Part shown: piece after piece, positions 1 through 64,000 of the stretch
Numbering within the stretch: position 1 is the stretch's first letter
Layout of the letters: the number at the start of each line of letters is the position of its first letter
From: Candidatus Omnitrophota bacterium
Lineage (GTDB): Bacteria; Omnitrophota; Gorgyraeia; Gygaellales; Profunditerraquicolaceae
DNA length: 64,000 nucleotides
Direction of reading: 5' to 3'
Assembly: GCA_026387335.1 (NCBI GenBank)
Contig: JAPLLX010000001.1
Span: 16,489-80,488, forward strand
Position numbers and translations under genes: made by a program
The notes under the pieces: model-generated
Database searches by the model: none
Seen by the model: the letters and a program-made list of their open reading frames with translations, nothing else
Told to the model about the DNA's origin: nothing

Positions 1-215
1 CTGCTGAAATATCTCCGGCAATGGGCCTGTTGCAGATAAAATCTATTTTGCTTGGACTTTTAATCGCGGGTGGAATGCTTATACCGGGTAATATCCCGAA
101 TATTATTTCAGCAGGCAAGCTTAAGATAAAGAGCTCAGAGTGGGCAAAAGTCGGAGTGCCTCTTGGGCTGGCAGTAATGGCGGTATATTTCATTTTACTT
201 ATTTTCATAAGGTAA
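1..215 (+). CDS. hypothetical small hydrophobic protein; may be the 3' end of a longer membrane-protein gene, since the frame is open to the window edge
   Basis: ORF 21..215 with hydrophobic stretches (LLGLLIAGGMLIPG, LGLAVMAVYFILLIF). The frame has no stop between nt 3 and 21, so it may continue upstream of the window. Confidence 0.25.
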   Translation, partial: AEISPAMGLLQIKSILLGLLIAGGMLIPGNIPNIISAGKLKIKSSEWAKVGVPLGLAVMAVYFILLIFIR

Positions 216-230
216 CAACTATTCTAATAT

Positions 231-602
231 ATGAAAAAGGCTAAGAAGAGAAGAGCGAAATTAGATATTGATTGTTTTGTCTGTAAATCCCAGGCCCATT
301 GCTGTAAATTCGGCGCCTGGATCGACCTGGAAGAAGCGAAAAAGATTTTGTCCCTGGGAATCAAGGGCGATTTTTTTCATTTAGAGATAGACAAGGATTT
401 TCCTTCCGGGTATTGCGTTGGGACAAGCTACGAGGATGAAGCCTGTTCTTTCCTCAGGCCTGACGGGCTGTGCGCGATACATAAAGTTGATTACCGGCAT
501 AAGCCCAAGACCTGCAAAGATTTTCCTTACGAAAACAACAAAATCTCTCCTTTAGTAGATGTCTTATGCACGGAATTTAAACCTAAAAGAAAGAAAAAAT
601 AA
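231..602 (+). CDS. Cys-rich YkgJ/UPF0153-like putative Fe-S/zinc-binding protein (CxxCxxCC motif)
   Basis: CFVCKSQAHCC motif near the N-terminus plus further conserved Cys. The size (123 aa) fits the CxxCxxCC zinc/iron-chelating domain family. Confidence 0.45.
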   Translation: MKKAKKRRAKLDIDCFVCKSQAHCCKFGAWIDLEEAKKILSLGIKGDFFHLEIDKDFPSGYCVGTSYEDEACSFLRPDGLCAIHKVDYRHKPKTCKDFPYENNKISPLVDVLCTEFKPKRKKK

Positions 603-614
603 CGCATTTTTTAC

Positions 615-642
615 TGGACAAGACCTTAAAAAGTGTTATACT
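615..642 (+). promoter_or_regulatory. sigma70-like promoter with extended -10 (TGGACA-N16-TGtTATACT) upstream of cspA, giving a ~110-nt 5' UTR
   Basis: TGGACA at 615-620 and TATACT at 637-642 with TG at 634-635. A long 5' UTR is typical of cold-shock genes. Confidence 0.35.
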
Positions 643-766
643 CATCACAGTAGTAAATAAGGGATTAGAGGTCTTGAGGCCGCATGGTGTACATGACTAA
701 CCTTGTGGCTTTTTTTGTATCTGCCGTTATTTGCTATAAATTAAACAAGGAAGGAGGTAGTAAATA

Positions 767-967
767 ATGGCAAAAGGAAAAGTAAAGTGGTTTTCAGACC
801 AGAAAGGTTTTGGATTTATCACACCCGAGTCCGGTAACGACGTATTTGTGCATCACAGCGCGATTCAAGGCGAGGGCTATAAATCTTTAGCTGAAGGTCA
901 GGAAGTGGAATTCAACATTGAAAAAGGTCCTAAAGGTGAACAAGCTACTAATGTAGTGAAGTTATAA
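767..967 (+). CDS. cspA: cold-shock protein (CspA family)
   Basis: [17 protein letters not shown]...[13 protein letters not shown]1/RNP2 cold-shock domain motifs. Strong RBS GGAGG upstream. Confidence 0.9.
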
Positions 968-975
968 CCAAGGGT

Positions 976-1013
976 AAGCCCGGCTCTTTTAACAAGGGCC
1001 GGGCTTGTTTTTA
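976..1013 (+). terminator. rho-independent terminator after the first csp gene
   Basis: Stem aagcccggc/gccgggctt with a 13-nt loop, followed by tgttttt. Confidence 0.5.
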
Positions 1014-1026
1014 AAAAGGAGAAGGA

Positions 1027-1227
1027 ATGGCTACAGGAAAAATAAAGAAGTTAGTCCGCGACAGAGGATTCGGTTTTATCGCTGATGCGGATGGCAAAGA
1101 GGTATTTTTTCATCAGTCCGGCCTTGTGGATGTTACATTTGAAAGTTTAAACGAGGACCAGGCAGTAACTTATGATGTCGAAAAATCCGATAAGGGCCCG
1201 CGCGCAGTAAACGTGCACGTTGCCTAA
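1027..1227 (+). CDS. cold-shock domain protein, second paralog
   Basis: KIKKLVRDRGFGFIADADGKEVFFHQS: cold-shock domain. Confidence 0.85.
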   Translation: MATGKIKKLVRDRGFGFIADADGKEVFFHQSGLVDVTFESLNEDQAVTYDVEKSDKGPRAVNVHVA

Positions 1228-1246
1228 AAAGTAAGAAATAGACAAA

Positions 1247-1283
1247 AAATCCCAGGCATGAAATTTATGCTTGGGATTTTTTG
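1247..1283 (+). terminator. rho-independent terminator after the second csp gene
   Basis: 13-bp stem aaatcccaggcat/atgcttgggattt (one G:U), 7-nt loop, T-run. Confidence 0.6.
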
Positions 1284-1287
1284 TTTA

Positions 1288-1315
1288 TTGAGATTTTTAA
1301 TTTTAAGGTTATAAT
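1288..1315 (+). promoter_or_regulatory. sigma70-like promoter TTGAGA-N16-TATAAT upstream of the acetolactate decarboxylase gene
   Basis: TTGAGA 1288-1293, perfect TATAAT 1310-1315, 16-nt spacer. Confidence 0.45.
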
Positions 1316-1353
1316 ATAACCTATGCAATACAGCAAATAGAAGGAGGCGGATT

Positions 1354-2088
1354 ATGAACAAAAAATATTTTGTCTTTTTACTGGCTTTGATTATCGCCTT
1401 ATCCAGCGGCTGCGCGCATTGCCGGAAAGATAAAGCAAAAATATTTCAGTATTCTACCGTCAATGCTTTCTACTCCGGGGTTTATGACGGAAAGCTTGCC
1501 TGTAAAGAACTCAAAAAACACGGCGACTTCGGTATGGGCACCTTTAACGGAGTTGACGGAGAGCTGATCCTTTTGGGAAAGGTTTGTTATCAGGCCAAAG
1601 CGGACGGAAGGATAGTTATAGCTAAAAATAATCTGGAGATCCCGTTTGCCACCGCTAATTATTTTAAGCCGTCAATCCACGCTGTTTTAGAGAAGCCTTT
1701 AGACTTAAAAGAAATCACTGAATACCTGGATCTGCTCTTACCGGATAAGAATTCAATTTTCGCGATCAAGTTAGAGGGAGAATTCGACTTTGTACAGACC
1801 AGGAGCATTGAAAAACAAAAGGAGCCGTATACGCCGTTTACCGAAGTGGCTAAAAATCAAAGCGTTTCCAAATTCAGCGGTATAAAAGGGACTTTAGTGG
1901 GGTATTATTTCCCCGAGTATATGAAAGAGCTTAATGTCGCGGGTTATCACCTGCATTTTATCTCCCGGGATAGAAAACACGGCGGCCACCTCTTGGATTG
2001 CAATATCTTAAAGGGAAGTATTGAGATGGAGCAGGTAAATAAAATCTTTATGGAATTAAACGACACCAAGAATCTAACGATAAAATAG
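1354..2088 (+). CDS. budA: alpha-acetolactate decarboxylase with N-terminal lipoprotein-type signal peptide
   Basis: IFQYSTVNAFYSGVYDG...GDFGMGTFNGVDGE...AGYHLHFISRDRKHGGHLLD matches conserved ALDC blocks (QYSTINAL, GLGT, PGFHLHF, SGGHVL). The N-terminus MNKKYFVFLLALIIALSSGC is a signal peptide with a lipobox-like Cys. Confidence 0.8.
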   Translation: MNKKYFVFLLALIIALSSGCAHCRKDKAKIFQYSTVNAFYSGVYDGKLACKELKKHGDFGMGTFNGVDGELILLGKVCYQAKADGRIVIAKNNLEIPFATANYFKPSIHAVLEKPLDLKEITEYLDLLLPDKNSIFAIKLEGEFDFVQTRSIEKQKEPYTPFTEVAKNQSVSKFSGIKGTLVGYYFPEYMKELNVAGYHLHFISRDRKHGGHLLDCNILKGSIEMEQVNKIFMELNDTKNLTIK

Positions 2089-2098
2089 GAGGAACAAA

Positions 2099-2644
2099 GT
2101 GGTCAGGAATATCACAGTCATTATATTTTCATTATTTTTTATTAACCAGTTAGCAGAAGGAGCATACGGAATGGATAAAAATATTGTAGTGTTGGAGACT
2201 ACCCAGGGTTCAATAGAGATTAAACTTATGCCGGAAGCCGCTCCTAAGGCTTGTGAGAATTTTACTAAACTGGTTGAGAAAGGTTATTATAACGGCCTCA
2301 TTTTTCACAGAGTGATAAAAGGCTTTATGATTCAGGGAGGAGACCCCACCGGAACAGGCGCGGGAGGAGAATCTGTTTGGGGAAAACCGTTTGAAGACGA
2401 GGTAAGTTCAGACGTTAAATTTGATAAAGCCGGGATTTTGGCTATGGCTAATGCCGGGCCCGGCACAAACGGCAGCCAGTTTTTTATTACCACTGCCGCA
2501 ACGCCTTGGTTAAATATGCGCCACACGATTTTTGGCGAAGTTATTTCTGGTTATGATGTAGTGCAAAAGATTGAGAATACCCAGACTTCCGGGTCTGACA
2601 AGCCGTTAGCTGAGCAGAAAATCATCAAGGCCTATTTAAAATAG
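2099..2644 (+). CDS. peptidyl-prolyl cis-trans isomerase, cyclophilin type, with signal peptide (periplasmic); GTG start
   Basis: FHRVIKGFMIQGGDPTGTGAGGES...MANAGPGTNGSQFFITT: cyclophilin signature. Strong RBS TAGGAGGA 5 nt before GTG 2099. Hydrophobic N-terminus. Confidence 0.85.
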   Translation: MVRNITVIIFSLFFINQLAEGAYGMDKNIVVLETTQGSIEIKLMPEAAPKACENFTKLVEKGYYNGLIFHRVIKGFMIQGGDPTGTGAGGESVWGKPFEDEVSSDVKFDKAGILAMANAGPGTNGSQFFITTAATPWLNMRHTIFGEVISGYDVVQKIENTQTSGSDKPLAEQKIIKAYLK

Positions 2645-2706
2645 GTTCGGAAAATAAAAATCCCGGATTAGGAATTATCTGATATAATTAAACAATGGGA
2701 GTGGAT

Positions 2707-3030
2707 ATGGAATTTAAGAGAATAAGGGATGAAGTAAAGTCTTTGAGCCCGGAGACCTTGCGTTCGGATAACAGCGATTATTTTGAGGCGGTTTTTATCA
2801 AGGGAGAGCTGGTTAAGCTTAACGCCAGATTAACGAATTTTTTCGGCGAGCCTGCCTGGCCCTCTAAGGATAAGTTGACCAGCCAGATGGATGAAGCGAT
2901 AAAGGATTTCGGCGGTATCCAGGGCGGACAAACCCTTTATTTTAAGGGCGTGGGTATCAATTCTTTGTTCGCTATGCTTTGGCCCTGGCAGGACGGGGTC
3001 CATACGACTATTAAGATTGCTTATAAATAA
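2707..3030 (+). CDS. hypothetical protein
   Basis: ORF 2695..3030. The ATG at 2707 is better placed relative to GGGAG. No recognisable motif. Confidence 0.3.
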   Translation: MEFKRIRDEVKSLSPETLRSDNSDYFEAVFIKGELVKLNARLTNFFGEPAWPSKDKLTSQMDEAIKDFGGIQGGQTLYFKGVGINSLFAMLWPWQDGVHTTIKIAYK

Positions 3031-3061
3031 AAGCCTGCCGTTACGGTAGGAAGGGAGTTTT

Positions 3062-4534
3062 ATGGAAAAAATAAAATTTGATTTTAATAATATGTTCAGC
3101 GCGAGTATCGGCAGCGCGCATGGCGTAAGCCAGCAGGATATTGATGAGATACTTCCGGAGGCGCGACTTTGCGCAGGGCACTTAAAGAAGATTATTGCCA
3201 ACCCTCAAGCAAGAGTCAATTTAGGCCTTGAGTGGGTGGTTCTTTTTAAGCAGGATAAAAAGGAGATCGCCAAGCTCCAGAAACTGGGGAAAGAGATCGC
3301 TAAAAAATATGAAAATGTCATTTCCTTGGGAATCGGTGGTTCATATTTAGGCCTGAAAGCCGCGCAGGATGCCTTGTGCGCGCCTTATTACAATGAATTT
3401 AAGCCCTTAAGAAAGAGATCGCCGCGGTTTTATTTGGAAGGTAATAATATGGATCCGGATACACTGCAGGTTTTATTAAAACACCTTTTACCTAAAAAAA
3501 CATTCGTCATTATTATCTCTAAATCCGGAGAAACCACAGAATCTAAGGCAGCCTTTGCGTTAGTTGAAGCTTGGCTGAAAAAAGGAGTAGGTAAGAGATA
3601 CGGCCGGCAGATTTTGGCGATTACCGATCCCCAATCCGGTACTTTGCGGGAAAAGGTAAAGCGTGAGCAAAAGAAAGATGCTTTAAGCTTTCGCGCGTTT
3701 CCGATTTTAAAAGGCGTAGGCGGAAGGTTCTCAGAGTTTAATATGGGTTTGATCCACCTGGCAATCGCGGGCGTAAATATCCAAGAACTTTTTTCGGGTG
3801 TTAAGGAGATGTTTGATCGCTGCAGTCAGGATGATATATTGAAGAACCCGGCGTATATGTACGCTTTATTGCATACAATTCTCTACCGTAAAAAGGCAAA
3901 ATCGTTAGCTATATTAATGCCCTTTTCGCAAACGCTTAAATCCACGGCAGATTGGTATGTGCAGCTTTTAGCGGAAAGCTTAGGTAAAAAATACCACCGT
4001 AAGATCGAGGTAGATAATGATGGAGTAGAAAATTGGCTGGCGGATGAAGGATCCTTATTTAGTAAGGGCAGGACTCCCATATCTGCCGCCGGAACCAACG
4101 ATCTGCATTCTATTCAGCAAAATAACGTTGAAGGAGAAGATAATAAAGTCCTTACTTTTATTCGGGTTGAGCATTTTAGGACAGATTTAAAAATACCGGG
4201 TAAAGGGGATCTGCTTTCCGGGAAAAGTTTTAGTGCGCTTATGCATTTGGCCCAGGAGGCAACAGAGTGGGCCTTGGCCAGCGAAAACCGGCCGAACTGT
4301 ACGATTATCATGCCTAGAGTATCCGCGTATAACTGGGGAGCGCTTTTATTTTTCTTTGAAATGGCAACAGCCTTTGAAGGCGAGCTGCTCAATATCAACG
4401 CTTTTGACCAGCCCGGAGTAGAAGGTTATAAAAATTATATGTATTATAAATTAGGCAAACCCGGTATCGCTCAAGATATAGCCAACGAAATCAAAAATCA
4501 CCCTCTTATCAAAGACCCCAAATACATCCTTTAA
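3062..4534 (+). CDS. pgi: glucose-6-phosphate isomerase
   Basis: ISLGIGGSYLGLKAA, IIISKSGETTES, GGRFSEFNMGL correspond to PGI conserved blocks (GIGGS, SKTFTT-like, GGRYS). Confidence 0.8.
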   Translation: MEKIKFDFNNMFSASIGSAHGVSQQDIDEILPEARLCAGHLKKIIANPQARVNLGLEWVVLFKQDKKEIAKLQKLGKEIAKKYENVISLGIGGSYLGLKAAQDALCAPYYNEFKPLRKRSPRFYLEGNNMDPDTLQVLLKHLLPKKTFVIIISKSGETTESKAAFALVEAWLKKGVGKRYGRQILAITDPQSGTLREKVKREQKKDALSFRAFPILKGVGGRFSEFNMGLIHLAIAGVNIQELFSGVKEMFDRCSQDDILKNPAYMYALLHTILYRKKAKSLAILMPFSQTLKSTADWYVQLLAESLGKKYHRKIEVDNDGVENWLADEGSLFSKGRTPISAAGTNDLHSIQQNNVEGEDNKVLTFIRVEHFRTDLKIPGKGDLLSGKSFSALMHLAQEATEWALASENRPNCTIIMPRVSAYNWGALLFFFEMATAFEGELLNINAFDQPGVEGYKNYMYYKLGKPGIAQDIANEIKNHPLIKDPKYIL

Positions 4535-4594
4535 TCAATGGCAATGTAGACAGTCTACGTAACTTACTGTAAATAATATTGTTACATAACAAAT

Positions 4595-5551
4595 ATGCTT
4601 AAAGTCGGCAATCTAAAATTAAAATCGAATCTTATTCTTGCGCCAATGGCGGGAGTTAGCGACTTGCCTTTTCGCTTGCTTAACCGGAAATTCGGGGCGG
4701 AACTGGCTTTTGTAGAGATGATTAATTGCCGCTCTATAAGCCATAAAAGTAAGCGGACGCAAAGCATGCTTAGCTCAACTCCTCAAGACAGGCCTTTAGG
4801 CTTGCAACTGTTAGGATGCGAAGATAAATACATCCTTAAGGCTCTGGATGTTTTAAAGAAATATAAATTTGAACTTATTGATTTTAACGCCGCCTGTCCG
4901 GCAAAAAAAGTTGTCCGCAGGCAAGAGGGAGCAGGACTATTAAAAGATCCCAAGAAATTAAAGAAGATACTTAAGCTAGTGGTGAAAAATTCCGCGGTCC
5001 CGGTTACGGTAAAGATCCGCACTGGCTGGGATAAGGATAATATTAACGCTAAAGAAGTAGCTCTTTACGCCCAGGATGCCGGAGTCAACGGTTTATTCAT
5101 CCACGGAAGGACTAAAACCCAGGGGTACAGCGGTAGTGTTGATTATAAGGTGATCCGGGAAGTGAAGAAGGCCTTAAGCATTCCGGTTATCGCCAGCGGA
5201 GATATATTGTCAGCGCAGTTAGCCAAAAAAATGTTTGATGAGACAGGTTGCGATGGCCTGGCTATTGCCCGCGGCGCGCTGGGAAACCCCTGGATATTTA
5301 AAGAGATAAAAGAATACTTAAATACAGGTAAGATTATCCCCAAGCCTGGCGAAGCTAAAATAGTTAAAATTATGCTTGAGCATTTAAACGCTTCAATAGC
5401 TTTTTATGGGGAGAGAAACGGCGTGATAATATTTCGCAAGTTCTTCGGTTGGTACACGAAAGGCTTTCGCCGGATACGTCCTTTAAGAGAAAAATCCTCC
5501 CGGGCCAAGAATAAAGAAGAAATGACGGCTATAATTGAGGGATGCAGGTAG
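4595..5551 (+). CDS. dusB: tRNA-dihydrouridine synthase
   Basis: LAPMAGVSDLPFRLL...DFNAACP...VTVKIRTGWD: Dus family TIM-barrel motifs. Confidence 0.85.
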   Translation: MLKVGNLKLKSNLILAPMAGVSDLPFRLLNRKFGAELAFVEMINCRSISHKSKRTQSMLSSTPQDRPLGLQLLGCEDKYILKALDVLKKYKFELIDFNAACPAKKVVRRQEGAGLLKDPKKLKKILKLVVKNSAVPVTVKIRTGWDKDNINAKEVALYAQDAGVNGLFIHGRTKTQGYSGSVDYKVIREVKKALSIPVIASGDILSAQLAKKMFDETGCDGLAIARGALGNPWIFKEIKEYLNTGKIIPKPGEAKIVKIMLEHLNASIAFYGERNGVIIFRKFFGWYTKGFRRIRPLREKSSRAKNKEEMTAIIEGCR

Positions 5552-5561
5552 CTATAAACAA

Positions 5562-5592
5562 AAAAGCCCCGATTACTTCCGGGGTCTTCTTG
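5562..5592 (+). terminator. possible weak terminator hairpin after dusB
   Basis: aagccccg...cggggtct imperfect stem preceded by an A-run and followed by tcttctt. Confidence 0.3.
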
Positions 5593-5705
5593 TAGGTGAT
5601 AGGCCTTTTAGCTTTCGCTATCTGCCTATTCCTCCTTGTTGCTTGTTCCTTTATCTTGCATAGTAAGTATGCCATATATTTTGCCGCATTTCAAGTCCCA
5701 TAGCA

Positions 5706-5783
5706 TAGGGACGGTTCTCAACTCCAAGCTAAAGCGTCCCCTGCCAGGGGACACTTTAAGATTAGCTTGAGAACCGTCCCTAA
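5706..5783 (+). repeat. 78-bp nested-palindrome intergenic repeat element, copy 1 (17-bp outer inverted repeat AGGGACGGTTCTCAA... plus inner GCGTCCCC/GGGGACAC hairpin)
   Basis: Near-identical copies at 16118-16195 and 36151-36227. The outer arms TAGGGACGGTTCTCAAC / GCTTGAGAACCGTCCCTAA are reverse complements. Confidence 0.75.
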
Positions 5784-5804
5784 TTCATAGTATAATATTT
5801 AATC

Positions 5805-7877
5805 ATGGATAAGCCCGAGCATATTTCTATCCGCTATTTAAAAGGCATCGGCCCGAAGAGGGAAAAGGTATTTGCCAAGGCCGGTATAAATACAATCAGC
5901 GACCTGATGTATTATTTCCCGCGCCGCTACGAAGACCGCACCCATCTTGTCCCGATTTCCCAGTTAAGGCCGGGGGAAACTCAGACCATTAAAGCCAAGG
6001 TCCTGGCCTTGGGCCAGCATAATTCCTGGCGCAGGCGCAGGTTTAATATAACCGAAGTAGCTGTCGGTGATGATACGGGGAGGGTATCCTGCGTATGGTT
6101 TAACCAGCCTTACTTAAAAGAATATTTTAAGCCGGGAACCGAAGTTATATTATACGGAAAGGTCGAGCTTTACGGAGCAAAACTTCAGATGAGTAACCCG
6201 GAGTTTGAAATTATTAATGATGCAACCGATTCTCAACTGAGCGTCGGCCGTCTGGTCCCGGTTTATTCTCTGCCGGAAGGTTTTTCGCAAAGGACCTTGC
6301 GCCGCTTAATCAAAAATACCCTGGATAAATATTTACCCAAACTAAAAGAGTGCCTGCCTTATGATATAAGGCGCAGGAATAACCTGCTTAATTTAGTCAA
6401 GAGCCTGTTAAATATACATTTTCCGGAGAACACCGAATTGCAAAAAGAGGCTTATACGCGCCTAAGCTTTGAAGAGTTTTTCTTATTTCAGCTTCCGCTG
6501 GTTTTGCGTAAATTAAAAAGGAAGGATAAGAGGGGGATCGCGCATAAGGTAGACGGAGAATTAGTTTCAGGTTTCATATCCGGCCTGCCTTTTAAGCTGA
6601 CCTGGGCCCAGGAAAAAGCATTAGAAGAAATAAAACTGGATATGGTTTCGCCTCAACCTATGCAGAGGATTTTACAGGGGGATGTGGGTTCAGGTAAGAC
6701 CGTTGTGGCGACTGCCGCCGGCTTAATGGCCATCCAGGGCGGCTACCAGGCTGCTTTTATGGTGCCTACGGAGATTTTGGCCTGGCAGCATTTTAATAAA
6801 ATCAAGGAGCAGGTCAAAGGCATAAGCGTAAGTTTACTAACCGGCAGTTCCGAAAAAAAAGAAAAAGATAAAATTTATAAGCAGATAGGTAGCGGCGATA
6901 TAGATTTAGTTATCGGAACGCACGCGTTATTAGAGGGCAAGGTAAAATTTAAGAATCTCGGTTTGGTAATCATTGATGAGCAGCATAAATTCGGGGTGGG
7001 CCAGCGCGCTCTTCTTCCGGCTAAAGGCCTAAATCCGGATGTCCTGATCATGACCGCCACTCCGATACCGCGGACCTTAGCTATTACTATATACGGAGAT
7101 TTAGATGATTCGGTCATTCATGAACTCCCGCCCGGCAGGCTCCCCATAAAAACAATTTTATTCGAACAGGCAGATAGAAGACAGGCTTACAAACTGGCAA
7201 AAGACGAATTAAAGTTAGGAAAACAGGTTTATATAATTTATCCGGTAATCGATGAATCTTATGTAATGGATATCGCCGGAGCCAAGAAGATGTACGTGGA
7301 TTTAAAAGCCGGAGAATTTAAGGATTTTAAGTTGGGGCTCATCCACGGCCGGCTTAAACAGGAAGAGCAGGATAAAGTTATGGATGAATTCAAGTCCGGC
7401 AAGATTGATTTGCTGGTTTCTACTACGGTGCTGGAGGTCGGCATTGATGTTCCTAACGCCACCTGTATGATCATTGAGTCGGCTGAGCGTTTTGGCCTGA
7501 GCCAATTACATCAGTTACGTGGAAGGGTGGGCAGGGGTAAAGATGAGTCAACTTGTGTGTTGATTTCCAATGCCCAGACCGAAGAGGCAAAACACCGTTT
7601 GAGCGCGATGGCCAAATATAGCGACGGTTTCAGGATAGCCGAGGAGGATTTAAGGATCCGCGGGCCGGGCGAGTTTTTCGGCAAGGAGCAGCATGGCCTA
7701 AGCGAGTTAAAAATAGCGAATCCTTTGAGTCAAATGCAGCTGTTAAAGAGAGCCAGGGAAGAGGCGCTAAAATTGCTGGGCGCGGATTTACGTTTAGAGT
7801 CCCGGCAAAATTTGCTTTTAAAAGAAAAGCTGTTGCAGAAGTTTCCTGAATATGAGAAATTAATGCTGGTGGGGTAA
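5805..7877 (+). CDS. recG: ATP-dependent DNA helicase RecG
   Basis: N-terminal wedge region, GDVGSGKT Walker A, DEQHKFGV, helicase C motifs. 690 aa. Confidence 0.9.
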   Translation: MDKPEHISIRYLKGIGPKREKVFAKAGINTISDLMYYFPRRYEDRTHLVPISQLRPGETQTIKAKVLALGQHNSWRRRRFNITEVAVGDDTGRVSCVWFNQPYLKEYFKPGTEVILYGKVELYGAKLQMSNPEFEIINDATDSQLSVGRLVPVYSLPEGFSQRTLRRLIKNTLDKYLPKLKECLPYDIRRRNNLLNLVKSLLNIHFPENTELQKEAYTRLSFEEFFLFQLPLVLRKLKRKDKRGIAHKVDGELVSGFISGLPFKLTWAQEKALEEIKLDMVSPQPMQRILQGDVGSGKTVVATAAGLMAIQGGYQAAFMVPTEILAWQHFNKIKEQVKGISVSLLTGSSEKKEKDKIYKQIGSGDIDLVIGTHALLEGKVKFKNLGLVIIDEQHKFGVGQRALLPAKGLNPDVLIMTATPIPRTLAITIYGDLDDSVIHELPPGRLPIKTILFEQADRRQAYKLAKDELKLGKQVYIIYPVIDESYVMDIAGAKKMYVDLKAGEFKDFKLGLIHGRLKQEEQDKVMDEFKSGKIDLLVSTTVLEVGIDVPNATCMIIESAERFGLSQLHQLRGRVGRGKDESTCVLISNAQTEEAKHRLSAMAKYSDGFRIAEEDLRIRGPGEFFGKEQHGLSELKIANPLSQMQLLKRAREEALKLLGADLRLESRQNLLLKEKLLQKFPEYEKLMLVG

Positions 7878-7895
7878 AACCGGAGATTAGCTATT

Positions 7896-8441
7896 ATGCG
7901 CATAACTACGGGTAAATATAAGGGCAGGAGCCTTAAAATGCCTAAGGGTATCCGGCCAACGCAGGATAAGGTAAGGAAGGCTATTTTTGATATTCTGGGC
8001 GATATTGCAGGTTTGACGTTTTTAGAGCTTTTTGCCGGTTCGGGAGCCGTAGGGTTGGAAGCTTTATCCCGCGGAGCCAAGGGGGTAGTTCTGGTGGAAG
8101 CTAATCCCGAGAGTATACTTACTATAAAGGAAAATTTGGCTATACTTAAGCCTGAAAATTGCATTCTATACCCCTCTGATACGCAAAGAATAATAGAGAA
8201 TCTCCATAAAAGCCGCAAAACCTTTGATATTATCTTCTTTGACCCCCCTTATTATCAGGATTTGGCAAAAAAAACCTTGCAAACCCTGGAGGCTTATGAT
8301 ATATTAGCGCCCGATGGATTAATAATTGCGCAGCATTTTAAGAGAGAGAACCTCCCAGAGAACCTGGGAGTTTTAAGTTTAATCAGGCAGTATAAATATT
8401 CGGATACTTTTCTTTCTTTATATAGGAAAAAGGAGCCTTGA
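7896..8441 (+). CDS. rsmD: 16S rRNA (guanine966-N2)-methyltransferase
   Basis: RITTGKYKGRSL..RPT.DKVRKAIFDIL...FAGSGAVGLEALSRGA...FFDPPY: RsmD signature. Confidence 0.85.
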   Translation: MRITTGKYKGRSLKMPKGIRPTQDKVRKAIFDILGDIAGLTFLELFAGSGAVGLEALSRGAKGVVLVEANPESILTIKENLAILKPENCILYPSDTQRIIENLHKSRKTFDIIFFDPPYYQDLAKKTLQTLEAYDILAPDGLIIAQHFKRENLPENLGVLSLIRQYKYSDTFLSLYRKKEP

Positions 8442-8444
8442 GCT

Positions 8445-8933
8445 ATGTGTCAGGCGGCAATATATCCCGGGACATTTGATCCAGTAACCAACGGCCATAT
8501 TGACCTGATCAAAAGGGCGCATGAGATATTTTCTGAAGTGATTGTAGCGGTAGCGGCTAACCCCAGCAAAAAACCGCTTTTTGATATTAAAGAGAGGGTG
8601 GCTATGCTTAAAAAAGCTACTGCCGGTTTAAAAGGGGTGGAGGTAGTTGATTTTGACGGCTTAGTAGTGGATTTCGCGCGTAAGCAAAAGTCTAAAGTCC
8701 TGGTCAGAGGCATAAGGATGATCTCGGATTTCGAATACGAATTCCAGATGGCCCTGACCAATAGAAAGATCGCCGGCGACGTGGAAACTATTTTTCTTAT
8801 GCCCCATGAATCCTATAGCTATTTATCTTCCAAACTTTTAAAAGAAACAGCTTCTCTAGGAGCGGATTTATCCAGCTTTGTCCCGGATTTTGTGGAAAAA
8901 GCGCTTAAGGAAAAATTAAGCGCTAAGAAGTGA
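8445..8933 (+). CDS. coaD: phosphopantetheine adenylyltransferase
   Basis: AIYPGTFDPVTNGHIDLI: T/HxGH nucleotidyltransferase motif. 162 aa. Confidence 0.9.
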   Translation: MCQAAIYPGTFDPVTNGHIDLIKRAHEIFSEVIVAVAANPSKKPLFDIKERVAMLKKATAGLKGVEVVDFDGLVVDFARKQKSKVLVRGIRMISDFEYEFQMALTNRKIAGDVETIFLMPHESYSYLSSKLLKETASLGADLSSFVPDFVEKALKEKLSAKK

Positions 8934-9343
8934 AAATTGACACAAGGCAAATACCTGATGCAGGGTTAATCCTCACCGAAGAATTTAGCCCCTCGGCGTT
9001 AGATTTAGAGACCGAGATCATTAAATTCAGCGGGCCGCTAAAGGCCAAGGCGGTTGTCACCAAGAGTTATAACGCTATCGGCGTAGCCTTGGACTTAAAT
9101 GCTCCTATGCTTATCGTCTGCGGCCGTTGCCTGGAAGAGGCAAGCGCAAGTTTCAATAGGCAGACACAATTGCATTACGCTGTTGACAAGCTGGAGCCGA
9201 TAATCGAGCTGGATCCGGATATAAGAGAAGAGATAATTTTAAGCTATCCCATTAATCCTTTATGCAGCGATAACTGTAAAGGTTTATGCCCCAGATGCGG
9301 GCATAATTTAAACGAAGGAGGGTGTAACTGTGGCACTACCTAA
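8930..9343 (+). CDS. yceD: YceD/DUF177 family protein (large-subunit rRNA/ribosomal protein L32 accumulation)
   Basis: C-terminal Cys cluster CSDNCKGLCPRCGHNLNEGGCNCG. Conserved position immediately upstream of rpmF-plsX. Confidence 0.7.
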   Translation: MKIDTRQIPDAGLILTEEFSPSALDLETEIIKFSGPLKAKAVVTKSYNAIGVALDLNAPMLIVCGRCLEEASASFNRQTQLHYAVDKLEPIIELDPDIREEIILSYPINPLCSDNCKGLCPRCGHNLNEGGCNCGTT

Positions 9344-9530
9344 GAGAAGGCATTCTTCAGCGCGCGGCCGCAAGCGCCGTACACATTGGAAGATTAAAGC
9401 AAGTGGTCTTGCCCCTTGTCCGCAATGCAAACAGCCGAAATTGTCCAATCGGGTTTGTCCAATTTGCGGTTTTTATAAAGGCAAGCAAGTCATTGAGATT
9501 AAAGTAAAAGAAAAGAAAAAGAAGAAATAA
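9330..9530 (+). CDS. rpmF: 50S ribosomal protein L32
   Basis: ALPKRRHSSARGRKRRTHWK, CPxC...CPxC zinc ribbon. GTG start. Confidence 0.9.
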   Translation: MALPKRRHSSARGRKRRTHWKIKASGLAPCPQCKQPKLSNRVCPICGFYKGKQVIEIKVKEKKKKK

Positions 9531-9576
9531 ACCTGGGGGACGCTTCCCAAGGGGACACTCTGCGGAGAAATAACCA

Positions 9577-10566
9577 ATGAAAATAGTCGTTGATGCTATG
9601 GGCGGCGATTACGCGCCCGCAGTTGTAATTAACGGTACGCTGGCAGCGGTTAAAGAATACGGGGCTGAAGTAATCTTGGTGGGGGATGAGGCAAAAATCG
9701 CGCCCCTGCTTAAGAAAGCCAGGTATTCCGGAAGCAATATTGAAGTAGTCCACGCCCCGGAAACAATTGAGATGTGCGAGTCTGCCGCGTTAAGCGTGCG
9801 CAGGAAAAGAAATTCCTCTATTGTCATAGGAATAAATTTAGTTAAAGAAGGCAAAGCCGGAGCATTTTTTAGCGCAGGGAACACCGGCGCGGTTGTCTGT
9901 GCCGCGACTTTAGGTTTAAGGCTTATACCCGGAGTTGAGCGTCCCGGGATCGCCATTGTTACTCCTACTGTAAAAGGTACATCTTTGATTATTGATGTCG
10001 GCGCGAATATCGACCCTAAGCCCAACCAGCTTTTGCAATACGGCATTATGGGAGACGTTTACAGCCGGACTATTTTAAATAAAATTAATCCTTCCGTAGG
10101 GCTCTTGAATATCGGCGAGGAAGAGGCTAAAGGTACTGAATTTATGCGCGAAACGCATGAATTGCTTCAGAAGAGCCGGCTTAATTTTATAGGTAATATT
10201 GAAGGTAAAGACCTTTTCTCCGGTAAATGTGATGTTATTGTTTGCGATGGGTTTGTGGGGAATGTCGCGTTAAAAGTAGCCGAGAGCGCGGCTCAAGCGA
10301 TGCAGGTATTTTTAAAAAGGAATTTGTTAAGTAATACTATGGGTAAAATCGGGTTACTTTTTCTTTTACCCAGCTTAAAGCGTTTTAAGAAAGAGCTGGA
10401 TTATTCCGAATACGGCGGAGCGCCTCTATTGGGAGTCGATGGCGTAATTATCATCGGTCACGGTCGTTCCAATGTTAAGGCGATCAAGAACGCTATCAGA
10501 GTAGCTAAGGAAGAAGTAGAACGTAAGTTTAATGAGAAGATCTCAGAGGCGATTAAATTAACATGA
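9577..10566 (+). CDS. plsX: phosphate acyltransferase PlsX
   Basis: MKIVVDAMGGDYAP...: PlsX N-terminus. Conserved operon context. Confidence 0.9.
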   Translation: MKIVVDAMGGDYAPAVVINGTLAAVKEYGAEVILVGDEAKIAPLLKKARYSGSNIEVVHAPETIEMCESAALSVRRKRNSSIVIGINLVKEGKAGAFFSAGNTGAVVCAATLGLRLIPGVERPGIAIVTPTVKGTSLIIDVGANIDPKPNQLLQYGIMGDVYSRTILNKINPSVGLLNIGEEEAKGTEFMRETHELLQKSRLNFIGNIEGKDLFSGKCDVIVCDGFVGNVALKVAESAAQAMQVFLKRNLLSNTMGKIGLLFLLPSLKRFKKELDYSEYGGAPLLGVDGVIIIGHGRSNVKAIKNAIRVAKEEVERKFNEKISEAIKLT

Positions 10567-11540
10567 AAAAAGTAGGCATCATCGGAGTCGGAGAGTATCT
10601 ACCGGAAAGAGTCCTGACCAACGCGGATTTAGAGAAGATGGTGGATACTTCTAATGAATGGATAACTACCCGCACCGGGATAAAAGAACGCAGGCTCGCC
10701 TCTAGCAGTGAAGCTACTTCGGATCTGGCTCTTGCCGCCGCGAAAGAAGCCTTGAGCAATGCCAAATTAGCGCCCGAAGATTTAGATTTAATTATTGTAG
10801 CGACTATTACTCCGGATATGCCTTTTCCTTCGGTTGCCTCCATTCTTCAGAACGCATTATCCGCCAAAAAAGCCGCCTGTTTTGATATATCTGCCGCTTG
10901 CGCGGGTTTTGTTTACGCGCTCTCCATCGCCCAGCAGTTTATTGCCTGCGGAACCTATAAGAACGCGTTGGTTATCGGCGCTGAAAAGCTTTCTTCTATC
11001 ACGGATTGGAAGGACAGGAATACCTGTGTATTGTTTGGAGACGGAGCCGGCGCCTGTGTCTTAGGGGAGGTTAAGGATGGCGGCATAATCTCTACTTTTC
11101 TTGGCTGCGACGGTTCAAGTTTAGGATTATTAAATCTTCCTGCCGGCGGTTCGCGGAAGCCAGCTACCCAGGAAACAGTTGAGCAGCGCCTGCATTATAT
11201 TAAAATGAACGGAAACGAATTATTTAAGATTGCCGTCAGGACTATGACTGACGCGGCCCTCACAGTTTTAGAGAAGGCCGGTTTGAAATTTTCCGATATT
11301 GACCTGATAATACCGCATCAGGCAAATTCGCGGATCATCATGGCGGTTGCCAAAAGATTAGGCCTGAGCGGGGACCAGATTTTTCTTAATATAGAGAAGT
11401 ACGGGAATATGTCCAGCGCTTCTACTGTCACAGCTTTAGTGGAAGCAGCAAAAGAGGGCAGGATTAAAAAAGGCGATATTGTTCTTCTGGATTCTTTCGG
11501 CGCCGGGCTGGTCTGGGGAGCAGCTGTTATCAAATGGTAG
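10563..11540 (+). CDS. fabH: 3-oxoacyl-ACP synthase III
   Basis: ITTRTGIKERR, active-site CAGFVYAL, HQAN, GNMSSAS motifs. Confidence 0.9.
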   Translation: MKKVGIIGVGEYLPERVLTNADLEKMVDTSNEWITTRTGIKERRLASSSEATSDLALAAAKEALSNAKLAPEDLDLIIVATITPDMPFPSVASILQNALSAKKAACFDISAACAGFVYALSIAQQFIACGTYKNALVIGAEKLSSITDWKDRNTCVLFGDGAGACVLGEVKDGGIISTFLGCDGSSLGLLNLPAGGSRKPATQETVEQRLHYIKMNGNELFKIAVRTMTDAALTVLEKAGLKFSDIDLIIPHQANSRIIMAVAKRLGLSGDQIFLNIEKYGNMSSASTVTALVEAAKEGRIKKGDIVLLDSFGAGLVWGAAVIKW

Positions 11541-12433
11541 CTTTTTTATTTGCCGGCCAAGGCAGCCAATATGCGGGAATGGGAAAAGATTTATACGAAA
11601 ATTTTCCCGCAGCCCGGGCCATATTTGACCGGGCGCAAACCGTGTTAGGTTTTGACCTTAAACAGATCTGCTTTGAAGGCTCGGAAGAGCAACTTAAAAT
11701 AACCAAGATTTCTCAGCCGGCGATAGTTACGGTAAGTATTGCCGCTTACGAAGCCTTTAAATCCAAAAACAAAGTTACCCCGGCCTATATGGCGGGTTTG
11801 AGTTTAGGTGAATACAGCGCTTTAATCGCCTCCGGTAGCCTAGCTTTTGAGGATGGTATTCGGCTAATTAAGAGAAGAGGCGAGTTAATGGATGAAGCAG
11901 CGAAGAAATATCCGGGTAAAATGGCTGCTGTTTTGGATTTAGCGGTTGATAAGATTAAAGAGATTTGCCTGGTCAGCGGTGCTGAAATCGCCAATTTAAA
12001 TTGCCCGGGGCAGACTGTTATTTCCGGTAAAAGTGAAGCCATAGATAAAGCGGTTATTTTATGTACTGAGGCAGGCGCGAAAAGAGTGCTACCGCTGGAA
12101 GTCAGCGGAGCTTTTCATTCTTCTCTTATGTCTGAAGCCACGGAAGGCCTTAAGCAAGCGCTGGAGAAAACCAATATTACCAGCCCTTCTGTGCCGGTTA
12201 TAAGTAATTATACGGCTTGGCCTCAGGATAAAACCAGTCAAATTAAAGAAAATCTGGTTTATCAGGTGCGTTCTTCGGTAAGATGGGAAGATTCAATGCG
12301 TTTCATTCTTGCAAAAGGAGTTACGCAGTTTTACGAATTCGGCCCGGGCAAGGTCCTTAAAGGTTTGCTGCGTAAGATAGATTCTACTGCGCAGGTTACG
12401 AATATAGAGAAAAGCGCGGATATAGGGGGATAA
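11534..12433 (+). CDS. fabD: malonyl-CoA:ACP transacylase
   Basis: [14 protein letters not shown]...[10 protein letters not shown]: GHSxG-type active site. Confidence 0.9.
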
Positions 12434-12434
12434 T

Positions 12435-13178
12435 ATGAAACTAGAAGGTAAAGTAGCGTTTATCACTGGCGGCGCAAGAGGCATAGGCCAGGCCATTGCT
12501 ATGACTTTTGCCAGGGAAGGCGCGGATATCGTGGTGGCGGATGTAAATTTAGAAGTAGCTCAGAAGACAGCCTCGGAAATCGAGGCTTTAGGCAGAAAAG
12601 CCCTGGCCCTGGAGATGGATGTTACGGATTACGCCAAAGTAGAAGACGGGGTGAACAAAATTCTTGACAAATTCGGAAAGGTTGATATATTAGTTAACAA
12701 CGCTGGGATTACCAAAGACAATCTGATACTCAGGATGTCCCAGGCTGAGTGGGATGCGGTAATAAACGTGAACCTTAAAGGCACGTTTAACTGCATCAAA
12801 GCAGTCTCCCGGCCGATGGTCAAACAGAGAAGCGGTAAGATTATAAGTATCGCTTCCATTATCGGCTTAATGGGGAATGCGGGGCAGGCAAATTATGCCG
12901 CCTCTAAAGCCGGAATAATCGCTCTTACAAAGACTATAGCTAAAGAATTGGCAAGCCGCAATGTTAATGCCAATGCAGTAGCCCCCGGGTTCATCCAGAC
13001 CGAGATGACGGCCAAGCTTCCTGAAGCTGTAAAAGCTAAAATGCTGGAAGCAATACCCTTGGCTAAGTTAGGTACGCCCCAGGATGTGGCAAATGTCTGT
13101 TTATTCCTGGCCAGCGCTGATTCAAATTATATCACCGGGCAGGTAATTACTGTTGATGGCGGCATGGTTATGGCATAA
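12435..13178 (+). CDS. fabG: 3-oxoacyl-ACP reductase
   Basis: [12 protein letters not shown]ossmann fold, NNAGI, YAASKAG catalytic tetrad. SDR family in fab cluster. Confidence 0.9.
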
Positions 13179-13202
13179 GTATCCTAAAAGGAGGAAAAAA
13201 GA

Positions 13203-13442
13203 ATGGCAGTTCAAGAGAAGGTTAAGTCTATAATCGCGGAACAGTTAGGGGTAAAACCCGAAGAGGTCACTCCCGAGGCATCATTCGTGGATGATTTAGG
13301 GGCAGACTCTTTGGATACCGTAGAGTTGGTTATGGCATTAGAAGAGGAATTTGGCATTGAGATACCCGATGAGGATGCTGAGAAGATAGCCACTGTCGGC
13401 GATGCTATGAAGTATATTGAAGAAAAAAGCGCTAACAAATAA
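13203..13442 (+). CDS. acpP: acyl carrier protein
   Basis: [20 protein letters not shown]: phosphopantetheine attachment Ser motif. Confidence 0.9.
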
Positions 13443-13468
13443 TAATTTATATAGATAAGCCGCAAAAT

Positions 13469-13501
13469 ACCCCGCTATTTCTATTTAGCGGGGTAAGTTT
13501 T
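13469..13501 (+). terminator. putative partial terminator / attenuating hairpin between acpP and fabF
   Basis: 9-bp stem accccgcta/tagcggggt, 8-nt loop, short T-run. Confidence 0.35.
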
Positions 13502-13543
13502 AAATGAGGACATAAGTCTCAAGTTAAGTGTCCATATTAAAAT

Positions 13544-14791
13544 ATGCATGAAAACAGAGTAGTAATCACGGGGTTAGGGATAATTTCTTCGGTAGGCAAT
13601 GATGTCGCTACTTTTTGGCAGGCATTAAAGGAGGGGAAGAGCGGCGTAGGGCCATTAACCACCTTTGACGCTAGCAAGTTTGATTCGCGCGTTGCCGGAG
13701 AAGTAAAAGGTTTTAACCCGGCTTTAGGCGATATAGATTTTAAGGAAGCCCGGCGCACCGCTAGGTTTGTCCAATATGCCTTGGTTGCGGCTAAGCAGGC
13801 TATAGTTTCTTCAGGTTTGGATCTGGATAAGGGGAATAAAGAGAGGTTTGGAGTATTAATCGGTTCAGGTATAGGCAGCCTGCATACAATAGAAGAGGAG
13901 CATAAGATCTTCTTAACTAAAGGGCCATCGCGCCTGTCGCCTTTTCTAATTCCCATGTTGATTGTTAATGAAGCCAGCGGTTTAGTGGCGATTAAATATG
14001 GTTTTAAAGGCCCTAATTCCTGCGTGGCTACTGCTTGCGCTTCCGGCTCGCATGCCATAGGGGATGCGTTCAGGATCATAGAGCGCGGGGATGCTGATGT
14101 AATGATTACCGGAGGGACGGAAAGCTGTATTGTGGCTACGTCTCTGGGAGGATTCTGCGCCTTAAAGGCGCTTTCTAAGAAAAATGATTTTCCGCAAAAG
14201 GCATCCCGGCCGTTTGACAAAGAGCGGGATGGCTTTGTTATGGCCGAAGGTTGCGGTTTAGTGGTTCTGGAGAGTTTAGAGCATGCCAAAAAACGCAATG
14301 CTCCTATCATCGCTGAAATTATCGGTTTTGGGATGACCTGCGACGCGTATCATATAACCGCTCCTGACCCTGAAGGCGAAGGTGCCGGACGGGCGATGAA
14401 ATTGGCTTTGGCCGATGCTAGACTTAATCCCGAAGACGTGGATTATATTAACGCGCACGGTACTTCCACTAAACTTAATGATAAGATTGAGACCTTTTCC
14501 ATGAAGAGGGCTTTTGGAGCTCATGCCAAGAAAGTTATGGTTTCTTCAACTAAATCCATGATCGGCCATGCCTTGGGCGCTGCCGGTGGAATGGAATTTG
14601 TGGTTTGTTGTTTGAGTATCAGAGACGGCATAGTGCATCCCACGATAAACTATGAACATCCTGATCCTGAATGTGATCTGGATTATGTCCCCAATGTTTC
14701 CCGCAAGGCCGAGGTCAAAGTTTGTATGTCCAATTCTTTAGGTTTTGGCGGACACAATGCCTCCCTCATTGTAAAGAAATTCGATAAATAG
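13544..14791 (+). CDS. fabF: 3-oxoacyl-ACP synthase II
   Basis: Active-site Cys (ATACASGSHAIG), HAT/NAHGTST and GHxLGAAG motifs. 415 aa. Confidence 0.9.
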   Translation: MHENRVVITGLGIISSVGNDVATFWQALKEGKSGVGPLTTFDASKFDSRVAGEVKGFNPALGDIDFKEARRTARFVQYALVAAKQAIVSSGLDLDKGNKERFGVLIGSGIGSLHTIEEEHKIFLTKGPSRLSPFLIPMLIVNEASGLVAIKYGFKGPNSCVATACASGSHAIGDAFRIIERGDADVMITGGTESCIVATSLGGFCALKALSKKNDFPQKASRPFDKERDGFVMAEGCGLVVLESLEHAKKRNAPIIAEIIGFGMTCDAYHITAPDPEGEGAGRAMKLALADARLNPEDVDYINAHGTSTKLNDKIETFSMKRAFGAHAKKVMVSSTKSMIGHALGAAGGMEFVVCCLSIRDGIVHPTINYEHPDPECDLDYVPNVSRKAEVKVCMSNSLGFGGHNASLIVKKFDK

Positions 14792-14848
14792 GGACAGCGA
14801 CCATTTTTCTTGGTCGCATAGATAGAAAAATGGTCGCTGTCCCTATTT
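14786..14848 (+). repeat. perfect 23-bp inverted repeat (AAATAGGGACAGCGACCATTTTT / AAAAATGGTCGCTGTCCCTATTT) with 17-nt loop and downstream T-run; probable intrinsic terminator / REP-like element; the fabF TAG stop lies inside the left arm
   Basis: Arms at 14786-14808 and 14826-14848 are exact reverse complements, followed by ttatttt. Shares the TAGGGAC(A/G)G start with the 78-bp repeat family. Confidence 0.6.
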
Positions 14849-14851
14849 ATT

Positions 14852-16120
14852 TTGGATAATATGCCTTATACAATCGCAGAAAAAATATTAATGGCGCATA
14901 CCGGTAAGACCGATATTAAGCCGGGAGAATTTATTGAGGCCAATGTTGACATTGCCCTCGGAAATGATATTACCGCGCCTTTAGCGATCGAAGAATTTAA
15001 GAAATCCGGATTTAAGAACGTATTTGATAAAAACAAGATCGTTCTTGTGCCGGACCATTTTGCGCCGGCAAAAGATTTAAGGAGCGCGAATCAGTGTAAG
15101 ATATTAAGTAATTTTGCTGCTGAGCAGAAGATAAAAAATTATTTTGAAGTCGGCTGCATGGGGATAGAGCATGCGCTTCTGCCGGAGTTGGGTTTAGTCG
15201 GCCCGGGAGACCTGGTTATCGGCGCGGATTCACATACGTGTACCTACGGCGCGTTAGGGGCGTATTCCACGGGTATAGGTTCCACGGATTTAGCCCGCGC
15301 GTTTATTGACGGAAAATGCTGGTTTAAAGTTCCGGCTTCAGTTAAATTCATTTATAACGGCAAGCTGAATAAATGGGTCGGCGGCAAAGACCTGATTCTT
15401 TTTACTATCGGTAAAATCGGAGTGGACGGGGCATTGTATCAAGCTATGGAATTTTCCGGGCCGGTAATCCGGAAATTGAGCATGGATGACCGGTTTTCCA
15501 TGAGCAATATGGCTATTGAGGCCGGAGCGCGCGCAGGGATAATTGAGCCGGATGAGATCACCAAAAAATACGTCTCCCAATTTAAGCGGAAGTTTAAATT
15601 TTATCAATCCGATAGCGCTGCCCAATACGCTAAAATTTACGAGTGGGATGTGACGGATCTAGAGCCGCAGGTAGCTTGTCCGCATTTACCGAGCAATGTT
15701 CAGCCGGTAAGCGACTTAAAAGATGTTAAGCTGGATCAGGTGGTTATTGGTTCCTGCACTAACGGCAGGATCTCGGATTTAAGGGCCAGCGCCAAAATCC
15801 TTAAAGGGAAGAAAGTTAAACCCGGCTTAAGATTGATTGTAATTCCGGCTACTCAGAAGATTTATTTAGAGGCGGTGAAAGAGGGATTAGCCGAAATATT
15901 TGTTAAAGCCGGCGCAGTTTTCTCTACGCCGACCTGCGGGCCCTGCCTCGGAGGGCATATGGGTATTTTAACTGAAGGAGAAGTCGCCCTGGCCACTACT
16001 AACCGTAATTTTATCGGCAGAATGGGTAGTCCTAAGAGTTTTGTATATTTATCTAACCCTGTCGTGGCAGCAGCTTCGGCGATTACAGGCAGGATCACGC
16101 ATCCTAAGGAGATAAATTAG
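14852..16120 (+). CDS. leuC: 3-isopropylmalate dehydratase large subunit (short, archaeal-type LeuC)
   Basis: Aconitase-family Cys ligands (GSCTNGR, CGPCLG). 422 aa, followed by leuD. Confidence 0.9.
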   Translation: MDNMPYTIAEKILMAHTGKTDIKPGEFIEANVDIALGNDITAPLAIEEFKKSGFKNVFDKNKIVLVPDHFAPAKDLRSANQCKILSNFAAEQKIKNYFEVGCMGIEHALLPELGLVGPGDLVIGADSHTCTYGALGAYSTGIGSTDLARAFIDGKCWFKVPASVKFIYNGKLNKWVGGKDLILFTIGKIGVDGALYQAMEFSGPVIRKLSMDDRFSMSNMAIEAGARAGIIEPDEITKKYVSQFKRKFKFYQSDSAAQYAKIYEWDVTDLEPQVACPHLPSNVQPVSDLKDVKLDQVVIGSCTNGRISDLRASAKILKGKKVKPGLRLIVIPATQKIYLEAVKEGLAEIFVKAGAVFSTPTCGPCLGGHMGILTEGEVALATTNRNFIGRMGSPKSFVYLSNPVVAAASAITGRITHPKEIN

Positions 16121-16195
16121 GGACGGTTCTCAAGCCAAAGCAAAAGCGTCCCCGTTAAGGGGACAGTTTAAGATTAGCTTGAGAACCGTCCCTAA
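16118..16195 (+). repeat. 78-bp nested-palindrome repeat element, copy 2; its first 3 nt (TAG) are the leuC stop codon
   Basis: TAGGGACGGTTCTCAAGCCAAAGCAAAAGCGTCCCCGTTAAGGGGACAGTTTAAGATTAGCTTGAGAACCGTCCCTAA. The 17-bp outer arms are perfect reverse complements. Confidence 0.75.
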
Positions 16196-16203
16196 AAAAG
16201 AAT

Positions 16204-16695
16204 ATGATCATAAAAGGTAAAGTGCATAAATTCGGGGATGACATAAATACCGATGATATCATCTCGGCGAAATATCTTGTTTCTACTGACGCCAAAGAGT
16301 TGGGTGCGCATTGCCTGGAAGCAATAGCTCCGGATTTTGTGAAGAAGGTTACACCCGGAGATATAATCGTGGCGGGGAATAATTTTGGCTGCGGTTCGTC
16401 CCGCGAGCACGCGCCGGTAGCGATCAAAGGAGCGGGGATTCAGGCGGTTATTGCCAAAAGTTTTGCCGCGATTTTCTTCAGGAATGCCATAAATATAGGG
16501 TTACCCTTCCTAGAATCAGATGACGCGACAAAGATAAAAGAAGGGGATTTGATTGAAATAGACTTAGACGGTGGTATAATAAAAAACCTGACCCAAAATG
16601 TTACCTATAAGACTCAAGAATTCCCTGAATTTCTGCAGGCGCTGGTAAAAGAGGGCGGTTTGCTGAATTGGATCAAGGCAAAAAAGGAGCGCTAG
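16204..16695 (+). CDS. leuD: 3-isopropylmalate dehydratase small subunit
   Basis: KFGDDINTDDIISAKYL, GCGSSREHA: LeuD/aconitase swivel-domain motifs. Confidence 0.9.
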   Translation: MIIKGKVHKFGDDINTDDIISAKYLVSTDAKELGAHCLEAIAPDFVKKVTPGDIIVAGNNFGCGSSREHAPVAIKGAGIQAVIAKSFAAIFFRNAINIGLPFLESDDATKIKEGDLIEIDLDGGIIKNLTQNVTYKTQEFPEFLQALVKEGGLLNWIKAKKER

Positions 16696-16944
16696 ATGAT
16701 GAACATAGATAAGCAAAAGCTAAAAGTCCAGATTATCACCGGGGAAGGCCTTTCCGTAAAAGGTTTCATGTATGTTGATCAGGGTATGCGGCTGAATGAT
16801 TTTTTAAACAGCCGTAAGGATGATTTTCTAGCTGTTACCGAAGCCCGGATCAAGGGCGCAGGGTCATTTTTAGGAATGTGCCGTAATAAAAAAATAGTAT
16901 TTATCAATAAAAATTTTATTAAACTTATTGAGGAGTGCGGATAG
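16696..16944 (+). CDS. hypothetical 82-aa protein translationally coupled between leuD and leuB
   Basis: AAGGAG RBS 8 nt before the ATG, and the ATG abuts the leuD stop. No recognisable motif. Confidence 0.35.
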   Translation: MMNIDKQKLKVQIITGEGLSVKGFMYVDQGMRLNDFLNSRKDDFLAVTEARIKGAGSFLGMCRNKKIVFINKNFIKLIEECG

Positions 16945-16956
16945 AAAGAGGAGAAA

Positions 16957-18006
16957 ATGTATAAACTAGCGGTTATTCCGGGAGATGGCACTGGTCCGGA
17001 GGTGGTTAGAGAGGGCCTGAAGGTCTTAAAGGCAGCCGCCCAGAAATTCAAATTTGAATATACAACCAAAGAATTTGATTTTAGCGGAGCCAGGTTTCTA
17101 AAGTCCGGAAAGTTAGTGGATGCTCAAGATATCAAAGAATTAAAGAAGTATGCCGCGATTTACCTGGGGGCAGTCGGCGATCCTAATGTGAAACCCGGCA
17201 TCATTGAGACAGGCGTATTGTTAAAACTAAGGTTTGCCCTGGACCAGTATATAAACTTAAGGCCGGTCAAGCTTTATAATTCTAATTTTTGCCCGTTAAA
17301 AGATAAGAAGCCGGAAGATATTGATTTTGTAGTTGTGCGCGAAAATTCCGAAGGCCTGTATAAAGGTATGGGTGAGTTTAAAGATAAAGGAACTAAGGAG
17401 GAAGTCGCGATCCAAACCTCCTATAATACGCGTAAGGGTGTCGAGCGTTGTATCCGCTATGCCTTTGAATATACCCGTAAGCGCGACAAAAGAAAGAAAC
17501 TTACTCTTTGCGGAAAAACCAATGTATTGACTTTTGCCTGGGATCTCTGGGAGAGGGTTTTTTACGAGGTGGCCAAGGAATATCCTGATATTACCACGGA
17601 TTACGCGCATGTGGACGCGACAACTATGTGGTTTGTGAAGAACCCGGAGTGGTTTGACGTTATTGTTACCGATAATATGTTCGGCGACATCATTACTGAC
17701 CTGGGCGCGATGATCCAGGGCGGGATGGGAATTGCCGCGGGCGGAAACATTAATCCTGAAGGCGTTTCCATGTTTGAGCCTATCGGCGGAAGCGCTCCCA
17801 AATATACGGGTAAAAATGTAATCAATCCGCTGGCGGCGATTTGCGCCGCGGGGATGATGTTAGAGAATTTAGGGGAAGCTAAGGCGGGTAAGGCAGTTGA
17901 GGATGCGGTCATCAAGGTTGCCAGCCAGAAATTAACGTCTCTAGCCGCGGGTAAAATGGGTTATTCTACGACCGAGGTCGGAGATTTAGTGGTGGAGAAT
18001 ATTTAA
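16957..18006 (+). CDS. leuB: 3-isopropylmalate dehydrogenase
   Basis: [32 protein letters not shown]: isocitrate/isopropylmalate DH family. Assigned LeuB from leuCD context. Confidence 0.85.
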
Positions 18007-18008
18007 AA

Positions 18009-19040
18009 ATGAAAAAACTAAAATATAATGTGGCGGTAATCGGAGTGGGGGTAGTCGGGATTGAAATGCTGCGCGTATTAAAAGAGCGCAATTTTCCGGT
18101 CGGAGAACTGCGGGTTTTTGCCCGCTCTGCCCGCGATATAGATGTAGATGGTATAAAATATTCAGTAAAACCGATTTCCCCGGAAGGTTTTGAGGGCATA
18201 GATATCGCTTTATTCGCCGGGACCGAGGGAGAGAAGGGCGCGGCGGTTGCTTACGCGCAGGAGGCGGTAAAAAGAGGCGCGGTAGTCATTGATAATGGCG
18301 CGGATTTCCGGATGGACCCGAGCGTGCCTTTGGTTGTCCCGGAAGTAAATGCGGCGGATGTTAAGAAACATAAAGGAATTATTGCCAATCCTAATTGTTC
18401 AACTATCCAGATGGTTGTAGCGTTAAACCCGATTCATAAGAAGGCCGGCATTAAAAGGATAATCGTCACTACCCTGCAAGCTGCCAGCGGCGCGGGGAAG
18501 GGCGCGGTTGAGCAATTGAAGGAAGAGACTTCTTTAATAGCGCAGGGTGGTTTTAGCAATGTGCGCGTAAGCGCGGTCAATAAATCTATGCCGCAACAGC
18601 TGGCCTATAATGTTTTTCCGCATATCGGTTCTTTTGTCGAAGGAGACTATACTAACGAAGAATGGAAACTGGTCAAAGAAACTCATAAAATAATGCACGC
18701 GCCGAAAATTAAAATTTCAGCAACCACGGTAAGGGTCCCGGTGCGGACCGGACATTCAGAGTCAGTTTATATTGAAACTTCGCGCTCCATTTCGGTGGAT
18801 AAAGTTAAAGCCATTCTTTCTAAGGCGCCGGGAATAATTTTAATGGATGAGCCTAAGAATAATCTTTATCCTATGCCTAAAGATGTAGAGGGTAAGGATG
18901 AGACTTTTGTTGGCCGGATACGCCAAGATGCATTTGTAAAAAATGGCTTATGGTTATGGGTTGTGGCTGATAACCTGCGTAAAGGCGCCGCTACCAACGC
19001 AGTGCAAATAGCCGAATGCGTAATCTCAAGCTCAAAATAG
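18009..19040 (+). CDS. asd: aspartate-semialdehyde dehydrogenase
   Basis: VAVIGVGVVGIEM, IANPNCSTI active-site Cys, 343 aa. Confidence 0.9.
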   Translation: MKKLKYNVAVIGVGVVGIEMLRVLKERNFPVGELRVFARSARDIDVDGIKYSVKPISPEGFEGIDIALFAGTEGEKGAAVAYAQEAVKRGAVVIDNGADFRMDPSVPLVVPEVNAADVKKHKGIIANPNCSTIQMVVALNPIHKKAGIKRIIVTTLQAASGAGKGAVEQLKEETSLIAQGGFSNVRVSAVNKSMPQQLAYNVFPHIGSFVEGDYTNEEWKLVKETHKIMHAPKIKISATTVRVPVRTGHSESVYIETSRSISVDKVKAILSKAPGIILMDEPKNNLYPMPKDVEGKDETFVGRIRQDAFVKNGLWLWVVADNLRKGAATNAVQIAECVISSSK

Positions 19041-19756
19041 AATACGACGGGACGCATTACGCGGGCTGGCAGGTCCAGCCTAAGGGCCGCGGTAAAACAA
19101 TCCAGGCAGTAATCGAAAAAACCCTCCGCAAGATCCTCCAGGAAAAAATAAAATTAATTGTTTCAGGCAGGACTGACGCCGGCGTGCATGCCCGCGGACA
19201 GGTAGCTAATTTTCTTACCCGTTCCAATCTTCCTTTATCCAGATTAAAGATAGCCTTAAACGGGCTTTTACCCGAGGATATAAAGGTCATTAGTTTAAGC
19301 GCAGCTGCTCTTGATTTTAATAGCCGTTTTTGCGCCAAGGCAAAAGTTTACCGTTATACAATATTAAACCGGGATTATTCTTCTCCTTTGCTAAGGAGCA
19401 CGGTTTTTTTCTATCCGCATCCTTTAGATGCGCAACTTATGCGTAAGGAAGCCAGGATTTTGTTGGGAAAACATAATTTTAGCGCTTTTGCGGCTAGCCG
19501 GGGTAAAGAGAAGAATCCGGTAAAAGTGATAAAAAAGATAGCGGTCAGGAAAAGAAATAGTCTTATCCATATTGATATAGAAGCTGATGGATTCTTATAT
19601 AATATGGTAAGAAATATAGTGGGGACGTTAATTGAAATAGGAAGAGGGAGGCTTGCTCCAGGCTCCTTAAAAAAGATATTGCTTGCGCGTAACCGGATGC
19701 TCGCCGGCCAAACTGCTTCTCCAAGGGGCCTTTGCCTGCTGAAAGTAAAATATTAA
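19016..19756 (+). CDS. truA: tRNA pseudouridine(38-40) synthase
   Basis: KLKIEYDGTHYAGWQ.Q...RTDAGVHARGQVANF: catalytic Asp motif. Overlaps asd 3' end by 25 nt. Confidence 0.85.
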   Translation: MRNLKLKIEYDGTHYAGWQVQPKGRGKTIQAVIEKTLRKILQEKIKLIVSGRTDAGVHARGQVANFLTRSNLPLSRLKIALNGLLPEDIKVISLSAAALDFNSRFCAKAKVYRYTILNRDYSSPLLRSTVFFYPHPLDAQLMRKEARILLGKHNFSAFAASRGKEKNPVKVIKKIAVRKRNSLIHIDIEADGFLYNMVRNIVGTLIEIGRGRLAPGSLKKILLARNRMLAGQTASPRGLCLLKVKY

Positions 19757-19759
19757 CTC

Positions 19760-21286
19760 ATGATTGACCAACACCCAAGAAATATCTCCTGGGATTTTTT
19801 CGCTAAGGCTGCAATTTTTACTTTTTTTCTTCTCCAATGTATCCGTTGGAGCGTTTTATTGCAATCTATGGATATTTATTACCATCTTTTGACTGCCTGG
19901 GGTTTTATCCAGGCAGGAGGATATAGCGGCTGGGATTTTTGGCAATACGCGCCGGTGGGAAGGATCCATGTCTACCCGCCGTTTTTTCATTTGATGCTCG
20001 CGGGAATGCTTAAGTCAGGCGTAAGCCAGATAATCATAGCGAAATTATGCGAAGTTATTATTCCAACTATATTTTTAGGAGTTTTGTGGAATTTTATCAG
20101 AGTGAATTTCAGCAAGAGGCTTGCTTTTTTTGTCTTATTTATGTTTTTTTCTTCATTTTCTTTTTATCTATCCCTGACCAACCATATTCCGGCGACACTG
20201 GCGTTTATATTCGGAATTTTATCTCTGGGTCAGTTCTTTAAAAACAGGCTCATCCGTTCGTCTATATTGTTGGTTCTTTGTTTTTATACGCATATAGGGT
20301 TATCCTGGTTTTTTATTTTAGGCCTTATCCTCTATGGAGTATTTAATAAGGAGGCAAGAAGGGAAGCTTTATTTGTTTGCGCTGTTGCTTTTGTTCTGGC
20401 CATACCTATGGTTATCCAGGAATTGAGCGGGCTAAAATCTATGATAGCTGTAGGGCCTAATTTAAACGAAAAATACTTATCCCAAGTCAAGGTAGTGGAT
20501 TTATTATTGGCGGTTTTGGGATTAAGCGTAGCCCTGAAGATGGAAAGAAAGTATTATTTATTTCCGGCCTTGCTCGTGGCCGGTTTTATATTTATTATTT
20601 ATCCTTACCGTTTCCTTTCTGGCGAAGGTTATTTTTCGCTGATTTTACTCTCCGCGCTTTTTTTAGACCGTTTATATAACGCGCTCAACAAAAAATATGT
20701 GATTTTGATAATTGTCGTATTCATGTTGGTAATCTCTCCTACCTGGGTAATGTATAAGAGCATGGGCGATAAGAAATTAAGCTATAAAATAAATGTTTTG
20801 GATTCCGGTTTGATTAATTTAGTCTTGTCTAAAGGCCAGGTATTATGGTTCCCGAAACAATATCTTTCCGCCGCTAATATTGTCAGGGAAAATTCAGAGG
20901 ATAAGGATATAGTTTTTAGTTCCCTGAATTTTATAGGCTTAACAGTCTCCAGCCTTGCCGGAAGAGCGACCGCTAACGCCCTACTGCCGGAGATGAGGCT
21001 GCCTGAGAACTATAACCCGCTTACCTCTTCCAAGATAATAATATTCTCTCAGATAGACGACCCCAGTGTGACTAGTAAAATAATAGACGCTCTCAAGCTG
21101 GTTAAAGCAGGAGAAAATGATTTCTTTATAGTGTATAAAAATCCCGGCTGTGAGGTTAAGGCCAGAATAAGGAAGGCGGGGTTGCCTTTTGCGTGGATTT
21201 TAAGCCTGGGGTTAGTGGCTTTATTGGCCTTTTGGCAAGCCGGAAGGCTGGAGGAGACATTGTATAAAACTATAAAAAATATTTGA
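19760..21286 (+). CDS. hypothetical polytopic membrane protein (possibly a GT-C-like glycosyltransferase; unassigned)
   Basis: 508 aa, with more than 10 predicted hydrophobic helices. No diagnostic motif recognised. Confidence 0.4.
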   Translation: MIDQHPRNISWDFFAKAAIFTFFLLQCIRWSVLLQSMDIYYHLLTAWGFIQAGGYSGWDFWQYAPVGRIHVYPPFFHLMLAGMLKSGVSQIIIAKLCEVIIPTIFLGVLWNFIRVNFSKRLAFFVLFMFFSSFSFYLSLTNHIPATLAFIFGILSLGQFFKNRLIRSSILLVLCFYTHIGLSWFFILGLILYGVFNKEARREALFVCAVAFVLAIPMVIQELSGLKSMIAVGPNLNEKYLSQVKVVDLLLAVLGLSVALKMERKYYLFPALLVAGFIFIIYPYRFLSGEGYFSLILLSALFLDRLYNALNKKYVILIIVVFMLVISPTWVMYKSMGDKKLSYKINVLDSGLINLVLSKGQVLWFPKQYLSAANIVRENSEDKDIVFSSLNFIGLTVSSLAGRATANALLPEMRLPENYNPLTSSKIIIFSQIDDPSVTSKIIDALKLVKAGENDFFIVYKNPGCEVKARIRKAGLPFAWILSLGLVALLAFWQAGRLEETLYKTIKNI

Positions 21287-21319
21287 CTTAAAGTATAAAT
21301 GTGTTATACTTAACAATCT

Positions 21320-21751
21320 ATGAAAAAGACTTACGTAGCCAAAAAAGAGGATATCAAGAGGGTTTGGTATTTAGTTGACGCCAAGGATAAGATACTCGGC
21401 CGGGTAGCGGCTAAGGTAGCGTCTATCTTAAGGGGTAAGCATAAAGCGATTTTTACCCCGCATATAGATACCGGAGATGCCGTCATTGTGATTAATGCCG
21501 CTCAAATCAGGCTTAGCGGCAGGAAGACTAAGCAAAAGGTATACCGGCGTTATTCAGGGTATCCGGGTGGTCTAAGAGAAGTCTCTTTTGAGAAGATGTT
21601 TAAGAATAAGCCGACGACCGTATTTAAGCTGGCAGTCCGGCGCATGCTTCCCAAGGGCTCGTTAAGCCATGATATGTTAAAGAAACTAAAGATTTATGCT
21701 GATGATAAGCATACGCAGAAAGCGCAGAACCCGCAAGTTTTGGAGGTATAA
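21320..21751 (+). CDS. rplM: 50S ribosomal protein L13
   Basis: KRVWYLVDAKDKILGRVA...VIVINA: L13 signature. Confidence 0.9.
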   Translation: MKKTYVAKKEDIKRVWYLVDAKDKILGRVAAKVASILRGKHKAIFTPHIDTGDAVIVINAAQIRLSGRKTKQKVYRRYSGYPGGLREVSFEKMFKNKPTTVFKLAVRRMLPKGSLSHDMLKKLKIYADDKHTQKAQNPQVLEV

Positions 21752-21761
21752 AACAAAATAA

Positions 21762-22157
21762 ATGAGTGATCAAGTTAAATATAGCGCGGTAGGCAGACGT
21801 AAAGAATCAGTAGCCAGGGTCTGTCTTGTTCCCGGCAAAGGCGATTTTTTGGTTAATAGACGGCCATATGAAAAATATTTCTTGAGGGAGACAGACAGGA
21901 TTATAGTAAAACAACCTTTAGACGTGACTAATAATATGAATAAATACGATGTAATTGCTAATATATCAGGAGGCGGACTTACCGGCCAGGCAGGGGCTTT
22001 AAGGCTGGGTATTTCGCGGGCGTTGATTTCTATTGACCCGGCGTTAAAGGACCTATTGCGTAAGCAAGGGTATTTAACGCGTGACCCTCGGGCAAAGGAA
22101 CGCAAGAAGTACGGCCAGAAGGGCGCGCGCAAACGCTTCCAGTGGACTAAGAGGTAA
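21762..22157 (+). CDS. rpsI: 30S ribosomal protein S9
   Basis: GGGLTGQAGALRLGISRAL...KYGQKGARKRFQWTKR: S9 C-terminus. Confidence 0.9.
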   Translation: MSDQVKYSAVGRRKESVARVCLVPGKGDFLVNRRPYEKYFLRETDRIIVKQPLDVTNNMNKYDVIANISGGGLTGQAGALRLGISRALISIDPALKDLLRKQGYLTRDPRAKERKKYGQKGARKRFQWTKR

Positions 22158-22202
22158 AACTATTAGACTTATTTGAAATAGATACATAGATCTAAGAATA
22201 GG

Positions 22203-22236
22203 AAATCCCGCTGAAAGCCAGCGGGATTTTTTATTT
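22203..22236 (+). terminator. rho-independent terminator after rplM-rpsI
   Basis: aaatcccgctg / cagcgggattt 9-10 bp stem, 5-9 nt loop, then TTTTTT. Confidence 0.65.
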
Positions 22237-22258
22237 ATATATTCCGACGAGAAAATTC

Positions 22259-22287
22259 TTGACTACGACGGGTTTTTATTCTAATAT
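22259..22287 (+). promoter_or_regulatory. sigma70-like promoter TTGACT-N17-TAATAT upstream of the arg/lys/dap gene run
   Basis: TTGACT 22259-22264, TAATAT 22282-22287, 17-nt spacer. About 30 nt upstream of the argC RBS. Confidence 0.45.
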
Positions 22288-22315
22288 TAACCTATTATAG
22301 AGGAGCGCGTTAAAC

Positions 22316-23338
22316 ATGGTAAATATCGGGATTGTGGGAGTATCGGGTTACACGGGAGAAGAATTGATCCGGATTCTCCTGAAGCACCCGGGAGTAAAAA
22401 TATCCGGGCTTTTTTCCAGAAGTTCATACAATAAACCTCTGGCTGAGGTATTTCCGGAATTCGCCTCCCGCTTAAATTTAGTCTGCTTAAAGCCGGATAT
22501 AGAAAACATCGTCGGTAAATGCGATGTGGTATTTTTGGCCCTTCCGCATACCACTTCTATGGATTTAGTCCCTAAGCTATTGAAGGCGGGCAAAAGGGTT
22601 ATTGATTTAAGCGCTGACTACAGGCTTAAAGATTCTAAGATCTACGCTAAATTTTATCAGTATAAACATAAAGATAAGAAGAATCTTCAAGGCTCTGTTT
22701 ACGGTTTGCCGGAATTATGCCGGGCCCAGATTAAAAACGCGAAAATCGTGGCTAACCCGGGGTGTTATCCGACGGCAGCCATACTGGCTTTAGCGCCTTT
22801 AATTTCTGCTGATCTGGCGGATTTAAATTCCATAATTATTGACGCCAAATCCGGAGTAAGCGGGGCGGGCAAAAAAACAGCCGAAGAGTTTTTTTCTTCA
22901 GAGGACAAAGAGGATTTTAAGGCTTATAAAGTCGGCGCGCATCAGCATACCCCGGAAATCAATCAGGAGTTATCAGCCTTAGCCGGAAAAAAGGTCAAGG
23001 TGACTTTTGTACCGCATCTTTTACCGGTGAACAGGGGAATATTAGAGACGATATATGTGAAGAAAAGTAAAAAGTCAAAAGTAAAAAGTAAAAACCTGGT
23101 TCAGTTATATAAAAAGTTTTATAAGAAAGAGCCGTTTGTAAGAATAAAAGCTGAGGGAGAATTCCCGAGGTTAAAAGATGTCGTGGGGACGAACTTTTGC
23201 GATATCGGGATCAAGGATAATTCGGATAGCCTGATTATAATCAGCGCGATTGATAATCTGGTCAAGGGCGCCTCGGGTCAGGCAGTGCAGAACATGAATA
23301 TAATGTATAAGTTTCCGGAAACAACTGGATTACTATGA
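22316..23338 (+). CDS. argC: N-acetyl-gamma-glutamyl-phosphate reductase
   Basis: IGIVGVSGYTGEELIR, catalytic Cys in ANPGCYPTA. Contains a Lys/Ser-rich insertion (KKSKKSKVKSKN). Confidence 0.9.
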   Translation: MVNIGIVGVSGYTGEELIRILLKHPGVKISGLFSRSSYNKPLAEVFPEFASRLNLVCLKPDIENIVGKCDVVFLALPHTTSMDLVPKLLKAGKRVIDLSADYRLKDSKIYAKFYQYKHKDKKNLQGSVYGLPELCRAQIKNAKIVANPGCYPTAAILALAPLISADLADLNSIIIDAKSGVSGAGKKTAEEFFSSEDKEDFKAYKVGAHQHTPEINQELSALAGKKVKVTFVPHLLPVNRGILETIYVKKSKKSKVKSKNLVQLYKKFYKKEPFVRIKAEGEFPRLKDVVGTNFCDIGIKDNSDSLIIISAIDNLVKGASGQAVQNMNIMYKFPETTGLL

Positions 23339-24471
23339 AAAAATATAAAGATGGAGTTTTACCGCTAGGTTTTCAGGCCAGCGGGATATCCTGCGGCCTA
23401 AAAAGATCAGGGAAGCCGGACTTGGCTTTATTTTTTTCGGAAAAGCCGGCCAAGGCCAGCGGCCTCTTTACAACTAATAATATCTTAGCCGCGCCGGTAG
23501 CCTTAAGCCAGGCTTACTTAAAAAATAATAATAAATTTCAGGCGATTATCGCTAACAGCGGAAACGCGAATTGTTTTAACGGTAAGACCGGTTTAAAGGA
23601 CGCCTTAAGCACTGTTAAGGCGTTAGCCGCGGTTTTAAACTTAAAGAAGGAAGATGTTTTAGTAGCTTCCACCGGAATAATCGGCAAGAGGCTGCCTGTT
23701 CTTAAAATTAAACTGGGAATACCCGGTTTGGTTAAGAAATTATCCAAAAAAGGCATAGCTGAAGCGGCAAGAGCGATAATGACAACTGATACTTGGCCCA
23801 AAGCCTTTACGGTAAAATTTAATCTCGGGCCTAAGGTACTTACTATATGCGGGGTAGCCAAAGGCGCCGGGATGATTTCTCCGAATATGGCTACTTTACT
23901 CAGTTTTATTTTTACAGACGCTGATATTACGCAGGGAGCGCTAAATAAGGCTTTGAAAGCCGCCGTAGAGAGTTCTTTTAATTCCATAACGGTAGATGGA
24001 TGCATGAGCACGAATGATTCGGTAATACTCTTGGCAAACGGCCAGGCGGCCAATGCTTTGATCAGCAAAGGAAAAAGTTTAGATTTATTCACCCAGGCTT
24101 TAAGTTTAGTCTGCCTGGAATTGGCTAAAATGATTGTCCGGGACGCTGAAGGCGCCAGCAAATTTATTAAGATCAGCGTTGAGTCGGCCAGAAACTATAA
24201 AGTAGCCAAGGCGGTGGCTTTAAACATAGCTAATTCCAATCTTTTTAAAACAGCGGTCTATGGCCAGAATCCGAATTTTGGCAGGATCGCTTCTGCCGCC
24301 GGCTCAATCGGGGCAGGGGTCAAAGAAGAAGCTTTAAAGATCAAAGTGAGTTCTTTAATGAAAAGAGATATAGTTGTCAACGTTGCGTTAAATCAGGGTA
24401 AGGCTTGCGCGGTTATTTATACTTCAGACCTGACTCCTGAATACATTAAGATTAACGCCGAATATAATTAA
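23335..24471 (+). CDS. argJ: bifunctional glutamate N-acetyltransferase / amino-acid acetyltransferase
   Basis: PNMATLLSFIFTDA autoproteolytic Thr motif (ATML-type). Confidence 0.9.
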   Translation: MKKYKDGVLPLGFQASGISCGLKRSGKPDLALFFSEKPAKASGLFTTNNILAAPVALSQAYLKNNNKFQAIIANSGNANCFNGKTGLKDALSTVKALAAVLNLKKEDVLVASTGIIGKRLPVLKIKLGIPGLVKKLSKKGIAEAARAIMTTDTWPKAFTVKFNLGPKVLTICGVAKGAGMISPNMATLLSFIFTDADITQGALNKALKAAVESSFNSITVDGCMSTNDSVILLANGQAANALISKGKSLDLFTQALSLVCLELAKMIVRDAEGASKFIKISVESARNYKVAKAVALNIANSNLFKTAVYGQNPNFGRIASAAGSIGAGVKEEALKIKVSSLMKRDIVVNVALNQGKACAVIYTSDLTPEYIKINAEYN

Positions 24472-24479
24472 GCGGGGGT

Positions 24480-25340
24480 TTGGATATGGAAGAAGCAATC
24501 AGAAAAGCGGATGTATTAATCGAAGCGCTGCCTTATATCAAGAAGTTTCATAAGAAAATAATTGTCATAAAATACGGCGGAAGCATTTTGGGCGAGGAGA
24601 AAATACGCAAGGGTGTATTGGAAGATATTGTTTTCCTGAATTTTATGGGATTAAAACCCGTGTTGGTCCACGGAGGCGGCCCGAATATAAGCGACCGGAT
24701 AAGGCTCTCGGGAAAGAAGACTGAATTTGTGGATGGTATGCGCGTTACCGATGAAGAAACGCTGGTGGTGGTAGAAGAAGAGCTGCAGGCCTTGAATGAT
24801 ATTATCGTTAAAGAGATTTCGGAATTAGGGGCGAAGGCAGCCAGTTTAAACGGGAAAAAGGCTCAGCTGATCCAGGCTGAAAAGAAAAAAGCCAAGATAG
24901 ATTTAGGCCTGGTCGGCCATATTGTCGGCGTGAACGCGGAAATAATTTTAGAGGAATTAAAGAAAGATAAAATAGCCGTAATTTTACCGATGGCCAGCGA
25001 TAAAGATAAGAAGGCCTACAACGTCAACGCGGATGAGGCGGCCGCAAGCGTAGCCGGGGCGCTGGAGGCGGAAAAGTTTGTTTTATTGACCAATGTTAAG
25101 GGTATTTTGCGTAACCCTGAGGACCAGCACTCATTTATATCGACATTGACCACTAAGGAAGCCAAAGGTTTGGTGGAAGACAATATCATACAACAGGGGA
25201 TGATCCCAAAAGTCAAGGCCTGTATCGATGCTTTGAAAAAGGGGGTTAAAAAGACGCACATTATTGATGCCCGCACGCCTCACGGTTTATTGCTGGAAAT
25301 ATTTACCGATCAGGGTATCGGCACGGAGATCATTCAATGA
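24480..25340 (+). CDS. argB: acetylglutamate kinase
   Basis: IVIKYGGSIL, VLVHGGGP: amino-acid kinase family. Confidence 0.9.
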   Translation: MDMEEAIRKADVLIEALPYIKKFHKKIIVIKYGGSILGEEKIRKGVLEDIVFLNFMGLKPVLVHGGGPNISDRIRLSGKKTEFVDGMRVTDEETLVVVEEELQALNDIIVKEISELGAKAASLNGKKAQLIQAEKKKAKIDLGLVGHIVGVNAEIILEELKKDKIAVILPMASDKDKKAYNVNADEAAASVAGALEAEKFVLLTNVKGILRNPEDQHSFISTLTTKEAKGLVEDNIIQQGMIPKVKACIDALKKGVKKTHIIDARTPHGLLLEIFTDQGIGTEIIQ

Positions 25341-26560
25341 AGTTGGAAGAAGTTTTTGCAAGTTATAAAGAAAATATAATGCCGACTTATACCAAGATGC
25401 CCTTGGTATTTGTTAAGGGGAAAGGTTCTAAACTTTGGGATATCCATAACAAGGTATATCTGGATTTTTTCCCGGGTTGGGGGGTTTGTAACCTCGGGCA
25501 TTGCCATCCGAAAGTAATGCAGGCAGTGCGGGACCAGATTTCCAAGTTAATTTTTATACCGAATAACTACTACCATATCCCTCAGGCAAAATTAGCCAAA
25601 GAGATGGTCTATTGGTCGTATCCGGCAAAGGTATTCTTTTGTAATTCCGGCGCGGAGGCAAATGAGGGAGCGATTAAGTTTGTCCGAAAGTTCGGCTCCT
25701 CATCTGAACTCAGCGCCGATGGCGAGCAGAGGCGAGCCACCGGGCAGGGCAGGTATGAAATAATAACTTTTGAAAATTCTTTCCACGGAAGGACATTGGC
25801 TACGGTTACCGCGACCGGACAGAAAAAATACCAGGAAGGCTTTAGTCCTTTACCGGAAGGTTTTAAAACCGTTAAGTTTAATGATATAGAAGTCCTGAAA
25901 CAGGCGGTTAGCGATAAAACAATTGCCATAATGTTAGAGCTTGTGCAGGGCGAAGGCGGGATAAATGTCGCCTCTAAAGATTTTGTTCTGGCTTTAAGGA
26001 AATTATGCGCTGAAAAAAAATTGCTGCTTATTGTGGATGAGGTTCAGACCGGAATGGGCAGGACCGGAAAATTATTCGCTTATCAGCATTACGGAATGAC
26101 TCCGGATATAATGACTTTAGCTAAGTCATTAGGCGGAGGCCTGCCAATCGGCGCGATGGTGGTAAAAAAAGAGATCGCGGATACCTTAGGGCCCGGAATG
26201 CACGCTTCCACTTTTGGGGGTGGTCCGGTTATCGCCAGGGCGGCTCTAGCCGTCTTTAAGGCGATACAAAAAGAAAAAATGCTTAAGAACGCTAATTTAA
26301 TGGGAGAATATTTATTCACGAAGCTAAATGCCCTGAAAGAAAAGCATACTATAATAAAAGAAATAAGGGGTTTGGGTTTAATGGTCGGAGTGGAATTGAA
26401 TATTGCAGGGAAAAATATAATCGAGAAGTGTATTGAAAAGGGGCTCCTGATTAATTGTACCCACGAAAATGTCTTAAGGCTTATGCCGGCGTTAAATGTG
26501 ACCAAGAAAGATATTGATAAGGCAATGGGTATATTAAAAAGCGTATTGGAGAGAGCATGA
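25337..26560 (+). CDS. argD: acetylornithine aminotransferase
   Basis: Class III aminotransferase: DEVQTGMGRTGK, MTLAKSLGGGLPIGA. Confidence 0.85.
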   Translation: MKLEEVFASYKENIMPTYTKMPLVFVKGKGSKLWDIHNKVYLDFFPGWGVCNLGHCHPKVMQAVRDQISKLIFIPNNYYHIPQAKLAKEMVYWSYPAKVFFCNSGAEANEGAIKFVRKFGSSSELSADGEQRRATGQGRYEIITFENSFHGRTLATVTATGQKKYQEGFSPLPEGFKTVKFNDIEVLKQAVSDKTIAIMLELVQGEGGINVASKDFVLALRKLCAEKKLLLIVDEVQTGMGRTGKLFAYQHYGMTPDIMTLAKSLGGGLPIGAMVVKKEIADTLGPGMHASTFGGGPVIARAALAVFKAIQKEKMLKNANLMGEYLFTKLNALKEKHTIIKEIRGLGLMVGVELNIAGKNIIEKCIEKGLLINCTHENVLRLMPALNVTKKDIDKAMGILKSVLERA

Positions 26561-27474
26561 AAAAAGACCTGCTTACGATAAAAGATTTAACCGCAAAAGA
26601 AATCGCCGAGTTATTCAGCCTTACGGACAAGCTCAAGAAGAATAAGGCTAAGTTTGGCCAAGCGCTTTTCGGTAAAACCCTGGCCCTTATTTTTCAAAAG
26701 CCTTCCAACAGGACGCGGGTTTCTTTTGAAGTGGGGATGTTCCAACTAGGAGGGCATTCCTTATATTTAGCGCCCAATGAAATAAATTTAGGCGTAAGGG
26801 AATCTATCGCCGATGTGGCTAAAACCCTCTCTAGATACGTTGACGGAATTGTTTTAAGGACATTTGAGCACAAGAATTGCCTAGAAATGTCCAAGGCAGC
26901 GTTGATCCCGGTGATCAACGGGCTTTCGGATTTTTCGCATCCTTGTCAGGCGTTAGCGGACCTGTATACGGTGCAAGAAAAACTAAAAACTCTTAAAGGC
27001 ATTACCCTGGCTTATGTCGGGGACGGAAATAATGTCTGTAATTCGTTGATTTTTATTTGCGCGAAGCTGGGAGTAAATATGAATGTGGGTTGTCCGCAAG
27101 GATACGAGCCGGATAGCGGAGTATTAAAAGAAGCTCAGGCTCTGGCCCAAGAAACAGGGGGAGTCATAAATTTATTTAACGATTCCTCTAACGCGGTTAA
27201 AGGCGCAGATGTCATTTATACCGATGTCTGGGCAAGTATGGGCCAGGAGGATGAGGTTAAGATAAGAAAAGAGGCTTTTAAGAATTTTCAGGTGAATAAA
27301 GAATTGCTAAGTTTAGCCAAAAAAGATGCTTTGATTATGCATTGCCTTCCGGCGCACAGGGGAGAAGAAATAACCGGGGAGGTTTTAGATAGCCGGAACG
27401 CGGTCGTCTTTGACGAAGCAGAGAATAGGATGCACGTGCAAAAAGCGATATTAATAAAATTATTAGGGAGATAA
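26557..27474 (+). CDS. argF: ornithine carbamoyltransferase
   Basis: STRTRVSFE carbamoyl-phosphate binding, HCLPAHRGEE ornithine binding. Confidence 0.9.
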   Translation: MKKDLLTIKDLTAKEIAELFSLTDKLKKNKAKFGQALFGKTLALIFQKPSNRTRVSFEVGMFQLGGHSLYLAPNEINLGVRESIADVAKTLSRYVDGIVLRTFEHKNCLEMSKAALIPVINGLSDFSHPCQALADLYTVQEKLKTLKGITLAYVGDGNNVCNSLIFICAKLGVNMNVGCPQGYEPDSGVLKEAQALAQETGGVINLFNDSSNAVKGADVIYTDVWASMGQEDEVKIRKEAFKNFQVNKELLSLAKKDALIMHCLPAHRGEEITGEVLDSRNAVVFDEAENRMHVQKAILIKLLGR

Positions 27475-27478
27475 TTAG

Positions 27479-28660
27479 ATGAAGAAAGTGGTGCTAGCGT
27501 ATTCAGGCGGTTTGGATACATCCTGTATAGTCAGATGGCTTAAGGATAAAGGTTATGAAGTCATCTGTTTTATGGCGGATTTAGGCCAGGGTTTAGGCCA
27601 AGGTGAAGACTTAGAGGCAATTGAGGCCAGGGCCCTGGCTGCCGGCGCAACAAAAGTTTACATTAAGGACCTGCAGGATGAGTTTGTGGAAGATTTTGTC
27701 ACTCCGGCTTTACAGGCAAACGCCATTTATGAAGGTAAATATTTATTGGCTACTGCTTTAGGCAGGCCTCTAATCGCCAAATACCTTGTCGAGATCGCCC
27801 ATAAAGAAAAAGCGGACGCAGTGGCCCATGGCTGCACCGGTAAAGGCAATGATCAGGTAAGGATTGAAGTTGCCGCGGGTATCCTTGACCCAAAGTTAGA
27901 TATTCTGGCTCCGGTGAGGACCTGGGAATTTAAATCCAGGGAGGAAGAAATAGAATATGCCAAAGCGCGCAATATCCCGATAGATGTTACGAAGAAAAAA
28001 CCTTATAGTATTGACAGGAATATCTGGGGGATAAGCATTGAGGCGGGCGTATTGGAGGATTTGTCTCAGGAGCCTCCGGAAGACGCCTATATGATTACCA
28101 AGAACCCGATTACGCAGGCAAGTTACCCTAAATATATTGAAGTTTATTTTGAAAAGGGAGTACCGAAGAAAATAGACGGTAAATCCTATAAATTAAAAAA
28201 ACTTATCACGTATTTAAATGAGGTCGGCGGATGTTACGGGGTAGGCAGGTCGGATATGGTTGAAAACAGGCTGGTCGGGATCAAGTCCAGGGAGATCTAT
28301 GAGGCGCCGGCGGCGACGATTTTATATACTGCTCATAAAGAATTAGAAGCGCTGGTATTGGACAGGGAGTCAAGCCACTTTAAGGATATTATCAGCCTTA
28401 AATATGCGGAACTGGTATATAACGGTCTCTGGTTTTCTCCGCTTAAACAGGCAATAGACGGTTTTGTAAAATCAACCCAAAAGCATGTAACCGGTTCGAT
28501 CAGGTTGAAATTATTCAAAGGCAGTTGCGTGGCAGTGGGAAGAAAGTCGCCGCATTCGCTTTATAAAAAAGAGTTGAGCACTTACGGCAAAGAAGATAAG
28601 TTTGACCAGTCGCTTGCCGAGGGGTTTATAAAGATTTGGGGGATGCCTTATAAAAGGTAG
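27479..28660 (+). CDS. argG: argininosuccinate synthase
   Basis: VVLAYSGGLDTS PP-loop, GCTGKGNDQVR. Confidence 0.9.
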   Translation: MKKVVLAYSGGLDTSCIVRWLKDKGYEVICFMADLGQGLGQGEDLEAIEARALAAGATKVYIKDLQDEFVEDFVTPALQANAIYEGKYLLATALGRPLIAKYLVEIAHKEKADAVAHGCTGKGNDQVRIEVAAGILDPKLDILAPVRTWEFKSREEEIEYAKARNIPIDVTKKKPYSIDRNIWGISIEAGVLEDLSQEPPEDAYMITKNPITQASYPKYIEVYFEKGVPKKIDGKSYKLKKLITYLNEVGGCYGVGRSDMVENRLVGIKSREIYEAPAATILYTAHKELEALVLDRESSHFKDIISLKYAELVYNGLWFSPLKQAIDGFVKSTQKHVTGSIRLKLFKGSCVAVGRKSPHSLYKKELSTYGKEDKFDQSLAEGFIKIWGMPYKR

Positions 28661-28680
28661 TAATAGAGGAGAGCGCAATA

Positions 28681-30057
28681 ATGTCAAAAAAACTTTGGGG
28701 AACAAGATTTTCAAAAAAAACAAATTTGCTCACGGATAAGTTTACTTCCAGCATATCTTTTGATAAAAGGCTGGCTAAGTATGATGTCTTAGGGAGTATT
28801 GCCCACGCTAAGATGCTGGGGAAGCAGGGTATAATTCCTAAGTCCGATTCCGCGTCGATTGTTAAGGGGCTTAATTCTATTCTACAGGATTTAAAGAATG
28901 GTAAATTTAAAATTGATCTGGGAGCCGAAGATATTCATTCTAATATTCAGGAGGTTCTTTCTAAGAAAATAGGCAAGGCTGCTTTTAAGCTCCATACGGC
29001 CAGATCCAGAAATGACCAGATAGCCTTGGATATAAAAATGTATATAAAGGATGAGATAGATAATCTGACAGAGTTTGTCTCAGAGCTGCAGAAGGCAATT
29101 TTAAAGCTGGCGGATAAAAACTTTAAGGTGATTATCCCCGGTTATACGCATTTACAGGTGGCCCAATGCGTATTACTGGCGCATCATTTGTTAGCTTATG
29201 TTGAAGGTTTAGAGAGGGATAAAACAAGATTATCCGACGCTAAAGATAGATTAGATTCAATGCCTTTAGGCGCTTGCGCGTTTTCCGGGACCGGCCTGGC
29301 GATCGATAGAAATTATGTCGCTAAAGAACTTGGGTTTAAAAAAGTGAGCGCCAACAGCATAGATTCGGTAAGCGACCGGGATTTTATTATCGAGACCTTG
29401 GCGGCATTGTCCATTCTATCTGTACATCTTTCCAGGATGGCTGAGGACCTGATCCTCTGGTCCACTAAAGAATTTTCTTTTATTGATATTGATTTTTCTT
29501 TTTGCACCGGCTCAAGCATTATGCCGCATAAAAAGAACCCGGATATATTAGAATTAATCCGAGGCTCAGTCGGCAAGATCCAGGGAGACCTCTCCAGCGT
29601 CCTGATATTAATGAAGGGCCTGCCTTCTTCGTATAACCGGGATTTACAGCTGGATAAACCTCCGCTTTTTGACGCGGTAGATACGGTCAAGGATATTCTG
29701 GAGATTTTTGTCGCCTTGTTTGAAAACATTGTCATTGAAAAAGAGGCTGTCGCCAGCCGCTTAGGCGATGAAGCCTTATTTTCAGTCGATGTTGTAGAAT
29801 ACCTGATTAAAAAAGGCATATCCTATAGGGAGGCGCATGATATCGTGGGTTCAATGGTCAGGGACTGCCTGGATAAGGGTAAGAAGATATCCAGTTTAAG
29901 CGCGGCCGAGTTAAAAAAATATTCGGTTAAGCTGCTGCCCGATGTTAAAAGAATATTAAATGCCTGGGCCTCAGTCAACCTAAAGCAATCTTTTGGCAGT
30001 ACAAGCCCGAAGCTAGTGCAAAGAGAGTTGCGGGCCTGGCAGAGAAAGCTGGGATAA
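28681..30057 (+). CDS. argH: argininosuccinate lyase
   Basis: Fumarate-lyase signature GSSIMPHKKNPD. 458 aa. Confidence 0.9.
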   Translation: MSKKLWGTRFSKKTNLLTDKFTSSISFDKRLAKYDVLGSIAHAKMLGKQGIIPKSDSASIVKGLNSILQDLKNGKFKIDLGAEDIHSNIQEVLSKKIGKAAFKLHTARSRNDQIALDIKMYIKDEIDNLTEFVSELQKAILKLADKNFKVIIPGYTHLQVAQCVLLAHHLLAYVEGLERDKTRLSDAKDRLDSMPLGACAFSGTGLAIDRNYVAKELGFKKVSANSIDSVSDRDFIIETLAALSILSVHLSRMAEDLILWSTKEFSFIDIDFSFCTGSSIMPHKKNPDILELIRGSVGKIQGDLSSVLILMKGLPSSYNRDLQLDKPPLFDAVDTVKDILEIFVALFENIVIEKEAVASRLGDEALFSVDVVEYLIKKGISYREAHDIVGSMVRDCLDKGKKISSLSAAELKKYSVKLLPDVKRILNAWASVNLKQSFGSTSPKLVQRELRAWQRKLG

Positions 30058-30061
30058 TTAT

Positions 30062-31312
30062 ATGCACGAATTCAAATTTAAAAGAAATAATTTATATTGC
30101 GAAGAACTGAAAGTGCAGGATTTAGCCAAAAAATTCGGCACCCCGCTTTATATCTATAGTTACCAAACTTTACTCGAACATTTTATTAAGCTGGAGCAGG
30201 CCTTTAGGTCGATTCATCCGCTTATATGCTATTCGGTAAAAGCGAATTCTAATTTAGCTGTTCTTAAAGCTTTGGTAAAAAAAGGGGCGGGGCTGGATGT
30301 TGTTTCGGGGGGTGAGTTATTCCGCGGCTTAAAAGCGGGTTGTCCTCCCGGACGAATAGTTTATGCCTCAGTCGGTAAGACTGACTATGAAATAGAAGAA
30401 GCGATTAAATCGGGTATTTTATTTTTTAATGTCGAGTCTTCTTCGGAATTAAAAAATATCCAGCATATTGCCCGCCGCCTGAAAAGACGCGTAAATGTGG
30501 CTTTGCGCATTAATCCTGACGTTGAACCTAAAACGCATAAATATATTACTACGGGAAAACTGACTAATAAATTCGGAATAGATTTTAAAACCGCCAAACG
30601 GATTATTTTGTTAGCCAGGGGTTTTTCGCATGTAAAAATATCCGGGTTGCATATCCATATCGGGTCGCAAATAACTGCCCCTGAGCCGTTTGTGGCAGCT
30701 ATAGCCAAAGTAACAAGATTTATCTCAAGACTAAGGAAAGAGGGGATAATATTAGAATATTTAAATATCGGAGGAGGCTTGGGGATTATTTATGACAAAG
30801 AAACCCCGCAGACCGCGCTAAAATTTGCCGCTAAGATCCTGCCTTTATTAAGAAAGACAGGCCTTAAGATAATCATGGAGCCGGGCAGGTTTATTGTTGG
30901 CAATGCCGGAATATTAGTAACGAAAGTCCTTTATGTTAAAAATACCCCGAAAAAGAAATTTATTATTGTGGACAGCGGTATGAATGATTTGATCCGTCCG
31001 GCATTATACGAGGCGTATCACAATATAGTGGCTTTAAGTAAAATAAATAGAACTGAGAAAGCGGATGTTGTCGGGCCAATATGCGAGAGCGGAGATTTTT
31101 TTGCTAAAGACAGGACTTTGCCTAAAGTGGAAGAGGGAAGTTATCTGGCGGTTATGGGAGCGGGCGCGTACGGTTTCAGTATGTCCAGCAATTATAACTC
31201 TCGGCGCAGGGCCCAAGAGGTAATGGTAATCAAAGATAAAGTATTTGTAATCCGTAAACGGGAAACTTATGAGGATCTAACGCGTAATGAAGTTATCCCC
31301 GCGTTTTTATAG
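30062..31312 (+). CDS. lysA: diaminopimelate decarboxylase
   Basis: YSVKANSNLAVL PLP-Lys region, HIGSQI, EPGR, CESGD. Confidence 0.9.
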   Translation: MHEFKFKRNNLYCEELKVQDLAKKFGTPLYIYSYQTLLEHFIKLEQAFRSIHPLICYSVKANSNLAVLKALVKKGAGLDVVSGGELFRGLKAGCPPGRIVYASVGKTDYEIEEAIKSGILFFNVESSSELKNIQHIARRLKRRVNVALRINPDVEPKTHKYITTGKLTNKFGIDFKTAKRIILLARGFSHVKISGLHIHIGSQITAPEPFVAAIAKVTRFISRLRKEGIILEYLNIGGGLGIIYDKETPQTALKFAAKILPLLRKTGLKIIMEPGRFIVGNAGILVTKVLYVKNTPKKKFIIVDSGMNDLIRPALYEAYHNIVALSKINRTEKADVVGPICESGDFFAKDRTLPKVEEGSYLAVMGAGAYGFSMSSNYNSRRRAQEVMVIKDKVFVIRKRETYEDLTRNEVIPAFL

Positions 31313-31315
31313 AAT

Positions 31316-32122
31316 ATGATTAAAAAAATAGAATTTACTAAAATGGTGGCTTCCGGGAATGATTTTGTAGTCATTAAGTCGGAGCCGGAGTCCGTTTCTT
31401 TAAAGAAACTGGCAAGAGAGATTTGCGACAGGAAATTCGGGGTTGGCGCAGACGGCTTGCTTGTTTTAAGCAGGATTAGTCCGGATACTATCCGTATGCG
31501 GATTTTTAATAGCGACGGTTCAGAGGCTCAGATGTGCGGTAACGGCTCACGCTGCGCCGCGCTTTACACCGGAAAAAAGGATATTAAAATTAAGACCTTG
31601 GCCGGGATTATCATGGCTAAAGTAAACGCGGATAATGTTAAAGTAAGACTTTCTAAGCCTAAAGATTTAAAATTGGGTATTCCCATTAAGGTCAGCGGCA
31701 GGAGCTTAGCGGTTAATTTTATTAATACCGGAGTCCCGCATACGGTAATATTTGTTGAAGGGATAGAGAAGATAAATGTGCAAGAAATCGGTAGAGAAAT
31801 ACGCCGGCATAAAAAATTTCTCCCCGCCGGAACAAACGTTGATTTTGTGGAAATCCTGAGTAAGGATTCCTTAAGGATCCGTACCTATGAAAGAGGGGTT
31901 GAGGATGAAACTCTTGCCTGTGGGACAGGAAGCGTTGCCGCCGCGTTAATTTTTGCTTTAAAGACGCATAGTGTTTTGCCTAAAATCAATATGCATACAA
32001 AAAGCGGAGAAATCCTGAAAGTATATTTTAAAAAGGATGGGCTTAAATTTTCAGAAGCCTGGCTGGAAGGAAAAGCGAAAATAGTTTATAGAGGAGAATA
32101 CCTATGTTTAAAGGCTCGATAG
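31316..32122 (+). CDS. dapF: diaminopimelate epimerase
   Basis: FTKMVASGNDFVVI and catalytic Cys motifs CGNGSRC / ACGTGS. Confidence 0.9.
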   Translation: MIKKIEFTKMVASGNDFVVIKSEPESVSLKKLAREICDRKFGVGADGLLVLSRISPDTIRMRIFNSDGSEAQMCGNGSRCAALYTGKKDIKIKTLAGIIMAKVNADNVKVRLSKPKDLKLGIPIKVSGRSLAVNFINTGVPHTVIFVEGIEKINVQEIGREIRRHKKFLPAGTNVDFVEILSKDSLRIRTYERGVEDETLACGTGSVAAALIFALKTHSVLPKINMHTKSGEILKVYFKKDGLKFSEAWLEGKAKIVYRGEYLCLKAR

Positions 32123-32979
32123 TTGCTATTGTAACGCCATTTAGAAATGGCAAAGTTGATGAAAAGAAACTGCGGGAGCTCATTGATTTTCAGATTAAAA
32201 ACGGTTCCAGAGGGATTGTGCCTTGCGGGACAACCGGGGAGTCGGCTACTTTGTCTTTTGAGGAACATGAACGGGTAATTGAAATTACTATTGAGCAGGT
32301 CAATAAAAGAGTTCCGGTTATCGCCGGGACAGGCTCTAATTCTACGCAAGAGGCTATAATGTTAACTAAACAGGCGGCTAGTTCCGGAGCAGACGCGTCG
32401 TTACAGGTCTCTCCGTATTATAACCGTCCGACCCAAAAGGGCCTGTATGAACATTTTAAGGCCGTCGCGGATTCAGTTAAAATCCCGATCATTCTTTATA
32501 ATATTGCTGGTAGGACCGGGGTTAATATTGAGCCGGAGACAATCGCGAAGCTAGCTAATGATTGCAAAAATATCGTGGCAGTAAAAGAGGCATCGGGAAA
32601 TTTGGAGCAGATGTCGCGGATAAAAGCGCTCTGTCCCCCAAATTTCCAACTTACTTCCGGAGATGACGGACTGACGCTTCCGGTATTAAGTATCGGCGGA
32701 GTGGGGATAATCTCGGTAGTAGCCAATATTGTGCCGGCAGATGTGGCGAATTTAGTCAGCGCGTTTGAAAAAGGGGATATTAAGCAAGCGCAAAGCCTGC
32801 ATTATAAATTACTGCCGTTAGTCAAAGCCATTTTTATTGAAACTAATCCTATTCCGGTTAAGACCGCGTTGGGATTAATGGGTATGTGTGAGCCGGATTT
32901 ACGTCTACCGATGTGCGCGATGTCGGCTGATAATCTGGAGAAACTTAAAAAAGCCTTAAGGGATTACAGGCTTCTCTAA
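32104..32979 (+). CDS. dapA: 4-hydroxy-tetrahydrodipicolinate synthase
   Basis: GSIVAIVTPF, GTTGES, active-site Lys in VAVKEASG. Confidence 0.9.
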   Translation: MFKGSIVAIVTPFRNGKVDEKKLRELIDFQIKNGSRGIVPCGTTGESATLSFEEHERVIEITIEQVNKRVPVIAGTGSNSTQEAIMLTKQAASSGADASLQVSPYYNRPTQKGLYEHFKAVADSVKIPIILYNIAGRTGVNIEPETIAKLANDCKNIVAVKEASGNLEQMSRIKALCPPNFQLTSGDDGLTLPVLSIGGVGIISVVANIVPADVANLVSAFEKGDIKQAQSLHYKLLPLVKAIFIETNPIPVKTALGLMGMCEPDLRLPMCAMSADNLEKLKKALRDYRLL

Positions 32980-32995
32980 AAAAGAGGAGAAAATA

Positions 32996-33706
32996 ATGAT
33001 AAAGTTGGGAGTTGCGGGTGTCTGCGGAAAAATGGGGAGGCGTATTTTTGAGCTAGCCTCATTTGATAAAGATTTTGAACTGGCTCTGGCCCTGGAGAAA
33101 AAAGGGACTCCAGCCATAGGTAAGGATATAGGAAAACTAAAAATATCCTCTACCCAGGACGGGCTGTTTCTTGTTGATGTGCTGGTGGATTTTACCGTGC
33201 CTGAGGCAACTGAAGCGAATCTTGATTATGTCGCCAAATATAAGAAAGCGCTTGTGCTGGGGACAACCGGTTTAAGTGAGGCGCAGATAAAAAAAGTGGA
33301 AGAGGTTTCCGGCGTTGTGCCGGTAGTCTTTACTCCGAATATGGCTATAGGCGTAAATGTATTATTCTCAATCTTACCGGATATAGCTAAAAGGTTAGGT
33401 CCGGATTACAGTATTGAGATAGTGGAGGCGCATCATAAAACCAAAAAAGACGCTCCTTCGGGAACAGCTAAAAAATTAGCCGCCATACTTAATGAAGTTA
33501 GTAAAAAAGCGGTGCCTACGCATTCAGTCCGCTTGGGAGATATTGTGGGTGACCATACGGTTATATTCTGCGGAAATTCCGAGCGCATTGAAATTAAGCA
33601 TCAGGCGCATTCGCGGGATTTATTTGCTTTAGGCGCTTTGAAGGCGGCGAAATGGGTTTTGGGAAAACCCGCCGGACTTTATTCCATGCAAGATGTACTA
33701 AAATAA
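32996..33706 (+). CDS. dapB: 4-hydroxy-tetrahydrodipicolinate reductase
   Basis: KLGVAGVCGKMGRR, EAHHKTKKDAPSGTA signature. Confidence 0.9.
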   Translation: MIKLGVAGVCGKMGRRIFELASFDKDFELALALEKKGTPAIGKDIGKLKISSTQDGLFLVDVLVDFTVPEATEANLDYVAKYKKALVLGTTGLSEAQIKKVEEVSGVVPVVFTPNMAIGVNVLFSILPDIAKRLGPDYSIEIVEAHHKTKKDAPSGTAKKLAAILNEVSKKAVPTHSVRLGDIVGDHTVIFCGNSERIEIKHQAHSRDLFALGALKAAKWVLGKPAGLYSMQDVLK

Positions 33707-33714
33707 GGACAGTT

Positions 33715-34872
33715 ATGTTTAAACTATCTAAAAAATTACAGGCATTACCCGAGTATTTATTTCTGGAAATCGACAAAGCTAAAAGGCAGGCCCGCGCGCA
33801 AGGCCGCGATATTATTGACTTAGGAATTGGTGACCCTGACCAGCCTACGCCTAAACATATAGTGGAAGCATTGTATCAGGCAGCGCTTGAGCCGGCTAAC
33901 CACCGTTACGCGTTAGACCAGGGTATGCCGGTTTTACGCCGTTCAATCGCAGCCTGGTATAAACAAAGGTTTAAAGTCAGTCTTAATCCGGATTCCCAGA
34001 TCCTTCCGTTAATAGGTTCCAAAGAAGGTCTCGCCCATTTTCCTCTCGCCTTCTTAAATCCGGGAGATTACTCTTTAGTCCCGGACCCCTGTTATCCTCC
34101 TTATAAAGGCGGGACAATTTTAGCCGGAGGCTTGCCCTATCTTATGCCGCTCATTGAAAAAAATGCCTTTCTGCCGGATTTAAAGAAAATACCGTTAAGC
34201 GCGCGCAAAAAAGCAAAAATAATCTTTGTTAATTATCCTAATAATCCGACTTCCGCGACCGCGGACAAAAATTTCTATAAAGAACTTATTGATTTTGCGC
34301 ATAAAAATAAAGTTATTATTATCTCGGACCTGGCTTATTCTGAAATGTGCTATGACGGGTATCGTGCGCAAAGCATATTGGAATTTGACGGGGCTCGAGA
34401 AGTCGCGATAGAATTTCATTCGTTATCCAAGACTTATAATATGACCGGTTGGCGCGTAGGCTGGGCCTGCGGAAACGAAAAATTAATCGCGGCTTTAGCC
34501 AAAGTTAAGTCTAATATTGATTCCGGGATCTTCTCGGCGGTGCAGTTGGCCGGGATTGCCGCGCTGAGTGGCCCGCAAGAGCACATTGAACACATGTGCA
34601 CCCTCTACCAAGAGAGGCGGGATGTCCTGATGCATGGTTTAGATTCTTTAGGCTGGCAGCTAAATTGCCCCAAGGCCACATTTTATGTCTGGATTAAAGT
34701 CCCTAAAGGAAAAGATTCTATAAAGTTCTCGGGTAGGTTATTAGAGAAGGCCAACATCGTCGTTACTCCCGGGGTTGGATTTGGTAAATTTGGTGAAGGC
34801 TACATTCGGATGGCGCTTACCGTGAACAAAGAACGGATAAGAGAAGCGCTGGATAGGTTAAAACACATTTAA
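33715..34872 (+). CDS. dapL: LL-diaminopimelate aminotransferase (DapL-type) / class I aminotransferase
   Basis: LPEYLFLEID N-terminal motif typical of DapL. PLP Lys in SLSKTYNMTGWR. ATG 33715 preferred over the upstream in-frame extension, since RBS AAGGA sits just before it and the dapB stop is at 33706. Confidence 0.75.
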   Translation: MFKLSKKLQALPEYLFLEIDKAKRQARAQGRDIIDLGIGDPDQPTPKHIVEALYQAALEPANHRYALDQGMPVLRRSIAAWYKQRFKVSLNPDSQILPLIGSKEGLAHFPLAFLNPGDYSLVPDPCYPPYKGGTILAGGLPYLMPLIEKNAFLPDLKKIPLSARKKAKIIFVNYPNNPTSATADKNFYKELIDFAHKNKVIIISDLAYSEMCYDGYRAQSILEFDGAREVAIEFHSLSKTYNMTGWRVGWACGNEKLIAALAKVKSNIDSGIFSAVQLAGIAALSGPQEHIEHMCTLYQERRDVLMHGLDSLGWQLNCPKATFYVWIKVPKGKDSIKFSGRLLEKANIVVTPGVGFGKFGEGYIRMALTVNKERIREALDRLKHI

Positions 34873-34920
34873 TAAAACGTCATTGCGAAGCGCCGTAGGC
34901 GCTGAAGCAATCCCTGAATT

Positions 34921-35322
34921 ATGGTAACTTGCTATCTAGGAGTTGGCTCAAACTTAGGCAATAGACGCAAGAACATCAAGGAAGCCGTTAGGAAAATAAA
35001 TTTGTTGAAAAACACAAGAGTATTAAAACAATCCCGGTTAATCCTCACAAATCCCGTCGGAGGCCCTGGCGGGCAGCCTAAATTTTTAAACGCGGCTTTT
35101 AAGATCAAGACCGGCCTTACGCCTTTTGGTCTTCTAAAAGCGCTGAAGAATATTGAAAAACAATTAGGCCGCCTAACTTCCGTTAGAAACGGTCCGCGCA
35201 AAATAGATTTGGATATCTTACTTTACGGGGATAAGATTATAGACCGCAAAGGGCTGATTATCCCTCATCCGCGCCTGTTCACCAGAGATTTTGTGATCAG
35301 GCCGTTAATAGAGGTAATATGA
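34921..35322 (+). CDS. folK: 2-amino-4-hydroxy-6-hydroxymethyldihydropteridine pyrophosphokinase
   Basis: YLGVGSNLGNR...KIDLDILLYGD..IPHPR: HPPK motifs. Confidence 0.8.
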   Translation: MVTCYLGVGSNLGNRRKNIKEAVRKINLLKNTRVLKQSRLILTNPVGGPGGQPKFLNAAFKIKTGLTPFGLLKALKNIEKQLGRLTSVRNGPRKIDLDILLYGDKIIDRKGLIIPHPRLFTRDFVIRPLIEVI

Positions 35323-36203
35323 AGATAATAAAAGCGCCGGATAAGTTGTTTAAAGATCTTAAAAAGTTTAAAATTTCCGGCAAGTCCATTGGTTTTGTCC
35401 CGACTATGGGCGCTTTACATGCCGGGCATTTAAGTTTAATTGCCCAAGCGCGCAAAGAGAATAAAATCGTGGTTGTAAGCATATTCGTAAACCCCAAGCA
35501 ATTCGGCCCTCAAGAAGACTTAAAGGTTTATCCCCGTCCGCTAAAAAAAGACCTGTTACTCTGTAAAAAAGAAAAAGTTGATTATGTTTTCCTTCCCGGA
35601 GCAAATGCTCTGTACGCCGAGGGTTTTTCCACTTATGTAGATGTTGAGGGTTTAAGCGCAGTGCTTTGTGGAAAGTCCCGCCCGGGACATTTTCGCGGCG
35701 TGGCCACGATAGTAACGAAGTTATTTAACCTTGTCCAACCGGATGTTGCTTATTTCGGGCAGAAAGACGCGCAACAGGCAAGCATCATCAAAAAAATGAC
35801 AAAAGACTTAAACTTTCCGGTTAAAATAAAAATTATGCCTACTCTGCGTGAAAAAGACGGTTTGGCCATGAGTTCAAGGAATGCGTATCTGGGGAAACAG
35901 GAGAGGAAAGATGCCTTGGTGTTATCCCGCGCGTTAAACTTAGCTAAAGTTTTAATCAGGGGAGGGGCTAAGGATACGGTTAGGATTATTAGCCGGATGA
36001 AACAGTTGATCAGCAAGAATAAAAACGCAAAGCTTGATTATATCGCTATTGTTGATTCAGAAAACCTAAAACCTCTTAAAATAATTTCCGGTAATTATTT
36101 GATTGCTTTAGCGCTAAATATTAAAAAGGTGCGTTTAATAGATAATTTTCAGGGACGGTTCTCAACTCAAAGCAAAAGTGTCCCCAATATGGGGACACTT
36201 TAA
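35319..36203 (+). CDS. panC: pantoate--beta-alanine ligase; the last ~17 codons are read from the 78-bp repeat
   Basis: FVPTMGALHAGHLSLI HxGH motif. 294 aa ORF ends inside repeat copy 3. Confidence 0.85.
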   Translation: MKIIKAPDKLFKDLKKFKISGKSIGFVPTMGALHAGHLSLIAQARKENKIVVVSIFVNPKQFGPQEDLKVYPRPLKKDLLLCKKEKVDYVFLPGANALYAEGFSTYVDVEGLSAVLCGKSRPGHFRGVATIVTKLFNLVQPDVAYFGQKDAQQASIIKKMTKDLNFPVKIKIMPTLREKDGLAMSSRNAYLGKQERKDALVLSRALNLAKVLIRGGAKDTVRIISRMKQLISKNKNAKLDYIAIVDSENLKPLKIISGNYLIALALNIKKVRLIDNFQGRFSTQSKSVPNMGTL

Positions 36204-36227
36204 GATTGGCTTGAGAACCGTCCCTAA
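36151..36227 (+). repeat. 78-bp nested-palindrome repeat element, copy 3 (overlaps panC 3' end)
   Basis: AGGGACGGTTCTCAACTCAAAGCAAAAGTGTCCCCAATATGGGGACACTTTAAGATTGGCTTGAGAACCGTCCCTAA. Inner 11-bp stem is perfect here (AAAGTGTCCCC/GGGGACACTTT). Confidence 0.75.
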
Positions 36228-36233
36228 ATAGAT

Positions 36234-37052
36234 ATGGATAAACTAAAAATCGGAATTGTCGGCTGCGGGGCGATAGGAAGTTCCTTGGCTAAGGTAATTG
36301 TTAAGGAGTTTTCTAAAGAAGCCAAGCTTGGCGGGCTTTATGACCTGGATAAGAAGAAGACTAAAGATTTATCTAAAAAATTATCCGGCTCTTCTTTAGC
36401 AATGGATAATCTTAAACAGCTGATTAACAAATCAGAGTTAGTGGTTGAAGCTGCTTCGGCAAAAGTATCCTGGGATATAGCTAAATATGCGTTAGCCAGC
36501 GGTAAAGATATTATGATTATGAGCGTGGGCGGGGTAGCCAACCGTCTTAAGCAGCTGACCGCGTTAGCTAAAAAGAATGGCGGTCGGGTTTATATACCCA
36601 GCGGCGCTCTCTGCGGGATTGACGCTGTAAAAGCTGCCAGCGTGGGGAAGATAAAAAAAGTTACCCTTACTACTACTAAGCACCCGTTATCTTTTAAGGG
36701 AGTCAAGTTTGTCGAGGATAAAAGAATAAAGCTATCCGGGATAAAGAAAGATACGCTCTTATTCTCAGGCACGGCCCGCGAGGCAGTCAAGTTTTTCCCT
36801 CAAAATATCAATGTTGCCGCGGTGTTAGGCCTGGCCGGCGTAGGCGTAAATAATACTTATGTCAGGATCATTGCTTCGCCGAAAGCCACCAAGAATATAC
36901 ATGAAGTAAGGGTAGAAGCTGAAGCCGGAAATATCTCTACTCGCACTGAGAATATTTTACATCCGGATAACCCTAAGACTAGCTTTCTGGCGGTCTTATC
37001 AGCGATTGCAACTTTAAAGCAGATTTTGCAGCCGGTCAAAATTGGAACTTAA
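36234..37052 (+). CDS. nadX: L-aspartate dehydrogenase (NadX family)
   Basis: KIGIVGCGAIGS, PSGALCGIDAV, FPQNINVAAVLG, NIHEV, HPDNPKTSF match NadX blocks known from Thermotoga-type enzymes. Confidence 0.7.
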   Translation: MDKLKIGIVGCGAIGSSLAKVIVKEFSKEAKLGGLYDLDKKKTKDLSKKLSGSSLAMDNLKQLINKSELVVEAASAKVSWDIAKYALASGKDIMIMSVGGVANRLKQLTALAKKNGGRVYIPSGALCGIDAVKAASVGKIKKVTLTTTKHPLSFKGVKFVEDKRIKLSGIKKDTLLFSGTAREAVKFFPQNINVAAVLGLAGVGVNNTYVRIIASPKATKNIHEVRVEAEAGNISTRTENILHPDNPKTSFLAVLSAIATLKQILQPVKIGT

Positions 37053-37103
37053 ATAAATATGTTGGATACATAATTTATAAAAAGAAGGGGGGTGAATCAG
37101 AAA

Positions 37104-37343
37104 ATGGCAGACAAAGTAATGAAAGTAGGAGTAAAGAGGGCGAAAGGTTATCTCTATTATATTGACAAACAGGGTGATGTCTCTTGCGCTAAGATGGCCA
37201 GAGGCTCTAAAAAGGGAGGTAGCCCCAAGAAGGTAGCGAAATGCGGTATCAAAAGAAAAGTAGGCTACCTTTATTTCTTGGATAAGAAGGGTGATGTTTC
37301 CTGCGCCAAGATGAAAAGAGGCGGGAAGAAGAAAAAGAGATAA
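37104..37343 (+). CDS. small (80 aa) highly basic protein made of two tandem ~35-aa repeats (KxGxKRxxGYLYxxDKxGDVSCAKMxRGxKK); function unknown
   Basis: ATG 37104 preceded by GAAGGGGGG RBS. Internal repeat visible at the protein level. Followed by a strong terminator. Confidence 0.45.
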   Translation: MADKVMKVGVKRAKGYLYYIDKQGDVSCAKMARGSKKGGSPKKVAKCGIKRKVGYLYFLDKKGDVSCAKMKRGGKKKKR

Positions 37344-37355
37344 TATGCAGTCAAA

Positions 37356-37412
37356 AAAGAAGCCCCTGTAAGTTATAGTCTTATCTAAACATTTACAGGG
37401 GCTTCTTTTTTT
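37356..37412 (+). terminator. rho-independent terminator (16-bp perfect stem, 21-nt loop, T8 run)
   Basis: aaagaagcccctgtaa / ttacaggggcttcttt, then tttttttg. Confidence 0.6.
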
Positions 37413-37428
37413 GTTATAATCTAATCCT

Positions 37429-38190
37429 ATGTTAGAAGGAAAAAAGATCATAGTGGTAATGCCGGCTTATAATGCCGAACACACCTTAGAGCAGACTTAC
37501 CTGGATATTCCCCGGAGCCTGGTTGATGAAATATTAGTCATCGATGACCATAGCCGGGATAAGACCGTGGAAGTCTGCCGTAAGTTAGGCCTGCAGGTAT
37601 TTGTGCATAAGAAAAATAAGGGCTATGGCGCCAACCAAAAAACTTGTTATAAAGAAGCGTTAAGCAGGGGGGCGGATATAGTAATTATGCTCCATCCTGA
37701 CTACCAATACCCGCCTAAGTTAATCAACGCTATGGCTGCCTTGGTCGGCTCAGGGATGTTTGATATTGTCTTAGGCTCAAGGATTTTAGGCGGTTTTGCC
37801 TTAAAGGGCGGCATGCCCAGGTATAAATATATAGCTAACCGTTTGCTTACTTTTTTCCAGAATATAATCTTAGGCCAGAAACTCTCCGAATATCATACCG
37901 GCTATAGGGCGTTTTCCAAAGAGGTCTTACTTAAACTGCCGTTATTGGAGAATTCGGATGATTTTGTTTTTGATAATCAAATCCTGGCGCAGGCAGTACA
38001 CTTTGGGTTTCGTATAGGCGAAATAACCGCGCCTTCGCGCTATACCCGGGAATCATCGTCTATATCGTTAAAGAGGAGTATCGTCTACGGCTTTAGCGTG
38101 ATTGGGACAACCGGGGCATTTTTAGCGGAAAAGTTAAAACTAGCTAAATTTAAAATATTTAGTCCCCATGGCCACAAAATCGACTTATAA
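37429..38190 (+). CDS. family 2 glycosyltransferase (polyprenyl-phosphate sugar synthase, DPM1/ArnC-like)
   Basis: IIVVMPAYNAE...IDDHSRDKT...DxD-like and QxxRW-region features of GT2. 253 aa. Confidence 0.8.
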   Translation: MLEGKKIIVVMPAYNAEHTLEQTYLDIPRSLVDEILVIDDHSRDKTVEVCRKLGLQVFVHKKNKGYGANQKTCYKEALSRGADIVIMLHPDYQYPPKLINAMAALVGSGMFDIVLGSRILGGFALKGGMPRYKYIANRLLTFFQNIILGQKLSEYHTGYRAFSKEVLLKLPLLENSDDFVFDNQILAQAVHFGFRIGEITAPSRYTRESSSISLKRSIVYGFSVIGTTGAFLAEKLKLAKFKIFSPHGHKIDL

Positions 38191-39367
38191 ATTAATTTTT
38201 TTCTTAGTCCTTGTTTTAGCGGTCACCTGTATTTCGGGGAGCCTGAAAAATGTGCAATTCGCTTCCGGGGCGGATGAGGGGTATTATTTTCAGTATGCCT
38301 CTTATATAGGGCAGAACGGTCTTCAGGGGTTCGCGGGTCTTTTTAAGGAATATACCCAAAATCAGCAGCATTGGCTTTTTCCTAACCCCTTAAGGATAGG
38401 TTTTATTATTTTATCCAGTCTCTGGCTTAAGGCCTTCGGGTACTCCTTTATAAATTTAGCCTACCTTTCTTTATTTTGTTATCTTCTTTTCTTAGGCGTA
38501 TCGTATTATTTCTCCAGGAAATATTTAGGCGAAAATCTAGCTTTGTTATTTGTGATCCTATTGGCCTTTTCTCCGCTTCAAATGGCCATGGCCAGGCGCG
38601 CGCTGATAGAGAGCGCCGTGATTTTATTTTTAAGTCTAGCGGTATGGTTATTCTGGGATTTCCTAAAATCCAGAAGCAGGTTAAAATTCGCGCTTTTTAT
38701 TGCCGCCTATTCCTTAAGCATTTTAATTAAAGAGACCAGCGTATTATTGACTCTTGTTTTTTTATCTTTTCTTATCGTGGATAAACTTGTCTGTAAAAAG
38801 GAATTCAACTTCAAGGAATTCGCCGCCATCTTATTTCTACCGTTTATTTGCGTAGGCTTGGTTTATCTGGTTTTAGGTTGCCTGCCTTATATGCCTAGCG
38901 CTATAAAAATAATCTTAAATTCGCCTCAGGCTAATACCTACGCCCTTCTTTTTGGCTCCGGGCCCTGGTATCGCTACTTAATAGATTATGCGCTGCTTTC
39001 TCCCTGGGTGGTTATTTTAACTATTAGCTTTATCTTTTGTTATTTTGTAAACAAAGAAACCGATGATTTGCCGCTATATTTTATAATTGTCTTCCTGGTT
39101 AATTTTATCTTGTTTGATATTTTCACCAAGAATCTGCGTTACGTGATTATTTTAGATATACCCATGCGTTTATTCTCGGTCCTTATGCTGCAGAAAATCG
39201 CCCGGAGGATTACTTGGCGTTACGCTATCCCGTTAGCCTGTATGTTAGTAATCGGGATCGCGCTATCCGATTATTTTAATTTTCGTCATTTATTTGTCCA
39301 AGTTGGTATCTATGACCCGGTAAGTTTCCTCTTGCTCCAAGCCAAACACATCATTCCGCATAATTAG
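38168..39367 (+). CDS. polytopic membrane GT-C-type glycosyltransferase (PMT_2 / ArnT-like)
   Basis: About 11 TM helices. DE motif (GADEGYY) in first extracytoplasmic loop, as in PMT/ArnT family. Overlaps GT2 gene end. Confidence 0.5.
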   Translation: MATKSTYKLIFFLVLVLAVTCISGSLKNVQFASGADEGYYFQYASYIGQNGLQGFAGLFKEYTQNQQHWLFPNPLRIGFIILSSLWLKAFGYSFINLAYLSLFCYLLFLGVSYYFSRKYLGENLALLFVILLAFSPLQMAMARRALIESAVILFLSLAVWLFWDFLKSRSRLKFALFIAAYSLSILIKETSVLLTLVFLSFLIVDKLVCKKEFNFKEFAAILFLPFICVGLVYLVLGCLPYMPSAIKIILNSPQANTYALLFGSGPWYRYLIDYALLSPWVVILTISFIFCYFVNKETDDLPLYFIIVFLVNFILFDIFTKNLRYVIILDIPMRLFSVLMLQKIARRITWRYAIPLACMLVIGIALSDYFNFRHLFVQVGIYDPVSFLLLQAKHIIPHN

Positions 39368-39371
39368 AAAA

Positions 39372-40793
39372 ATGCACAGAAAATTTATAATTTTATTATT
39401 GCTAGCGGTGCTTTTGATTTATTCCAGCTCCCTGCGTAACGGTTTTGTTTTAGACGACCAGGTTTTAATTGTGGAGAACCCCTTGATTAAATCCGGGGAG
39501 GCTAAAGCAATTTTTAGTTCCAGTATTTACGATTTGCCTAAAACCTACAGGCCCATTCAGCAGCTCAGCTATTCTTTAGATTATAAAATATGGGGGCTTA
39601 ATCCGTTCGGTTTTCATTTAAGCAATATCATCCTGCATATTTTAAACAGCGTTTTAGTTTATTTTATTATTTGTTTAATAGCGACTATTCCCCTGGCCCA
39701 AGCAGCCAGCCTGATGTTCGCGGTCCATCCGGTTAATTCCTCGGTTGTCGCCTATATAGGAGGGAGGGCGGATAGCTTAGCGGCTTTATGCATGCTTTTA
39801 AGTATCCTGTTTTTCAGAAGATTCACCCTGCCAAGTTCTAAAAAGAATTATATTTTAAGTTTATTGTTTGCGTGGCTGGCGCTTTTATGCCGCGAAAGTT
39901 CCCTGATCCTTCCTTTGTTGTTATTCCTAGTTTTATCTATTAACCCTTCGGGCCTTAAGAGGTTTAAATATATTCTTCCTTTTTTGGCGCTGGATTTAGC
40001 GTATATCATTTTAAGGGTAAAAGTATTTGGAGCTCAGGCATTCTGGTTGCCCTTTAGCGGACTGCCCCTGTTCTTTAACGCGCTGAATTTTCTTTATATA
40101 ATCTTAAAATATTTAAATATTTTGATTCTACCGTTAAACCTGCATATGCTCAGGACAACCCCTTTTATAATAAGTTTATTAGATCCTCGAGTTTTATTTA
40201 CTTTTCTGATCCTTACTTTACTTGGTTTCTTTTTGTTTAAGGAAAGGAAAAATAAGCTAGTCCTTTTTGGGGCGGCTTGGTTTTTTTGCGGGCTTATCCC
40301 TGTTTTCTTTCTTTTATCCGCTTACCCCTGGCTTAAAGCGGCGCTGCTAGCGGAAAGCTGGTTGTATTTACCCTGCGTAGGGGTATTTCTTCTGGTCGCG
40401 CTTATCATGAAAAAGTTATCCCGCGTAGGAAAGTTTTTGTTTATAATAGTTGTTATTATATTTTCATTATTGACTTATCAGGCCAACGACTATTGGAAAG
40501 ATAATCTCAGCGTTTACCGGAATATATTGAAGTATCTGCCCCAAGAGAATCCCGTGCGCAAAAATTTAATCCGGGAATATTTACGCCTCGGGATGTATGC
40601 TGAAGCAGCGACGGAATTAAAAAAATTCAGCCAAAGCTATCCGGAAAGCAGCGAGCGTTTTGTATTAGAGGGTGATTATTATTTTGCCAAGGGGGAACTG
40701 GCGCAAGCCCGGAATAGTTATACCGAGGCTTTGCTAATTAACAAATATGACCCCCAAGCCCTGGAGAAATTAAGAATATTACAAGAGCGATAA
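39372..40793 (+). CDS. TMTC-like membrane glycosyltransferase (DUF1736 domain) with C-terminal TPR repeats
   Basis: N-terminal FVLDDQVLIVENP...YRPIQQLSYSLDYKIWGLNPFGFHLSNIILH is the hallmark DUF1736/PMT-like block. TPR repeats in the last ~100 aa. Confidence 0.6.
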   Translation: MHRKFIILLLLAVLLIYSSSLRNGFVLDDQVLIVENPLIKSGEAKAIFSSSIYDLPKTYRPIQQLSYSLDYKIWGLNPFGFHLSNIILHILNSVLVYFIICLIATIPLAQAASLMFAVHPVNSSVVAYIGGRADSLAALCMLLSILFFRRFTLPSSKKNYILSLLFAWLALLCRESSLILPLLLFLVLSINPSGLKRFKYILPFLALDLAYIILRVKVFGAQAFWLPFSGLPLFFNALNFLYIILKYLNILILPLNLHMLRTTPFIISLLDPRVLFTFLILTLLGFFLFKERKNKLVLFGAAWFFCGLIPVFFLLSAYPWLKAALLAESWLYLPCVGVFLLVALIMKKLSRVGKFLFIIVVIIFSLLTYQANDYWKDNLSVYRNILKYLPQENPVRKNLIREYLRLGMYAEAATELKKFSQSYPESSERFVLEGDYYFAKGELAQARNSYTEALLINKYDPQALEKLRILQER

Positions 40794-40795
40794 AA

Positions 40796-43582
40796 ATGCA
40801 GAATGAATTTATGATTATCCGCGGAGCCAAAGAGCACAACCTTAAGAATATAAGCCTTAAGCTTCCCCGCAATAAACTTATAGTGGTCACCGGTTTATCC
40901 GGTTCAGGCAAATCCAGCCTCGCCTTTGATACTATTTACGCCGAGGGCCAGCGCAGGTTTATGGAGAGCCTTTCCAGTTATGCCCGCCAGTTCCTGGAGC
41001 AACTGCAGAAACCGGATGTAGAATATATATCCGGGCTTTCTCCTTCGATCGCTATTGAGCAGAGAAAAGCGGGAAGCAACCCCCGTTCTACTGTGGCCAC
41101 CCAGACAGAGATCTACGATTATTTCCGGCTTTTGTTTGCCCGCGTCGGTAAAATATTTTGTTATCGCTGCGGCGCTCAGATAGAAAGGCAAAGCGCGCAG
41201 GAGATTGTTGAAAGAATAATGGCGCTTCCCCAAGGCACGGATATTCAGATACTGGCGCCCTTGGTCCGGGGTAGAAAAGGGGAGTATAAAGATATATTTA
41301 GCGGGATTCAAAAGTCCGGGTTTGCGCGGGTGCGCCTGGATGGCAAAATTTATGAGTTGCCCCTTAAGGTTGAATTAGCCAAATATAAAACCCATAATAT
41401 AGAAGTTGTGGTGGACAGGCTGACCATTAAAGACGGGCTGAAAAACCGGCTTACCGATTCAGTGGAAACAGCGCTAAAGGCTGGTAAGGGCATTGTGATT
41501 ATAAGCGCTAAGGAAGATATGGTTTTTAGCGAGCAATACGCCTGTTCAAAATGCGGGGTAAATTACGCGGAGGTAGAGCCGCGCGTTTTTTCTTTTAATT
41601 CGCCTTATGGGGCCTGCGCTGAGTGTAATGGCCTGGGGACCAAGATTAAATTTAATCTGGATTTGGTTATTCCCGATAAAAGTAAATCCATCAACGCGGG
41701 AGCCATTGCTCCCTGGAAAAGAGGAGGCCGGGGCTACATCCTTTATTACCGTTGGCTCATCCGGGAATTAGCCGCCAAGCGGCGTTTTAATCTGGATACC
41801 CCGTTCAATAAATTATCTAAAGAAAATCAGCAGGCGATACTTTATGGCTCAGAGGAATTTATAGGTAATAAGCCATTTGAGGGAGTGATCCCGCATCTGG
41901 AAAGGTTATTCCGCGAATCAGATAGCGATTATCTGAAAGAAGAGATTTCCAAATTTATGTCTAGTTCAGCCTGTCCTTTGTGTAAAGGAGCCCGGCTTAA
42001 GAAAGAGAGCCTGGCGGTTAGGATTAGCGGCAGGAACATCTGGGAGATTAGTTCGATGTCCATTAAAGAAGCGCGTAATTTCTTTACCGGCCTTAAACTA
42101 AACGCTAAGGAAAAGCTGATCGCCCGGCAGGTTTTAAAAGAGATAACCCAAAAGCTGAAATTCTGTATTGATGTCGGGTTAGACTATTTGACCTTGGATA
42201 GAAAAAGCGCCACCCTTTCCGGGGGCGAGGCACAGAGGATCCGCCTGGCTACTCAGGTTGGCTCAGGCCTAGTCGGCGTATTATATATATTGGATGAGCC
42301 CAGCATTGGTTTACACCAGCGGGATAACGCTAAGTTGCTGGCTACCCTTAAATCATTAAGGGATTTAGGCAATACCCTGCTGGTAGTCGAGCATGACGAG
42401 GCGACTATACTCAACGCGGATTATATTGTGGATTTGGGCCCCGGGGCAGGCAGGCATGGCGGAGAGGTAGTTTTCTCGGGGACAAAAGAGGAGCTCTTAA
42501 AGGATGAGCGTTCTTTGACCGCTAAATATCTAAGGCGGGAATTGAAAATAGATTTACCCAAGGCCAGGAGAAGCTGGCAGAGCAGAAAAGTTTTGGAGAT
42601 AAAAGGGGCAGCTGAACATAATCTTAAAAATATCAATGTTAAATTCCCTTTAGGCACTTTTATCGGAGTCACCGGTGTATCGGGTTCAGGAAAATCTACA
42701 CTTATTGATGAAACATTGTACCGCGCGCTGACGCAAAAGCTTTACCAGTCCAAAGAAAAGCCCGGGCTTTTTAAAAAAATTACAGGAGCGGAGTTTATTG
42801 ACAAGGTTATTGTGGTGGACCAGTCGCCAATCGGCAGGACCCCCCGCTCAAACCCGGCTACCTACACGGGTGTTTTTAGCCATATACGGGATATATTCGC
42901 GCGTCTTCCGGAGTCGCGCGTCCGGGGATTTAAACCCGGAAGATTTTCTTTTAATGTTAAGGGAGGCCGCTGCGAGGCTTGTAGGGGTGACGGGATAAAG
43001 AAGATCGAGATGCATTTTCTTCCTGATGTCTATGTGAAATGCGATATTTGTAAAGGTTTAAGGTTTAATGAGGCGACTTTAGCCGTGAAATATAAAGGTA
43101 AATCTATCGCCCAGGTTTTGGAGATGACTATAGAAGAAGCCCGGGAATTATTCAGTAATATTCCAAAAATAAAGAATACGCTGGCTTATCTATTTGATGT
43201 CGGGTTAGGCTATATTCAGCTTGGGCAATCCGCGACCACCTTATCCGGCGGAGAGGCGCAGAGGATTAAGCTTTCCAGCGAATTAAGCCGGCGCTCAACC
43301 GGAAACACGCTTTATATGCTGGATGAACCGACTACGGGTCTGCATTTTGCCGATGTAGATAAACTAATCAACGTATTGCAAAGGTTGGTAGATAAGGGCA
43401 ATACCGTGATTGTAATCGAGCATAATTTAGAGGTGATCAAGAGTGTTGATTATATTATTGATCTGGGCCCGGAAGGCGGAGACAAGGGAGGCCAGCTTTT
43501 GGCAGCCACCAGCCCCGATGAGCTTATTAAGAACCAAAGATCCTACACGGCGCAATCCTTAAGAAAGGTGTTGCTAGATTGA
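40796..43582 (+). CDS. uvrA: excinuclease ABC subunit A
   Basis: Two ABC ATPase modules (GLSGSGKSSLAF, GVSGSGKSTL), LSGGEAQR signatures, zinc-finger Cys clusters. 928 aa. Confidence 0.95.
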   Translation: MQNEFMIIRGAKEHNLKNISLKLPRNKLIVVTGLSGSGKSSLAFDTIYAEGQRRFMESLSSYARQFLEQLQKPDVEYISGLSPSIAIEQRKAGSNPRSTVATQTEIYDYFRLLFARVGKIFCYRCGAQIERQSAQEIVERIMALPQGTDIQILAPLVRGRKGEYKDIFSGIQKSGFARVRLDGKIYELPLKVELAKYKTHNIEVVVDRLTIKDGLKNRLTDSVETALKAGKGIVIISAKEDMVFSEQYACSKCGVNYAEVEPRVFSFNSPYGACAECNGLGTKIKFNLDLVIPDKSKSINAGAIAPWKRGGRGYILYYRWLIRELAAKRRFNLDTPFNKLSKENQQAILYGSEEFIGNKPFEGVIPHLERLFRESDSDYLKEEISKFMSSSACPLCKGARLKKESLAVRISGRNIWEISSMSIKEARNFFTGLKLNAKEKLIARQVLKEITQKLKFCIDVGLDYLTLDRKSATLSGGEAQRIRLATQVGSGLVGVLYILDEPSIGLHQRDNAKLLATLKSLRDLGNTLLVVEHDEATILNADYIVDLGPGAGRHGGEVVFSGTKEELLKDERSLTAKYLRRELKIDLPKARRSWQSRKVLEIKGAAEHNLKNINVKFPLGTFIGVTGVSGSGKSTLIDETLYRALTQKLYQSKEKPGLFKKITGAEFIDKVIVVDQSPIGRTPRSNPATYTGVFSHIRDIFARLPESRVRGFKPGRFSFNVKGGRCEACRGDGIKKIEMHFLPDVYVKCDICKGLRFNEATLAVKYKGKSIAQVLEMTIEEARELFSNIPKIKNTLAYLFDVGLGYIQLGQSATTLSGGEAQRIKLSSELSRRSTGNTLYMLDEPTTGLHFADVDKLINVLQRLVDKGNTVIVIEHNLEVIKSVDYIIDLGPEGGDKGGQLLAATSPDELIKNQRSYTAQSLRKVLLD

Positions 43583-46065
43583 AGATGAGAATGACTCGGA
43601 TAATTTTAGTCTTTCTGTTGGCCTGGGCTCCTTTAACCCAGGTGTTTCCTGACGATATTTCGTCAGCTGCCTCTAAGCCTAAAGAAGAAGAGACGCTTTT
43701 TATGGCTAAAAAGGCCCTGGAAGATGGTTTTTATGAGGTCAGCCTCGGACTTTTAGAGCGCTTTCTGAATAATTACCCGGATTCTCCTTCGGTTATAGAA
43801 GCAAATTTATTAGTTGGCGAATGCTACTTTCATCAGAATAAGTTTATGGATGCCCTGCTCAAGTTTGAGATGCTTTTAAAAGACTCCCGTTCAAAAAATA
43901 TCAGAGACGCTCTCTATTATTGGATTGCCGAAGTCAATTTTAAAGGTAATAATTTTAATCAGGCTATTCTGAATTATAAGAAGATTATCCGGGAGTTTCC
44001 GGCGTCTTCCTATGTGCCTGTTGCTTATTATTCTTTGGGTTGGTGTTTATTCCAGGAACAGAAATTTAAAAGCGCGTTGGAATATTTTAGGGCTTTAGCA
44101 GAAAAATACCCTAAGGAGCCTCAGAGCAAGGACGCCTTGTTTAAGATTATAGAGTGCCTGTACAGCTTAAAGGATTACACCGGTTTAAAAAATAGGATAA
44201 GCCCCTCTATAGCGGCTTTAGCAAAAGACCCCCTGCGCCTGGCCTACCTTTATTTCTATTTAGGCGAAGCCAACTATTATCTGGGTAACTTTGAAGAAGC
44301 GCTCGCCGCGTATGCTAAAGTTTTAGGGCTTAATCCGGATGAAAAAATGCAGGCTTTATGCAAACTGGATTTAGCCTGGAGCTACCTGAAATTAAAACGC
44401 TATAAAGAGGCTGAAGATGTTTTCTGGAGTTTAAAGCAGGAGGATTTGGAGAAGCGCAGCCGGGATATTCTATTGTTAGGTAAAGCCCTGCTTTTTATGG
44501 AGACTAACCGGATAAATGAGGCTATAAAATTATACGAAGAATTATTAGCGCTAACTAATGACCCTTTAATTTCCGCTCAGGGTAGTATCGGCAGGGCGGA
44601 TGCCCTCTATAATTTGGCGGATTACTCGCTTGCTTCCGGGGCCTATAAAGACGCGTTAGCCAAAATAAATCTTAAAGATATGCCTGCTCAAGCGGTTGAC
44701 AAATTGCGTTATAACTTAGGATGGTCTTTATTCAAACAGGGAGATACTAAAGGGGCGATTAAAGAATTTCAAAAGGTGGTTGATTCGAGCGCCGATACTA
44801 CGCTTAAATTGAGCGCTCTTTGTCAGATAGGAGACGCCTATCAGGAAGGCGCGGATTTTAAGGGATCCGAAGAAGCGTATAGTTTATTATTAAAGGAATA
44901 CCCGGGTTCTGCTTATAGCGATTACGCCCTCTATCAACTAGGGGCGGTATTTTTAAAAGATTCCCAAACCGATCAAGCTATTTTAAACCTTGCTAATTTA
45001 GTAAAGAGTTTTCCTGAGTCGCAATTTTTTGATGATGCTGTCTATACCCTGGGGTTGGCTTATTTTAACGCGCAGGATTATAATTCCGCTAAAAATACCC
45101 TCAAAAAATTCTTGCTTGAACTAAAGGATAGCGGTTTAAAACCCAAGGCGCTTTATCTATTGGGTAATTGCTATTATAATTTAGGGGATTATTCTTCGGC
45201 AATACAAACTTTTAAGGAGGTTACTAAGCTTTCCGGATCACAGGTACAGCTATCCCAGAAAGCCGAATATGGGGTTGCGGATTCTCTTTATCAGGCGGGG
45301 GAAGAAAAAGAGGCCTTGGCTAGGTTTAAGGCCCTGCGTTCAAAATATCCGGATTCTGCTTTCACTCCCGAGATCATTTGGTGGCTGGGCAGTTTTTATT
45401 ATCAACACGCTGAGCCGGATCTGGCAGCCAGGTATTTTTCCTCGCTTATCCGGGATTTTTCCGGTAGTTATCTGTTAGCGGATGCCTATTACGCGCTGGG
45501 TTTGGTTTTCGCCGAGGAGTCCAAGAATAAAGAGGCTTTGGAGAGTTTTCAGAAAGCCCTGGATTTAAATAAACCGGAGATTTTGCCTAAAGCCTCTTTA
45601 GCCATAGCGGACATATATACGCTTGAAGGTAAATTTGATTTAGCCTTGGATTTATATAAAGATGTGGCTAGGAATTATCCCAATTTAAGCGACTCTATTT
45701 CTTTAAAAATAGCGGAAGGTTTAGCCAAAAAAGGCGATTACAATGCTGCCTTGGATTACTACCGTAATGGCTTAAAAGGCGTAGCTCTAAAAGACGCCCA
45801 AAAATTGCATTTTAAAGTGGCTGAGATCCAGGAGGAGAGGGGTAATATTGATGACGCGATAAAAGAATATCTTGAGGCGGTTAATTCTGCCCAGCAGGAT
45901 AATGTTTTAACGGCGGAAGCGTTTTTTAGATTAGGACAGATTTATGAAGATAGGGATAACTCTCCAGAGGCCCTGAGCATATATAAAAAGATATTGCAGA
46001 TGAATATAGCGGAATCCGGGAGCGCGCAGGAAAGGATAAATCGGATTGAAGCAGCGGCAAAATAA
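43579..46065 (+). CDS. secreted tetratricopeptide-repeat protein (YbgF/Tol-Pal-like TPR arrays)
   Basis: Signal peptide, then repeated TPR-like motifs (YxLGxxYY.., A...Y) throughout 828 aa. Confidence 0.7.
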   Translation: MKMRMTRIILVFLLAWAPLTQVFPDDISSAASKPKEEETLFMAKKALEDGFYEVSLGLLERFLNNYPDSPSVIEANLLVGECYFHQNKFMDALLKFEMLLKDSRSKNIRDALYYWIAEVNFKGNNFNQAILNYKKIIREFPASSYVPVAYYSLGWCLFQEQKFKSALEYFRALAEKYPKEPQSKDALFKIIECLYSLKDYTGLKNRISPSIAALAKDPLRLAYLYFYLGEANYYLGNFEEALAAYAKVLGLNPDEKMQALCKLDLAWSYLKLKRYKEAEDVFWSLKQEDLEKRSRDILLLGKALLFMETNRINEAIKLYEELLALTNDPLISAQGSIGRADALYNLADYSLASGAYKDALAKINLKDMPAQAVDKLRYNLGWSLFKQGDTKGAIKEFQKVVDSSADTTLKLSALCQIGDAYQEGADFKGSEEAYSLLLKEYPGSAYSDYALYQLGAVFLKDSQTDQAILNLANLVKSFPESQFFDDAVYTLGLAYFNAQDYNSAKNTLKKFLLELKDSGLKPKALYLLGNCYYNLGDYSSAIQTFKEVTKLSGSQVQLSQKAEYGVADSLYQAGEEKEALARFKALRSKYPDSAFTPEIIWWLGSFYYQHAEPDLAARYFSSLIRDFSGSYLLADAYYALGLVFAEESKNKEALESFQKALDLNKPEILPKASLAIADIYTLEGKFDLALDLYKDVARNYPNLSDSISLKIAEGLAKKGDYNAALDYYRNGLKGVALKDAQKLHFKVAEIQEERGNIDDAIKEYLEAVNSAQQDNVLTAEAFFRLGQIYEDRDNSPEALSIYKKILQMNIAESGSAQERINRIEAAAK

Positions 46066-46070
46066 AGATG

Positions 46071-46098
46071 TTGACTTAAGCGGCATTTCTTATAAAAT
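46071..46098 (+). promoter_or_regulatory. possible sigma70 promoter TTGACT-N16-TAAAAT
   Basis: TTGACT 46071-46076, TAAAAT 46093-46098, just upstream of the wHTH ORF. Confidence 0.3.
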
Positions 46099-46116
46099 GA
46101 AGGCCTGGAGGAGAAA

Positions 46117-46323
46117 ATGATTACAGAAATCGGTATAGTTGCTGGTGATATATGGCATTTCCTGGATCAGCACGGAGAGGCCACCTTGACTGAATTGGGC
46201 AAGGGAGTAGATAAATCCCGCGACAATCTTCTTATGAGCCTGGGTTGGTTGGCCAGGGAAGGTCACGTAGTTTTGCAACGGGCAGGCAATGACTATAAGA
46301 TATCTTTAAGAAAAGATGCCTAA
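46117..46323 (+). CDS. small winged-helix-like protein (68 aa), hypothetical
   Basis: Size and pattern (TLTELGKGVDKSRDNLLMSLGWLAREGHV) suggest a wHTH fold. Overlaps next ORF start. Confidence 0.35.
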   Translation: MITEIGIVAGDIWHFLDQHGEATLTELGKGVDKSRDNLLMSLGWLAREGHVVLQRAGNDYKISLRKDA

Positions 46324-46723
46324 TCCGGAAGCTAACGAAAGCGGCATAGTCCTAATCATCGTTCTAGCTATAATATTAGTCGTGGTTATCTTGTCCGGCG
46401 CTATGCTCAGGACCATTATCAGCCAGTCCCGTTTGACGCATCATCAGGTAAGCAGGATCAAAGCTTATTATGCCGGTAAAGGCATGATGAATTATGTCCA
46501 GGATATGCTTAGAAAGGGGACCTGGACAGCGGATACCACTAACAAAAAATACGCCTGTCATAGAGATTGCTCTGGTTTAGGCGTTCCCGCGCCCAACTAT
46601 ATAATACCTACTGATAACGATATCCTCTATAATATTCTAGTTACTATTTATCCCCTTAACCAGGCTTTAAGTAATACAGTTACCCAGTTAGATATAAAAA
46701 CAGAATATACCTACACTCCATAA
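46316..46723 (+). CDS. PilX N-terminal-domain-like membrane-anchored protein (putative pilus-associated minor component)
   Basis: ESGIVLIIVLAIILVVVILSGAMLRT resembles the PilX_N hydrophobic segment. No canonical G/FTLIE prepilin site. Confidence 0.35.
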   Translation: MPNPEANESGIVLIIVLAIILVVVILSGAMLRTIISQSRLTHHQVSRIKAYYAGKGMMNYVQDMLRKGTWTADTTNKKYACHRDCSGLGVPAPNYIIPTDNDILYNILVTIYPLNQALSNTVTQLDIKTEYTYTP

Positions 46724-46726
46724 TAA

Positions 46727-46735
46727 CCCCCCCCC
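46727..46735 (+). repeat. homopolymeric C9 tract immediately after the stop codon and ~45 nt upstream of the pilus-operon promoter
   Basis: ccccccccc at 46727-46735. Confidence 0.9.
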
Positions 46736-46779
46736 AAGTAACTTCCGGTAAGTCCATCGTAGTCTAAGTAAGAAAACAC

Positions 46780-46808
46780 TTGACAATGTAAGTCTTTTAT
46801 GTTTTAAT
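46780..46808 (+). promoter_or_regulatory. sigma70-like promoter TTGACA-N17-TTTAAT for the pilus operon
   Basis: Perfect -35 TTGACA 46780-46785. TTTAAT 46803-46808. Confidence 0.45.
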
Positions 46809-46846
46809 TAAATCCATCGTTGTTTATTATAATATAAGAAAGGGCT

Positions 46847-47038
46847 ATGACTAGACTTATAGACATTGATGAATTAGCAGAATATCTTAAGCTCAAGAAG
46901 CAGACTATATATAACTGGTTGAGCCAGGGAAAGATCTCCGGTATTAAGGTGGGAGGAGTCTGGAGGTTTGACCGTAAAGATGTGGATAACTGGCTTCAGA
47001 GCAGTAAGCGCATGTCCAAGACAGGAGTAAACCAATGA
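46847..47038 (+). CDS. excisionase-family (HTH_17/MerR-like) DNA-binding protein, first gene of pilus operon
   Basis: LIDIDELAEYLKLKKQTIYNWLSQGKISGIKVGGVWRFDRKDVDNWL: classic Xis/AlpA-type HTH. Stop overlaps the pilM ATG (ATGA). Confidence 0.6.
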   Translation: MTRLIDIDELAEYLKLKKQTIYNWLSQGKISGIKVGGVWRFDRKDVDNWLQSSKRMSKTGVNQ

Positions 47039-48585
47039 GTGACCTGGGCATATATTTTGGGCCTAAGGCTATAGATGTTTCCGAGGTTAAGGCTAGAAAA
47101 CTGCTAAATTCTATCCAGATACCCCTCTTAGGGATTACCGGCAATGAATTAGATGAGAAAGTCCCTACCGAGATAAAACTGGTAGCTTCTTTTAATGACG
47201 CTTTTAGAAGAAACAAGATTGAAGCCAGGGAAGCAGCGCTTTGTCTTTCCGGAAAAGACCTGATTATCAGGACTTTTGAGATCCCGATATTACCTAAAGA
47301 TGAACAGCAGGGAGCCATAAACTTTGAAGCTAAGAAATACATACCGTTTAAGGTTGAAGAGCTCATCTCAGACTATCAAGTTGAGCTGGATAAGTTAAGC
47401 CGGACCAATATAGTGCTTTTCATGGGTATCAAGAAGGATACCTTTGATAAGTACTTCTCCATACTTAACCAGTTAAATATAAAGATAAGCTCAATAGAAT
47501 ATTCCGGTTTTAGCGTATTAAGAGTATTAAAACTGGCCGGGATCAGAGAAAACGGGGTGATGAGCATCTTGACTTTTGACTCTCAGGCCCAGGATGAAAT
47601 AAATTTCGCGGTTTTGGAAAACGGTTTTCCTTTATTTAGCCGCGATATAAATTTAACCAGCGGGCCTTCTGATCTGGACCAGATAGATGGGTCTTTCGCA
47701 GCGTTATCTATGGATAAATTGAAGGCGGAGATCCGCGTATCGCTGGATTATTACCACCGTAAATTTCCCGCTAAGCCCTTAAAAAATATCTTTGTTTTTG
47801 CTAACTCTGATTGGCGTAAAGAACTGGAGGCGTTTATAAATGAGTTAGGCCTGCCCGGTAAGTTCATTGATATCACTAGGATCGCCGGCAAGCCCATGGC
47901 CTTTTCTTCGGGGTTTGTAAAGAGCTATAGCGTAGCTATTGCTAAGAGCGTAGCTACTAAAATAAGGCTGGATTTAATTGAAAGTAAGACAAGGGTGGAT
48001 AAGCCGTCGGCTGCGGTAGGGCTGGCCCTGGCTGGTTTATTCAAAAAGATAAAAATAGATTTTCGTTTTCTGCTTATGGGGGTATTCATTTGCATCGCTG
48101 CCTTTGCTTACGGAGTTTCCCGGGAGGCGCCCTTAAAACAGGATCTGAATAAAATAATAAGCCAAAGGATAAAAGTCAGCGATATTCACTCCGATACTAG
48201 CTTCGAAATGTTAAATACAATCAGTCTAAAAGACAGGAAGACCTTGGAGAGTTTAGATAATCTTATCCGCAAGCAGTTGTATGTTACGGAAGTCCTGGAT
48301 ATTATCCCCCGCTTTATGCCGGATGGCATATGGCTCTCCAAATTTGCTTTAAATAAGAACGCAGGAGAGGGGCTGGAACTTACATTAGAAGGAATGAGCT
48401 ATTTAGGGGATAGTAACGATGAATTCCAGGCGGTAAATAAATTCTTCAACGTTTTAAAAGAGAATACGGTGTTTGCCAAATATTTTAAAGATATAAGCTT
48501 GGTATCCATAGATCGCGCCCAGTTTTCCGGCGCCACTGTAACTAAATTTTTGATGTCTTGCAAGACCTATAAAGAGAGAAAATAA
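47035..48585 (+). CDS. pilM: type IV pilus assembly protein PilM fused to PilN
   Basis: N-terminal ~340 aa actin-like PilM-type domain. Single TM (FRFLLMGVFICIAAFAYGV). C-terminal PilN-like periplasmic region (GIWLSKF...LELTLEGMS). Confidence 0.6.
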   Translation: MSDLGIYFGPKAIDVSEVKARKLLNSIQIPLLGITGNELDEKVPTEIKLVASFNDAFRRNKIEAREAALCLSGKDLIIRTFEIPILPKDEQQGAINFEAKKYIPFKVEELISDYQVELDKLSRTNIVLFMGIKKDTFDKYFSILNQLNIKISSIEYSGFSVLRVLKLAGIRENGVMSILTFDSQAQDEINFAVLENGFPLFSRDINLTSGPSDLDQIDGSFAALSMDKLKAEIRVSLDYYHRKFPAKPLKNIFVFANSDWRKELEAFINELGLPGKFIDITRIAGKPMAFSSGFVKSYSVAIAKSVATKIRLDLIESKTRVDKPSAAVGLALAGLFKKIKIDFRFLLMGVFICIAAFAYGVSREAPLKQDLNKIISQRIKVSDIHSDTSFEMLNTISLKDRKTLESLDNLIRKQLYVTEVLDIIPRFMPDGIWLSKFALNKNAGEGLELTLEGMSYLGDSNDEFQAVNKFFNVLKENTVFAKYFKDISLVSIDRAQFSGATVTKFLMSCKTYKERK

Positions 48586-48586
48586 G

Positions 48587-49105
48587 ATGGTGCAATTAGG
48601 GCAAATAGATAAATATAAGAATAAGATTATTAATTTAGTGATAATTCTTATTGCCCTGCTTATTGCCCTGAATATCTATAAAGATAGGCTCGCTCAGATT
48701 GAGTCCTTAAAAGTAAAGATAAGCGAAGAAGCGAAGAAAAACAACGAGTTGGAAAAGATAGCCCGAATGAAGCTAAAGATAAATTCCTATAAAGAATTAC
48801 TCACCAAGCGCGAGGCCAGCCTGGTTATGGCTGATTTAAGCGAAATCTCGAAAGGCGCGGAGGTGAAAGTTTTATCCGTTAAGCCGTATCAAAAAGAATC
48901 CGCAGGCGACTACAATAGAGAAGTCTTTGAAGTGAATATTAATGCGCCGTCTTATGACTCCTTGGGTAAGTTTATTAACGCGTTGGAATCTTATAAAAAC
49001 GTTTATATGGTTGACGGCATAGATATAAGCAGCCAGGGTGTCCTTAATAAAAAGGGCTTAACGGTTAATTTGCATATAAGTTCTGTTGCTCTAACGGACC
49101 AATGA
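48587..49105 (+). CDS. pilO: type IV pilus assembly protein PilO-like
   Basis: N-terminal TM, coiled-coil segment, then ferredoxin-like C-terminal region. Position between pilMN and pilP. Confidence 0.55.
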   Translation: MVQLGQIDKYKNKIINLVIILIALLIALNIYKDRLAQIESLKVKISEEAKKNNELEKIARMKLKINSYKELLTKREASLVMADLSEISKGAEVKVLSVKPYQKESAGDYNREVFEVNINAPSYDSLGKFINALESYKNVYMVDGIDISSQGVLNKKGLTVNLHISSVALTDQ

Positions 49106-49635
49106 AAAAGATGAATAAAATTCCTGGGTCAATTTTTATTTTATGCGCATTATTGATAGCAGGATTATTTTGTTCGGAATCTTTAGGCTCTATGCAATGG
49201 GATTATGATGCTTCCAAAGGGCCTGATGCAGGCTCGGCCAAGAATGTAGCGGTTAAGGATAGCGCTCTCCAGCAGGAGGCGGTCATCCGGCCTAAAGTTG
49301 AGTATAGGGCGCAGGGGTTAAAGGATCCTTTCCAGCCGCTGGTTATCGAAGAAGAGGCTGTCAACTCTGTAGTGGCCAGCCCGGTTAAAATAAAACAGTT
49401 GCCTGCTTTGACTATTCAGGGTTTAATCTGGGGAGGAGATTTTCCTCAGGCGATTATAAATAATAAAGTAGTAAAGATAGGAGACCAAATCGCAGACGCA
49501 GAAGTAGTAGCAATAGATAAAGAAGGGGTCATCTTGCTTTATGCCAACAAAAAATATAAATTGTCCTCTCCGGCCCTGATGGGCCCGCGGAAAGAAAAGC
49601 AAACAGAAGGAGGAAATAATGAGAAGTCAAATTAA
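49102..49635 (+). CDS. pilP: type IV pilus assembly lipoprotein PilP-like
   Basis: Signal/lipoprotein N-terminus. Conserved LKDPFQP motif characteristic of PilP. Position directly before secretin. Confidence 0.6.
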   Translation: MKKMNKIPGSIFILCALLIAGLFCSESLGSMQWDYDASKGPDAGSAKNVAVKDSALQQEAVIRPKVEYRAQGLKDPFQPLVIEEEAVNSVVASPVKIKQLPALTIQGLIWGGDFPQAIINNKVVKIGDQIADAEVVAIDKEGVILLYANKKYKLSSPALMGPRKEKQTEGGNNEKSN

Positions 49636-51172
49636 GTCAGTTGTTTTTATTTTCATTTTGCTCAGCCTTATTTTTGCCCACAGGGTAAGCGCCTCAGACG
49701 AGGCGTCTATTTTGAACGGTAGAGACTCGACCATCTCTATGGATTTACAGGATACGCCCCTAAAGAGCGTGCTGAAGCTTCTATCCATACAGTCGGGCTT
49801 AAATTTTATTGCTTCCGAGGGTCTCCAGGACAGGAGTATAACTTTGTATTTGGATAAGGTACCCTTGAAGGAGGCAATGGATAAGATATTCAAGGCGAAT
49901 AATCTCTCGTATGATTTAGACAAAGAGTCCAATATTTTCATTGTCAATGATTGGGGGAAGCCGACAACCCAGACCATAACTAAAGTTTTTTACTTAAAAC
50001 ATGCTACGGTTTCTTCTTCTTCATTGATGGAAGAGCTGAAAAACAATAAAGAAAACAATGCTACCAGTACTTCCAGCTATTCAACCAGTTCATCCAGTAG
50101 TTCTTCTTCAAGTACCACCGATAACGGCAAATGGAAAGTCGAAGAAGACGCGGGGATCACTCAGGTAGTAAAGAAGCTTTTATCAAAAGATGGTTCAGTA
50201 ATTGAGGATTTTCGCACCAACAGCCTTACGGTTACCGATACTCCTGGAAGGATTGAAGTTATCTCTCAGGTAATCGCCTCGTTGGATATTTCAATTCCGG
50301 AAGTCATGCTGGAAGTAGAGATGCTGGATGTAAGCAAAAATGTTGTGGATAAGTTAGGTTTTAAATTCGGCCAGACTCCCTTCTCAGTCGCCTTCACCGG
50401 CAGTACCGCGGCTGCCGGTTTTCCGTATCAGAGCTGGACAAAGATAATCGGAGGCGAAAGCTCTCTGGATGTAAACAACGCTAATACCGCCGGCGGCGCG
50501 TATAAAATACAGTTAGATTTTCTGCGCACACAGACAGACACCAAGTTTTTAGCTCGCCCCAGGATCATGACTCTGAATAACGAGACTGCCGAAATCAAGA
50601 TTACTTCTAATGAAACTATAGGTATAACCAGCATACAGCAGGGGCAGGGATCTGCGGCGTCCACTACTACCGAGGCGGAAAGGGCGGAGACAGGAGTAAG
50701 CTTAAGGGTTACTCCTCAAGTTGATGTGGAAGCCGGAGAAATTACGATGTTTATTATTCCTACGGTAAAAGATACCGCAGTCAGCTCCATTCCTATCGGC
50801 GGCACAGGCAGCAATTTTTATAAGGATCCGGAAGAGCGGACGACTAAGTCCACGGTGCGGGTTAAAGACGGAGAAACTGTTGTCCTGGGGGGCCTGATCC
50901 GCAACCAGAATACGACTATTGTTACCAAGCTGCCTATTTTAGGGGATATACCTTTATTGGGAATGCTCTTTAGGCATAAAGAACAGTCTCCGGGCAGAGA
51001 GCGCGAACTCTTGGTTTTTATAACCCCGCACATTATGAAAAACGTTAAGTCCGAGCCGACTCCGGTTAAGAAAAAAACAGTTCTCCCGTTAAGAGAACAG
51101 GCTAAATTTGTTCCTCTTACCCGGCAGCAGAACATTAGCGCCTATTTGAATAATTTTGATGCTAAGCGCTAA
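49619..51172 (+). CDS. pilQ: type IV pilus secretin PilQ
   Basis: Signal peptide. Secretin C-terminal domain (VVLGGLIRNQNTTIVTKLPILGDIPLLGMLFRHKEQSPGRERELLVFITPHI). Ser-rich low-complexity linker. Confidence 0.85.
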   Translation: MRSQIKSVVFIFILLSLIFAHRVSASDEASILNGRDSTISMDLQDTPLKSVLKLLSIQSGLNFIASEGLQDRSITLYLDKVPLKEAMDKIFKANNLSYDLDKESNIFIVNDWGKPTTQTITKVFYLKHATVSSSSLMEELKNNKENNATSTSSYSTSSSSSSSSSTTDNGKWKVEEDAGITQVVKKLLSKDGSVIEDFRTNSLTVTDTPGRIEVISQVIASLDISIPEVMLEVEMLDVSKNVVDKLGFKFGQTPFSVAFTGSTAAAGFPYQSWTKIIGGESSLDVNNANTAGGAYKIQLDFLRTQTDTKFLARPRIMTLNNETAEIKITSNETIGITSIQQGQGSAASTTTEAERAETGVSLRVTPQVDVEAGEITMFIIPTVKDTAVSSIPIGGTGSNFYKDPEERTTKSTVRVKDGETVVLGGLIRNQNTTIVTKLPILGDIPLLGMLFRHKEQSPGRERELLVFITPHIMKNVKSEPTPVKKKTVLPLREQAKFVPLTRQQNISAYLNNFDAKR

Positions 51173-51189
51173 ACTATACCCCGACATCT

Positions 51190-52923
51190 ATGTTGAATAA
51201 AGGAAGATACCTAAGGTTAGGCGAGCTTCTGGTCAAAGAAGGCTTACTTAACGAAGTCCAGCTGGAAAAAGCCATAGCCACTCAACGCCAGGAAGGCGGC
51301 AGGTTGGGTGAGGTATTGGTTAAGCTGGGCATTGTCAAAGAAGACCAGATGGTAGCGGTTTTAGGCAAGCAGCTGAATGTCCCCTATTTTTCGCTGGGCA
51401 CCGGGATGCTTAAACCCGCGGCAGACCAGGGCCTTGAGCGGCTTATCCCGCACGAGTTTGCCCTGAAGAATTCCATTCTGCCTTTGTCGCGCACTTTGCG
51501 TTCTTTAACCGTAGCTATGTCTGATCCGTTGGATCTGATCTTAATTGATAATTTAGGAAGGCTGACTAATTGCGAAATTAATCCGGTTATTGCCACAAAA
51601 TCCGATATTGTCAAGGCAATAGAAGATTTCTATGGTAAATCCGCGATGTTAAAACAAGCGGTAGACGCCAGCTATGATGTTTCTGCCGCTGACCTTGCCT
51701 CCGCGGCCACGACCGGGGAAGAAACGCCTGACCAGGAATTAAGTTTGGATAAATTAGTTGCCCGGGCCGAAGAAGCGCCGGTAGTAAAACTGGTGGATTT
51801 AATCATCAGACAGGCGATTGATGAGCGCGCTTCCGATATTCATATTGAGCCTTTTAATAATAAAATATCATTAAGATACCGTATTGACGGCAAATTGTAT
51901 GAAATACCTCCGCCGGCAAAACACCTGCATTTACCGATCATTTCGCGCATTAAAATTTTAGCCAAACTGGATATTGCCGAGAAACGTCTTCCTCAGGACG
52001 GAGCTTTTATGGTCAGGATCGGGGAAAGGCCCATAGATATCCGGGTTTCTTCAATACCTACGATATACGGAGAAAAAATCGCTATGCGGTTACTGGACCG
52101 CAGCCAGGTGGTCCTTGACCTTAACCAGTTGGGTTTTGATCTTAAACAGCTGGAGCTTATCCGTAAATGCATAAGTACTCCTTACGGTTTAATATTCCTG
52201 ACCGGGCCCACGGGTAGCGGCAAAACCACTACTTTGTACGCCATCTTAAATGAAATAAAGAGCCCCACTAAAAATATTGTTACAATTGAGGATCCTGTAG
52301 AGTATAAATTAGATGGGATTAATCAGGTGCAGATTAAGCCTGAAATAGGCCTGACTTTTGCTTCCGCCTTGCGCAGTTTCTTAAGGCAGGATCCTGATAT
52401 AATGCTGGTAGGAGAGGTGCGGGATTTAGAGACTGCCCAGATATGCGTACGTTCCGCTCTTACCGGGCGCCTGGTTTTAAGCACGCTACATACTAATGAT
52501 GCACCCACTGCCGTAAGCCGGCTTATGGATATAGGTATTGAGCCCTATATGCTTTCTTCGTCTCTAGTCGCGATAATATCCCAGCGTTTAGTAAGGAAAC
52601 TCTGTCCGGATTGTAAAGAGGCGTATGAATCCGGAGAGCAGGAGACCAAGAATATTAAATTAAAAGCAGAATTAATTTATAAGGCCAAAGGTTGCGCCAG
52701 CTGTAATAATACGGGCTATAAAGGCAGGATATGTATTTCCGAGATCATGATCCTGAATGAAGAACTGAAAAACCTGATCAGCCAAAGGGCTTCCTTCCAA
52801 AAGATAAGGGAGGTTGCCCGGGCTAACGGTATGCAGACTTTATACGAATCCGCGTTAAAAAAAGTAGAAGAAGGCTCGACTTCCCTGGAAGACGCGCTTT
52901 CGATTACTCTGGGGGCGGACTAA
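51190..52923 (+). CDS. pilB: type IV pilus assembly ATPase PilB (GspE family)
   Basis: N-terminal GspII_E domain. Walker A LTGPTGSGKTTTL. Asp box, His box, tetracysteine motif (CPDC...CASC). Confidence 0.9.
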   Translation: MLNKGRYLRLGELLVKEGLLNEVQLEKAIATQRQEGGRLGEVLVKLGIVKEDQMVAVLGKQLNVPYFSLGTGMLKPAADQGLERLIPHEFALKNSILPLSRTLRSLTVAMSDPLDLILIDNLGRLTNCEINPVIATKSDIVKAIEDFYGKSAMLKQAVDASYDVSAADLASAATTGEETPDQELSLDKLVARAEEAPVVKLVDLIIRQAIDERASDIHIEPFNNKISLRYRIDGKLYEIPPPAKHLHLPIISRIKILAKLDIAEKRLPQDGAFMVRIGERPIDIRVSSIPTIYGEKIAMRLLDRSQVVLDLNQLGFDLKQLELIRKCISTPYGLIFLTGPTGSGKTTTLYAILNEIKSPTKNIVTIEDPVEYKLDGINQVQIKPEIGLTFASALRSFLRQDPDIMLVGEVRDLETAQICVRSALTGRLVLSTLHTNDAPTAVSRLMDIGIEPYMLSSSLVAIISQRLVRKLCPDCKEAYESGEQETKNIKLKAELIYKAKGCASCNNTGYKGRICISEIMILNEELKNLISQRASFQKIREVARANGMQTLYESALKKVEEGSTSLEDALSITLGAD

Positions 52924-54167
52924 TGGCTAACTATTATTATATTGCCAGGAATAAGGCCGGAAATAAGATTAGCGGAGTTGAAGAAGGCTCGACCCAGGAT
53001 GAAGCGCTTAACCGGCTGCAGGCCAGAGGACTTGTGGTGGTGAGTATCTCTGTTGATGCGGGTAAAAATATCCCTACCCAGCCTGAAGCAAGCACGGGAG
53101 CAAAGGAAAAGGTCGGCTATAAACACAATAGGATTTCCGGGACGGATCTGACTCTTTTTTCCCGTCAGTTAGCCACGCTTTTGGGCGCCGGGGTAACTAT
53201 TCTAAAAAGCCTGAGTATTATCTCGCAGCAGGTCGCCAGTAAGCGTTTATACCTTGTGATTAAAGACTTGGAAAAAAATATGGAATCCGGTTTAAGCTTC
53301 CATGAGGCGATGGCTAAACACCCTGAGGTTTTTACTGAGCTTTGGATCCATCTGGTAGAGAGCGGAGAAGCCAGCGGTAACCTAGCGGTTGTTTTATCAC
53401 GCTTAGCCGGATACCTCGAGAGATACGCTTCTTTTAAGAAAAAAATTATATCCGCCCTGATTTATCCGGCGATACTATTTTGCGCCGGCATATTAGCGCT
53501 CTTGTTTATGACCATTAAGATCATTCCTACTTTTGCCGAAGTCTTCAGCGGTTTTAATATAAAACTGCCTTTTTTGACCCTTCTTTTGATTAGTGTAAGC
53601 AAGATCATTCGGGGGTATTTTTTGTTGATTATCGCGGTTTTAGTGGGAGCTATCTGGTTTTTCCGTAAGTTTATTTCGACTAAAAACGGCAAGAGGGCAT
53701 ATGAGGAATTCCTCTTGAAGTTGCCGGTCTTTGGAGAATTCTTTCATACTCTCATCATCGAGCGGTTCACTTCTGAGATGTCCACTCTTGTGGAAAGCGG
53801 GGTGCCCATACTTTATTCCCTGGAGATCGCGGAGCGCAGCGTGGATAACCTTGTTTTAGGGGAAATTGTCCGCAACATAAAGGATGATGTGCGGGAAGGA
53901 AAAGCTTTGGGTAAATCCCTGGAGAAGAGTAATTTTTTTGATCCGATGGCCGTGCAGATGATTAACATAGGAGAAGAAATCGGAGAATTATCCAACATGT
54001 TTAAGCGGCTGAATACATTTTATCAGGAATACCTGGATACGTTCCTGACCCGTTTTACCGCTATGTTTGAGCCGGTTATGCTGGTTTTTATCGGAGCGGT
54101 TATCGGCATAATGGTCATCGGGATGTTTTTGCCGATTTTTGAAATTTCTCAGATTGGCAGCAAGTAG
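52923..54167 (+). CDS. pilC: type IV pilus inner-membrane platform protein PilC (GspF family)
   Basis: Two GspF repeats with 3 TM helices. 414 aa. Confidence 0.9.
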   Translation: MANYYYIARNKAGNKISGVEEGSTQDEALNRLQARGLVVVSISVDAGKNIPTQPEASTGAKEKVGYKHNRISGTDLTLFSRQLATLLGAGVTILKSLSIISQQVASKRLYLVIKDLEKNMESGLSFHEAMAKHPEVFTELWIHLVESGEASGNLAVVLSRLAGYLERYASFKKKIISALIYPAILFCAGILALLFMTIKIIPTFAEVFSGFNIKLPFLTLLLISVSKIIRGYFLLIIAVLVGAIWFFRKFISTKNGKRAYEEFLLKLPVFGEFFHTLIIERFTSEMSTLVESGVPILYSLEIAERSVDNLVLGEIVRNIKDDVREGKALGKSLEKSNFFDPMAVQMINIGEEIGELSNMFKRLNTFYQEYLDTFLTRFTAMFEPVMLVFIGAVIGIMVIGMFLPIFEISQIGSK

Positions 54168-54174
54168 AAATGTT

Positions 54175-54203
54175 TTGTAATTCTTAAAAAATAGTATTAG
54201 AAT
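54175..54203 (+). promoter_or_regulatory. possible internal promoter TTGTAA-N17-TAGAAT upstream of the pilin gene block
   Basis: Located in the 86-nt pilC-pilin spacer. Confidence 0.3.
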
Positions 54204-54253
54204 ATAGGAGAGGGTGAGGTTAAAACAATAGCATAAAGAAGGGGGCGAGGAGA

Positions 54254-54646
54254 ATGAAAAAAAATAGGAAGGGTTTTACTTTAATCGAGTTGATTATTGT
54301 CGTCGTAATTGTAGGTATATTAGCCCTGGTCGCTATCCCGAGGTATTTCGCCAATATTGAGAAAGCCAGAAAAGCGGAAGCGCTTTCCAGTATGCGCTCT
54401 ATAAGAGAAGCGATAATGGGTTACTATGCCGCAAATAACGCTTATCCTACCGCGAATTCTTTCCCCATTACCGTAAATATTGACGGAGATGACGTAATGG
54501 TGGTAGAGCAGCCTTCTTCCACTAATTTTGCCTATAGCTACACTTCTACCGTGATTACAGCTGCGCATACAGGGGCAGGAGTCTGTACTTATACTATGAA
54601 TATCGCTTCCGGATCAATTGGTAAATCTCCCGCATCGTGCCCTTAG
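54254..54646 (+). CDS. type IV pilin-like protein (prepilin N-terminal cleavage/methylation domain), paralog 1
   Basis: MKKNRKG|FTLIELIIVVVIVGILA class III signal. C-terminal Cys pair (CTYT...SPASCP) forming a D-region loop. Confidence 0.8.
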   Translation: MKKNRKGFTLIELIIVVVIVGILALVAIPRYFANIEKARKAEALSSMRSIREAIMGYYAANNAYPTANSFPITVNIDGDDVMVVEQPSSTNFAYSYTSTVITAAHTGAGVCTYTMNIASGSIGKSPASCP

Positions 54647-54667
54647 TAGCTTAGGATATTTATAAAG

Positions 54668-55045
54668 ATGCCAAAACGGATTTATGCTTTTACGCTGATC
54701 GAATTAATTATCACGGTTGCAATCGTGTTGATTTTGGCGGGGTTTGCTTTAGTCAAGTATTCTAATGTTATTGAAAAGGCGCGCTCCGCAGAAGCCTACG
54801 CCGTATTAGCCGATATTGCTGCCGCGGAAAACGGTTATTATGTAGAGTATAATACTTATACTAATGTTTGGGCAAATCTGGATAGGTATAGTTCGGCACC
54901 GGTCAGCCAAAATTTTGATTTTTCTTCGGCTTTAAGCTCTTTGGGCAGTGGTTATGTACAGGCTACTCATGTTATCGGGACTCTAGACTATTATATGTGT
55001 ATAAAAGGAGGCGGCAAGGGGACAACTGCTCCGTCTTGCCCTTAA
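54668..55045 (+). CDS. type IV pilin-like protein, paralog 2 (Ala at -1)
   Basis: IYA|FTLIELIITVAIVLILA. C-terminal CIKGGGKGTTAPSCP. Confidence 0.75.
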   Translation: MPKRIYAFTLIELIITVAIVLILAGFALVKYSNVIEKARSAEAYAVLADIAAAENGYYVEYNTYTNVWANLDRYSSAPVSQNFDFSSALSSLGSGYVQATHVIGTLDYYMCIKGGGKGTTAPSCP

Positions 55046-55046
55046 G

Positions 55047-55463
55047 ATGAAGAAGAGAGGCGCCTTTACCCTGATTGAGCTTATTGTGGTAGTTGTAATA
55101 ATTATTACGCTGGCTTTAATAGCTATTCCCAGTTATAGCAAATCCAAGAACAGGGCAATACAAAAAGAAGCAATTTCCAACCTTAAGCTTATTGCGGCAG
55201 CGGAGAGAATATACAGGATGGAAAATAATGTTTATGTTGCCTGCAGTTGTTCTAGTCCTGCAGTTTGCGCCAATGCCACGACCGGATGCAACCCTTTGCT
55301 TAAACTTATGTTAAATAACGCTAACTGGTCCTATACCGTGACTGCTGCAGCCGGGACCAGCTGCGCAATTACGGCCGCGTCAACAGGCATAGGTTGCACC
55401 TATACTTTAAATAGCGCAGATTTTGACACCCTGGATTATTCAACGGCATCAGGCTGCAGTTAA
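55047..55463 (+). CDS. type IV pilin-like protein, paralog 3 (Ala at -1)
   Basis: KRGA|FTLIELIVVVVII. C-terminal Cys pair. Confidence 0.75.
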   Translation: MKKRGAFTLIELIVVVVIIITLALIAIPSYSKSKNRAIQKEAISNLKLIAAAERIYRMENNVYVACSCSSPAVCANATTGCNPLLKLMLNNANWSYTVTAAAGTSCAITAASTGIGCTYTLNSADFDTLDYSTASGCS

Positions 55464-55464
55464 C

Positions 55465-55794
55465 ATGAATAAAAGAGCCTTGACCCTGCTGGAAATTATT
55501 GTTTCTACGATTATCCTGGCTTTAGTTATGACGGGGTTGATTAATGTCATTGTAGCCGGCAGGCAGCTCCTCCAGCATAGCCGTAACCGTATGGGTGCGG
55601 GAGAAATAGGAAAGAGGTTTATTGATCCCCTCCAGAATCAGGTAAGACAGGACACCTGGAGCAGCAGTTGTTTCGGCACGGATAGCCTGACTAATTCCAT
55701 CAGCGGTATGTATACCGCTTCATATACTATCAACACGCATCCTTCCGACGCGCAGATCAAGAAAGTAAAGACCAAAGTAAGCTGGACAGAATAA
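55465..55794 (+). CDS. minor pilin / pseudopilin-like protein
   Basis: MNKRA|LTLLEIIVSTIILALV prepilin-like N-terminus. ATG 55465 overlaps the preceding stop. Confidence 0.5.
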   Translation: MNKRALTLLEIIVSTIILALVMTGLINVIVAGRQLLQHSRNRMGAGEIGKRFIDPLQNQVRQDTWSSSCFGTDSLTNSISGMYTASYTINTHPSDAQIKKVKTKVSWTE

Positions 55795-56378
55795 TGCCTC
55801 TTTATTCCCGGAAATCAATCACCCTTATAGAATTATTAATTGCGATGGTTTTGCTGGCGGTAATAATCTTAGCTATTAATAATGTGAATGTCTTCAGCCG
55901 TTATCATTTTATCTCTACTGACCGCCGGGCAAAAATCCAGAATGACGCCTCCCGCTGCCTTGAGCATATAACCAAATATGCCTCTCAGGCAATAGGCAAT
56001 GAGGCTGTTTTCGGAGGGGCCTCTGCCGTATATGCCGGCACTAATGTCCTGTCTTTTTTTATGGATGTCAACGCTAATGGTTTAAGGGATACGGCGGGCG
56101 AGGATTATTGGGTTGGTTACAGGCTCAATAATTCAACTTATCAACTTGGCTATTGTAGCCATTGTAGCGACTATTCTTGTTCGACTTGTAGCAGCGCTAT
56201 AGAATACTTGGCTAATGATATAACTGTTTTTTCCGCTACTAATAATGGCAATTACGTGAACGCGGATATCACTGCTTGTTGGAACCCCGCGGGAACTATA
56301 GCGGCCTGCAATACTCCGGATAACCCCAGCGTTACAATGAATTCCAGTATCCACTTACCCTCTGTCGCCACCAATTAA
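55794..56378 (+). CDS. minor pilin / pseudopilin-like protein with Cys cluster (CSHCSDYSCSTC)
   Basis: RKS|ITLIELLIAMVLLAVII prepilin-like N-terminus with Ser at -1. 194 aa. Confidence 0.5.
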   Translation: MPLYSRKSITLIELLIAMVLLAVIILAINNVNVFSRYHFISTDRRAKIQNDASRCLEHITKYASQAIGNEAVFGGASAVYAGTNVLSFFMDVNANGLRDTAGEDYWVGYRLNNSTYQLGYCSHCSDYSCSTCSSAIEYLANDITVFSATNNGNYVNADITACWNPAGTIAACNTPDNPSVTMNSSIHLPSVATN

Positions 56379-56412
56379 ATAGGGACAGCGACCATTAATA
56401 TTGCCCCTATTT
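56377..56412 (+). repeat. degenerate/truncated copy of the 23-bp TAGGGACAGCGACCATT inverted-repeat element
   Basis: AAATAGGGACAGCGACCATT matches 20/20 of the left arm at 14786. Remnant right arm ttgcccctattt. Confidence 0.4.
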
Positions 56413-56454
56413 GTATTTACAAAATTGATAAAGTATGTTAAATTTAACCTCTAT

Positions 56455-56530
56455 GGGGCTGTAGCTCAGCTGGGAGAGCGCCTCGTTCGCAACGAGGAGG
56501 CCAGGAGTTCGATCCTCCTCAGCTCCACCA
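56455..56530 (+). tRNA. tRNA-Ala (anticodon CGC)
   Basis: GGGGCTGTAGCTCAGCTGGGAGAGCGCCTCGTTCGCAACGAGGAGGCCAGGAGTTCGATCCTCCTCAGCTCCACCA. Cloverleaf with G3:U70 alanine identity pair, anticodon loop TTCGCAA, encoded CCA. Confidence 0.9.
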
Positions 56531-56554
56531 AAATTTTCCGGCAAGGAAAATTTT
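56530..56554 (+). terminator. AT-rich hairpin immediately 3' of the tRNA (possible processing/termination signal)
   Basis: aaaattttcc ggcaa ggaaaatttt, 10-bp stem. No strong downstream T-run. Confidence 0.25.
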
Positions 56555-56605
56555 GGGGGCACTAAGCGAGCGTTAAACGCCCCGACAAGGGGCGTAGCGA
56601 GCGCA

Positions 56606-57721
56606 GTGCATACCGATATGAAGCATATTAATAAGTTAATCCTATCCACCGCGACCCTTTTTTCTTTATTTTTTCTTTGTATATTCCTACCCAGTCTATT
56701 CAGTTCTGAACAGCCGAAAGAAGCCTCATTCTACCAAAAGCTTAAGAACAATATAGTCCAATGCGGGCTTTGTCCCCGTCGCTGCACGATCCCTGAAGGC
56801 TTACGCGGGTATTGCCGGACGCGCGAAAACCGTAAGGGAGTATTGTATACTTTAGTTTACGCCAAACCCGTGGCGATACACATTGACCCTATAGAGAAAA
56901 AACCTCTGTTTCATTTCTTACCTTCGGCTAAGGCTTATTCTATCGCTACCGCGGGGTGCAACTTAAAATGTAAATTCTGCCAGAATTGGGAGATATCCCA
57001 GAGTAAACCCGAAGAGCTGGAGTATATTTATCTTACTCCAGCGGATTTAATAAAAAAGGTTAAAGAGTCAGGGACTGCGGTAATCGCTTACACCTATAAT
57101 GAGCCGACCATATTTTATGAATATATGCTGGAAACCGCCAAGCTCGCCCGTCAGCAGGGGATAAAGAATGTGATGCATTCTAACGGCTATATAAATGAGG
57201 CGCCGCTTAAGGAGCTAGCTAAATATCTTGACGCAGCTAATATTGACTTAAAGGGATTTAGCGAAGAATATTACGCAAAACTTACGGAAGGGAGCCTGGC
57301 GCCGGTATTAAATTCCCTTAAGGTATTAAAGAGCCAGGGTGTGCACATTGAGATAACTACCTTGCTTCTTTCCGGTTTTAACGACGACGCAGCCGTCTTA
57401 AAAAAGATGTGCCTTTGGATTAAGGACAATTTAGGCCCGGATACCCCGTTGCATTTTTCCAGGTTTTTCCCGATGTATAAATTGACTAGCCTTAACCCTA
57501 CTCCCCTAGATTCTCTTGAGCGGGCCAGAAGAATAGCCATTGAATGCGGATTAAAATATGTTTATATCGGCAATATTTCGCCGAATCCAGCGGAAAATAC
57601 GTATTGTCCCGGTTGCGGAAAAATAGTTATTGAGCGTAACGGTTATTTTGTTAGGCAGGACAACTTAAAAAAAGGAAGGTGCAAATTCTGTGGAGAAGAA
57701 ATTGCGGGTATATGGAATTAG
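56606..57721 (+). CDS. amrS: AmmeMemoRadiSam system radical SAM enzyme (AmrS) with an unusual ~30-aa N-terminal hydrophobic leader
   Basis: QCGLCPRRCTIPEGLRGYCRTREN...DPIEKKPLFHFLP...GCNLKCKFCQNWEIS: the AmrS-specific double Cys-cluster signature. Confidence 0.85.
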   Translation: MHTDMKHINKLILSTATLFSLFFLCIFLPSLFSSEQPKEASFYQKLKNNIVQCGLCPRRCTIPEGLRGYCRTRENRKGVLYTLVYAKPVAIHIDPIEKKPLFHFLPSAKAYSIATAGCNLKCKFCQNWEISQSKPEELEYIYLTPADLIKKVKESGTAVIAYTYNEPTIFYEYMLETAKLARQQGIKNVMHSNGYINEAPLKELAKYLDAANIDLKGFSEEYYAKLTEGSLAPVLNSLKVLKSQGVHIEITTLLLSGFNDDAAVLKKMCLWIKDNLGPDTPLHFSRFFPMYKLTSLNPTPLDSLERARRIAIECGLKYVYIGNISPNPAENTYCPGCGKIVIERNGYFVRQDNLKKGRCKFCGEEIAGIWN

Positions 57722-59168
57722 CGGGTTAATTTTTTTGTTTTTATTTTACACGCTGGCTTACTCGGAGAATATAAAAGAACCCTGCGTTGCCGGCACATTT
57801 TATCCGGATGACCCGGGGGAGTTATCCTTGATGATCGACACTTACCTTAAAAAAGCCGATCCTAAGCAATCGACTGCAGAGATATTCGCTTTAATCTCTC
57901 CTCACGCGGGTTACGGCTATTCCGGAGAGGTTGCCGCGTTTGGCTATAAACTGATTAAAGATAGGCCGTATAAGACGGTAGTCATCCTGGGTACAAGCCA
58001 CCGTTATTCTTTTAGCGGAGCTTCGGTTTACCCGCAAGGCGCATTTAAAACTCCGCTGGGCCTGGTCACAGTGGATAGTGAGTTTGCCGGAAAATTGCTG
58101 GGTAATGATCCGGAAATAATCTTTGCCGCGCAAGCCTTTAAAGAAGAGCATAGCGTAGAGGTGCAGCTGCCGTTTTTACAAAAGACGCTGGTTGATTTTA
58201 AGATTGTCCCGTTAGTTTTAGGTGATTGCACCTTATCTACTTGTAAAAGGTTAGCCAGCCTGCTGAATAAGGCGATCGGAGAGCGAAAAGATGTCTTAGT
58301 GATCGTTTCCACGGATATGTACCACGGATATGATTATGATGAGGCGGATAAGGTAGATAACCTTACTCTTAATGCCATAAGTAGTCTGGATGCCGAGGCC
58401 CTTTATTACGGCCTGCGCGACCAGAATTTACAGCTTTGCGGCGGCTTTGGCGCGGTAACTCTGCTTATGCTGGCCAAAAGCCTGGGCTATGACAAAATAA
58501 CGCTATTGAAGCATAGAAATTCCGCGGAAGTCACGGGAAATAAGAAAAAAGGTATTTGGACCGTAGGATACGCCAGCTGTGCGGTTAGCCAGCCAAAAGA
58601 AGGAGAAAGAGGCATGTTAAATAAATCCCAGAGAAAAAGATTACTGGAAATCGCGCGCAGTTCAATAGAAAAATATTTAAAGACGGGTAAGATTTTGGAG
58701 CTTACTGAACCTGACCCGTTCCTGTCAAAAGATATGGGGGCTTTTGTCACTTTGAATAAAAAGGGAGAGCTGCGCGGATGCATCGGCAATCTTATCGGCT
58801 CAAAAGCATTATATTTAACCATAAGGGATATGGCGGTTGCTGCCGCTACGGAAGATCCCCGTTTTAGCCGGGTAGAGCTTACGGAGCTAAAAGATATTAA
58901 TATTGAAATTTCTGTTTTATCTCCTATGGAGAGAATTGACAATCCTGATAAAATTAAACTTGGGGTTCACGGTGTTCTGGTGCGTAATGGTTTTAGAAGC
59001 GGGGTATTTCTCCCTCAGGTAGCTACTGAAACCGGTTGGTCTAAAGAGGAGTTTATGTCTAACCTGTGCCAACATAAAGCCGGGCTGGCCCCCGACGCCT
59101 GGAAAGATAAAGAGACCGAAATTTACATATTTAGCGCGGAAGTATTTTCAGAGAAAGAGCTTAAATAG
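57690..59168 (+). CDS. amrB: fusion of AmmeMemoRadiSam system protein B (MEMO1-like) and protein A (AMMECR1 domain), with N-terminal hydrophobic leader
   Basis: N-terminal half: GTFYPDDPGEL...ISPHAGYGYSG...ILGTSH (MEMO1/AmrB). C-terminal half: GAFVTLNKKGELRGCIGNL...EDPRFSRVE...GVFLPQVA (AMMECR1/AmrA). Confidence 0.8.
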   Translation: MEKKLRVYGISGLIFLFLFYTLAYSENIKEPCVAGTFYPDDPGELSLMIDTYLKKADPKQSTAEIFALISPHAGYGYSGEVAAFGYKLIKDRPYKTVVILGTSHRYSFSGASVYPQGAFKTPLGLVTVDSEFAGKLLGNDPEIIFAAQAFKEEHSVEVQLPFLQKTLVDFKIVPLVLGDCTLSTCKRLASLLNKAIGERKDVLVIVSTDMYHGYDYDEADKVDNLTLNAISSLDAEALYYGLRDQNLQLCGGFGAVTLLMLAKSLGYDKITLLKHRNSAEVTGNKKKGIWTVGYASCAVSQPKEGERGMLNKSQRKRLLEIARSSIEKYLKTGKILELTEPDPFLSKDMGAFVTLNKKGELRGCIGNLIGSKALYLTIRDMAVAAATEDPRFSRVELTELKDINIEISVLSPMERIDNPDKIKLGVHGVLVRNGFRSGVFLPQVATETGWSKEEFMSNLCQHKAGLAPDAWKDKETEIYIFSAEVFSEKELK

Positions 59169-59812
59169 TGGTTAAGGCAGCGGCGGAAAGTTTTATCCTC
59201 GGTTTATCGTTTGGCTGGGGGCCTTGTTTAGCCAGCTGCGGGCCGCTGCTTTTGGCCTATGTCGCCGGCACCAAAAAAGATGTTTTGCAAAGCGTGGGCG
59301 CCTATTTGCTATTTTCTCTTTCCCGGGTATTTGTTTATCTGGTTTTGGGGGCGTTAGTTTTCTTTTTAGGAAGATTTATTTTGGAAAGATCCGGCAGTTT
59401 TTTTAAATTTGTTTTGCTGGGTTCGGGAGTTTTTATTGTTTTGCTCGGGCTGCTTATGCTTTTAGGCCAAGAAATCAAATCCCATTCCTGCTCTTTTTTA
59501 TATAAGCATATTTTAGAAAAAGATAAAAAGAGCATAGTCATGCTTGGCCTGACTGCCGGATTATTGCCCTGCGCGCCGCTTATAACTATGTTTACCTATA
59601 CGGGGTTAGTTTCCCAGAACATTTTGGAAAATTTGTTATATACTTTAGCCTTCGGTTTAGGGACTGTTTTATCTCCTTTGATCATATTGGTGGCTTTAGC
59701 GGGAATATTGCCTAGACTGGTCAGGGGCGCTCTCCCTATGAAGTTATTTAATATTATCTGCGGCTTAATTATAATAATACTGGGCTTGCAATTAATCGGA
59801 AGGGCTGGCTAA
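59168..59812 (+). CDS. DsbD_2 / CcdA-like thiol:disulfide-transfer-type polytopic membrane protein
   Basis: Six hydrophobic helices. Cys motifs GLSFGWGPCLASCGP (TM1) and GLTAGLLPCAPL (TM4) resemble CcdA/DsbD SFxSPC and TPC motifs. Confidence 0.45.
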   Translation: MVKAAAESFILGLSFGWGPCLASCGPLLLAYVAGTKKDVLQSVGAYLLFSLSRVFVYLVLGALVFFLGRFILERSGSFFKFVLLGSGVFIVLLGLLMLLGQEIKSHSCSFLYKHILEKDKKSIVMLGLTAGLLPCAPLITMFTYTGLVSQNILENLLYTLAFGLGTVLSPLIILVALAGILPRLVRGALPMKLFNIICGLIIIILGLQLIGRAG

Positions 59813-60547
59813 ATGCATAAATTTTTTGTTCCCGCTGCGGGTATTTTGGCTGATAAAATAATTATTGAAGATAGAGAACAGACGCATCATATAAAAAATG
59901 TCCTTAAGCTTAAGGTGGGCGAGAAAGTAGCGGTCTTTGATGGATCCGGCAATGAGTATAATTGCGTTATCCGCGAGTTAAAAAATAAGATTTATCTTAA
60001 TATAGAAAAGAAGATCCCGGCTGATAATAGCCCAGAGAAAGTGAAATTGACTATTGCCTGCGCCATACCCAAAAAAGCCAAGATTGACGATATAATTGAT
60101 AAACTCGTGCAGCTAGGCGTATCCAGGATCATTCCTCTTATGACCGAGCGGGTAGTGGTGAAATTGGATAAACCTAAAGAGGCCTTACGTTATGAGCGCT
60201 GGAAGAAAATCGCGCTTAGCGCGGCTAAACAGTGTAAAAGGAATAGTCTGGTTGTAATTGAGCCGGTCAAAGATTTTAAAGATCTTATCAAGCAATCCCG
60301 GGAATTTGATTTAAAGCTTATCCCGCATTTACTCGGAGACCGGCAAAGCCTTAAGGAAATCCTCGCGGGCTCTGAGGCTTCCAACATATTAGTCCTGATT
60401 GGGCCGGAAGGCGATTTCTCCGAAAGAGAAGTAAGTCTGGCTATAGCTGCCGGATTTATTCCCGTTACGCTGGGGGATTTAGTCCTGCGTGTAGACACAG
60501 CGGCTATCGCAGCAGCCAGTTTTATTAGACTATATGCCCACCATTAA
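59813..60547 (+). CDS. rsmE: 16S rRNA (uracil1498-N3)-methyltransferase
   Basis: HKFFVP...HHI.NVLKLKVGEKVAVFDGSG.EY.C: RsmE PUA/SPOUT features. 244 aa. Confidence 0.85.
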   Translation: MHKFFVPAAGILADKIIIEDREQTHHIKNVLKLKVGEKVAVFDGSGNEYNCVIRELKNKIYLNIEKKIPADNSPEKVKLTIACAIPKKAKIDDIIDKLVQLGVSRIIPLMTERVVVKLDKPKEALRYERWKKIALSAAKQCKRNSLVVIEPVKDFKDLIKQSREFDLKLIPHLLGDRQSLKEILAGSEASNILVLIGPEGDFSEREVSLAIAAGFIPVTLGDLVLRVDTAAIAAASFIRLYAHH

Positions 60548-61745
60548 GTTCCATACCTTAGGTTGTAAAGTAAACCAATACGATACCCAGAGCATAAGAG
60601 AGCGTTTTCTGGAACATGGTTTCAGGGAGGCTGGGCCTGGGGAAAAGTCAGATTTTTATCTCATAAATACCTGCACTGTTACGGCCATAGCGGATCAAAA
60701 GTCGCGCGGGATCATCCATAGGTGCATCAATGAAAACCCTGGAGCAAAAGTAATTGTTACCGGTTGCCTGGTTAAAAAAGACAGAAGCCAGTTAACTAAA
60801 ATAAAAGGGGTCAGTTTTATCATAGAAAAAAGTTTTTTTGCCGAAGGAATAAGCAATTTCTGTTCGCATACTCGCGCATTCTTAAAGATTCAGGATGGCT
60901 GCGATAATTTCTGTTCTTATTGTAAAGTGCCTTTAGCCCGCGGGCGTTCAAGAAGCAAACCCTTAGAAGATGTAGTTAGAGAGGCGGCCAGGTTAGCCAA
61001 GAACGGGTTTAAAGAGATTGTCCTTACCGGGATTTGTTTGGGTAGCTATGGCCGGGATTTAAATCCTAAAATAAGCCTGGTTAAGGCGATTGAGGCGCTG
61101 GAAAAGATAGATAAAATCGTCAGGATAAGATTAAGTTCAATTGAAGCGGGAGACGTGACTAGCGCTTTGATCGAGAAGATGGCTAAATCTAGAAAGCTCT
61201 GCCCGCATTTACATATACCCATTCAAAGCGGCGATGACGAGATCTTAAAGAAGATGCGGCGCAGGTATTCGGCTGCTTTCTACCTTAAGCTTATCGGGAA
61301 AGCCAGAAAAAAGATCCCCAATTTAGCTATCACTACAGATTGCCTTGTCGGTTTCCCAGGGGAGCTGGAAAGGCATTTTAGGAACACCTTAAATTTAGTT
61401 AGAAAAATTTCTCCTTTAAGGGTGCACATATTTCCTTATTCCGCCAGGGAAGGGACTTTGGCTTATTCAAGTTTATCCGGGAGTATTCCGGCGCCCGTTA
61501 TAAGAGAGCGTGTTTCCAGGCTTAAAGAAGCCGCTGATTTAAGCGCTCAAAGCTATAAAAAGCTCTTTCTGGGTCGAAATCTACCCGTGCTCTTTGAGGC
61601 CAGGTCAAAAGAAATGAAAGGTTGTTGGGAAGGCTATGCGGATAATTATATAAAAGTCTTGTTTAAATCCCGGGGAATTTTAAGAAATAGATTAATCCGC
61701 GTAAGGCTTAAAGCGTTAGTAAAAGATGCTGTCTTAGCTTCTTAA
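60534..61745 (+). CDS. mtaB: MiaB-like tRNA methylthiotransferase, probably threonylcarbamoyladenosine methylthiotransferase MtaB
   Basis: UPF0004 N-terminal domain (TLGCKVNQYD...INTCTVT). Radical SAM CxxxCxxC (CDNFCSYC). rsmE-mtaB order as in Bacillus yqeU-yqeV. Confidence 0.75.
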   Translation: MPTIKFHTLGCKVNQYDTQSIRERFLEHGFREAGPGEKSDFYLINTCTVTAIADQKSRGIIHRCINENPGAKVIVTGCLVKKDRSQLTKIKGVSFIIEKSFFAEGISNFCSHTRAFLKIQDGCDNFCSYCKVPLARGRSRSKPLEDVVREAARLAKNGFKEIVLTGICLGSYGRDLNPKISLVKAIEALEKIDKIVRIRLSSIEAGDVTSALIEKMAKSRKLCPHLHIPIQSGDDEILKKMRRRYSAAFYLKLIGKARKKIPNLAITTDCLVGFPGELERHFRNTLNLVRKISPLRVHIFPYSAREGTLAYSSLSGSIPAPVIRERVSRLKEAADLSAQSYKKLFLGRNLPVLFEARSKEMKGCWEGYADNYIKVLFKSRGILRNRLIRVRLKALVKDAVLAS

Positions 61746-61782
61746 ATTAAGCTGTTTCTTAGGTTTAGAGAGAGAAAATTAC

Positions 61783-61811
61783 TTGACAAAACCGGCTAGA
61801 GATGTTATAAA
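61783..61811 (+). promoter_or_regulatory. strong sigma70-like promoter TTGACA-N17-TATAAA driving the solitary pilin gene, with ~155-nt leader
   Basis: Perfect -35 TTGACA at 61783-61788. TATAAA at 61806-61811. Confidence 0.5.
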
Positions 61812-61967
61812 TAAAAAAGCTTATTTAGAAGGGGGCTTACGCGCGCAGAAACAAGTAACCTCTTAAGGGAGCTGACAGAAGTTCTAATTTATCTAATAAC
61901 AAAAAAAGAGGTTAAGCAGCAAGATCGCGTAAAGTTAATCTTACCTTAGAAAGGGGGATTGCAGAAA

Positions 61968-62348
61968 ATGAATAGAAAAGGTTTTACATTAGTTGAAATC
62001 ATGATCGTAGTAGCCATCATCGCGTTATTAGCCGCTATCGCTATACCTAACTTGTTGAGCGCCAGGATTACCGCGAATACCGCGGCAGCCAAGGCGAATG
62101 TGCGTAGTCTGTCAACAGCGGCAGAAACATATTCAACCGCGAATAACGGCGGATATCCGGGTACTGTAACCGCGCTGGCAACTTTTATCGGCGCAGCAGA
62201 CAGCTATTGTAACAAAACAACTCAAGGCTACACCTATACCTGCACCTTAGCTACAACCGGTTATACTATTTCCGCGGCGCCACTTTCAACGCAAACCGGC
62301 ACCACGACTTACACTGCTACTACCGGAGGAGTGCTTACGCCATTATAA
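61968..62348 (+). CDS. pilA: type IV major pilin (PilA-like), canonical G|FTLVE prepilin signal, Thr-rich C-terminal region
   Basis: MNRKG|FTLVEIMIVVAIIALLAAIAIPNLL. ATG 61968 preferred over TTG 61959, with RBS GGGGGA 9 nt upstream. Monocistronic between a strong promoter and terminator. Confidence 0.85.
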   Translation: MNRKGFTLVEIMIVVAIIALLAAIAIPNLLSARITANTAAAKANVRSLSTAAETYSTANNGGYPGTVTALATFIGAADSYCNKTTQGYTYTCTLATTGYTISAAPLSTQTGTTTYTATTGGVLTPL

Positions 62349-62375
62349 AAAAGCGCTTCTTATGAAGAGTCAAAA

Positions 62376-62408
62376 AGAGGAGAGGAGAAAATCCTCTCCT
62401 CTTTTTTA
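62376..62408 (+). terminator. rho-independent terminator after pilA
   Basis: agaggagagg / cctctcctct 10-bp stem, 7-nt loop, TTTTTT. Confidence 0.6.
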
Positions 62409-62413
62409 TTGAA

Positions 62414-64000: not shown

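Follow-up and report, generated by a model that had tools for sequence, protein, structure and literature searches.

Gene Content of the Locus

Positions 46071–56378 of the window, by which we mean the entire stretch of 64,000 nucleotides of Omnitrophota DNA that was analyzed, hold a type IV pilus-like gene cluster whose genes, promoters, and candidate operator are all on the plus strand. An earlier note on this DNA had described an operon for type IV pilus-type machinery; the domain matches bear that description out, and all open reading frames were found at the coordinates that it gave. The note placed an HTH gene at the start of the operon. This gene is indeed the first cistron before pilMN, but the locus begins earlier, with a DUF2582 gene and a sixth pilin-like gene that had both been overlooked. 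A sigma-70-type promoter (46071–46098; TTGACT, 16 nt, TAAAAT; 10 of 12 matches) precedes the gene for a 68-aa winged-helix protein of the DUF2582 family (46117–46323; Pfam PF10771, E 5.8e-15), the closest solved structures to which, 2l02 and 2l01, are both uncharacterized. Its stop overlaps by 8 nt the start of the gene for a 135-aa PilX/GspK-like minor pilin (46316–46723), which matches GspK in NCBIfam, reads SG/IVLII at the cleavage site (marked here by a slash), and lacks Glu5.

The HTH gene (46847–47038) encodes a 63-aa excisionase/MerR-type protein (Pfam HTH_17, E 1.5e-16; NCBIfam excisionase domain, 55 bits with a cutoff of 29), and the ATGA overlap of its stop with the pilMN start, reported previously, can be read directly in the sequence (...CAATGAGTGAC...). 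The PilM–PilN fusion that the note had proposed is real. This 516-aa protein (47035–48585) consists of an actin-like domain, a linker motif resembling the PilN N-terminus (KIRLDLI), a transmembrane helix, and a ferredoxin-like domain, with residues 40–206 matching PilM_2 (32.3 bits, cutoff 27) and residues 420–510 matching PilN (28.2 bits, cutoff 22.8). Its AF2 model (pLDDT 80) matches the PilM:PilN complexes 5eou and 2ych (E 1e-19 to 5e-17), below which FtsA and GspL rank in the same fold search (E 1e-19 for PilM vs. 4e-9 for GspL), and we identified 728 full-length homologs of about 515 aa each. At the N-terminus the fusion reads LGIYFG where an unfused paralog reads GLDIGT; judged from these residues, its actin-like domain has lost the phosphate-1 Asp and would no longer bind ATP.

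The next genes follow the order that the note had given. PilO (48587–49105; 172 aa) occupies a conserved position and matches its Pfam model at 22.4 bits (cutoff 22). The 177-aa protein that follows (49102–49635) has a signal peptide and the sequence DPFQP, in agreement with the reported DPFxP motif, and matches Pfam T2SSB at 26.5 bits, under the cutoff of 28.4; a profile of 35 orthologs had as its sole match the GspC HR domain 3oss_C (E 0.088). We tentatively assign it as PilP, mainly from its position, this motif, and these weak matches. Profile searches also recovered the short secretin, PilB, and PilC. The 517-aa secretin (49619–51172; Pfam Secretin, E 2.2e-40) is composed of an STN/N0 domain, one Secretin_N domain with a Ser/Thr-rich insert, and the Secretin domain, and its NCBIfam scores of 199 bits for PilQ, 180 for GspD, and 132 for MshL are all under the respective cutoffs. 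The extension ATPase PilB (51190–52923; T2SSE, E 9e-138) has type IVa PilB as its best full-length PDB matches (5zfr and 3jc8) and retains an intact MshEN-type c-di-GMP-binding N-terminus (NF053729, 62.8 bits, cutoff 38) with both 24-aa motifs (residues 9–32 and 38–61), which are also both intact in 42 of 57 orthologs. The platform protein PilC/GspF (52923–54167) matches T2SSF twice (E 8e-58) and scores 349 bits for GspF and 328 bits for Thermus PilC, both under cutoff. The scores of PilB, PilC, and the secretin, all below curated equivalog cutoffs, do not tell whether the system is a type IVa pilus or a type II secretion system.

The five pilin-like genes that follow had been described as carrying noncanonical cleavage sites, with a remote pilA (61968) as the sole canonical pilin. 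However, pil1 (54254–54646), a major-pilin-like prepilin, is canonical too (MKKNRKG/FTLIE; N_methyl, E 4.8e-10), and 35 of 40 orthologs have Gly at −1. It carries a C-terminal Cys pair, which is typical of type IVa major pilins. The remaining four sites do read A/F, A/F, A/L, and S/I: these belong to the paralogs pil2 (54668–55045; YA/FTLIE) and pil3 (55047–55463; GA/FTLIE), the latter type being present in one to four copies per species, to a small minor pilin of 109 aa, pil4 (55465–55794; RA/LTLLE), whose N_methyl score of 20.5 bits is just below the cutoff of 21.2 and 28 of 29 orthologs of which match this model, and to a larger minor pilin of 194 aa, pil5 (55794–56378; KS/ITLIE; N_methyl 25.4 bits), which weakly matches the prepilin peptidase-dependent protein PRK10557. 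Ala at −1 cannot be called noncanonical, as the last residue of leader peptides is Gly or Ala (Pelicic 2023, PMC10191384), and Gly, Ala, and Ser replace one another at the same pilin position between species (in pil5, 17 Ser, 7 Ala, and 8 Gly), leaving Ser as the only unusual −1 residue.

Conservation of the Locus and Its Surroundings

Clusters of this kind are common to at least 80 species of Omnitrophota, an uncultivated phylum. The order DUF2582, PilX-like pilin, HTH, PilMN, PilO, PilP, secretin, PilB, PilC, pilins recurs in 80 species, the PilMN sequences of which are 42–70% identical to the one studied here, and because of this recurrence the arrangement is far beyond chance. The earlier note had considered the locus atypical and had suggested a comparison of synteny in related genomes; that comparison recovered the same gene order but no peculiarity of a single genome, as the arrangement is the norm among the species sampled. 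Median identities across loci are 76% of length for the HTH protein, 75% for PilB, 73% for DUF2582 (present in 66 loci), and 45% for PilMN, and the HTH protein is far more conserved than PilMN, PilO, or PilP. Its overlap with pilMN persists in 70 of 79 loci (4 nt in 62 and 1 nt in 8), and Omnitrophota are the source of every named sequence among its 1,226 homologs.

The remote pilA heads a second, separate cluster, an unfused pilMNOPQ that lies 5.6 kb downstream of the locus and extends past the end of the window. No ATPase or platform protein is encoded near this cluster, and a tblastn search with PilB found no paralog in the 64 kb. The two clusters may share PilB and PilC; if so, the locus would not be self-contained. 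The note's statement that the window lacks pilT and pilD agrees with our searches, which yielded no PilB paralog with tblastn and no A24-peptidase motif or Pfam match; within 10 kb, pilT is absent in all 160 loci searched, and in 80 other species neither pilT (by homology search) nor pilD (by a crude motif only) was found within ±10 kb. A missing pilT fits a nonretractile system or a secretion system equally well as a pilus.

Relationship to Pili and Secretion Systems

Type IVa pili have already been reported to be near-universal in Omnitrophota (PMC10066038). What is new here is a tiny, very conserved, predicted DNA-binding protein as the first gene, with an equally conserved promoter and phased repeats, and also a PilM–PilN fusion that resembles GspL of secretion systems. 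We consider it reasonably probable that the filament machine encoded here is self-contained and type IVa-pilus-like, that its fused anchor resembles GspL, and that it is autoregulated by its HTH protein and gated by c-di-GMP at PilB. Shared with the type IVa pili of Myxococcus, Pseudomonas, and Thermus are the PilM_2, PilN, and PilO domains, with PilM:PilN complexes as the best fold match, a PilB with an MshEN N-terminus and a full-length match to type IVa PilB, a secretin, a major-pilin-like gene (G/FTLIE) whose product has a C-terminal disulfide, and several minor pilins. Unlike those systems, the locus encodes PilM and PilN as one polypeptide in which the nucleotide-binding Asp is lost, forms a single gene cluster with pilT and pilD not nearby, has a short secretin with no AMIN domain match, begins its main operon with an HTH gene, splits off the PilX-like pilin to pair it with DUF2582, and frequently has Ser at −1.

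The same genes could instead form a type II secretion-like system, in which pil1 would build a short periplasmic pseudopilus on a primer of pil4, pil5, and the PilX/GspK-like pilin and folded proteins would leave through the secretin, the neighboring unfused pilA-pilMNOPQ being the true pilus. The complex of PilM and PilN is the counterpart of GspL/PulL (PMC4471445, PMC10191384); the fusion, which has lost the phosphate-1 Asp (LGIYFG), has the architecture of that protein, and type II secretion systems derive from the type IVa pilus via loss of PilT (PMC10191384), which is absent within 10 kb across the 80 loci. All genes lie in one cluster, as in type II secretion systems, and the pseudopilin set is comparable, with a G-like major pilin and a K-like pilin without Glu5. 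The top NCBIfam matches are GspF for PilC and the GspG N-terminus for pil1, the upstream pilin matches GspK, and the PilP-like protein matches nothing but T2SSB and the GspC HR domain. A second, classical cluster also adjoins the locus, but with neither an ATPase nor a platform protein close by it is not obviously independent. We nevertheless regard this alternative as rather doubtful. Pfam identifies PilM_2, PilN, and PilO and no GspL, GspM, or GspC family at E ≤ 0.01, the fold of the fusion is well nearer to PilM than to GspL, and PilB at full length is nearest to type IVa PilB. Moreover, a GspC PDZ domain is missing from the PilP-like protein, the secretin has one N-domain in place of an N1-N2-N3 array, the K-like pilin measures 135 aa where GspK has about 300, and pil1–pil3 carry a C-terminal Cys pair.

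The msh locus of Vibrio (mshIJKL-MN-EG-pilins) encodes alignment proteins, secretin, ATPase, platform, and pilins in the same order as the Omnitrophota locus, and the MSHA ATPase shares the MshEN c-di-GMP motif with PilB. PilT has been lost from MSHA as well (PMC10191384). As for MSHA, the upstream neighborhood includes a conserved TPR protein, but its gene is coupled to uvrA, with other genes intervening in many loci. In addition, the Omnitrophota locus lacks an MshM-like ATPase, and the sole MSHA-specific match, MshL at 132 bits with a cutoff of 250, is weaker than those to PilQ and GspD.

Promoter, Phased Repeats, and the HTH Protein

A promoter that can be read from the sequence (46780–46808; TTGACA, 17 nt, and the extended −10 element TGnTTTAAT) precedes the HTH gene and has near-maximal information content over 62 loci. 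Just upstream lies a candidate operator of four AGTAAG-like direct repeats (46737–46772; AGTAAC, GGTAAG, CGTAGT, AGTAAG) at roughly 10-bp phasing, for which the 62 loci yield the consensus AAGTAAGTnTAAGTAAGTnT; relative to TTGACA, AGTAAG occurs at −33 in 46 of these loci and at −23 in 36. Taken by itself, the repeat match in the window is degenerate and does not exceed chance. Tandem AGTAAG-N4-AGTAAG has 81 matches across 1.96 Mb of related loci, 68 of which are at most 250 nt upstream of an HTH gene and none upstream of the second pilus cluster. In a visual alignment of 43 loci, the DUF2582 promoter recurs in most of them as aGTTGACa-N17-TATAAAAT, and this promoter lacks AGTAAG repeats. In one locus with pilins inserted upstream (L036), the promoter and repeats stay with the HTH gene. 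The suggestion that the HTH protein is a dedicated regulator is strengthened by this conserved promoter and by phased repeats found at almost no other position, and the protein probably autoregulates its own operon.

A parallel is offered by BldC, a 68-aa MerR/Xis-like winged-HTH protein that binds head-to-tail to direct repeats (PMC5859096). Both are single-domain MerR/excisionase-type HTH proteins of similar size (63 vs. 68 aa) without dimerization or effector domains, and the candidate sites of the Omnitrophota protein are likewise tandem direct repeats about one helical turn apart (PMC5859096). However, the NCBIfam BldC model gives it only 21 bits (cutoff 77), the repeat is AGTAAG as against AATT-N4-C, the Omnitrophota protein serves, so far as 160 loci show, one operon and not a regulon, and no integrase or mobile element accompanies its gene. 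The repeats could also be bound by DUF2582 or another factor. In another reading, the HTH protein, and DUF2582 with it, might primarily be a stoichiometric subunit of the machine and not a transcription factor, docked for example on the cytoplasmic PilM domain or PilB, and something else would then bind the repeats. This might be expected of a protein that equals the motor ATPase in conservation and far exceeds PilMN, PilO, or PilP, that is translationally coupled to a structural gene in 70 of 79 loci, and that has a counterpart in a second small winged-helix gene coupled likewise to a pilin gene. We find this improbable, as the Xis/MerR/BldC fold family consists of DNA binders (PMC5859096), a dedicated direct-repeat element stands at an activator-type position before the gene's own promoter and almost nowhere else, and strong conservation would equally be expected of a regulator whose operator is conserved. 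The competence (DNA-uptake) pilus that the earlier note had suggested is very improbable: the absence of pilT nearby and the DNA-binding folds encoded in the locus would fit it, but its only specific hints, matches of pil1–pil3 to ComP_DUS (20–26 bits, cutoff 27.3), are subthreshold and attributable to the general pilin fold, ComG-family scores are far under those for PilB and GspE, no comEA- or comEC-like genes were noticed in passing in the window or flanks, and the locus has PilMNOP-type alignment proteins and a secretin, whereas in a review account Com pili lost the secretin and branched before type IVa pili gained PilMNO (PMC10191384).

Returning to the autoregulated, type IVa-pilus-like machine, the locus as a whole is best explained, with moderate confidence, as two adjacent transcription units. 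The first would supply the DUF2582 protein and, by translational coupling, a PilX/GspK-like tip pilin. The second would be a 14-gene operon transcribed from the strong, conserved promoter with its A-tract, TTGACA, and extended −10 element. Its first product, the single-domain Xis/MerR-type HTH protein, would bind head-to-tail to the 10-bp-phased AGTAAG repeats just 5' of the −35 box. The fusion would take the role of GspL, with a cytoplasmic actin-like domain, one transmembrane helix, and a periplasmic PilN domain, joined by PilO, the PilP/GspC-HR-like connector, the short secretin, and the platform PilC, and the MshEN N-terminus of PilB probably makes extension dependent on c-di-GMP. The filament would consist of pil1 and its paralogs pil2 and pil3 on a minor-pilin primer of pil4, pil5, and the PilX-like protein, processed by a prepilin peptidase that is encoded elsewhere and would have to take Gly, Ala, and Ser at −1, and the product may be a surface pilus for attachment. 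A tRNA-Ala gene (56455–56530) lies 3' of pil5, the last gene of the operon.

Organization and Conservation of the Locus

The pilus operon extends over positions 46847-56378 on the plus strand, with every open reading frame (ORF) listed in the earlier note present at its coordinates. It is tightly packed: adjoining genes mostly overlap or sit 1–21 nt apart, and the single larger gap, 86 nt, lies between pilC and the first pilin gene. The first cistron encodes a 63-aa HTH protein (46847-47038), which is followed by the gene for a 516-aa PilM-PilN fusion (47035-48585, PilMN), and the operon closes with five prepilin genes, pil1 to pil5 (54254-56378), after which comes a tRNA-Ala gene (56455-56530). 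An Rfam scan of the entire window returned this tRNA alone and no riboswitch or leader RNA before the operon. Just upstream of the HTH gene lie two conserved genes that had been overlooked, one for a DUF2582 winged-helix protein of 68 aa (46117-46323; E 5.8e-15) and one for a 135-aa PilX/GspK-like pilin (46316-46723), whose start and the DUF2582 stop share 8 nt; a profile of the PilX-like family matched no sequence in the PDB.

We scanned one genome per species and obtained 80 loci. In a phmmer-based map, every locus of sufficient length has the order (TPR)-DUF2582-PilX-like-HTH-PilMN-PilO-PilP-PilQ-PilB-PilC followed by four to six pilins. Median identity to the proteins of the window, expressed relative to query length, is 76% for HTH, 75% for PilB, 73% for DUF2582, 63% for PilC, 54% for PilQ, 45% for PilMN, 34% for PilO, 32–43% for the pilins, and 28% for PilP; both small proteins with DNA-binding folds are therefore as constrained as the motor ATPase. 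Omnitrophota are widespread, ultra-small, uncultivated bacteria thought to be attached to or to prey on other cells, and their near-universal type IVa pili have been linked to attachment and predation and are considered central to this lifestyle (PMC10066038). In the literature we found no description of the HTH gene as first cistron or of the DUF2582/PilX-like pair, and no paper that mentions DUF2582. The analysis defines a conserved core locus that includes two small DNA-binding genes unremarked before.

The PilM-PilN Fusion

The fusion of PilM and PilN proposed in the earlier note is borne out by Pfam, which places PilM_2 at residues 40–206 (32.3 bits, cutoff 27) and PilN at residues 420–510 (28.2 bits, cutoff 22.8). 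An AlphaFold model built with 30 homologues (pLDDT 80) predicts an actin-like domain (residues 1–305), a transmembrane helix, a long helix, and a ferredoxin-like domain. Foldseek ranked the Pseudomonas aeruginosa PilM:PilN(1–12) complex, Thermus thermophilus PilM-PilN, and the Myxococcus machine model at the top (E 1e-19 to 8e-17), followed by FtsA (5e-11) and then by the cytoplasmic domains of GspL/EpsL (4e-9). Because these matches point to an actin-like fold in the predicted structure, the objection that the earlier note itself had raised, that the 516-aa protein might lack one, fails.

We found 728 homologues of the fusion, all ~515 aa in length, and those that are named all come from Candidatus Omnitrophota; we found no description of a PilM-PilN fusion in this phylum in the literature. 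The linker, which is confidently modelled, carries a motif resembling the N-terminus of PilN, KIRLDLI, where the unfused paralogue has IEINLLP. At the N-terminus of the fusion, 61 of 80 orthologues read LGIYFG in place of the ASKHA phosphate-1 motif seen in the unfused paralogue, GLDIGT; judged from these sequences, the fusion has probably lost ATP binding. The cytoplasmic domain of GspL, too, is not known to bind nucleotides. Reviews treat PilM plus PilN as the counterpart of GspL/PulL (PMC4471445, PMC10191384), and by this analogy the fusion would work like GspL while it still scores as PilM and PilN. An extant PilM-PilN fusion is relevant to how GspL arose, and the use of such a GspL-like protein, still recognizable as PilM plus PilN, in the main machine of a phylum bears on the origin of type II secretion systems (T2SS) from type IVa pili.

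Type IVa-Like Pilus or Secretion System

The remaining components differ in how clearly they can be assigned. The 517-aa secretin, PilB, and PilC are clear assignments, PilO is marginal but above the Pfam cutoff (22.4 bits, cutoff 22), and the protein termed PilP has a signal peptide and a DPFQP motif, with similarity limited to sub-threshold matches to T2SSB and GspC-HR (E 0.088). PilM, PilN, and PilO matches above Pfam cutoffs, taken with the fold match of the fusion, thus make up the set of type IVa alignment proteins, two of them fused. Within its single Secretin_N domain, the secretin (49619-51172) has a Ser/Thr-rich low-complexity insert (ATSTSSYSTSSSSSSSSSTTDNG) at residues ~148–170.

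NCBIfam scores do not separate a pilus from a T2SS, and all of them are under the curated cutoffs. The ATPase scores 615 bits against PilB (TIGR02538; cutoff 676) and 602 against GspE (cutoff 630), the platform protein 328 against PilC models (cutoff 700) and 349 against GspF (cutoff 424), and the secretin 199 against PilQ and 180 against GspD (cutoff 351). We consider it rather likely that the locus encodes a type IVa-like pilus. A secretion-type function, which we regard as doubtful, would take the locus as a T2SS-like or MSHA-like derivative, and this fits the GspL-like architecture of the fusion, the grouping of all genes in one place, the 160 loci in which no PilT-like gene lies within 10 kb, and the second, classical cluster; in the literature, T2SS and MSHA both go back to type IVa pili that lost PilT (PMC10191384). 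Against this stand the family matches to PilM, PilN, and PilO, with no match to GspL, GspM, or GspC in Pfam or NCBIfam at E <= 0.01, the fold ranking headed by PilM:PilN (E 1e-19), a full-length PilB whose best PDB matches are type IVa PilB proteins, a second cluster without its own motor, and a pair of C-terminal cysteines in pil1 to pil3. Such a pair is a feature of type IVa major pilins. The locus also departs from a T2SS in that GspE and GspF both stay below equivalog level and the secretin has one Secretin_N domain instead of the N0–N3 array of GspD, and from MSHA in that MshL reaches 132 bits (cutoff 250) and no other Msh-specific NCBIfam model matched. The competence-type pilus considered in the earlier note is very improbable, since the Com pilus has neither a secretin nor PilMNO and this locus has both, ComGA (254 bits, cutoff 300) and ComGB (147 bits, cutoff 240) score far under PilB and GspE, and the positive evidence is limited to sub-threshold ComP_DUS matches. 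The Omnitrophota system is a known type of machine in a new form.

PilB contains both 24-residue MshEN motifs (residues 9–32 and 38–61; model score 62.8 bits, cutoff 38), which were also both found in 42 of 57 PilB orthologues. With this N-terminus, pilus extension would probably be gated by c-di-GMP.

Prepilins and Their Processing

The absence of pilT and pilD from the window, remarked on in the earlier note, was confirmed: there is no PilB paralogue in the 64 kb, and the GDxK(L) motif, a crude criterion, does not occur in any hydrophobic ORF, those of the window being PMT_2 or DsbD_2 proteins and not A24 peptidases. Nor do the two genes lie immediately outside in the same operon, because neither was found in the ~12 kb past the 3' end of the window as seen on a 704-kb contig and no PilB paralogue is encoded within ±10 kb in the 80 related loci; pilT was likewise missing from the surroundings of the second cluster in its own set of 80 loci. 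By the same crude motif, hydrophobic ORFs in the 80 related loci gave no pilD candidate. As at least nine prepilin-type genes depend on a prepilin peptidase, it must be encoded elsewhere. In the literature on Omnitrophota that was searched (main texts and the supplements of one paper) we found no statement on pilT or pilD.

Five prepilins of the operon had been described as having non-canonical cleavage sites, with a remote pilA as the only canonical one. This does not apply to pil1 (54254), whose site is the canonical KG/FTLIE (the slash marks cleavage), and the others do read YA/F, GA/F, RA/L, and KS/I. Leader peptides of type 4 filaments end in Gly or Ala (2023 review, PMC10191384), so Ala at -1 is within the published rule and only Ser is outside it; class III signal peptides of this form are present in pil1 and the PilX-like protein (Gly) and in pil2 to pil4 (Ala), and pil5 (Ser) departs from it. 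In orthologous pilins of 80 species, Gly, Ala, and Ser replace one another at -1, the respective counts being 35, 5, and 0 for pil1, 34, 5, and 12 for pil3, 22, 11, and 1 for pil4, and 8, 7, and 17 for pil5. This interchange is a feature tolerated throughout the lineage and no sign of pseudogenes. Ser at -1 of prepilins is thus common in one bacterial phylum, a frequency for which we found no description in the Omnitrophota literature; a wider specificity of the prepilin peptidase is to be expected, which is relevant to pilin-finding software. The orthologue sets of pil4 and pil5 matched N_methyl alone in Pfam and were therefore not assigned as GspI/GspJ or PilV/PilW.

The HTH Protein and a Conserved Promoter Element

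The 63-aa HTH protein matches HTH_17 in Pfam (E 1.5e-16) and contains an excisionase-type domain (TIGR01764 in NCBIfam, 55.4 bits, cutoff 28.8); the solved structure closest to it is that of a mycobacteriophage excisionase, Pukovnik Xis (4j2n), to which the match is weak. The family has 1226 members, and the named ones are exclusively from Omnitrophota. The HTH stop and the pilMN start overlap as ATGA, and this overlap is 4 nt in 62 of 79 loci and 1 nt in eight. Because the gene has a fixed place in the chromosome, with housekeeping genes to both sides and, in 78 of 80 loci, as part of the pilus operon, we rejected its reading as the excisionase of a mobile element. No integrase was noticed beside it. 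Membership in the MAD1 family of MADS defence was likewise rejected (NF047737, 72.3 bits, cutoff 80; the neighbors are pilus genes). The protein also falls outside the BldC subfamily (NF033787, 21 bits, cutoff 77), and its likeness to BldC is limited to the fold class and a proposed mode of binding: BldC (68 aa) assembles head-to-tail on tandem direct repeats as cooperative multimers (PMC5859096). No paper was found that ties an excisionase-family HTH protein to pilM.

For 62 loci we aligned the sequence preceding the HTH gene, anchored on TTGACA, and obtained the near-invariant consensus taAGTAAGTnTaaGTAAgtnTAtatAAAAAAACAC-TTGACA-N12-TTATGTTtTAAT, in a region whose consensus fragment begins AAGTAAGTCTAAGTAAGTTTATATAAAAAAACACTTGACA. 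The element comprises an A-tract, a consensus -35 box, an extended -10, and two direct repeats phased by 10 bp, with AGTAAG at -33 in 46/62 loci and at -23 in 36/62. A search of 1.96 Mb of Omnitrophota loci on both strands for AGTAAG-N4-AGTAAG, allowing at most one mismatch, gave 81 matches, 68 of which are on the sense strand within 250 nt upstream of an HTH gene; three more are slightly farther upstream, and none precedes the second cluster. In one locus, L036, pilin genes have been inserted upstream, yet the repeats and promoter remain with the HTH gene. The DUF2582 unit has a separate conserved promoter without AGTAAG repeats. In the window, where the promoter of the HTH operon occupies 46780-46808, the repeats are more degenerate (AGTAAC at -43, GGTAAG at -33, CGTAGT at -22, and AGTAAG at -13) and the tandem pattern shows no excess over chance, so that the significance of the repeats comes from the cross-species comparison only. 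We found neither promoter nor repeats described in the Omnitrophota literature. Between the PilX-like stop and the repeats the window has a C9 homopolymer (46727-46735), a possible slippage site that is absent from the other 61 aligned loci.

Given phased repeats at its own promoter and its extreme conservation, the most economical reading is autoregulation, in which the HTH protein would bind the repeats just upstream of the -35 box. The repeats and promoter offer a concrete, testable cis-element for switching the pilus on, and together with the HTH protein they give an uncultivated phylum a regulatory module that is clean and testable. A more elaborate reading, which we hold to be quite improbable, is that both small (w)HTH proteins, which are ultra-conserved and in each case coupled by translation to a structural gene, form an assembly-sensing circuit integral to the machine: an idle or complete machine could hold the HTH protein, for example at the fusion's cytoplasmic PilM domain or at PilB, and once subunits are needed the protein would be freed to polymerize on the AGTAAG repeats. 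If that were true, the fusion would represent a surviving intermediate stage on the way from type IVa pili to GspL of type II secretion.

A Second Pilus Cluster

The remote pilA (61968-62348, with an ATG start at 61968 on record) has a Ser/Thr-rich C-terminus and is followed by a gene for a membrane protein with TPR repeats (62415-64000, truncated by the window end). On near-identical contigs the cluster continues (L083, 10001-17535) with two pilins, one of them without Glu5, an unfused PilM (343 aa), PilN (MIEINLLPEE...), PilO, PilP, and a 550-aa secretin, and then gives way to housekeeping genes. It is kept in 80 further metagenomic loci, normally without an ATPase or platform gene, and its proteins are only 24–25% identical to those of the first cluster, a deep divergence. 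The remote pilA is therefore part of a different system.

Further variants were seen on some Omnitrophota contigs (L146, 3802-6452; L163/L164, 3577-6248; L135, 7086-10583). One variant has another long PilM-like ORF (~540 aa) with PilO and PilP beside the second cluster, and another has a PilB-PilC-pilin set directly behind the secretin of this cluster.

Several PMT_2 (GT39-like) multi-pass membrane proteins in the window adjoin a GT2 gene, and two have C-terminal TPRs; multi-pass membrane proteins of this kind were noted at 19760-21286, which had no match in Pfam, at 37429-40793, and at 62415-64000. The position of such a protein directly after the Ser/Thr-rich pilA suggests O-glycosylation of the pilin.

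Neighboring Genes

The upstream neighbor of the pilus locus, conserved in most species and a possible part of the system, encodes an 828-aa secreted TPR protein with BamD/YfiO-like matches (43579-46065), and its start overlaps the uvrA stop; in many species ~2 kb of other genes lie between it and the pilus locus. On the downstream side, near-identical contigs (L083/L084, 3769-4534) carry, in the stretch that separates tRNA-Ala from the last pilin gene, a gene for a 196-aa Y1 transposase (PF01797) with GGGGAGCGTCCCC-type palindromes on either side, and the window is without it (compare 56379-56454), a polymorphism between strains. Directly after tRNA-Ala, a radical SAM gene and a Memo-AMMECR1 fusion gene (56606-59168) form an AmmeMemoRadiSam-type set that is unrelated to the pilus locus.

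Follow-up and report, generated by a model that had tools for sequence, protein, structure and literature searches.

A candidate exported AmmeMemoRadiSam system with an attached DsbD_2 membrane protein in Omnitrophota

Within a 64-kb stretch of Omnitrophota DNA (hereafter the window), we identified a tightly packed operon encoding the radical SAM enzyme AmrS, an AmrB-AmrA fusion (AmrBA) and a six-helix membrane protein of the DsbD_2 family, in which both AmmeMemoRadiSam proteins begin with leaders that resemble Sec export signals. We lean, if only just, towards reading this operon as an exported variant of the AmmeMemoRadiSam system, in which the DsbD_2 protein would supply reducing power across the membrane. 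The analysis was in silico throughout. It establishes the gene identities, how widely the leaders are conserved, the association with DsbD_2, the architectures of natural fusions, and the fold and internal repeat of the DsbD_2 protein; the membrane topology, the co-localisation of the components in this organism, the direction in which electrons would travel and the chemistry involved are inferred from sequence. Literature searches on the AmmeMemoRadiSam family returned no functional study, and we know of no defined biochemical activity or substrate for it.

Results

All features described here lie on the forward (+) strand. The operon comprises AmrS (56618..57721; 367 aa from its ATG; TIGR04337 and Radical_SAM PF04055), the AmrB-AmrA fusion (57690..59168; 492 aa), whose ORF shares 32 nt with the end of AmrS, and the DsbD_2/CcdA-like protein (59168..59812; 214 aa; PF13386), which starts with GTG and shares 1 nt with the AmrBA stop. 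An earlier note on this DNA had named the same three ORFs, and its gene identities were correct. Upstream, a tRNA-Ala(CGC) gene found by ARAGORN (56455..56530) bounds the block and lies outside the system. Directly behind the block are the housekeeping genes RsmE (59813..60547) and then MtaB (60534..61745), both called by Pfam and NCBIfam; they are probably also outside the AmmeMemoRadiSam system, and their synteny with the block is confined to the window's Omnitrophota lineage.

AmrS passes TIGR04337 with 374.5 bits (cut-off 220), the model starting at residue 41 of a 371-aa ORF whose longest possible start is GTG 56606. The only other in-frame ATG, GTG or TTG upstream of the domain is ATG 56618, the most likely start because homologues are 367 aa long and begin with MKN or MKH; AmrS residue numbers count from this ATG. 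Three cysteine groups are invariant or nearly so in an alignment of 27 sequences (A1): an N-terminal auxiliary group, C49-x2-C52-x3-C56...C66 (56762..56815); the radical SAM CX3CX2C motif, C114, C118 and C121 (56957..56980), which is invariant; and a C-terminal CxxC...CxxC pair, C330, C333, C355 and C358 (57605..57691), that resembles a zinc ribbon or cluster site. The nearest solved relative of the core, pyruvate formate-lyase activating enzyme (3c8f/3cb8; E 2.6e-6), is distant; it is cytoplasmic and lacks both the additional N- and C-terminal cysteine modules and a leader. If AmrS of the window crossed Sec, about 12 cluster or zinc cysteines would do so within an unfolded apo-protein, a consideration that counts against export.

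AmrBA passes both TIGR04336 (261.9 bits, cut-off 26) and TIGR04335 (183.6 bits, cut-off 99). Its Memo (AmrB) domain (aa 30-296; 57777..58577; PF01875, 210.7 bits) carries PHAGY, GTSH and DMYH motifs that align with human MEMO1 (3bcz), and its AMMECR1 (AmrA) domain (aa 319-486; 58644..59147; PF01871, 195.1 bits) has PDB relatives in 1vaj and 1zq7. The two domains do share a single 492-aa polypeptide, as had been proposed; this fusion is the rule within the leader-bearing clade described below, and it is not new, public annotation already reading 'protein B/protein A'. Candidate starts are GTG 57690, TTG 57702 and TTG 57735, the last inside the hydrophobic stretch, and the next start codon, at 57828, would truncate the Memo domain. 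GTG 57690 is backed by a Shine-Dalgarno-like GGAAGG 10 nt upstream and by homologues starting with MEKK or MGKK. With classical AmmeMemoRadiSam systems the operon shares all three domains above curated cut-offs and side by side, the AmrS cysteine motifs and the Memo metal-site motifs. Classical systems (for example L087), however, are leaderless, usually keep AmrB and AmrA as separate genes and have no membrane partner, whereas here export-type leaders stand on both proteins, AmrB and AmrA form one polypeptide, a DsbD_2 gene accompanies them, and AmrS belongs to a separate, leader-bearing clade.

Custom hydropathy and motif scripts underlie the signal and topology calls given here, and signal-peptidase-I sites were placed by inspection. 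The hydrophobic N-termini claimed for both proteins are present (Kyte-Doolittle averages over 19 aa of 2.25 for AmrS and 1.74 for AmrBA) and, again as claimed, neither ORF offers a usable internal start past the hydrophobic segment. The AmrS leader (aa 1-29; 56618..56704), delimited by hydropathy, conservation and the lack of an internal start, opens with MKHINK as its n-region; the hydrophobic core, L7-F28, includes a conserved C21-I-F-L-P25, and the putative signal-peptidase-I site is L27-F-S29/S30. AmrBA shows the tripartite n/h/c layout of a Sec-type signal peptide (aa 1-25, MEKKLRVYGISGLIFLFLFYTLAYS followed by EN; 57690..57764), with cleavage predicted at A-Y-S/E. When orthologs were surveyed for such extensions, the leader was retained in 112/120 AmrS and 104/120 AmrBA homologues, with conservation at specific positions. 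The AmrS leader cysteine sits at a fixed position in 72 of 109 homologues, and an [IL]-x-[AS] site follows the conserved C-x-x-L-P; counted from this cysteine, position +8 is A/S/T/G in 69/72 and +6 is I or L. AmrBA homologues (n=116) have a small residue at -3 (S/C/G/A), F or Y at -2 and Ala at -1 (96/116), followed by Q/E-D-I-K-x-P. The n-regions are positively charged (+1.1 and +2.2 for AmrS and AmrBA homologues, respectively) and the C-terminal flanks neutral or negative.

The twin-arginine motif S/T-R-R-x-F-L-K is absent from AmrS of the window (MKHINKLILS), and RR occurs in 2 of the 112 leaders of its lineage. A leader so strongly hydrophobic and devoid of a twin arginine indicates that AmrS would cross by Sec as an unfolded apo-protein. 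We also considered a bacterial lipoprotein and rejected it: in place of the strict lipobox [LVI][ASTVI][GAS]C, AmrS has F-F-L-C21, and only 24 of the 72 homologues with the fixed cysteine match. The earlier note had said that both leaders look like signal anchors and had suggested a membrane-tethered system; the hydrophobic segments hold up, but they look like more than anchors, as both carry patterns of the signal-peptidase-I type. They look like Sec export signals with such sites, which is why 'exported, possibly tethered' fits better than 'membrane-tethered'.

The same leaders had been described as unusual, yet they are not peculiar to this locus: leader-bearing AmrS form one large clade, separate from classical leaderless AmrS, in which twin-arginine signals predominate. 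Across 80 species-level loci, which are the query's closest relatives and phylogenetically non-independent, AmrS carried a twin-arginine leader at 31, a Sec/TM-type leader at 11 and no leader at 38. Canonical S/T-[RK]-R-x-F-[LI]-K signals were found on AmrS at 31/80 of these loci, and among the 150 best family representatives at least 23 carry one; Pfam Tat models gave insignificant matches only. Within the family, AmrS also bears cleavable-looking Sec peptides (L009, L010) and TM anchors (L015, L016, L019), and swapping among export signal types is typical of genuinely exported proteins. Sister AmrS thus resemble Tat-exported iron-sulfur enzymes in placing a canonical twin-arginine signal before the same Fe-S-rich domain, from which AmrS of the window departs with its strongly hydrophobic, Sec-type leader without RR. 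At five loci (L029, L031, L050, L055 and L066) AmrS is leaderless while its AmrBA partner bears a signal, so co-localisation of the two proteins is not universal.

A survey of relatives for the DsbD_2 neighbour, as the earlier note had suggested, revealed a sharp association: among the same non-independent loci, a DsbD_2 gene lay within 7 kb at 11/11 with Sec/TM-type leaders and at 0/69 others (Fisher p about 1e-13). The linkage spans at least four gene orders and several phylum-level lineages (bins labelled Omnitrophota, Planctomycetales, Chlamydiae, UBP3 and Auribacterota), and reverse synteny persists down to 44% identity. In the window's own lineage the entire block from T2SS genes to RsmE and MtaB is syntenic, and adjacency there consequently proves little alone. 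This lineage-wide synteny is what speaks for an artefact, with leaders arising from mis-called starts and DsbD_2 a chance neighbour, an explanation we regard as barely credible: alternative starts are lacking, the leaders are conserved with position-specific motifs, and elsewhere DsbD_2 is linked to AmrS without RsmE/MtaB in other gene orders (L011, L012, L015, L016, L019, L020, L022 and L036) or fused to it in one polypeptide (P0247, P0252 and P0254). Synteny, reverse synteny and fusion proteins together support a functional link between the DsbD_2 gene and AmrS.

The DsbD_2 protein matches PF13386 with 85.9 bits (cut-off 24.9) and has six TM helices by hydropathy and AF2 helices. Two motifs are conserved: GPCxxxCGP in TM1 (G18-P-C20-L-A-S-C24-G-P26; 59219..59245), with C20, C24, G25 and P26 invariant in 34 sequences, and PCxP in TM4 (P134-C135-A-P137; 59567..59578), invariant in the same number; both recur in AmrS-fused versions. 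An internal 3+3 repeat is evident from hhalign of the N- against the C-terminal half (probability 84%, E 8e-6, 31% identity), which aligns C20 with C135. On the basis of hydropathy, charge and the fusions, both termini are predicted to face outwards (N-out/C-out). The fold is similar to that of solved CcdA (5vkv; 185 residues aligned), the best and fullest-coverage structural match, tied with RnfA/NqrE, although phmmer against PDB sequences returned nothing at E<=10 and hence no detectable match to solved CcdA or DsbD. The earlier description of a six-TM, CcdA/DsbD-type protein with cysteine motifs is therefore borne out by the PF13386 match, the invariant Cys-Pro motifs and the CcdA-like fold. 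It differs from CcdA/DsbD in fitting the DsbD_2 model rather than DsbD_TM (PF02683, which is also listed for many DsbD_2 homologues, weakly where a strength is given), in having CxxxC rather than a single cysteine in TM1 and a fourth near-invariant cysteine in TM6, in lacking a thioredoxin-like acceptor gene at the locus, where the adjacent genes are RsmE and MtaB, and in its apparent client, a radical SAM enzyme instead of an apocytochrome or Dsb protein. RnfA/RnfE and NqrD/NqrE align over only 137-138 residues, with Foldseek E-values of 0.04 and above that fall short of significance, and the DsbD_2 protein shows no sign of a metal centre, whereas RnfA/NqrE carry an intramembrane Fe-S centre.

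Such a protein might alternatively be a solute or metal transporter serving an exported system, moving SAM or Fe/S outwards or removing methionine or 5'-deoxyadenosine, as many LysE-superfamily relatives are transporters of such solutes or metals. We consider this unlikely in view of the invariant, CcdA-type Cys-Pro motif that both repeats carry in their first helix, the structural match to CcdA (again tied with RnfA/NqrE) and the recurrent one-polypeptide fusions to FMN_bind and NapH-like electron-transfer modules.

Natural fusions also bear on where AmrS resides. They include DsbD_2-AmrS, DsbD_2-FMN_bind-NapH-like-AmrS, TM-FMN_bind-AmrS and leader-AmrS-AmrB-AmrA. Triple fusions of the last type (P0207 and P0245) begin with their only leader and lack any TM separating AmrS from AmrBA; AmrS joins the mature AmrBA N-terminus directly, the AmrBA signal peptide being deleted, and in P0207 the AmrB part begins exactly at the predicted mature N-terminus. 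One leader and a deleted internal signal imply that all three domains occupy one compartment. In P0246 and P0250 (TM + FMN_bind + AmrS) no TM separates FMN_bind from AmrS; in P0254 and P0247 AmrS immediately follows the sixth TM of DsbD_2; and in P0243 and P0252 it lies one TM past the cytoplasmic CX3CP of a NapH-like module, an arrangement that L015, L016 and L019 reproduce split at the cytoplasmic loop. These architectures are consistent with one topology, in which AmrS would lie on the extracytoplasmic side. In P0249 and P0251, AmrS follows CBM_11 and beta-propeller domains in the same polypeptide, and such domains typify secreted proteins.

An AmrS anchored N-out/C-in and facing the cytoplasm, with AmrBA alone exported and DsbD_2 connecting them across the membrane, perhaps by handing electrons or a thiol-bound intermediate to periplasmic AmrBA, would keep SAM, reductant and Fe-S assembly in their known compartment. 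It would also accommodate the missing twin arginine, the five loci with leaderless AmrS beside signal-bearing AmrBA, and the ambiguous charges flanking the anchor in P0245. Even so, we find it distinctly improbable: the positive n-region MKHINK and neutral C-flank favour N-in, in the triple fusions a lone leader precedes AmrS and AmrBA, which no TM separates, AmrBA on its own bears a classical cleavable signal, fusions of the TM-FMN_bind-AmrS and DsbD_2-AmrS types locate AmrS on the side of FMN_bind, and sister lineages carry Tat signals.

FMN_bind together with a CX3CP membrane protein occurs at L015, L016, L019 and L055 and in the fusions P0241, P0243 and P0252. Where an FMN_bind domain precedes a NapH-like protein, it lies outside the cytosol (PMC8238504). 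Meheust et al. (2021, PMC8238504) describe NapH/NosR-like proteins with FMN_bind as a modular electron route across the membrane to outside oxidoreductases; radical SAM, Memo and AMMECR1 go unmentioned in that study. The modules fused or adjacent to AmrS in relatives share the SGAT flavinylation motif and the CX3CP helices of these systems. The window differs in having the DsbD_2 part only: none of its ORFs matched FMN_bind or NapH-like models at E<=0.1, and ApbE was likewise not found in the 64 kb. The suggestion in the earlier note of coupling to transmembrane thiol or electron transfer thus gains backing, at the level of sequence, from the FMN_bind and NapH/NosR-like fusions and the CcdA-like fold.

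Discussion

In the exported variant that we favour, the AmrS leader would direct the protein to Sec in an N-in/C-out orientation and place the radical SAM domain at the periplasmic face, either tethered through an uncleaved leader or released by cleavage near S29. AmrB-AmrA would be exported by its classical cleavable signal peptide and join AmrS there. The DsbD_2 protein, in which each 3-TM repeat opens with a helix bearing a Cys-Pro motif, would move reducing equivalents from the cytoplasm to the exported enzyme. These might keep the roughly 12 cluster-ligand cysteines of Sec-exported apo-AmrS reduced for cluster building, as CcdA does for apocytochrome c, or the electrons might enter catalysis itself, a possibility suggested by the FMN_bind/NapH-like modules seen in the fusion proteins of relatives. 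Against this stands some general background: a thiol/disulfide carrier is not reducing enough for a radical SAM cluster, as far as is known, the cytoplasm is where SAM, a low-potential reductant and the machinery for Fe-S assembly are found, and no radical SAM enzyme is known to act outside it. Sister lineages would export folded, cluster-loaded AmrS through Tat to the same compartment without DsbD_2.

A wider reading, to which we give somewhat less than an even chance, is that a large AmmeMemoRadiSam clade performs extracytoplasmic radical SAM chemistry, with holo-AmrS exported by Tat or, as in the window, apo-AmrS exported by Sec and matured or powered by DsbD_2, acting with secreted MEMO/AMMECR1 proteins on a cell-envelope substrate. 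In some relatives, the DsbD_2 conduit would be extended by flavinylated NapH-like modules. If true, this would make AmrS the first radical SAM enzyme to act outside the cytoplasm, and would imply that SAM is delivered there and, for the Sec type, that Fe-S clusters are inserted in the periplasm. A whole branch of the AmmeMemoRadiSam family may act beyond the cytoplasm, in a setting where one would not expect radical SAM chemistry.

Organization of the AmrS–AmrBA–DsbD_2 locus

The locus is a tightly packed array that opens with the radical SAM enzyme AmrS (56606/56618..57721), continues with a fusion of Memo-like AmrB to AMMECR1-type AmrA (AmrBA; 57690..59168, overlapping AmrS by 32 nt) and a DsbD_2 membrane protein (59168..59812, overlapping AmrBA by 1 nt), and runs on into RsmE (59813..60547) and MtaB (60534..61745). 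Scores exceeded the curated model thresholds for AmrS (TIGR04337, 374.5 bits, cut-off 220), AmrB (TIGR04336, 261.9 bits, cut-off 26), AmrA (TIGR04335, 183.6 bits, cut-off 99) and DsbD_2 (PF13386, 85.9 bits, cut-off 24.9), and the closest homologues of all three proteins bear the names Candidatus Omnitrophota or Omnitrophica. AmrS contains a CX3CX2C motif and conserved Cys groups at its N- and C-terminal ends, and in the Memo part the motifs PHAGY, GTSH and DMYH are preserved and align to human MEMO1. The Amr genes thus truly belong to the AmmeMemoRadiSam system, and their membrane neighbour to the DsbD_2/CcdA-like family. The AmrB–AmrA fusion described in the earlier note is real, and public data already annotate it. 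No small peptide-substrate gene was found adjoining the Amr block, whose neighbours are a tRNA gene, pseudopilins, RsmE and MtaB.

Immediately 5′ of the block, beyond tRNA-Ala (56455..56530), lies a type II secretion/type IV pilus-like cluster (49619-56378) encoding a GspE-like ATPase (51190-52923), a GspF-like protein (52923-54167) and five pseudopilin-like proteins (54254-56378); its 517-aa ORF (49619-51172) lies where the Omnitrophota relatives L002-L004 have the secretin gene. The cluster is syntenic with the Amr block in those relatives and in L089 and L090, which may reflect functional linkage or merely lineage-wide gene order.

Both Amr proteins carry genuine N-terminal leaders

The hydrophobic N termini first noticed on AmrS and AmrBA proved genuine. 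Neither gene contains an in-frame ATG, GTG or TTG past the hydrophobic segment and ahead of the conserved domain, and leaders occur in 112/120 AmrS and 104/120 AmrBA homologues, scored down to ~62-67% identity. Homologue lengths and N termini indicate an AmrS start at ATG 56618 (367 aa), and homologues likewise indicate GTG 57690 for AmrBA, with GGAAGG 10 nt upstream. A start-codon artefact is ruled out as the origin of the leaders because neither gene has a usable internal start; the same absence contradicts the artefact side of a broader explanation, that the arrangement is coincidence or artefact, which we consider extremely improbable.

Signal and topology calls came from simple scripts and inspection, the analysis being wholly in silico. 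The AmrBA leader is predicted to be a textbook Sec signal, with a positive n-region and a core of ~18 residues. In homologues it ends in S/C/G/A, F/Y and Ala (96/116), followed by Q/E-D-I-K-x-P, a motif that predicts cleavage five to six residues ahead of the Memo domain (A-Y-S25↓E-N in the window protein).

The AmrS leader is unusually conserved, with the pattern F-x-L-[IL]-x-x-C-[FI]-[YF]-L-P-x-[IL]-x-[AS]↓[QED]. Its Cys occupies a fixed position in 72/109 homologues (C21 in the window) and precedes a plausible SPase-I site (L27-F-S29↓S30); the leader may be either cleaved or retained as an anchor. A lipoprotein reading of this Cys is unsupported, a strict lipobox being present in only 24/72 homologues and the window having FFLC. 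A Tat reading of the window leader is ruled out because RR is absent and the core is very hydrophobic. Within the leader, a C-x-x-L-P element (C21-I-F-L-P25, 56678-56692) is conserved far above the signal-peptide norm, with Pro in 61 and Leu in 57 of the 72 homologues that have the fixed Cys; its likeness to the Cys-Pro transmembrane (TM) motifs of DsbD_2 raises the possibility of a docking or redox role.

An AmrS clade with export signals and membrane fusions

An exhaustive HMMER search recovered 8,625 AmrS relatives, and leaders were classified over the best 150 representatives. Seventy of these were leaderless and of the classical form (~335 aa, start MKEALFY), at least 23 had canonical twin-arginine signals, 6 had Sec/TM-type leaders and 14 had long N-terminal fusions. 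On sister proteins, every match to the Pfam Tat-signal models was insignificant, so the Tat calls are based on motif inspection. In a neighbour-joining tree, Tat-type, Sec/TM-type and a few secondarily leaderless proteins grouped together in a single clade that excluded the classical forms.

N-terminal fusion partners, assigned by Pfam, comprised DsbD_2 (P0247, P0254), DsbD_2 with FMN_bind and a NapH-like module (P0252), FMN_bind with a NapH-like module (P0241, P0243), a TM segment with FMN_bind (P0246, P0250), and CBM_11 or a beta-propeller (P0249, P0251). Two further proteins, P0245 and P0207, join a leader, AmrS, AmrB and AmrA in one chain. In P0207 the AmrS C terminus runs straight into the predicted mature N terminus of AmrBA (..IAGVWD-YIKQPNAAGAFYP) and the AmrBA signal peptide is deleted, which argues that the AmrS leader brings all three domains to one compartment.

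P0249 (681 aa) and P0251 (919 aa) place AmrS behind a carbohydrate-binding CBM_11 domain or a PorZ/Reg_prop-like beta-propeller. Such domains usually belong to secreted or surface-exposed proteins, and their presence here hints that the substrate may be a glycan or part of the envelope. Separately, in L039 and P0261 a CxxCH motif (CGDCH, CLACH), the signature of c-type haem attachment, follows a Tat-like leader and precedes the AmrS domain; it would fit an outside location with haem-mediated electron input.

DsbD_2 accompanies Sec/TM-type AmrS

We surveyed loci from 80 species-level genomes, counting DsbD_2 within 7 kb and defining Tat-like AmrS leaders as [KR]R-x-F-[LI]-K. DsbD_2 was present at all 11 loci with Sec/TM-like leaders versus none of the 69 others (31 Tat-like, 38 leaderless; Fisher p ~1e-13 over 80 phylogenetically non-independent loci). 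The synteny elsewhere that the earlier note proposed to check is present, in several gene orders. The survey spans at least four such orders and bins labelled Omnitrophota, Planctomycetales, Chlamydiae, UBP3 and Auribacterota. DsbD_2 directly follows AmrS in L011, L012 and L020, a DsbD_2-FMN_bind-NapH-like protein lies immediately 5′ of TM-anchored AmrS in L015, L016 and L019, and DsbD_2 homologues at 44-48% identity, looked up in reverse, again sat behind AmrS-AmrBA. In the window's own lineage synteny extends to housekeeping genes too, and the case for DsbD_2 is therefore built on other lineages and on the fusions.

Every AmrB-AmrA gene detected in the vicinity of a leader-bearing AmrS (18 loci) was fused and encoded a signal peptide of its own, and separate leaderless AmrB and AmrA genes accompany leaderless AmrS (L046, L087). 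Five loci (L029, L031, L050, L055, L066) are an exception to co-localization of AmrS with AmrBA: a short, leaderless AmrS, also devoid of the KEAxFY N-terminal strand, adjoins a signal-peptide-bearing fusion, with FMN_bind, NapH-like and spermidine-synthase-like genes as further neighbours in L055. Leaderless and Tat-type AmrS also occur side by side (L060:811-2662 and 2673-7996; L017:5607-6602 and 7001-7999), in L060 with leaderless AmrB and secreted AmrBA, respectively; their presence in one genome argues that the exported system is a paralogous second system and no replacement.

A spermidine-synthase-like gene neighbours 22 of the 31 Tat-like, 5 of the 11 Sec/TM-like and 2 of the 38 leaderless loci. 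Its product is a membrane protein of 700-820 aa and of the 'fused MFS/spermidine synthase' type (NF037959/PRK03612-like; L045:4642-6774, L056:4406-6829, L006:7181-9547(-), L012:3579-5747, L020:8794-10977 and ~25 other loci), and in Bacteroidales a gene for a 107-109-aa TM protein often precedes it. The large protein could serve at the membrane to deal with SAM or with one of its by-products. The 64-kb window yielded no tblastn or phmmer match to this partner, and neither FMN_bind nor NapH-like partners were found there. Nor is a thioredoxin-like partner encoded beside the block.

Predicted topology and a proposed role for DsbD_2

The DsbD_2 protein has six predicted helices, with invariant C20 and C24 (GPCxxxCGP, TM1) and P134-C135-x-P137 (TM4), and a nearly invariant C198 (TM6). 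Its halves are homologous, C20 aligning to C135 (hhalign probability 84%). Against the PDB, Foldseek gave no significant match and a sequence search found nothing. Loop charges predict outward-facing N and C termini, which fits the fusions with FMN_bind after TM6. In the relative L002, a 238-aa protein in the DsbD_2 slot (L002:8854-9570), with an insertion ahead of its last helix, lacks a precomputed Pfam match and scores 242 bits with our own DsbD_2 HMM; the family is thus under-counted in precomputed annotations.

NapH-like proteins hold their N-terminal FMN_bind domains outside the cytosol, and the module passes electrons over the membrane to outside enzymes (PMC8238504). In P0246 and P0250, AmrS and FMN_bind share one side of the membrane, no TM segment separating them; in P0254 and P0247 AmrS directly follows the predicted outward-facing DsbD_2 C terminus; and in P0243 and P0252 it sits one TM past the NapH-like module's cytoplasmic CX3CP loop. 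In L015, L016 and L019 a break at this loop divides the arrangement of P0243 and P0252 and leaves an MKxxK-TM leader on free-standing AmrS. Because fusion topology, positive n-regions, sister Tat signals and secreted AmrBA agree, the AmrS domain of the leader-bearing clade is most likely outside the cytoplasm. We know of no mechanism by which SAM could be supplied, low-potential reduction achieved or Fe-S clusters assembled there; an AmrS that is anchored and faces the cytoplasm, against which the agreeing signals speak, seems quite unlikely.

The distribution is strictly complementary, Tat leaders occurring without DsbD_2 and Sec/TM leaders with it. This suggests that DsbD_2 supplies the reduced, cluster-competent state of the enzyme that elsewhere comes with export by Tat, much as CcdA serves apocytochrome c. 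The FMN_bind/NapH-like fusions suggest that electrons may also be fed into catalysis. An exported system that DsbD_2 serves as a solute or metal transporter is an unlikely alternative reading of the same association. We lean, if only slightly, towards AmrS and AmrBA being exported through Sec, with DsbD_2 moving reducing equivalents across the membrane for both.

Implications

Conservation of AMMECR1 and MEMO1 extends from archaea to humans, and both are linked to disease; to our knowledge their biochemistry is not known, and the chief clue to it comes from their radical SAM partner in prokaryotes. Literature searches for 'AmmeMemoRadiSam' returned incidental mentions only, and no paper was found on radical SAM enzymes that are periplasmic, secreted or exported. 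Leaving aside Burroughs et al. 2019 (JBC; Memo/AMMECR1/radical SAM context), we found no description of export signals on this system, nor of a link to DsbD_2 or NapH-like proteins; the accessible part of the PMC8238504 supplement holds no relevant Memo, AMMECR1 or DsbD_2 entry.

That a whole clade bears Sec or Tat signals and is tied to modules for transmembrane electron transfer leads us to expect its substrate in the cell envelope. It also points to concrete, testable partners, namely DsbD_2, FMN_bind/NapH-like modules and a membrane-bound spermidine-synthase-like protein. Radical SAM enzymes are assumed to be strictly cytoplasmic, a view that this clade calls into question. If AmrS works outside, new questions would arise about SAM export, low-potential electrons and periplasmic Fe-S assembly; otherwise, the leaders and fusions would still represent a new membrane-associated architecture of the AmmeMemoRadiSam system.
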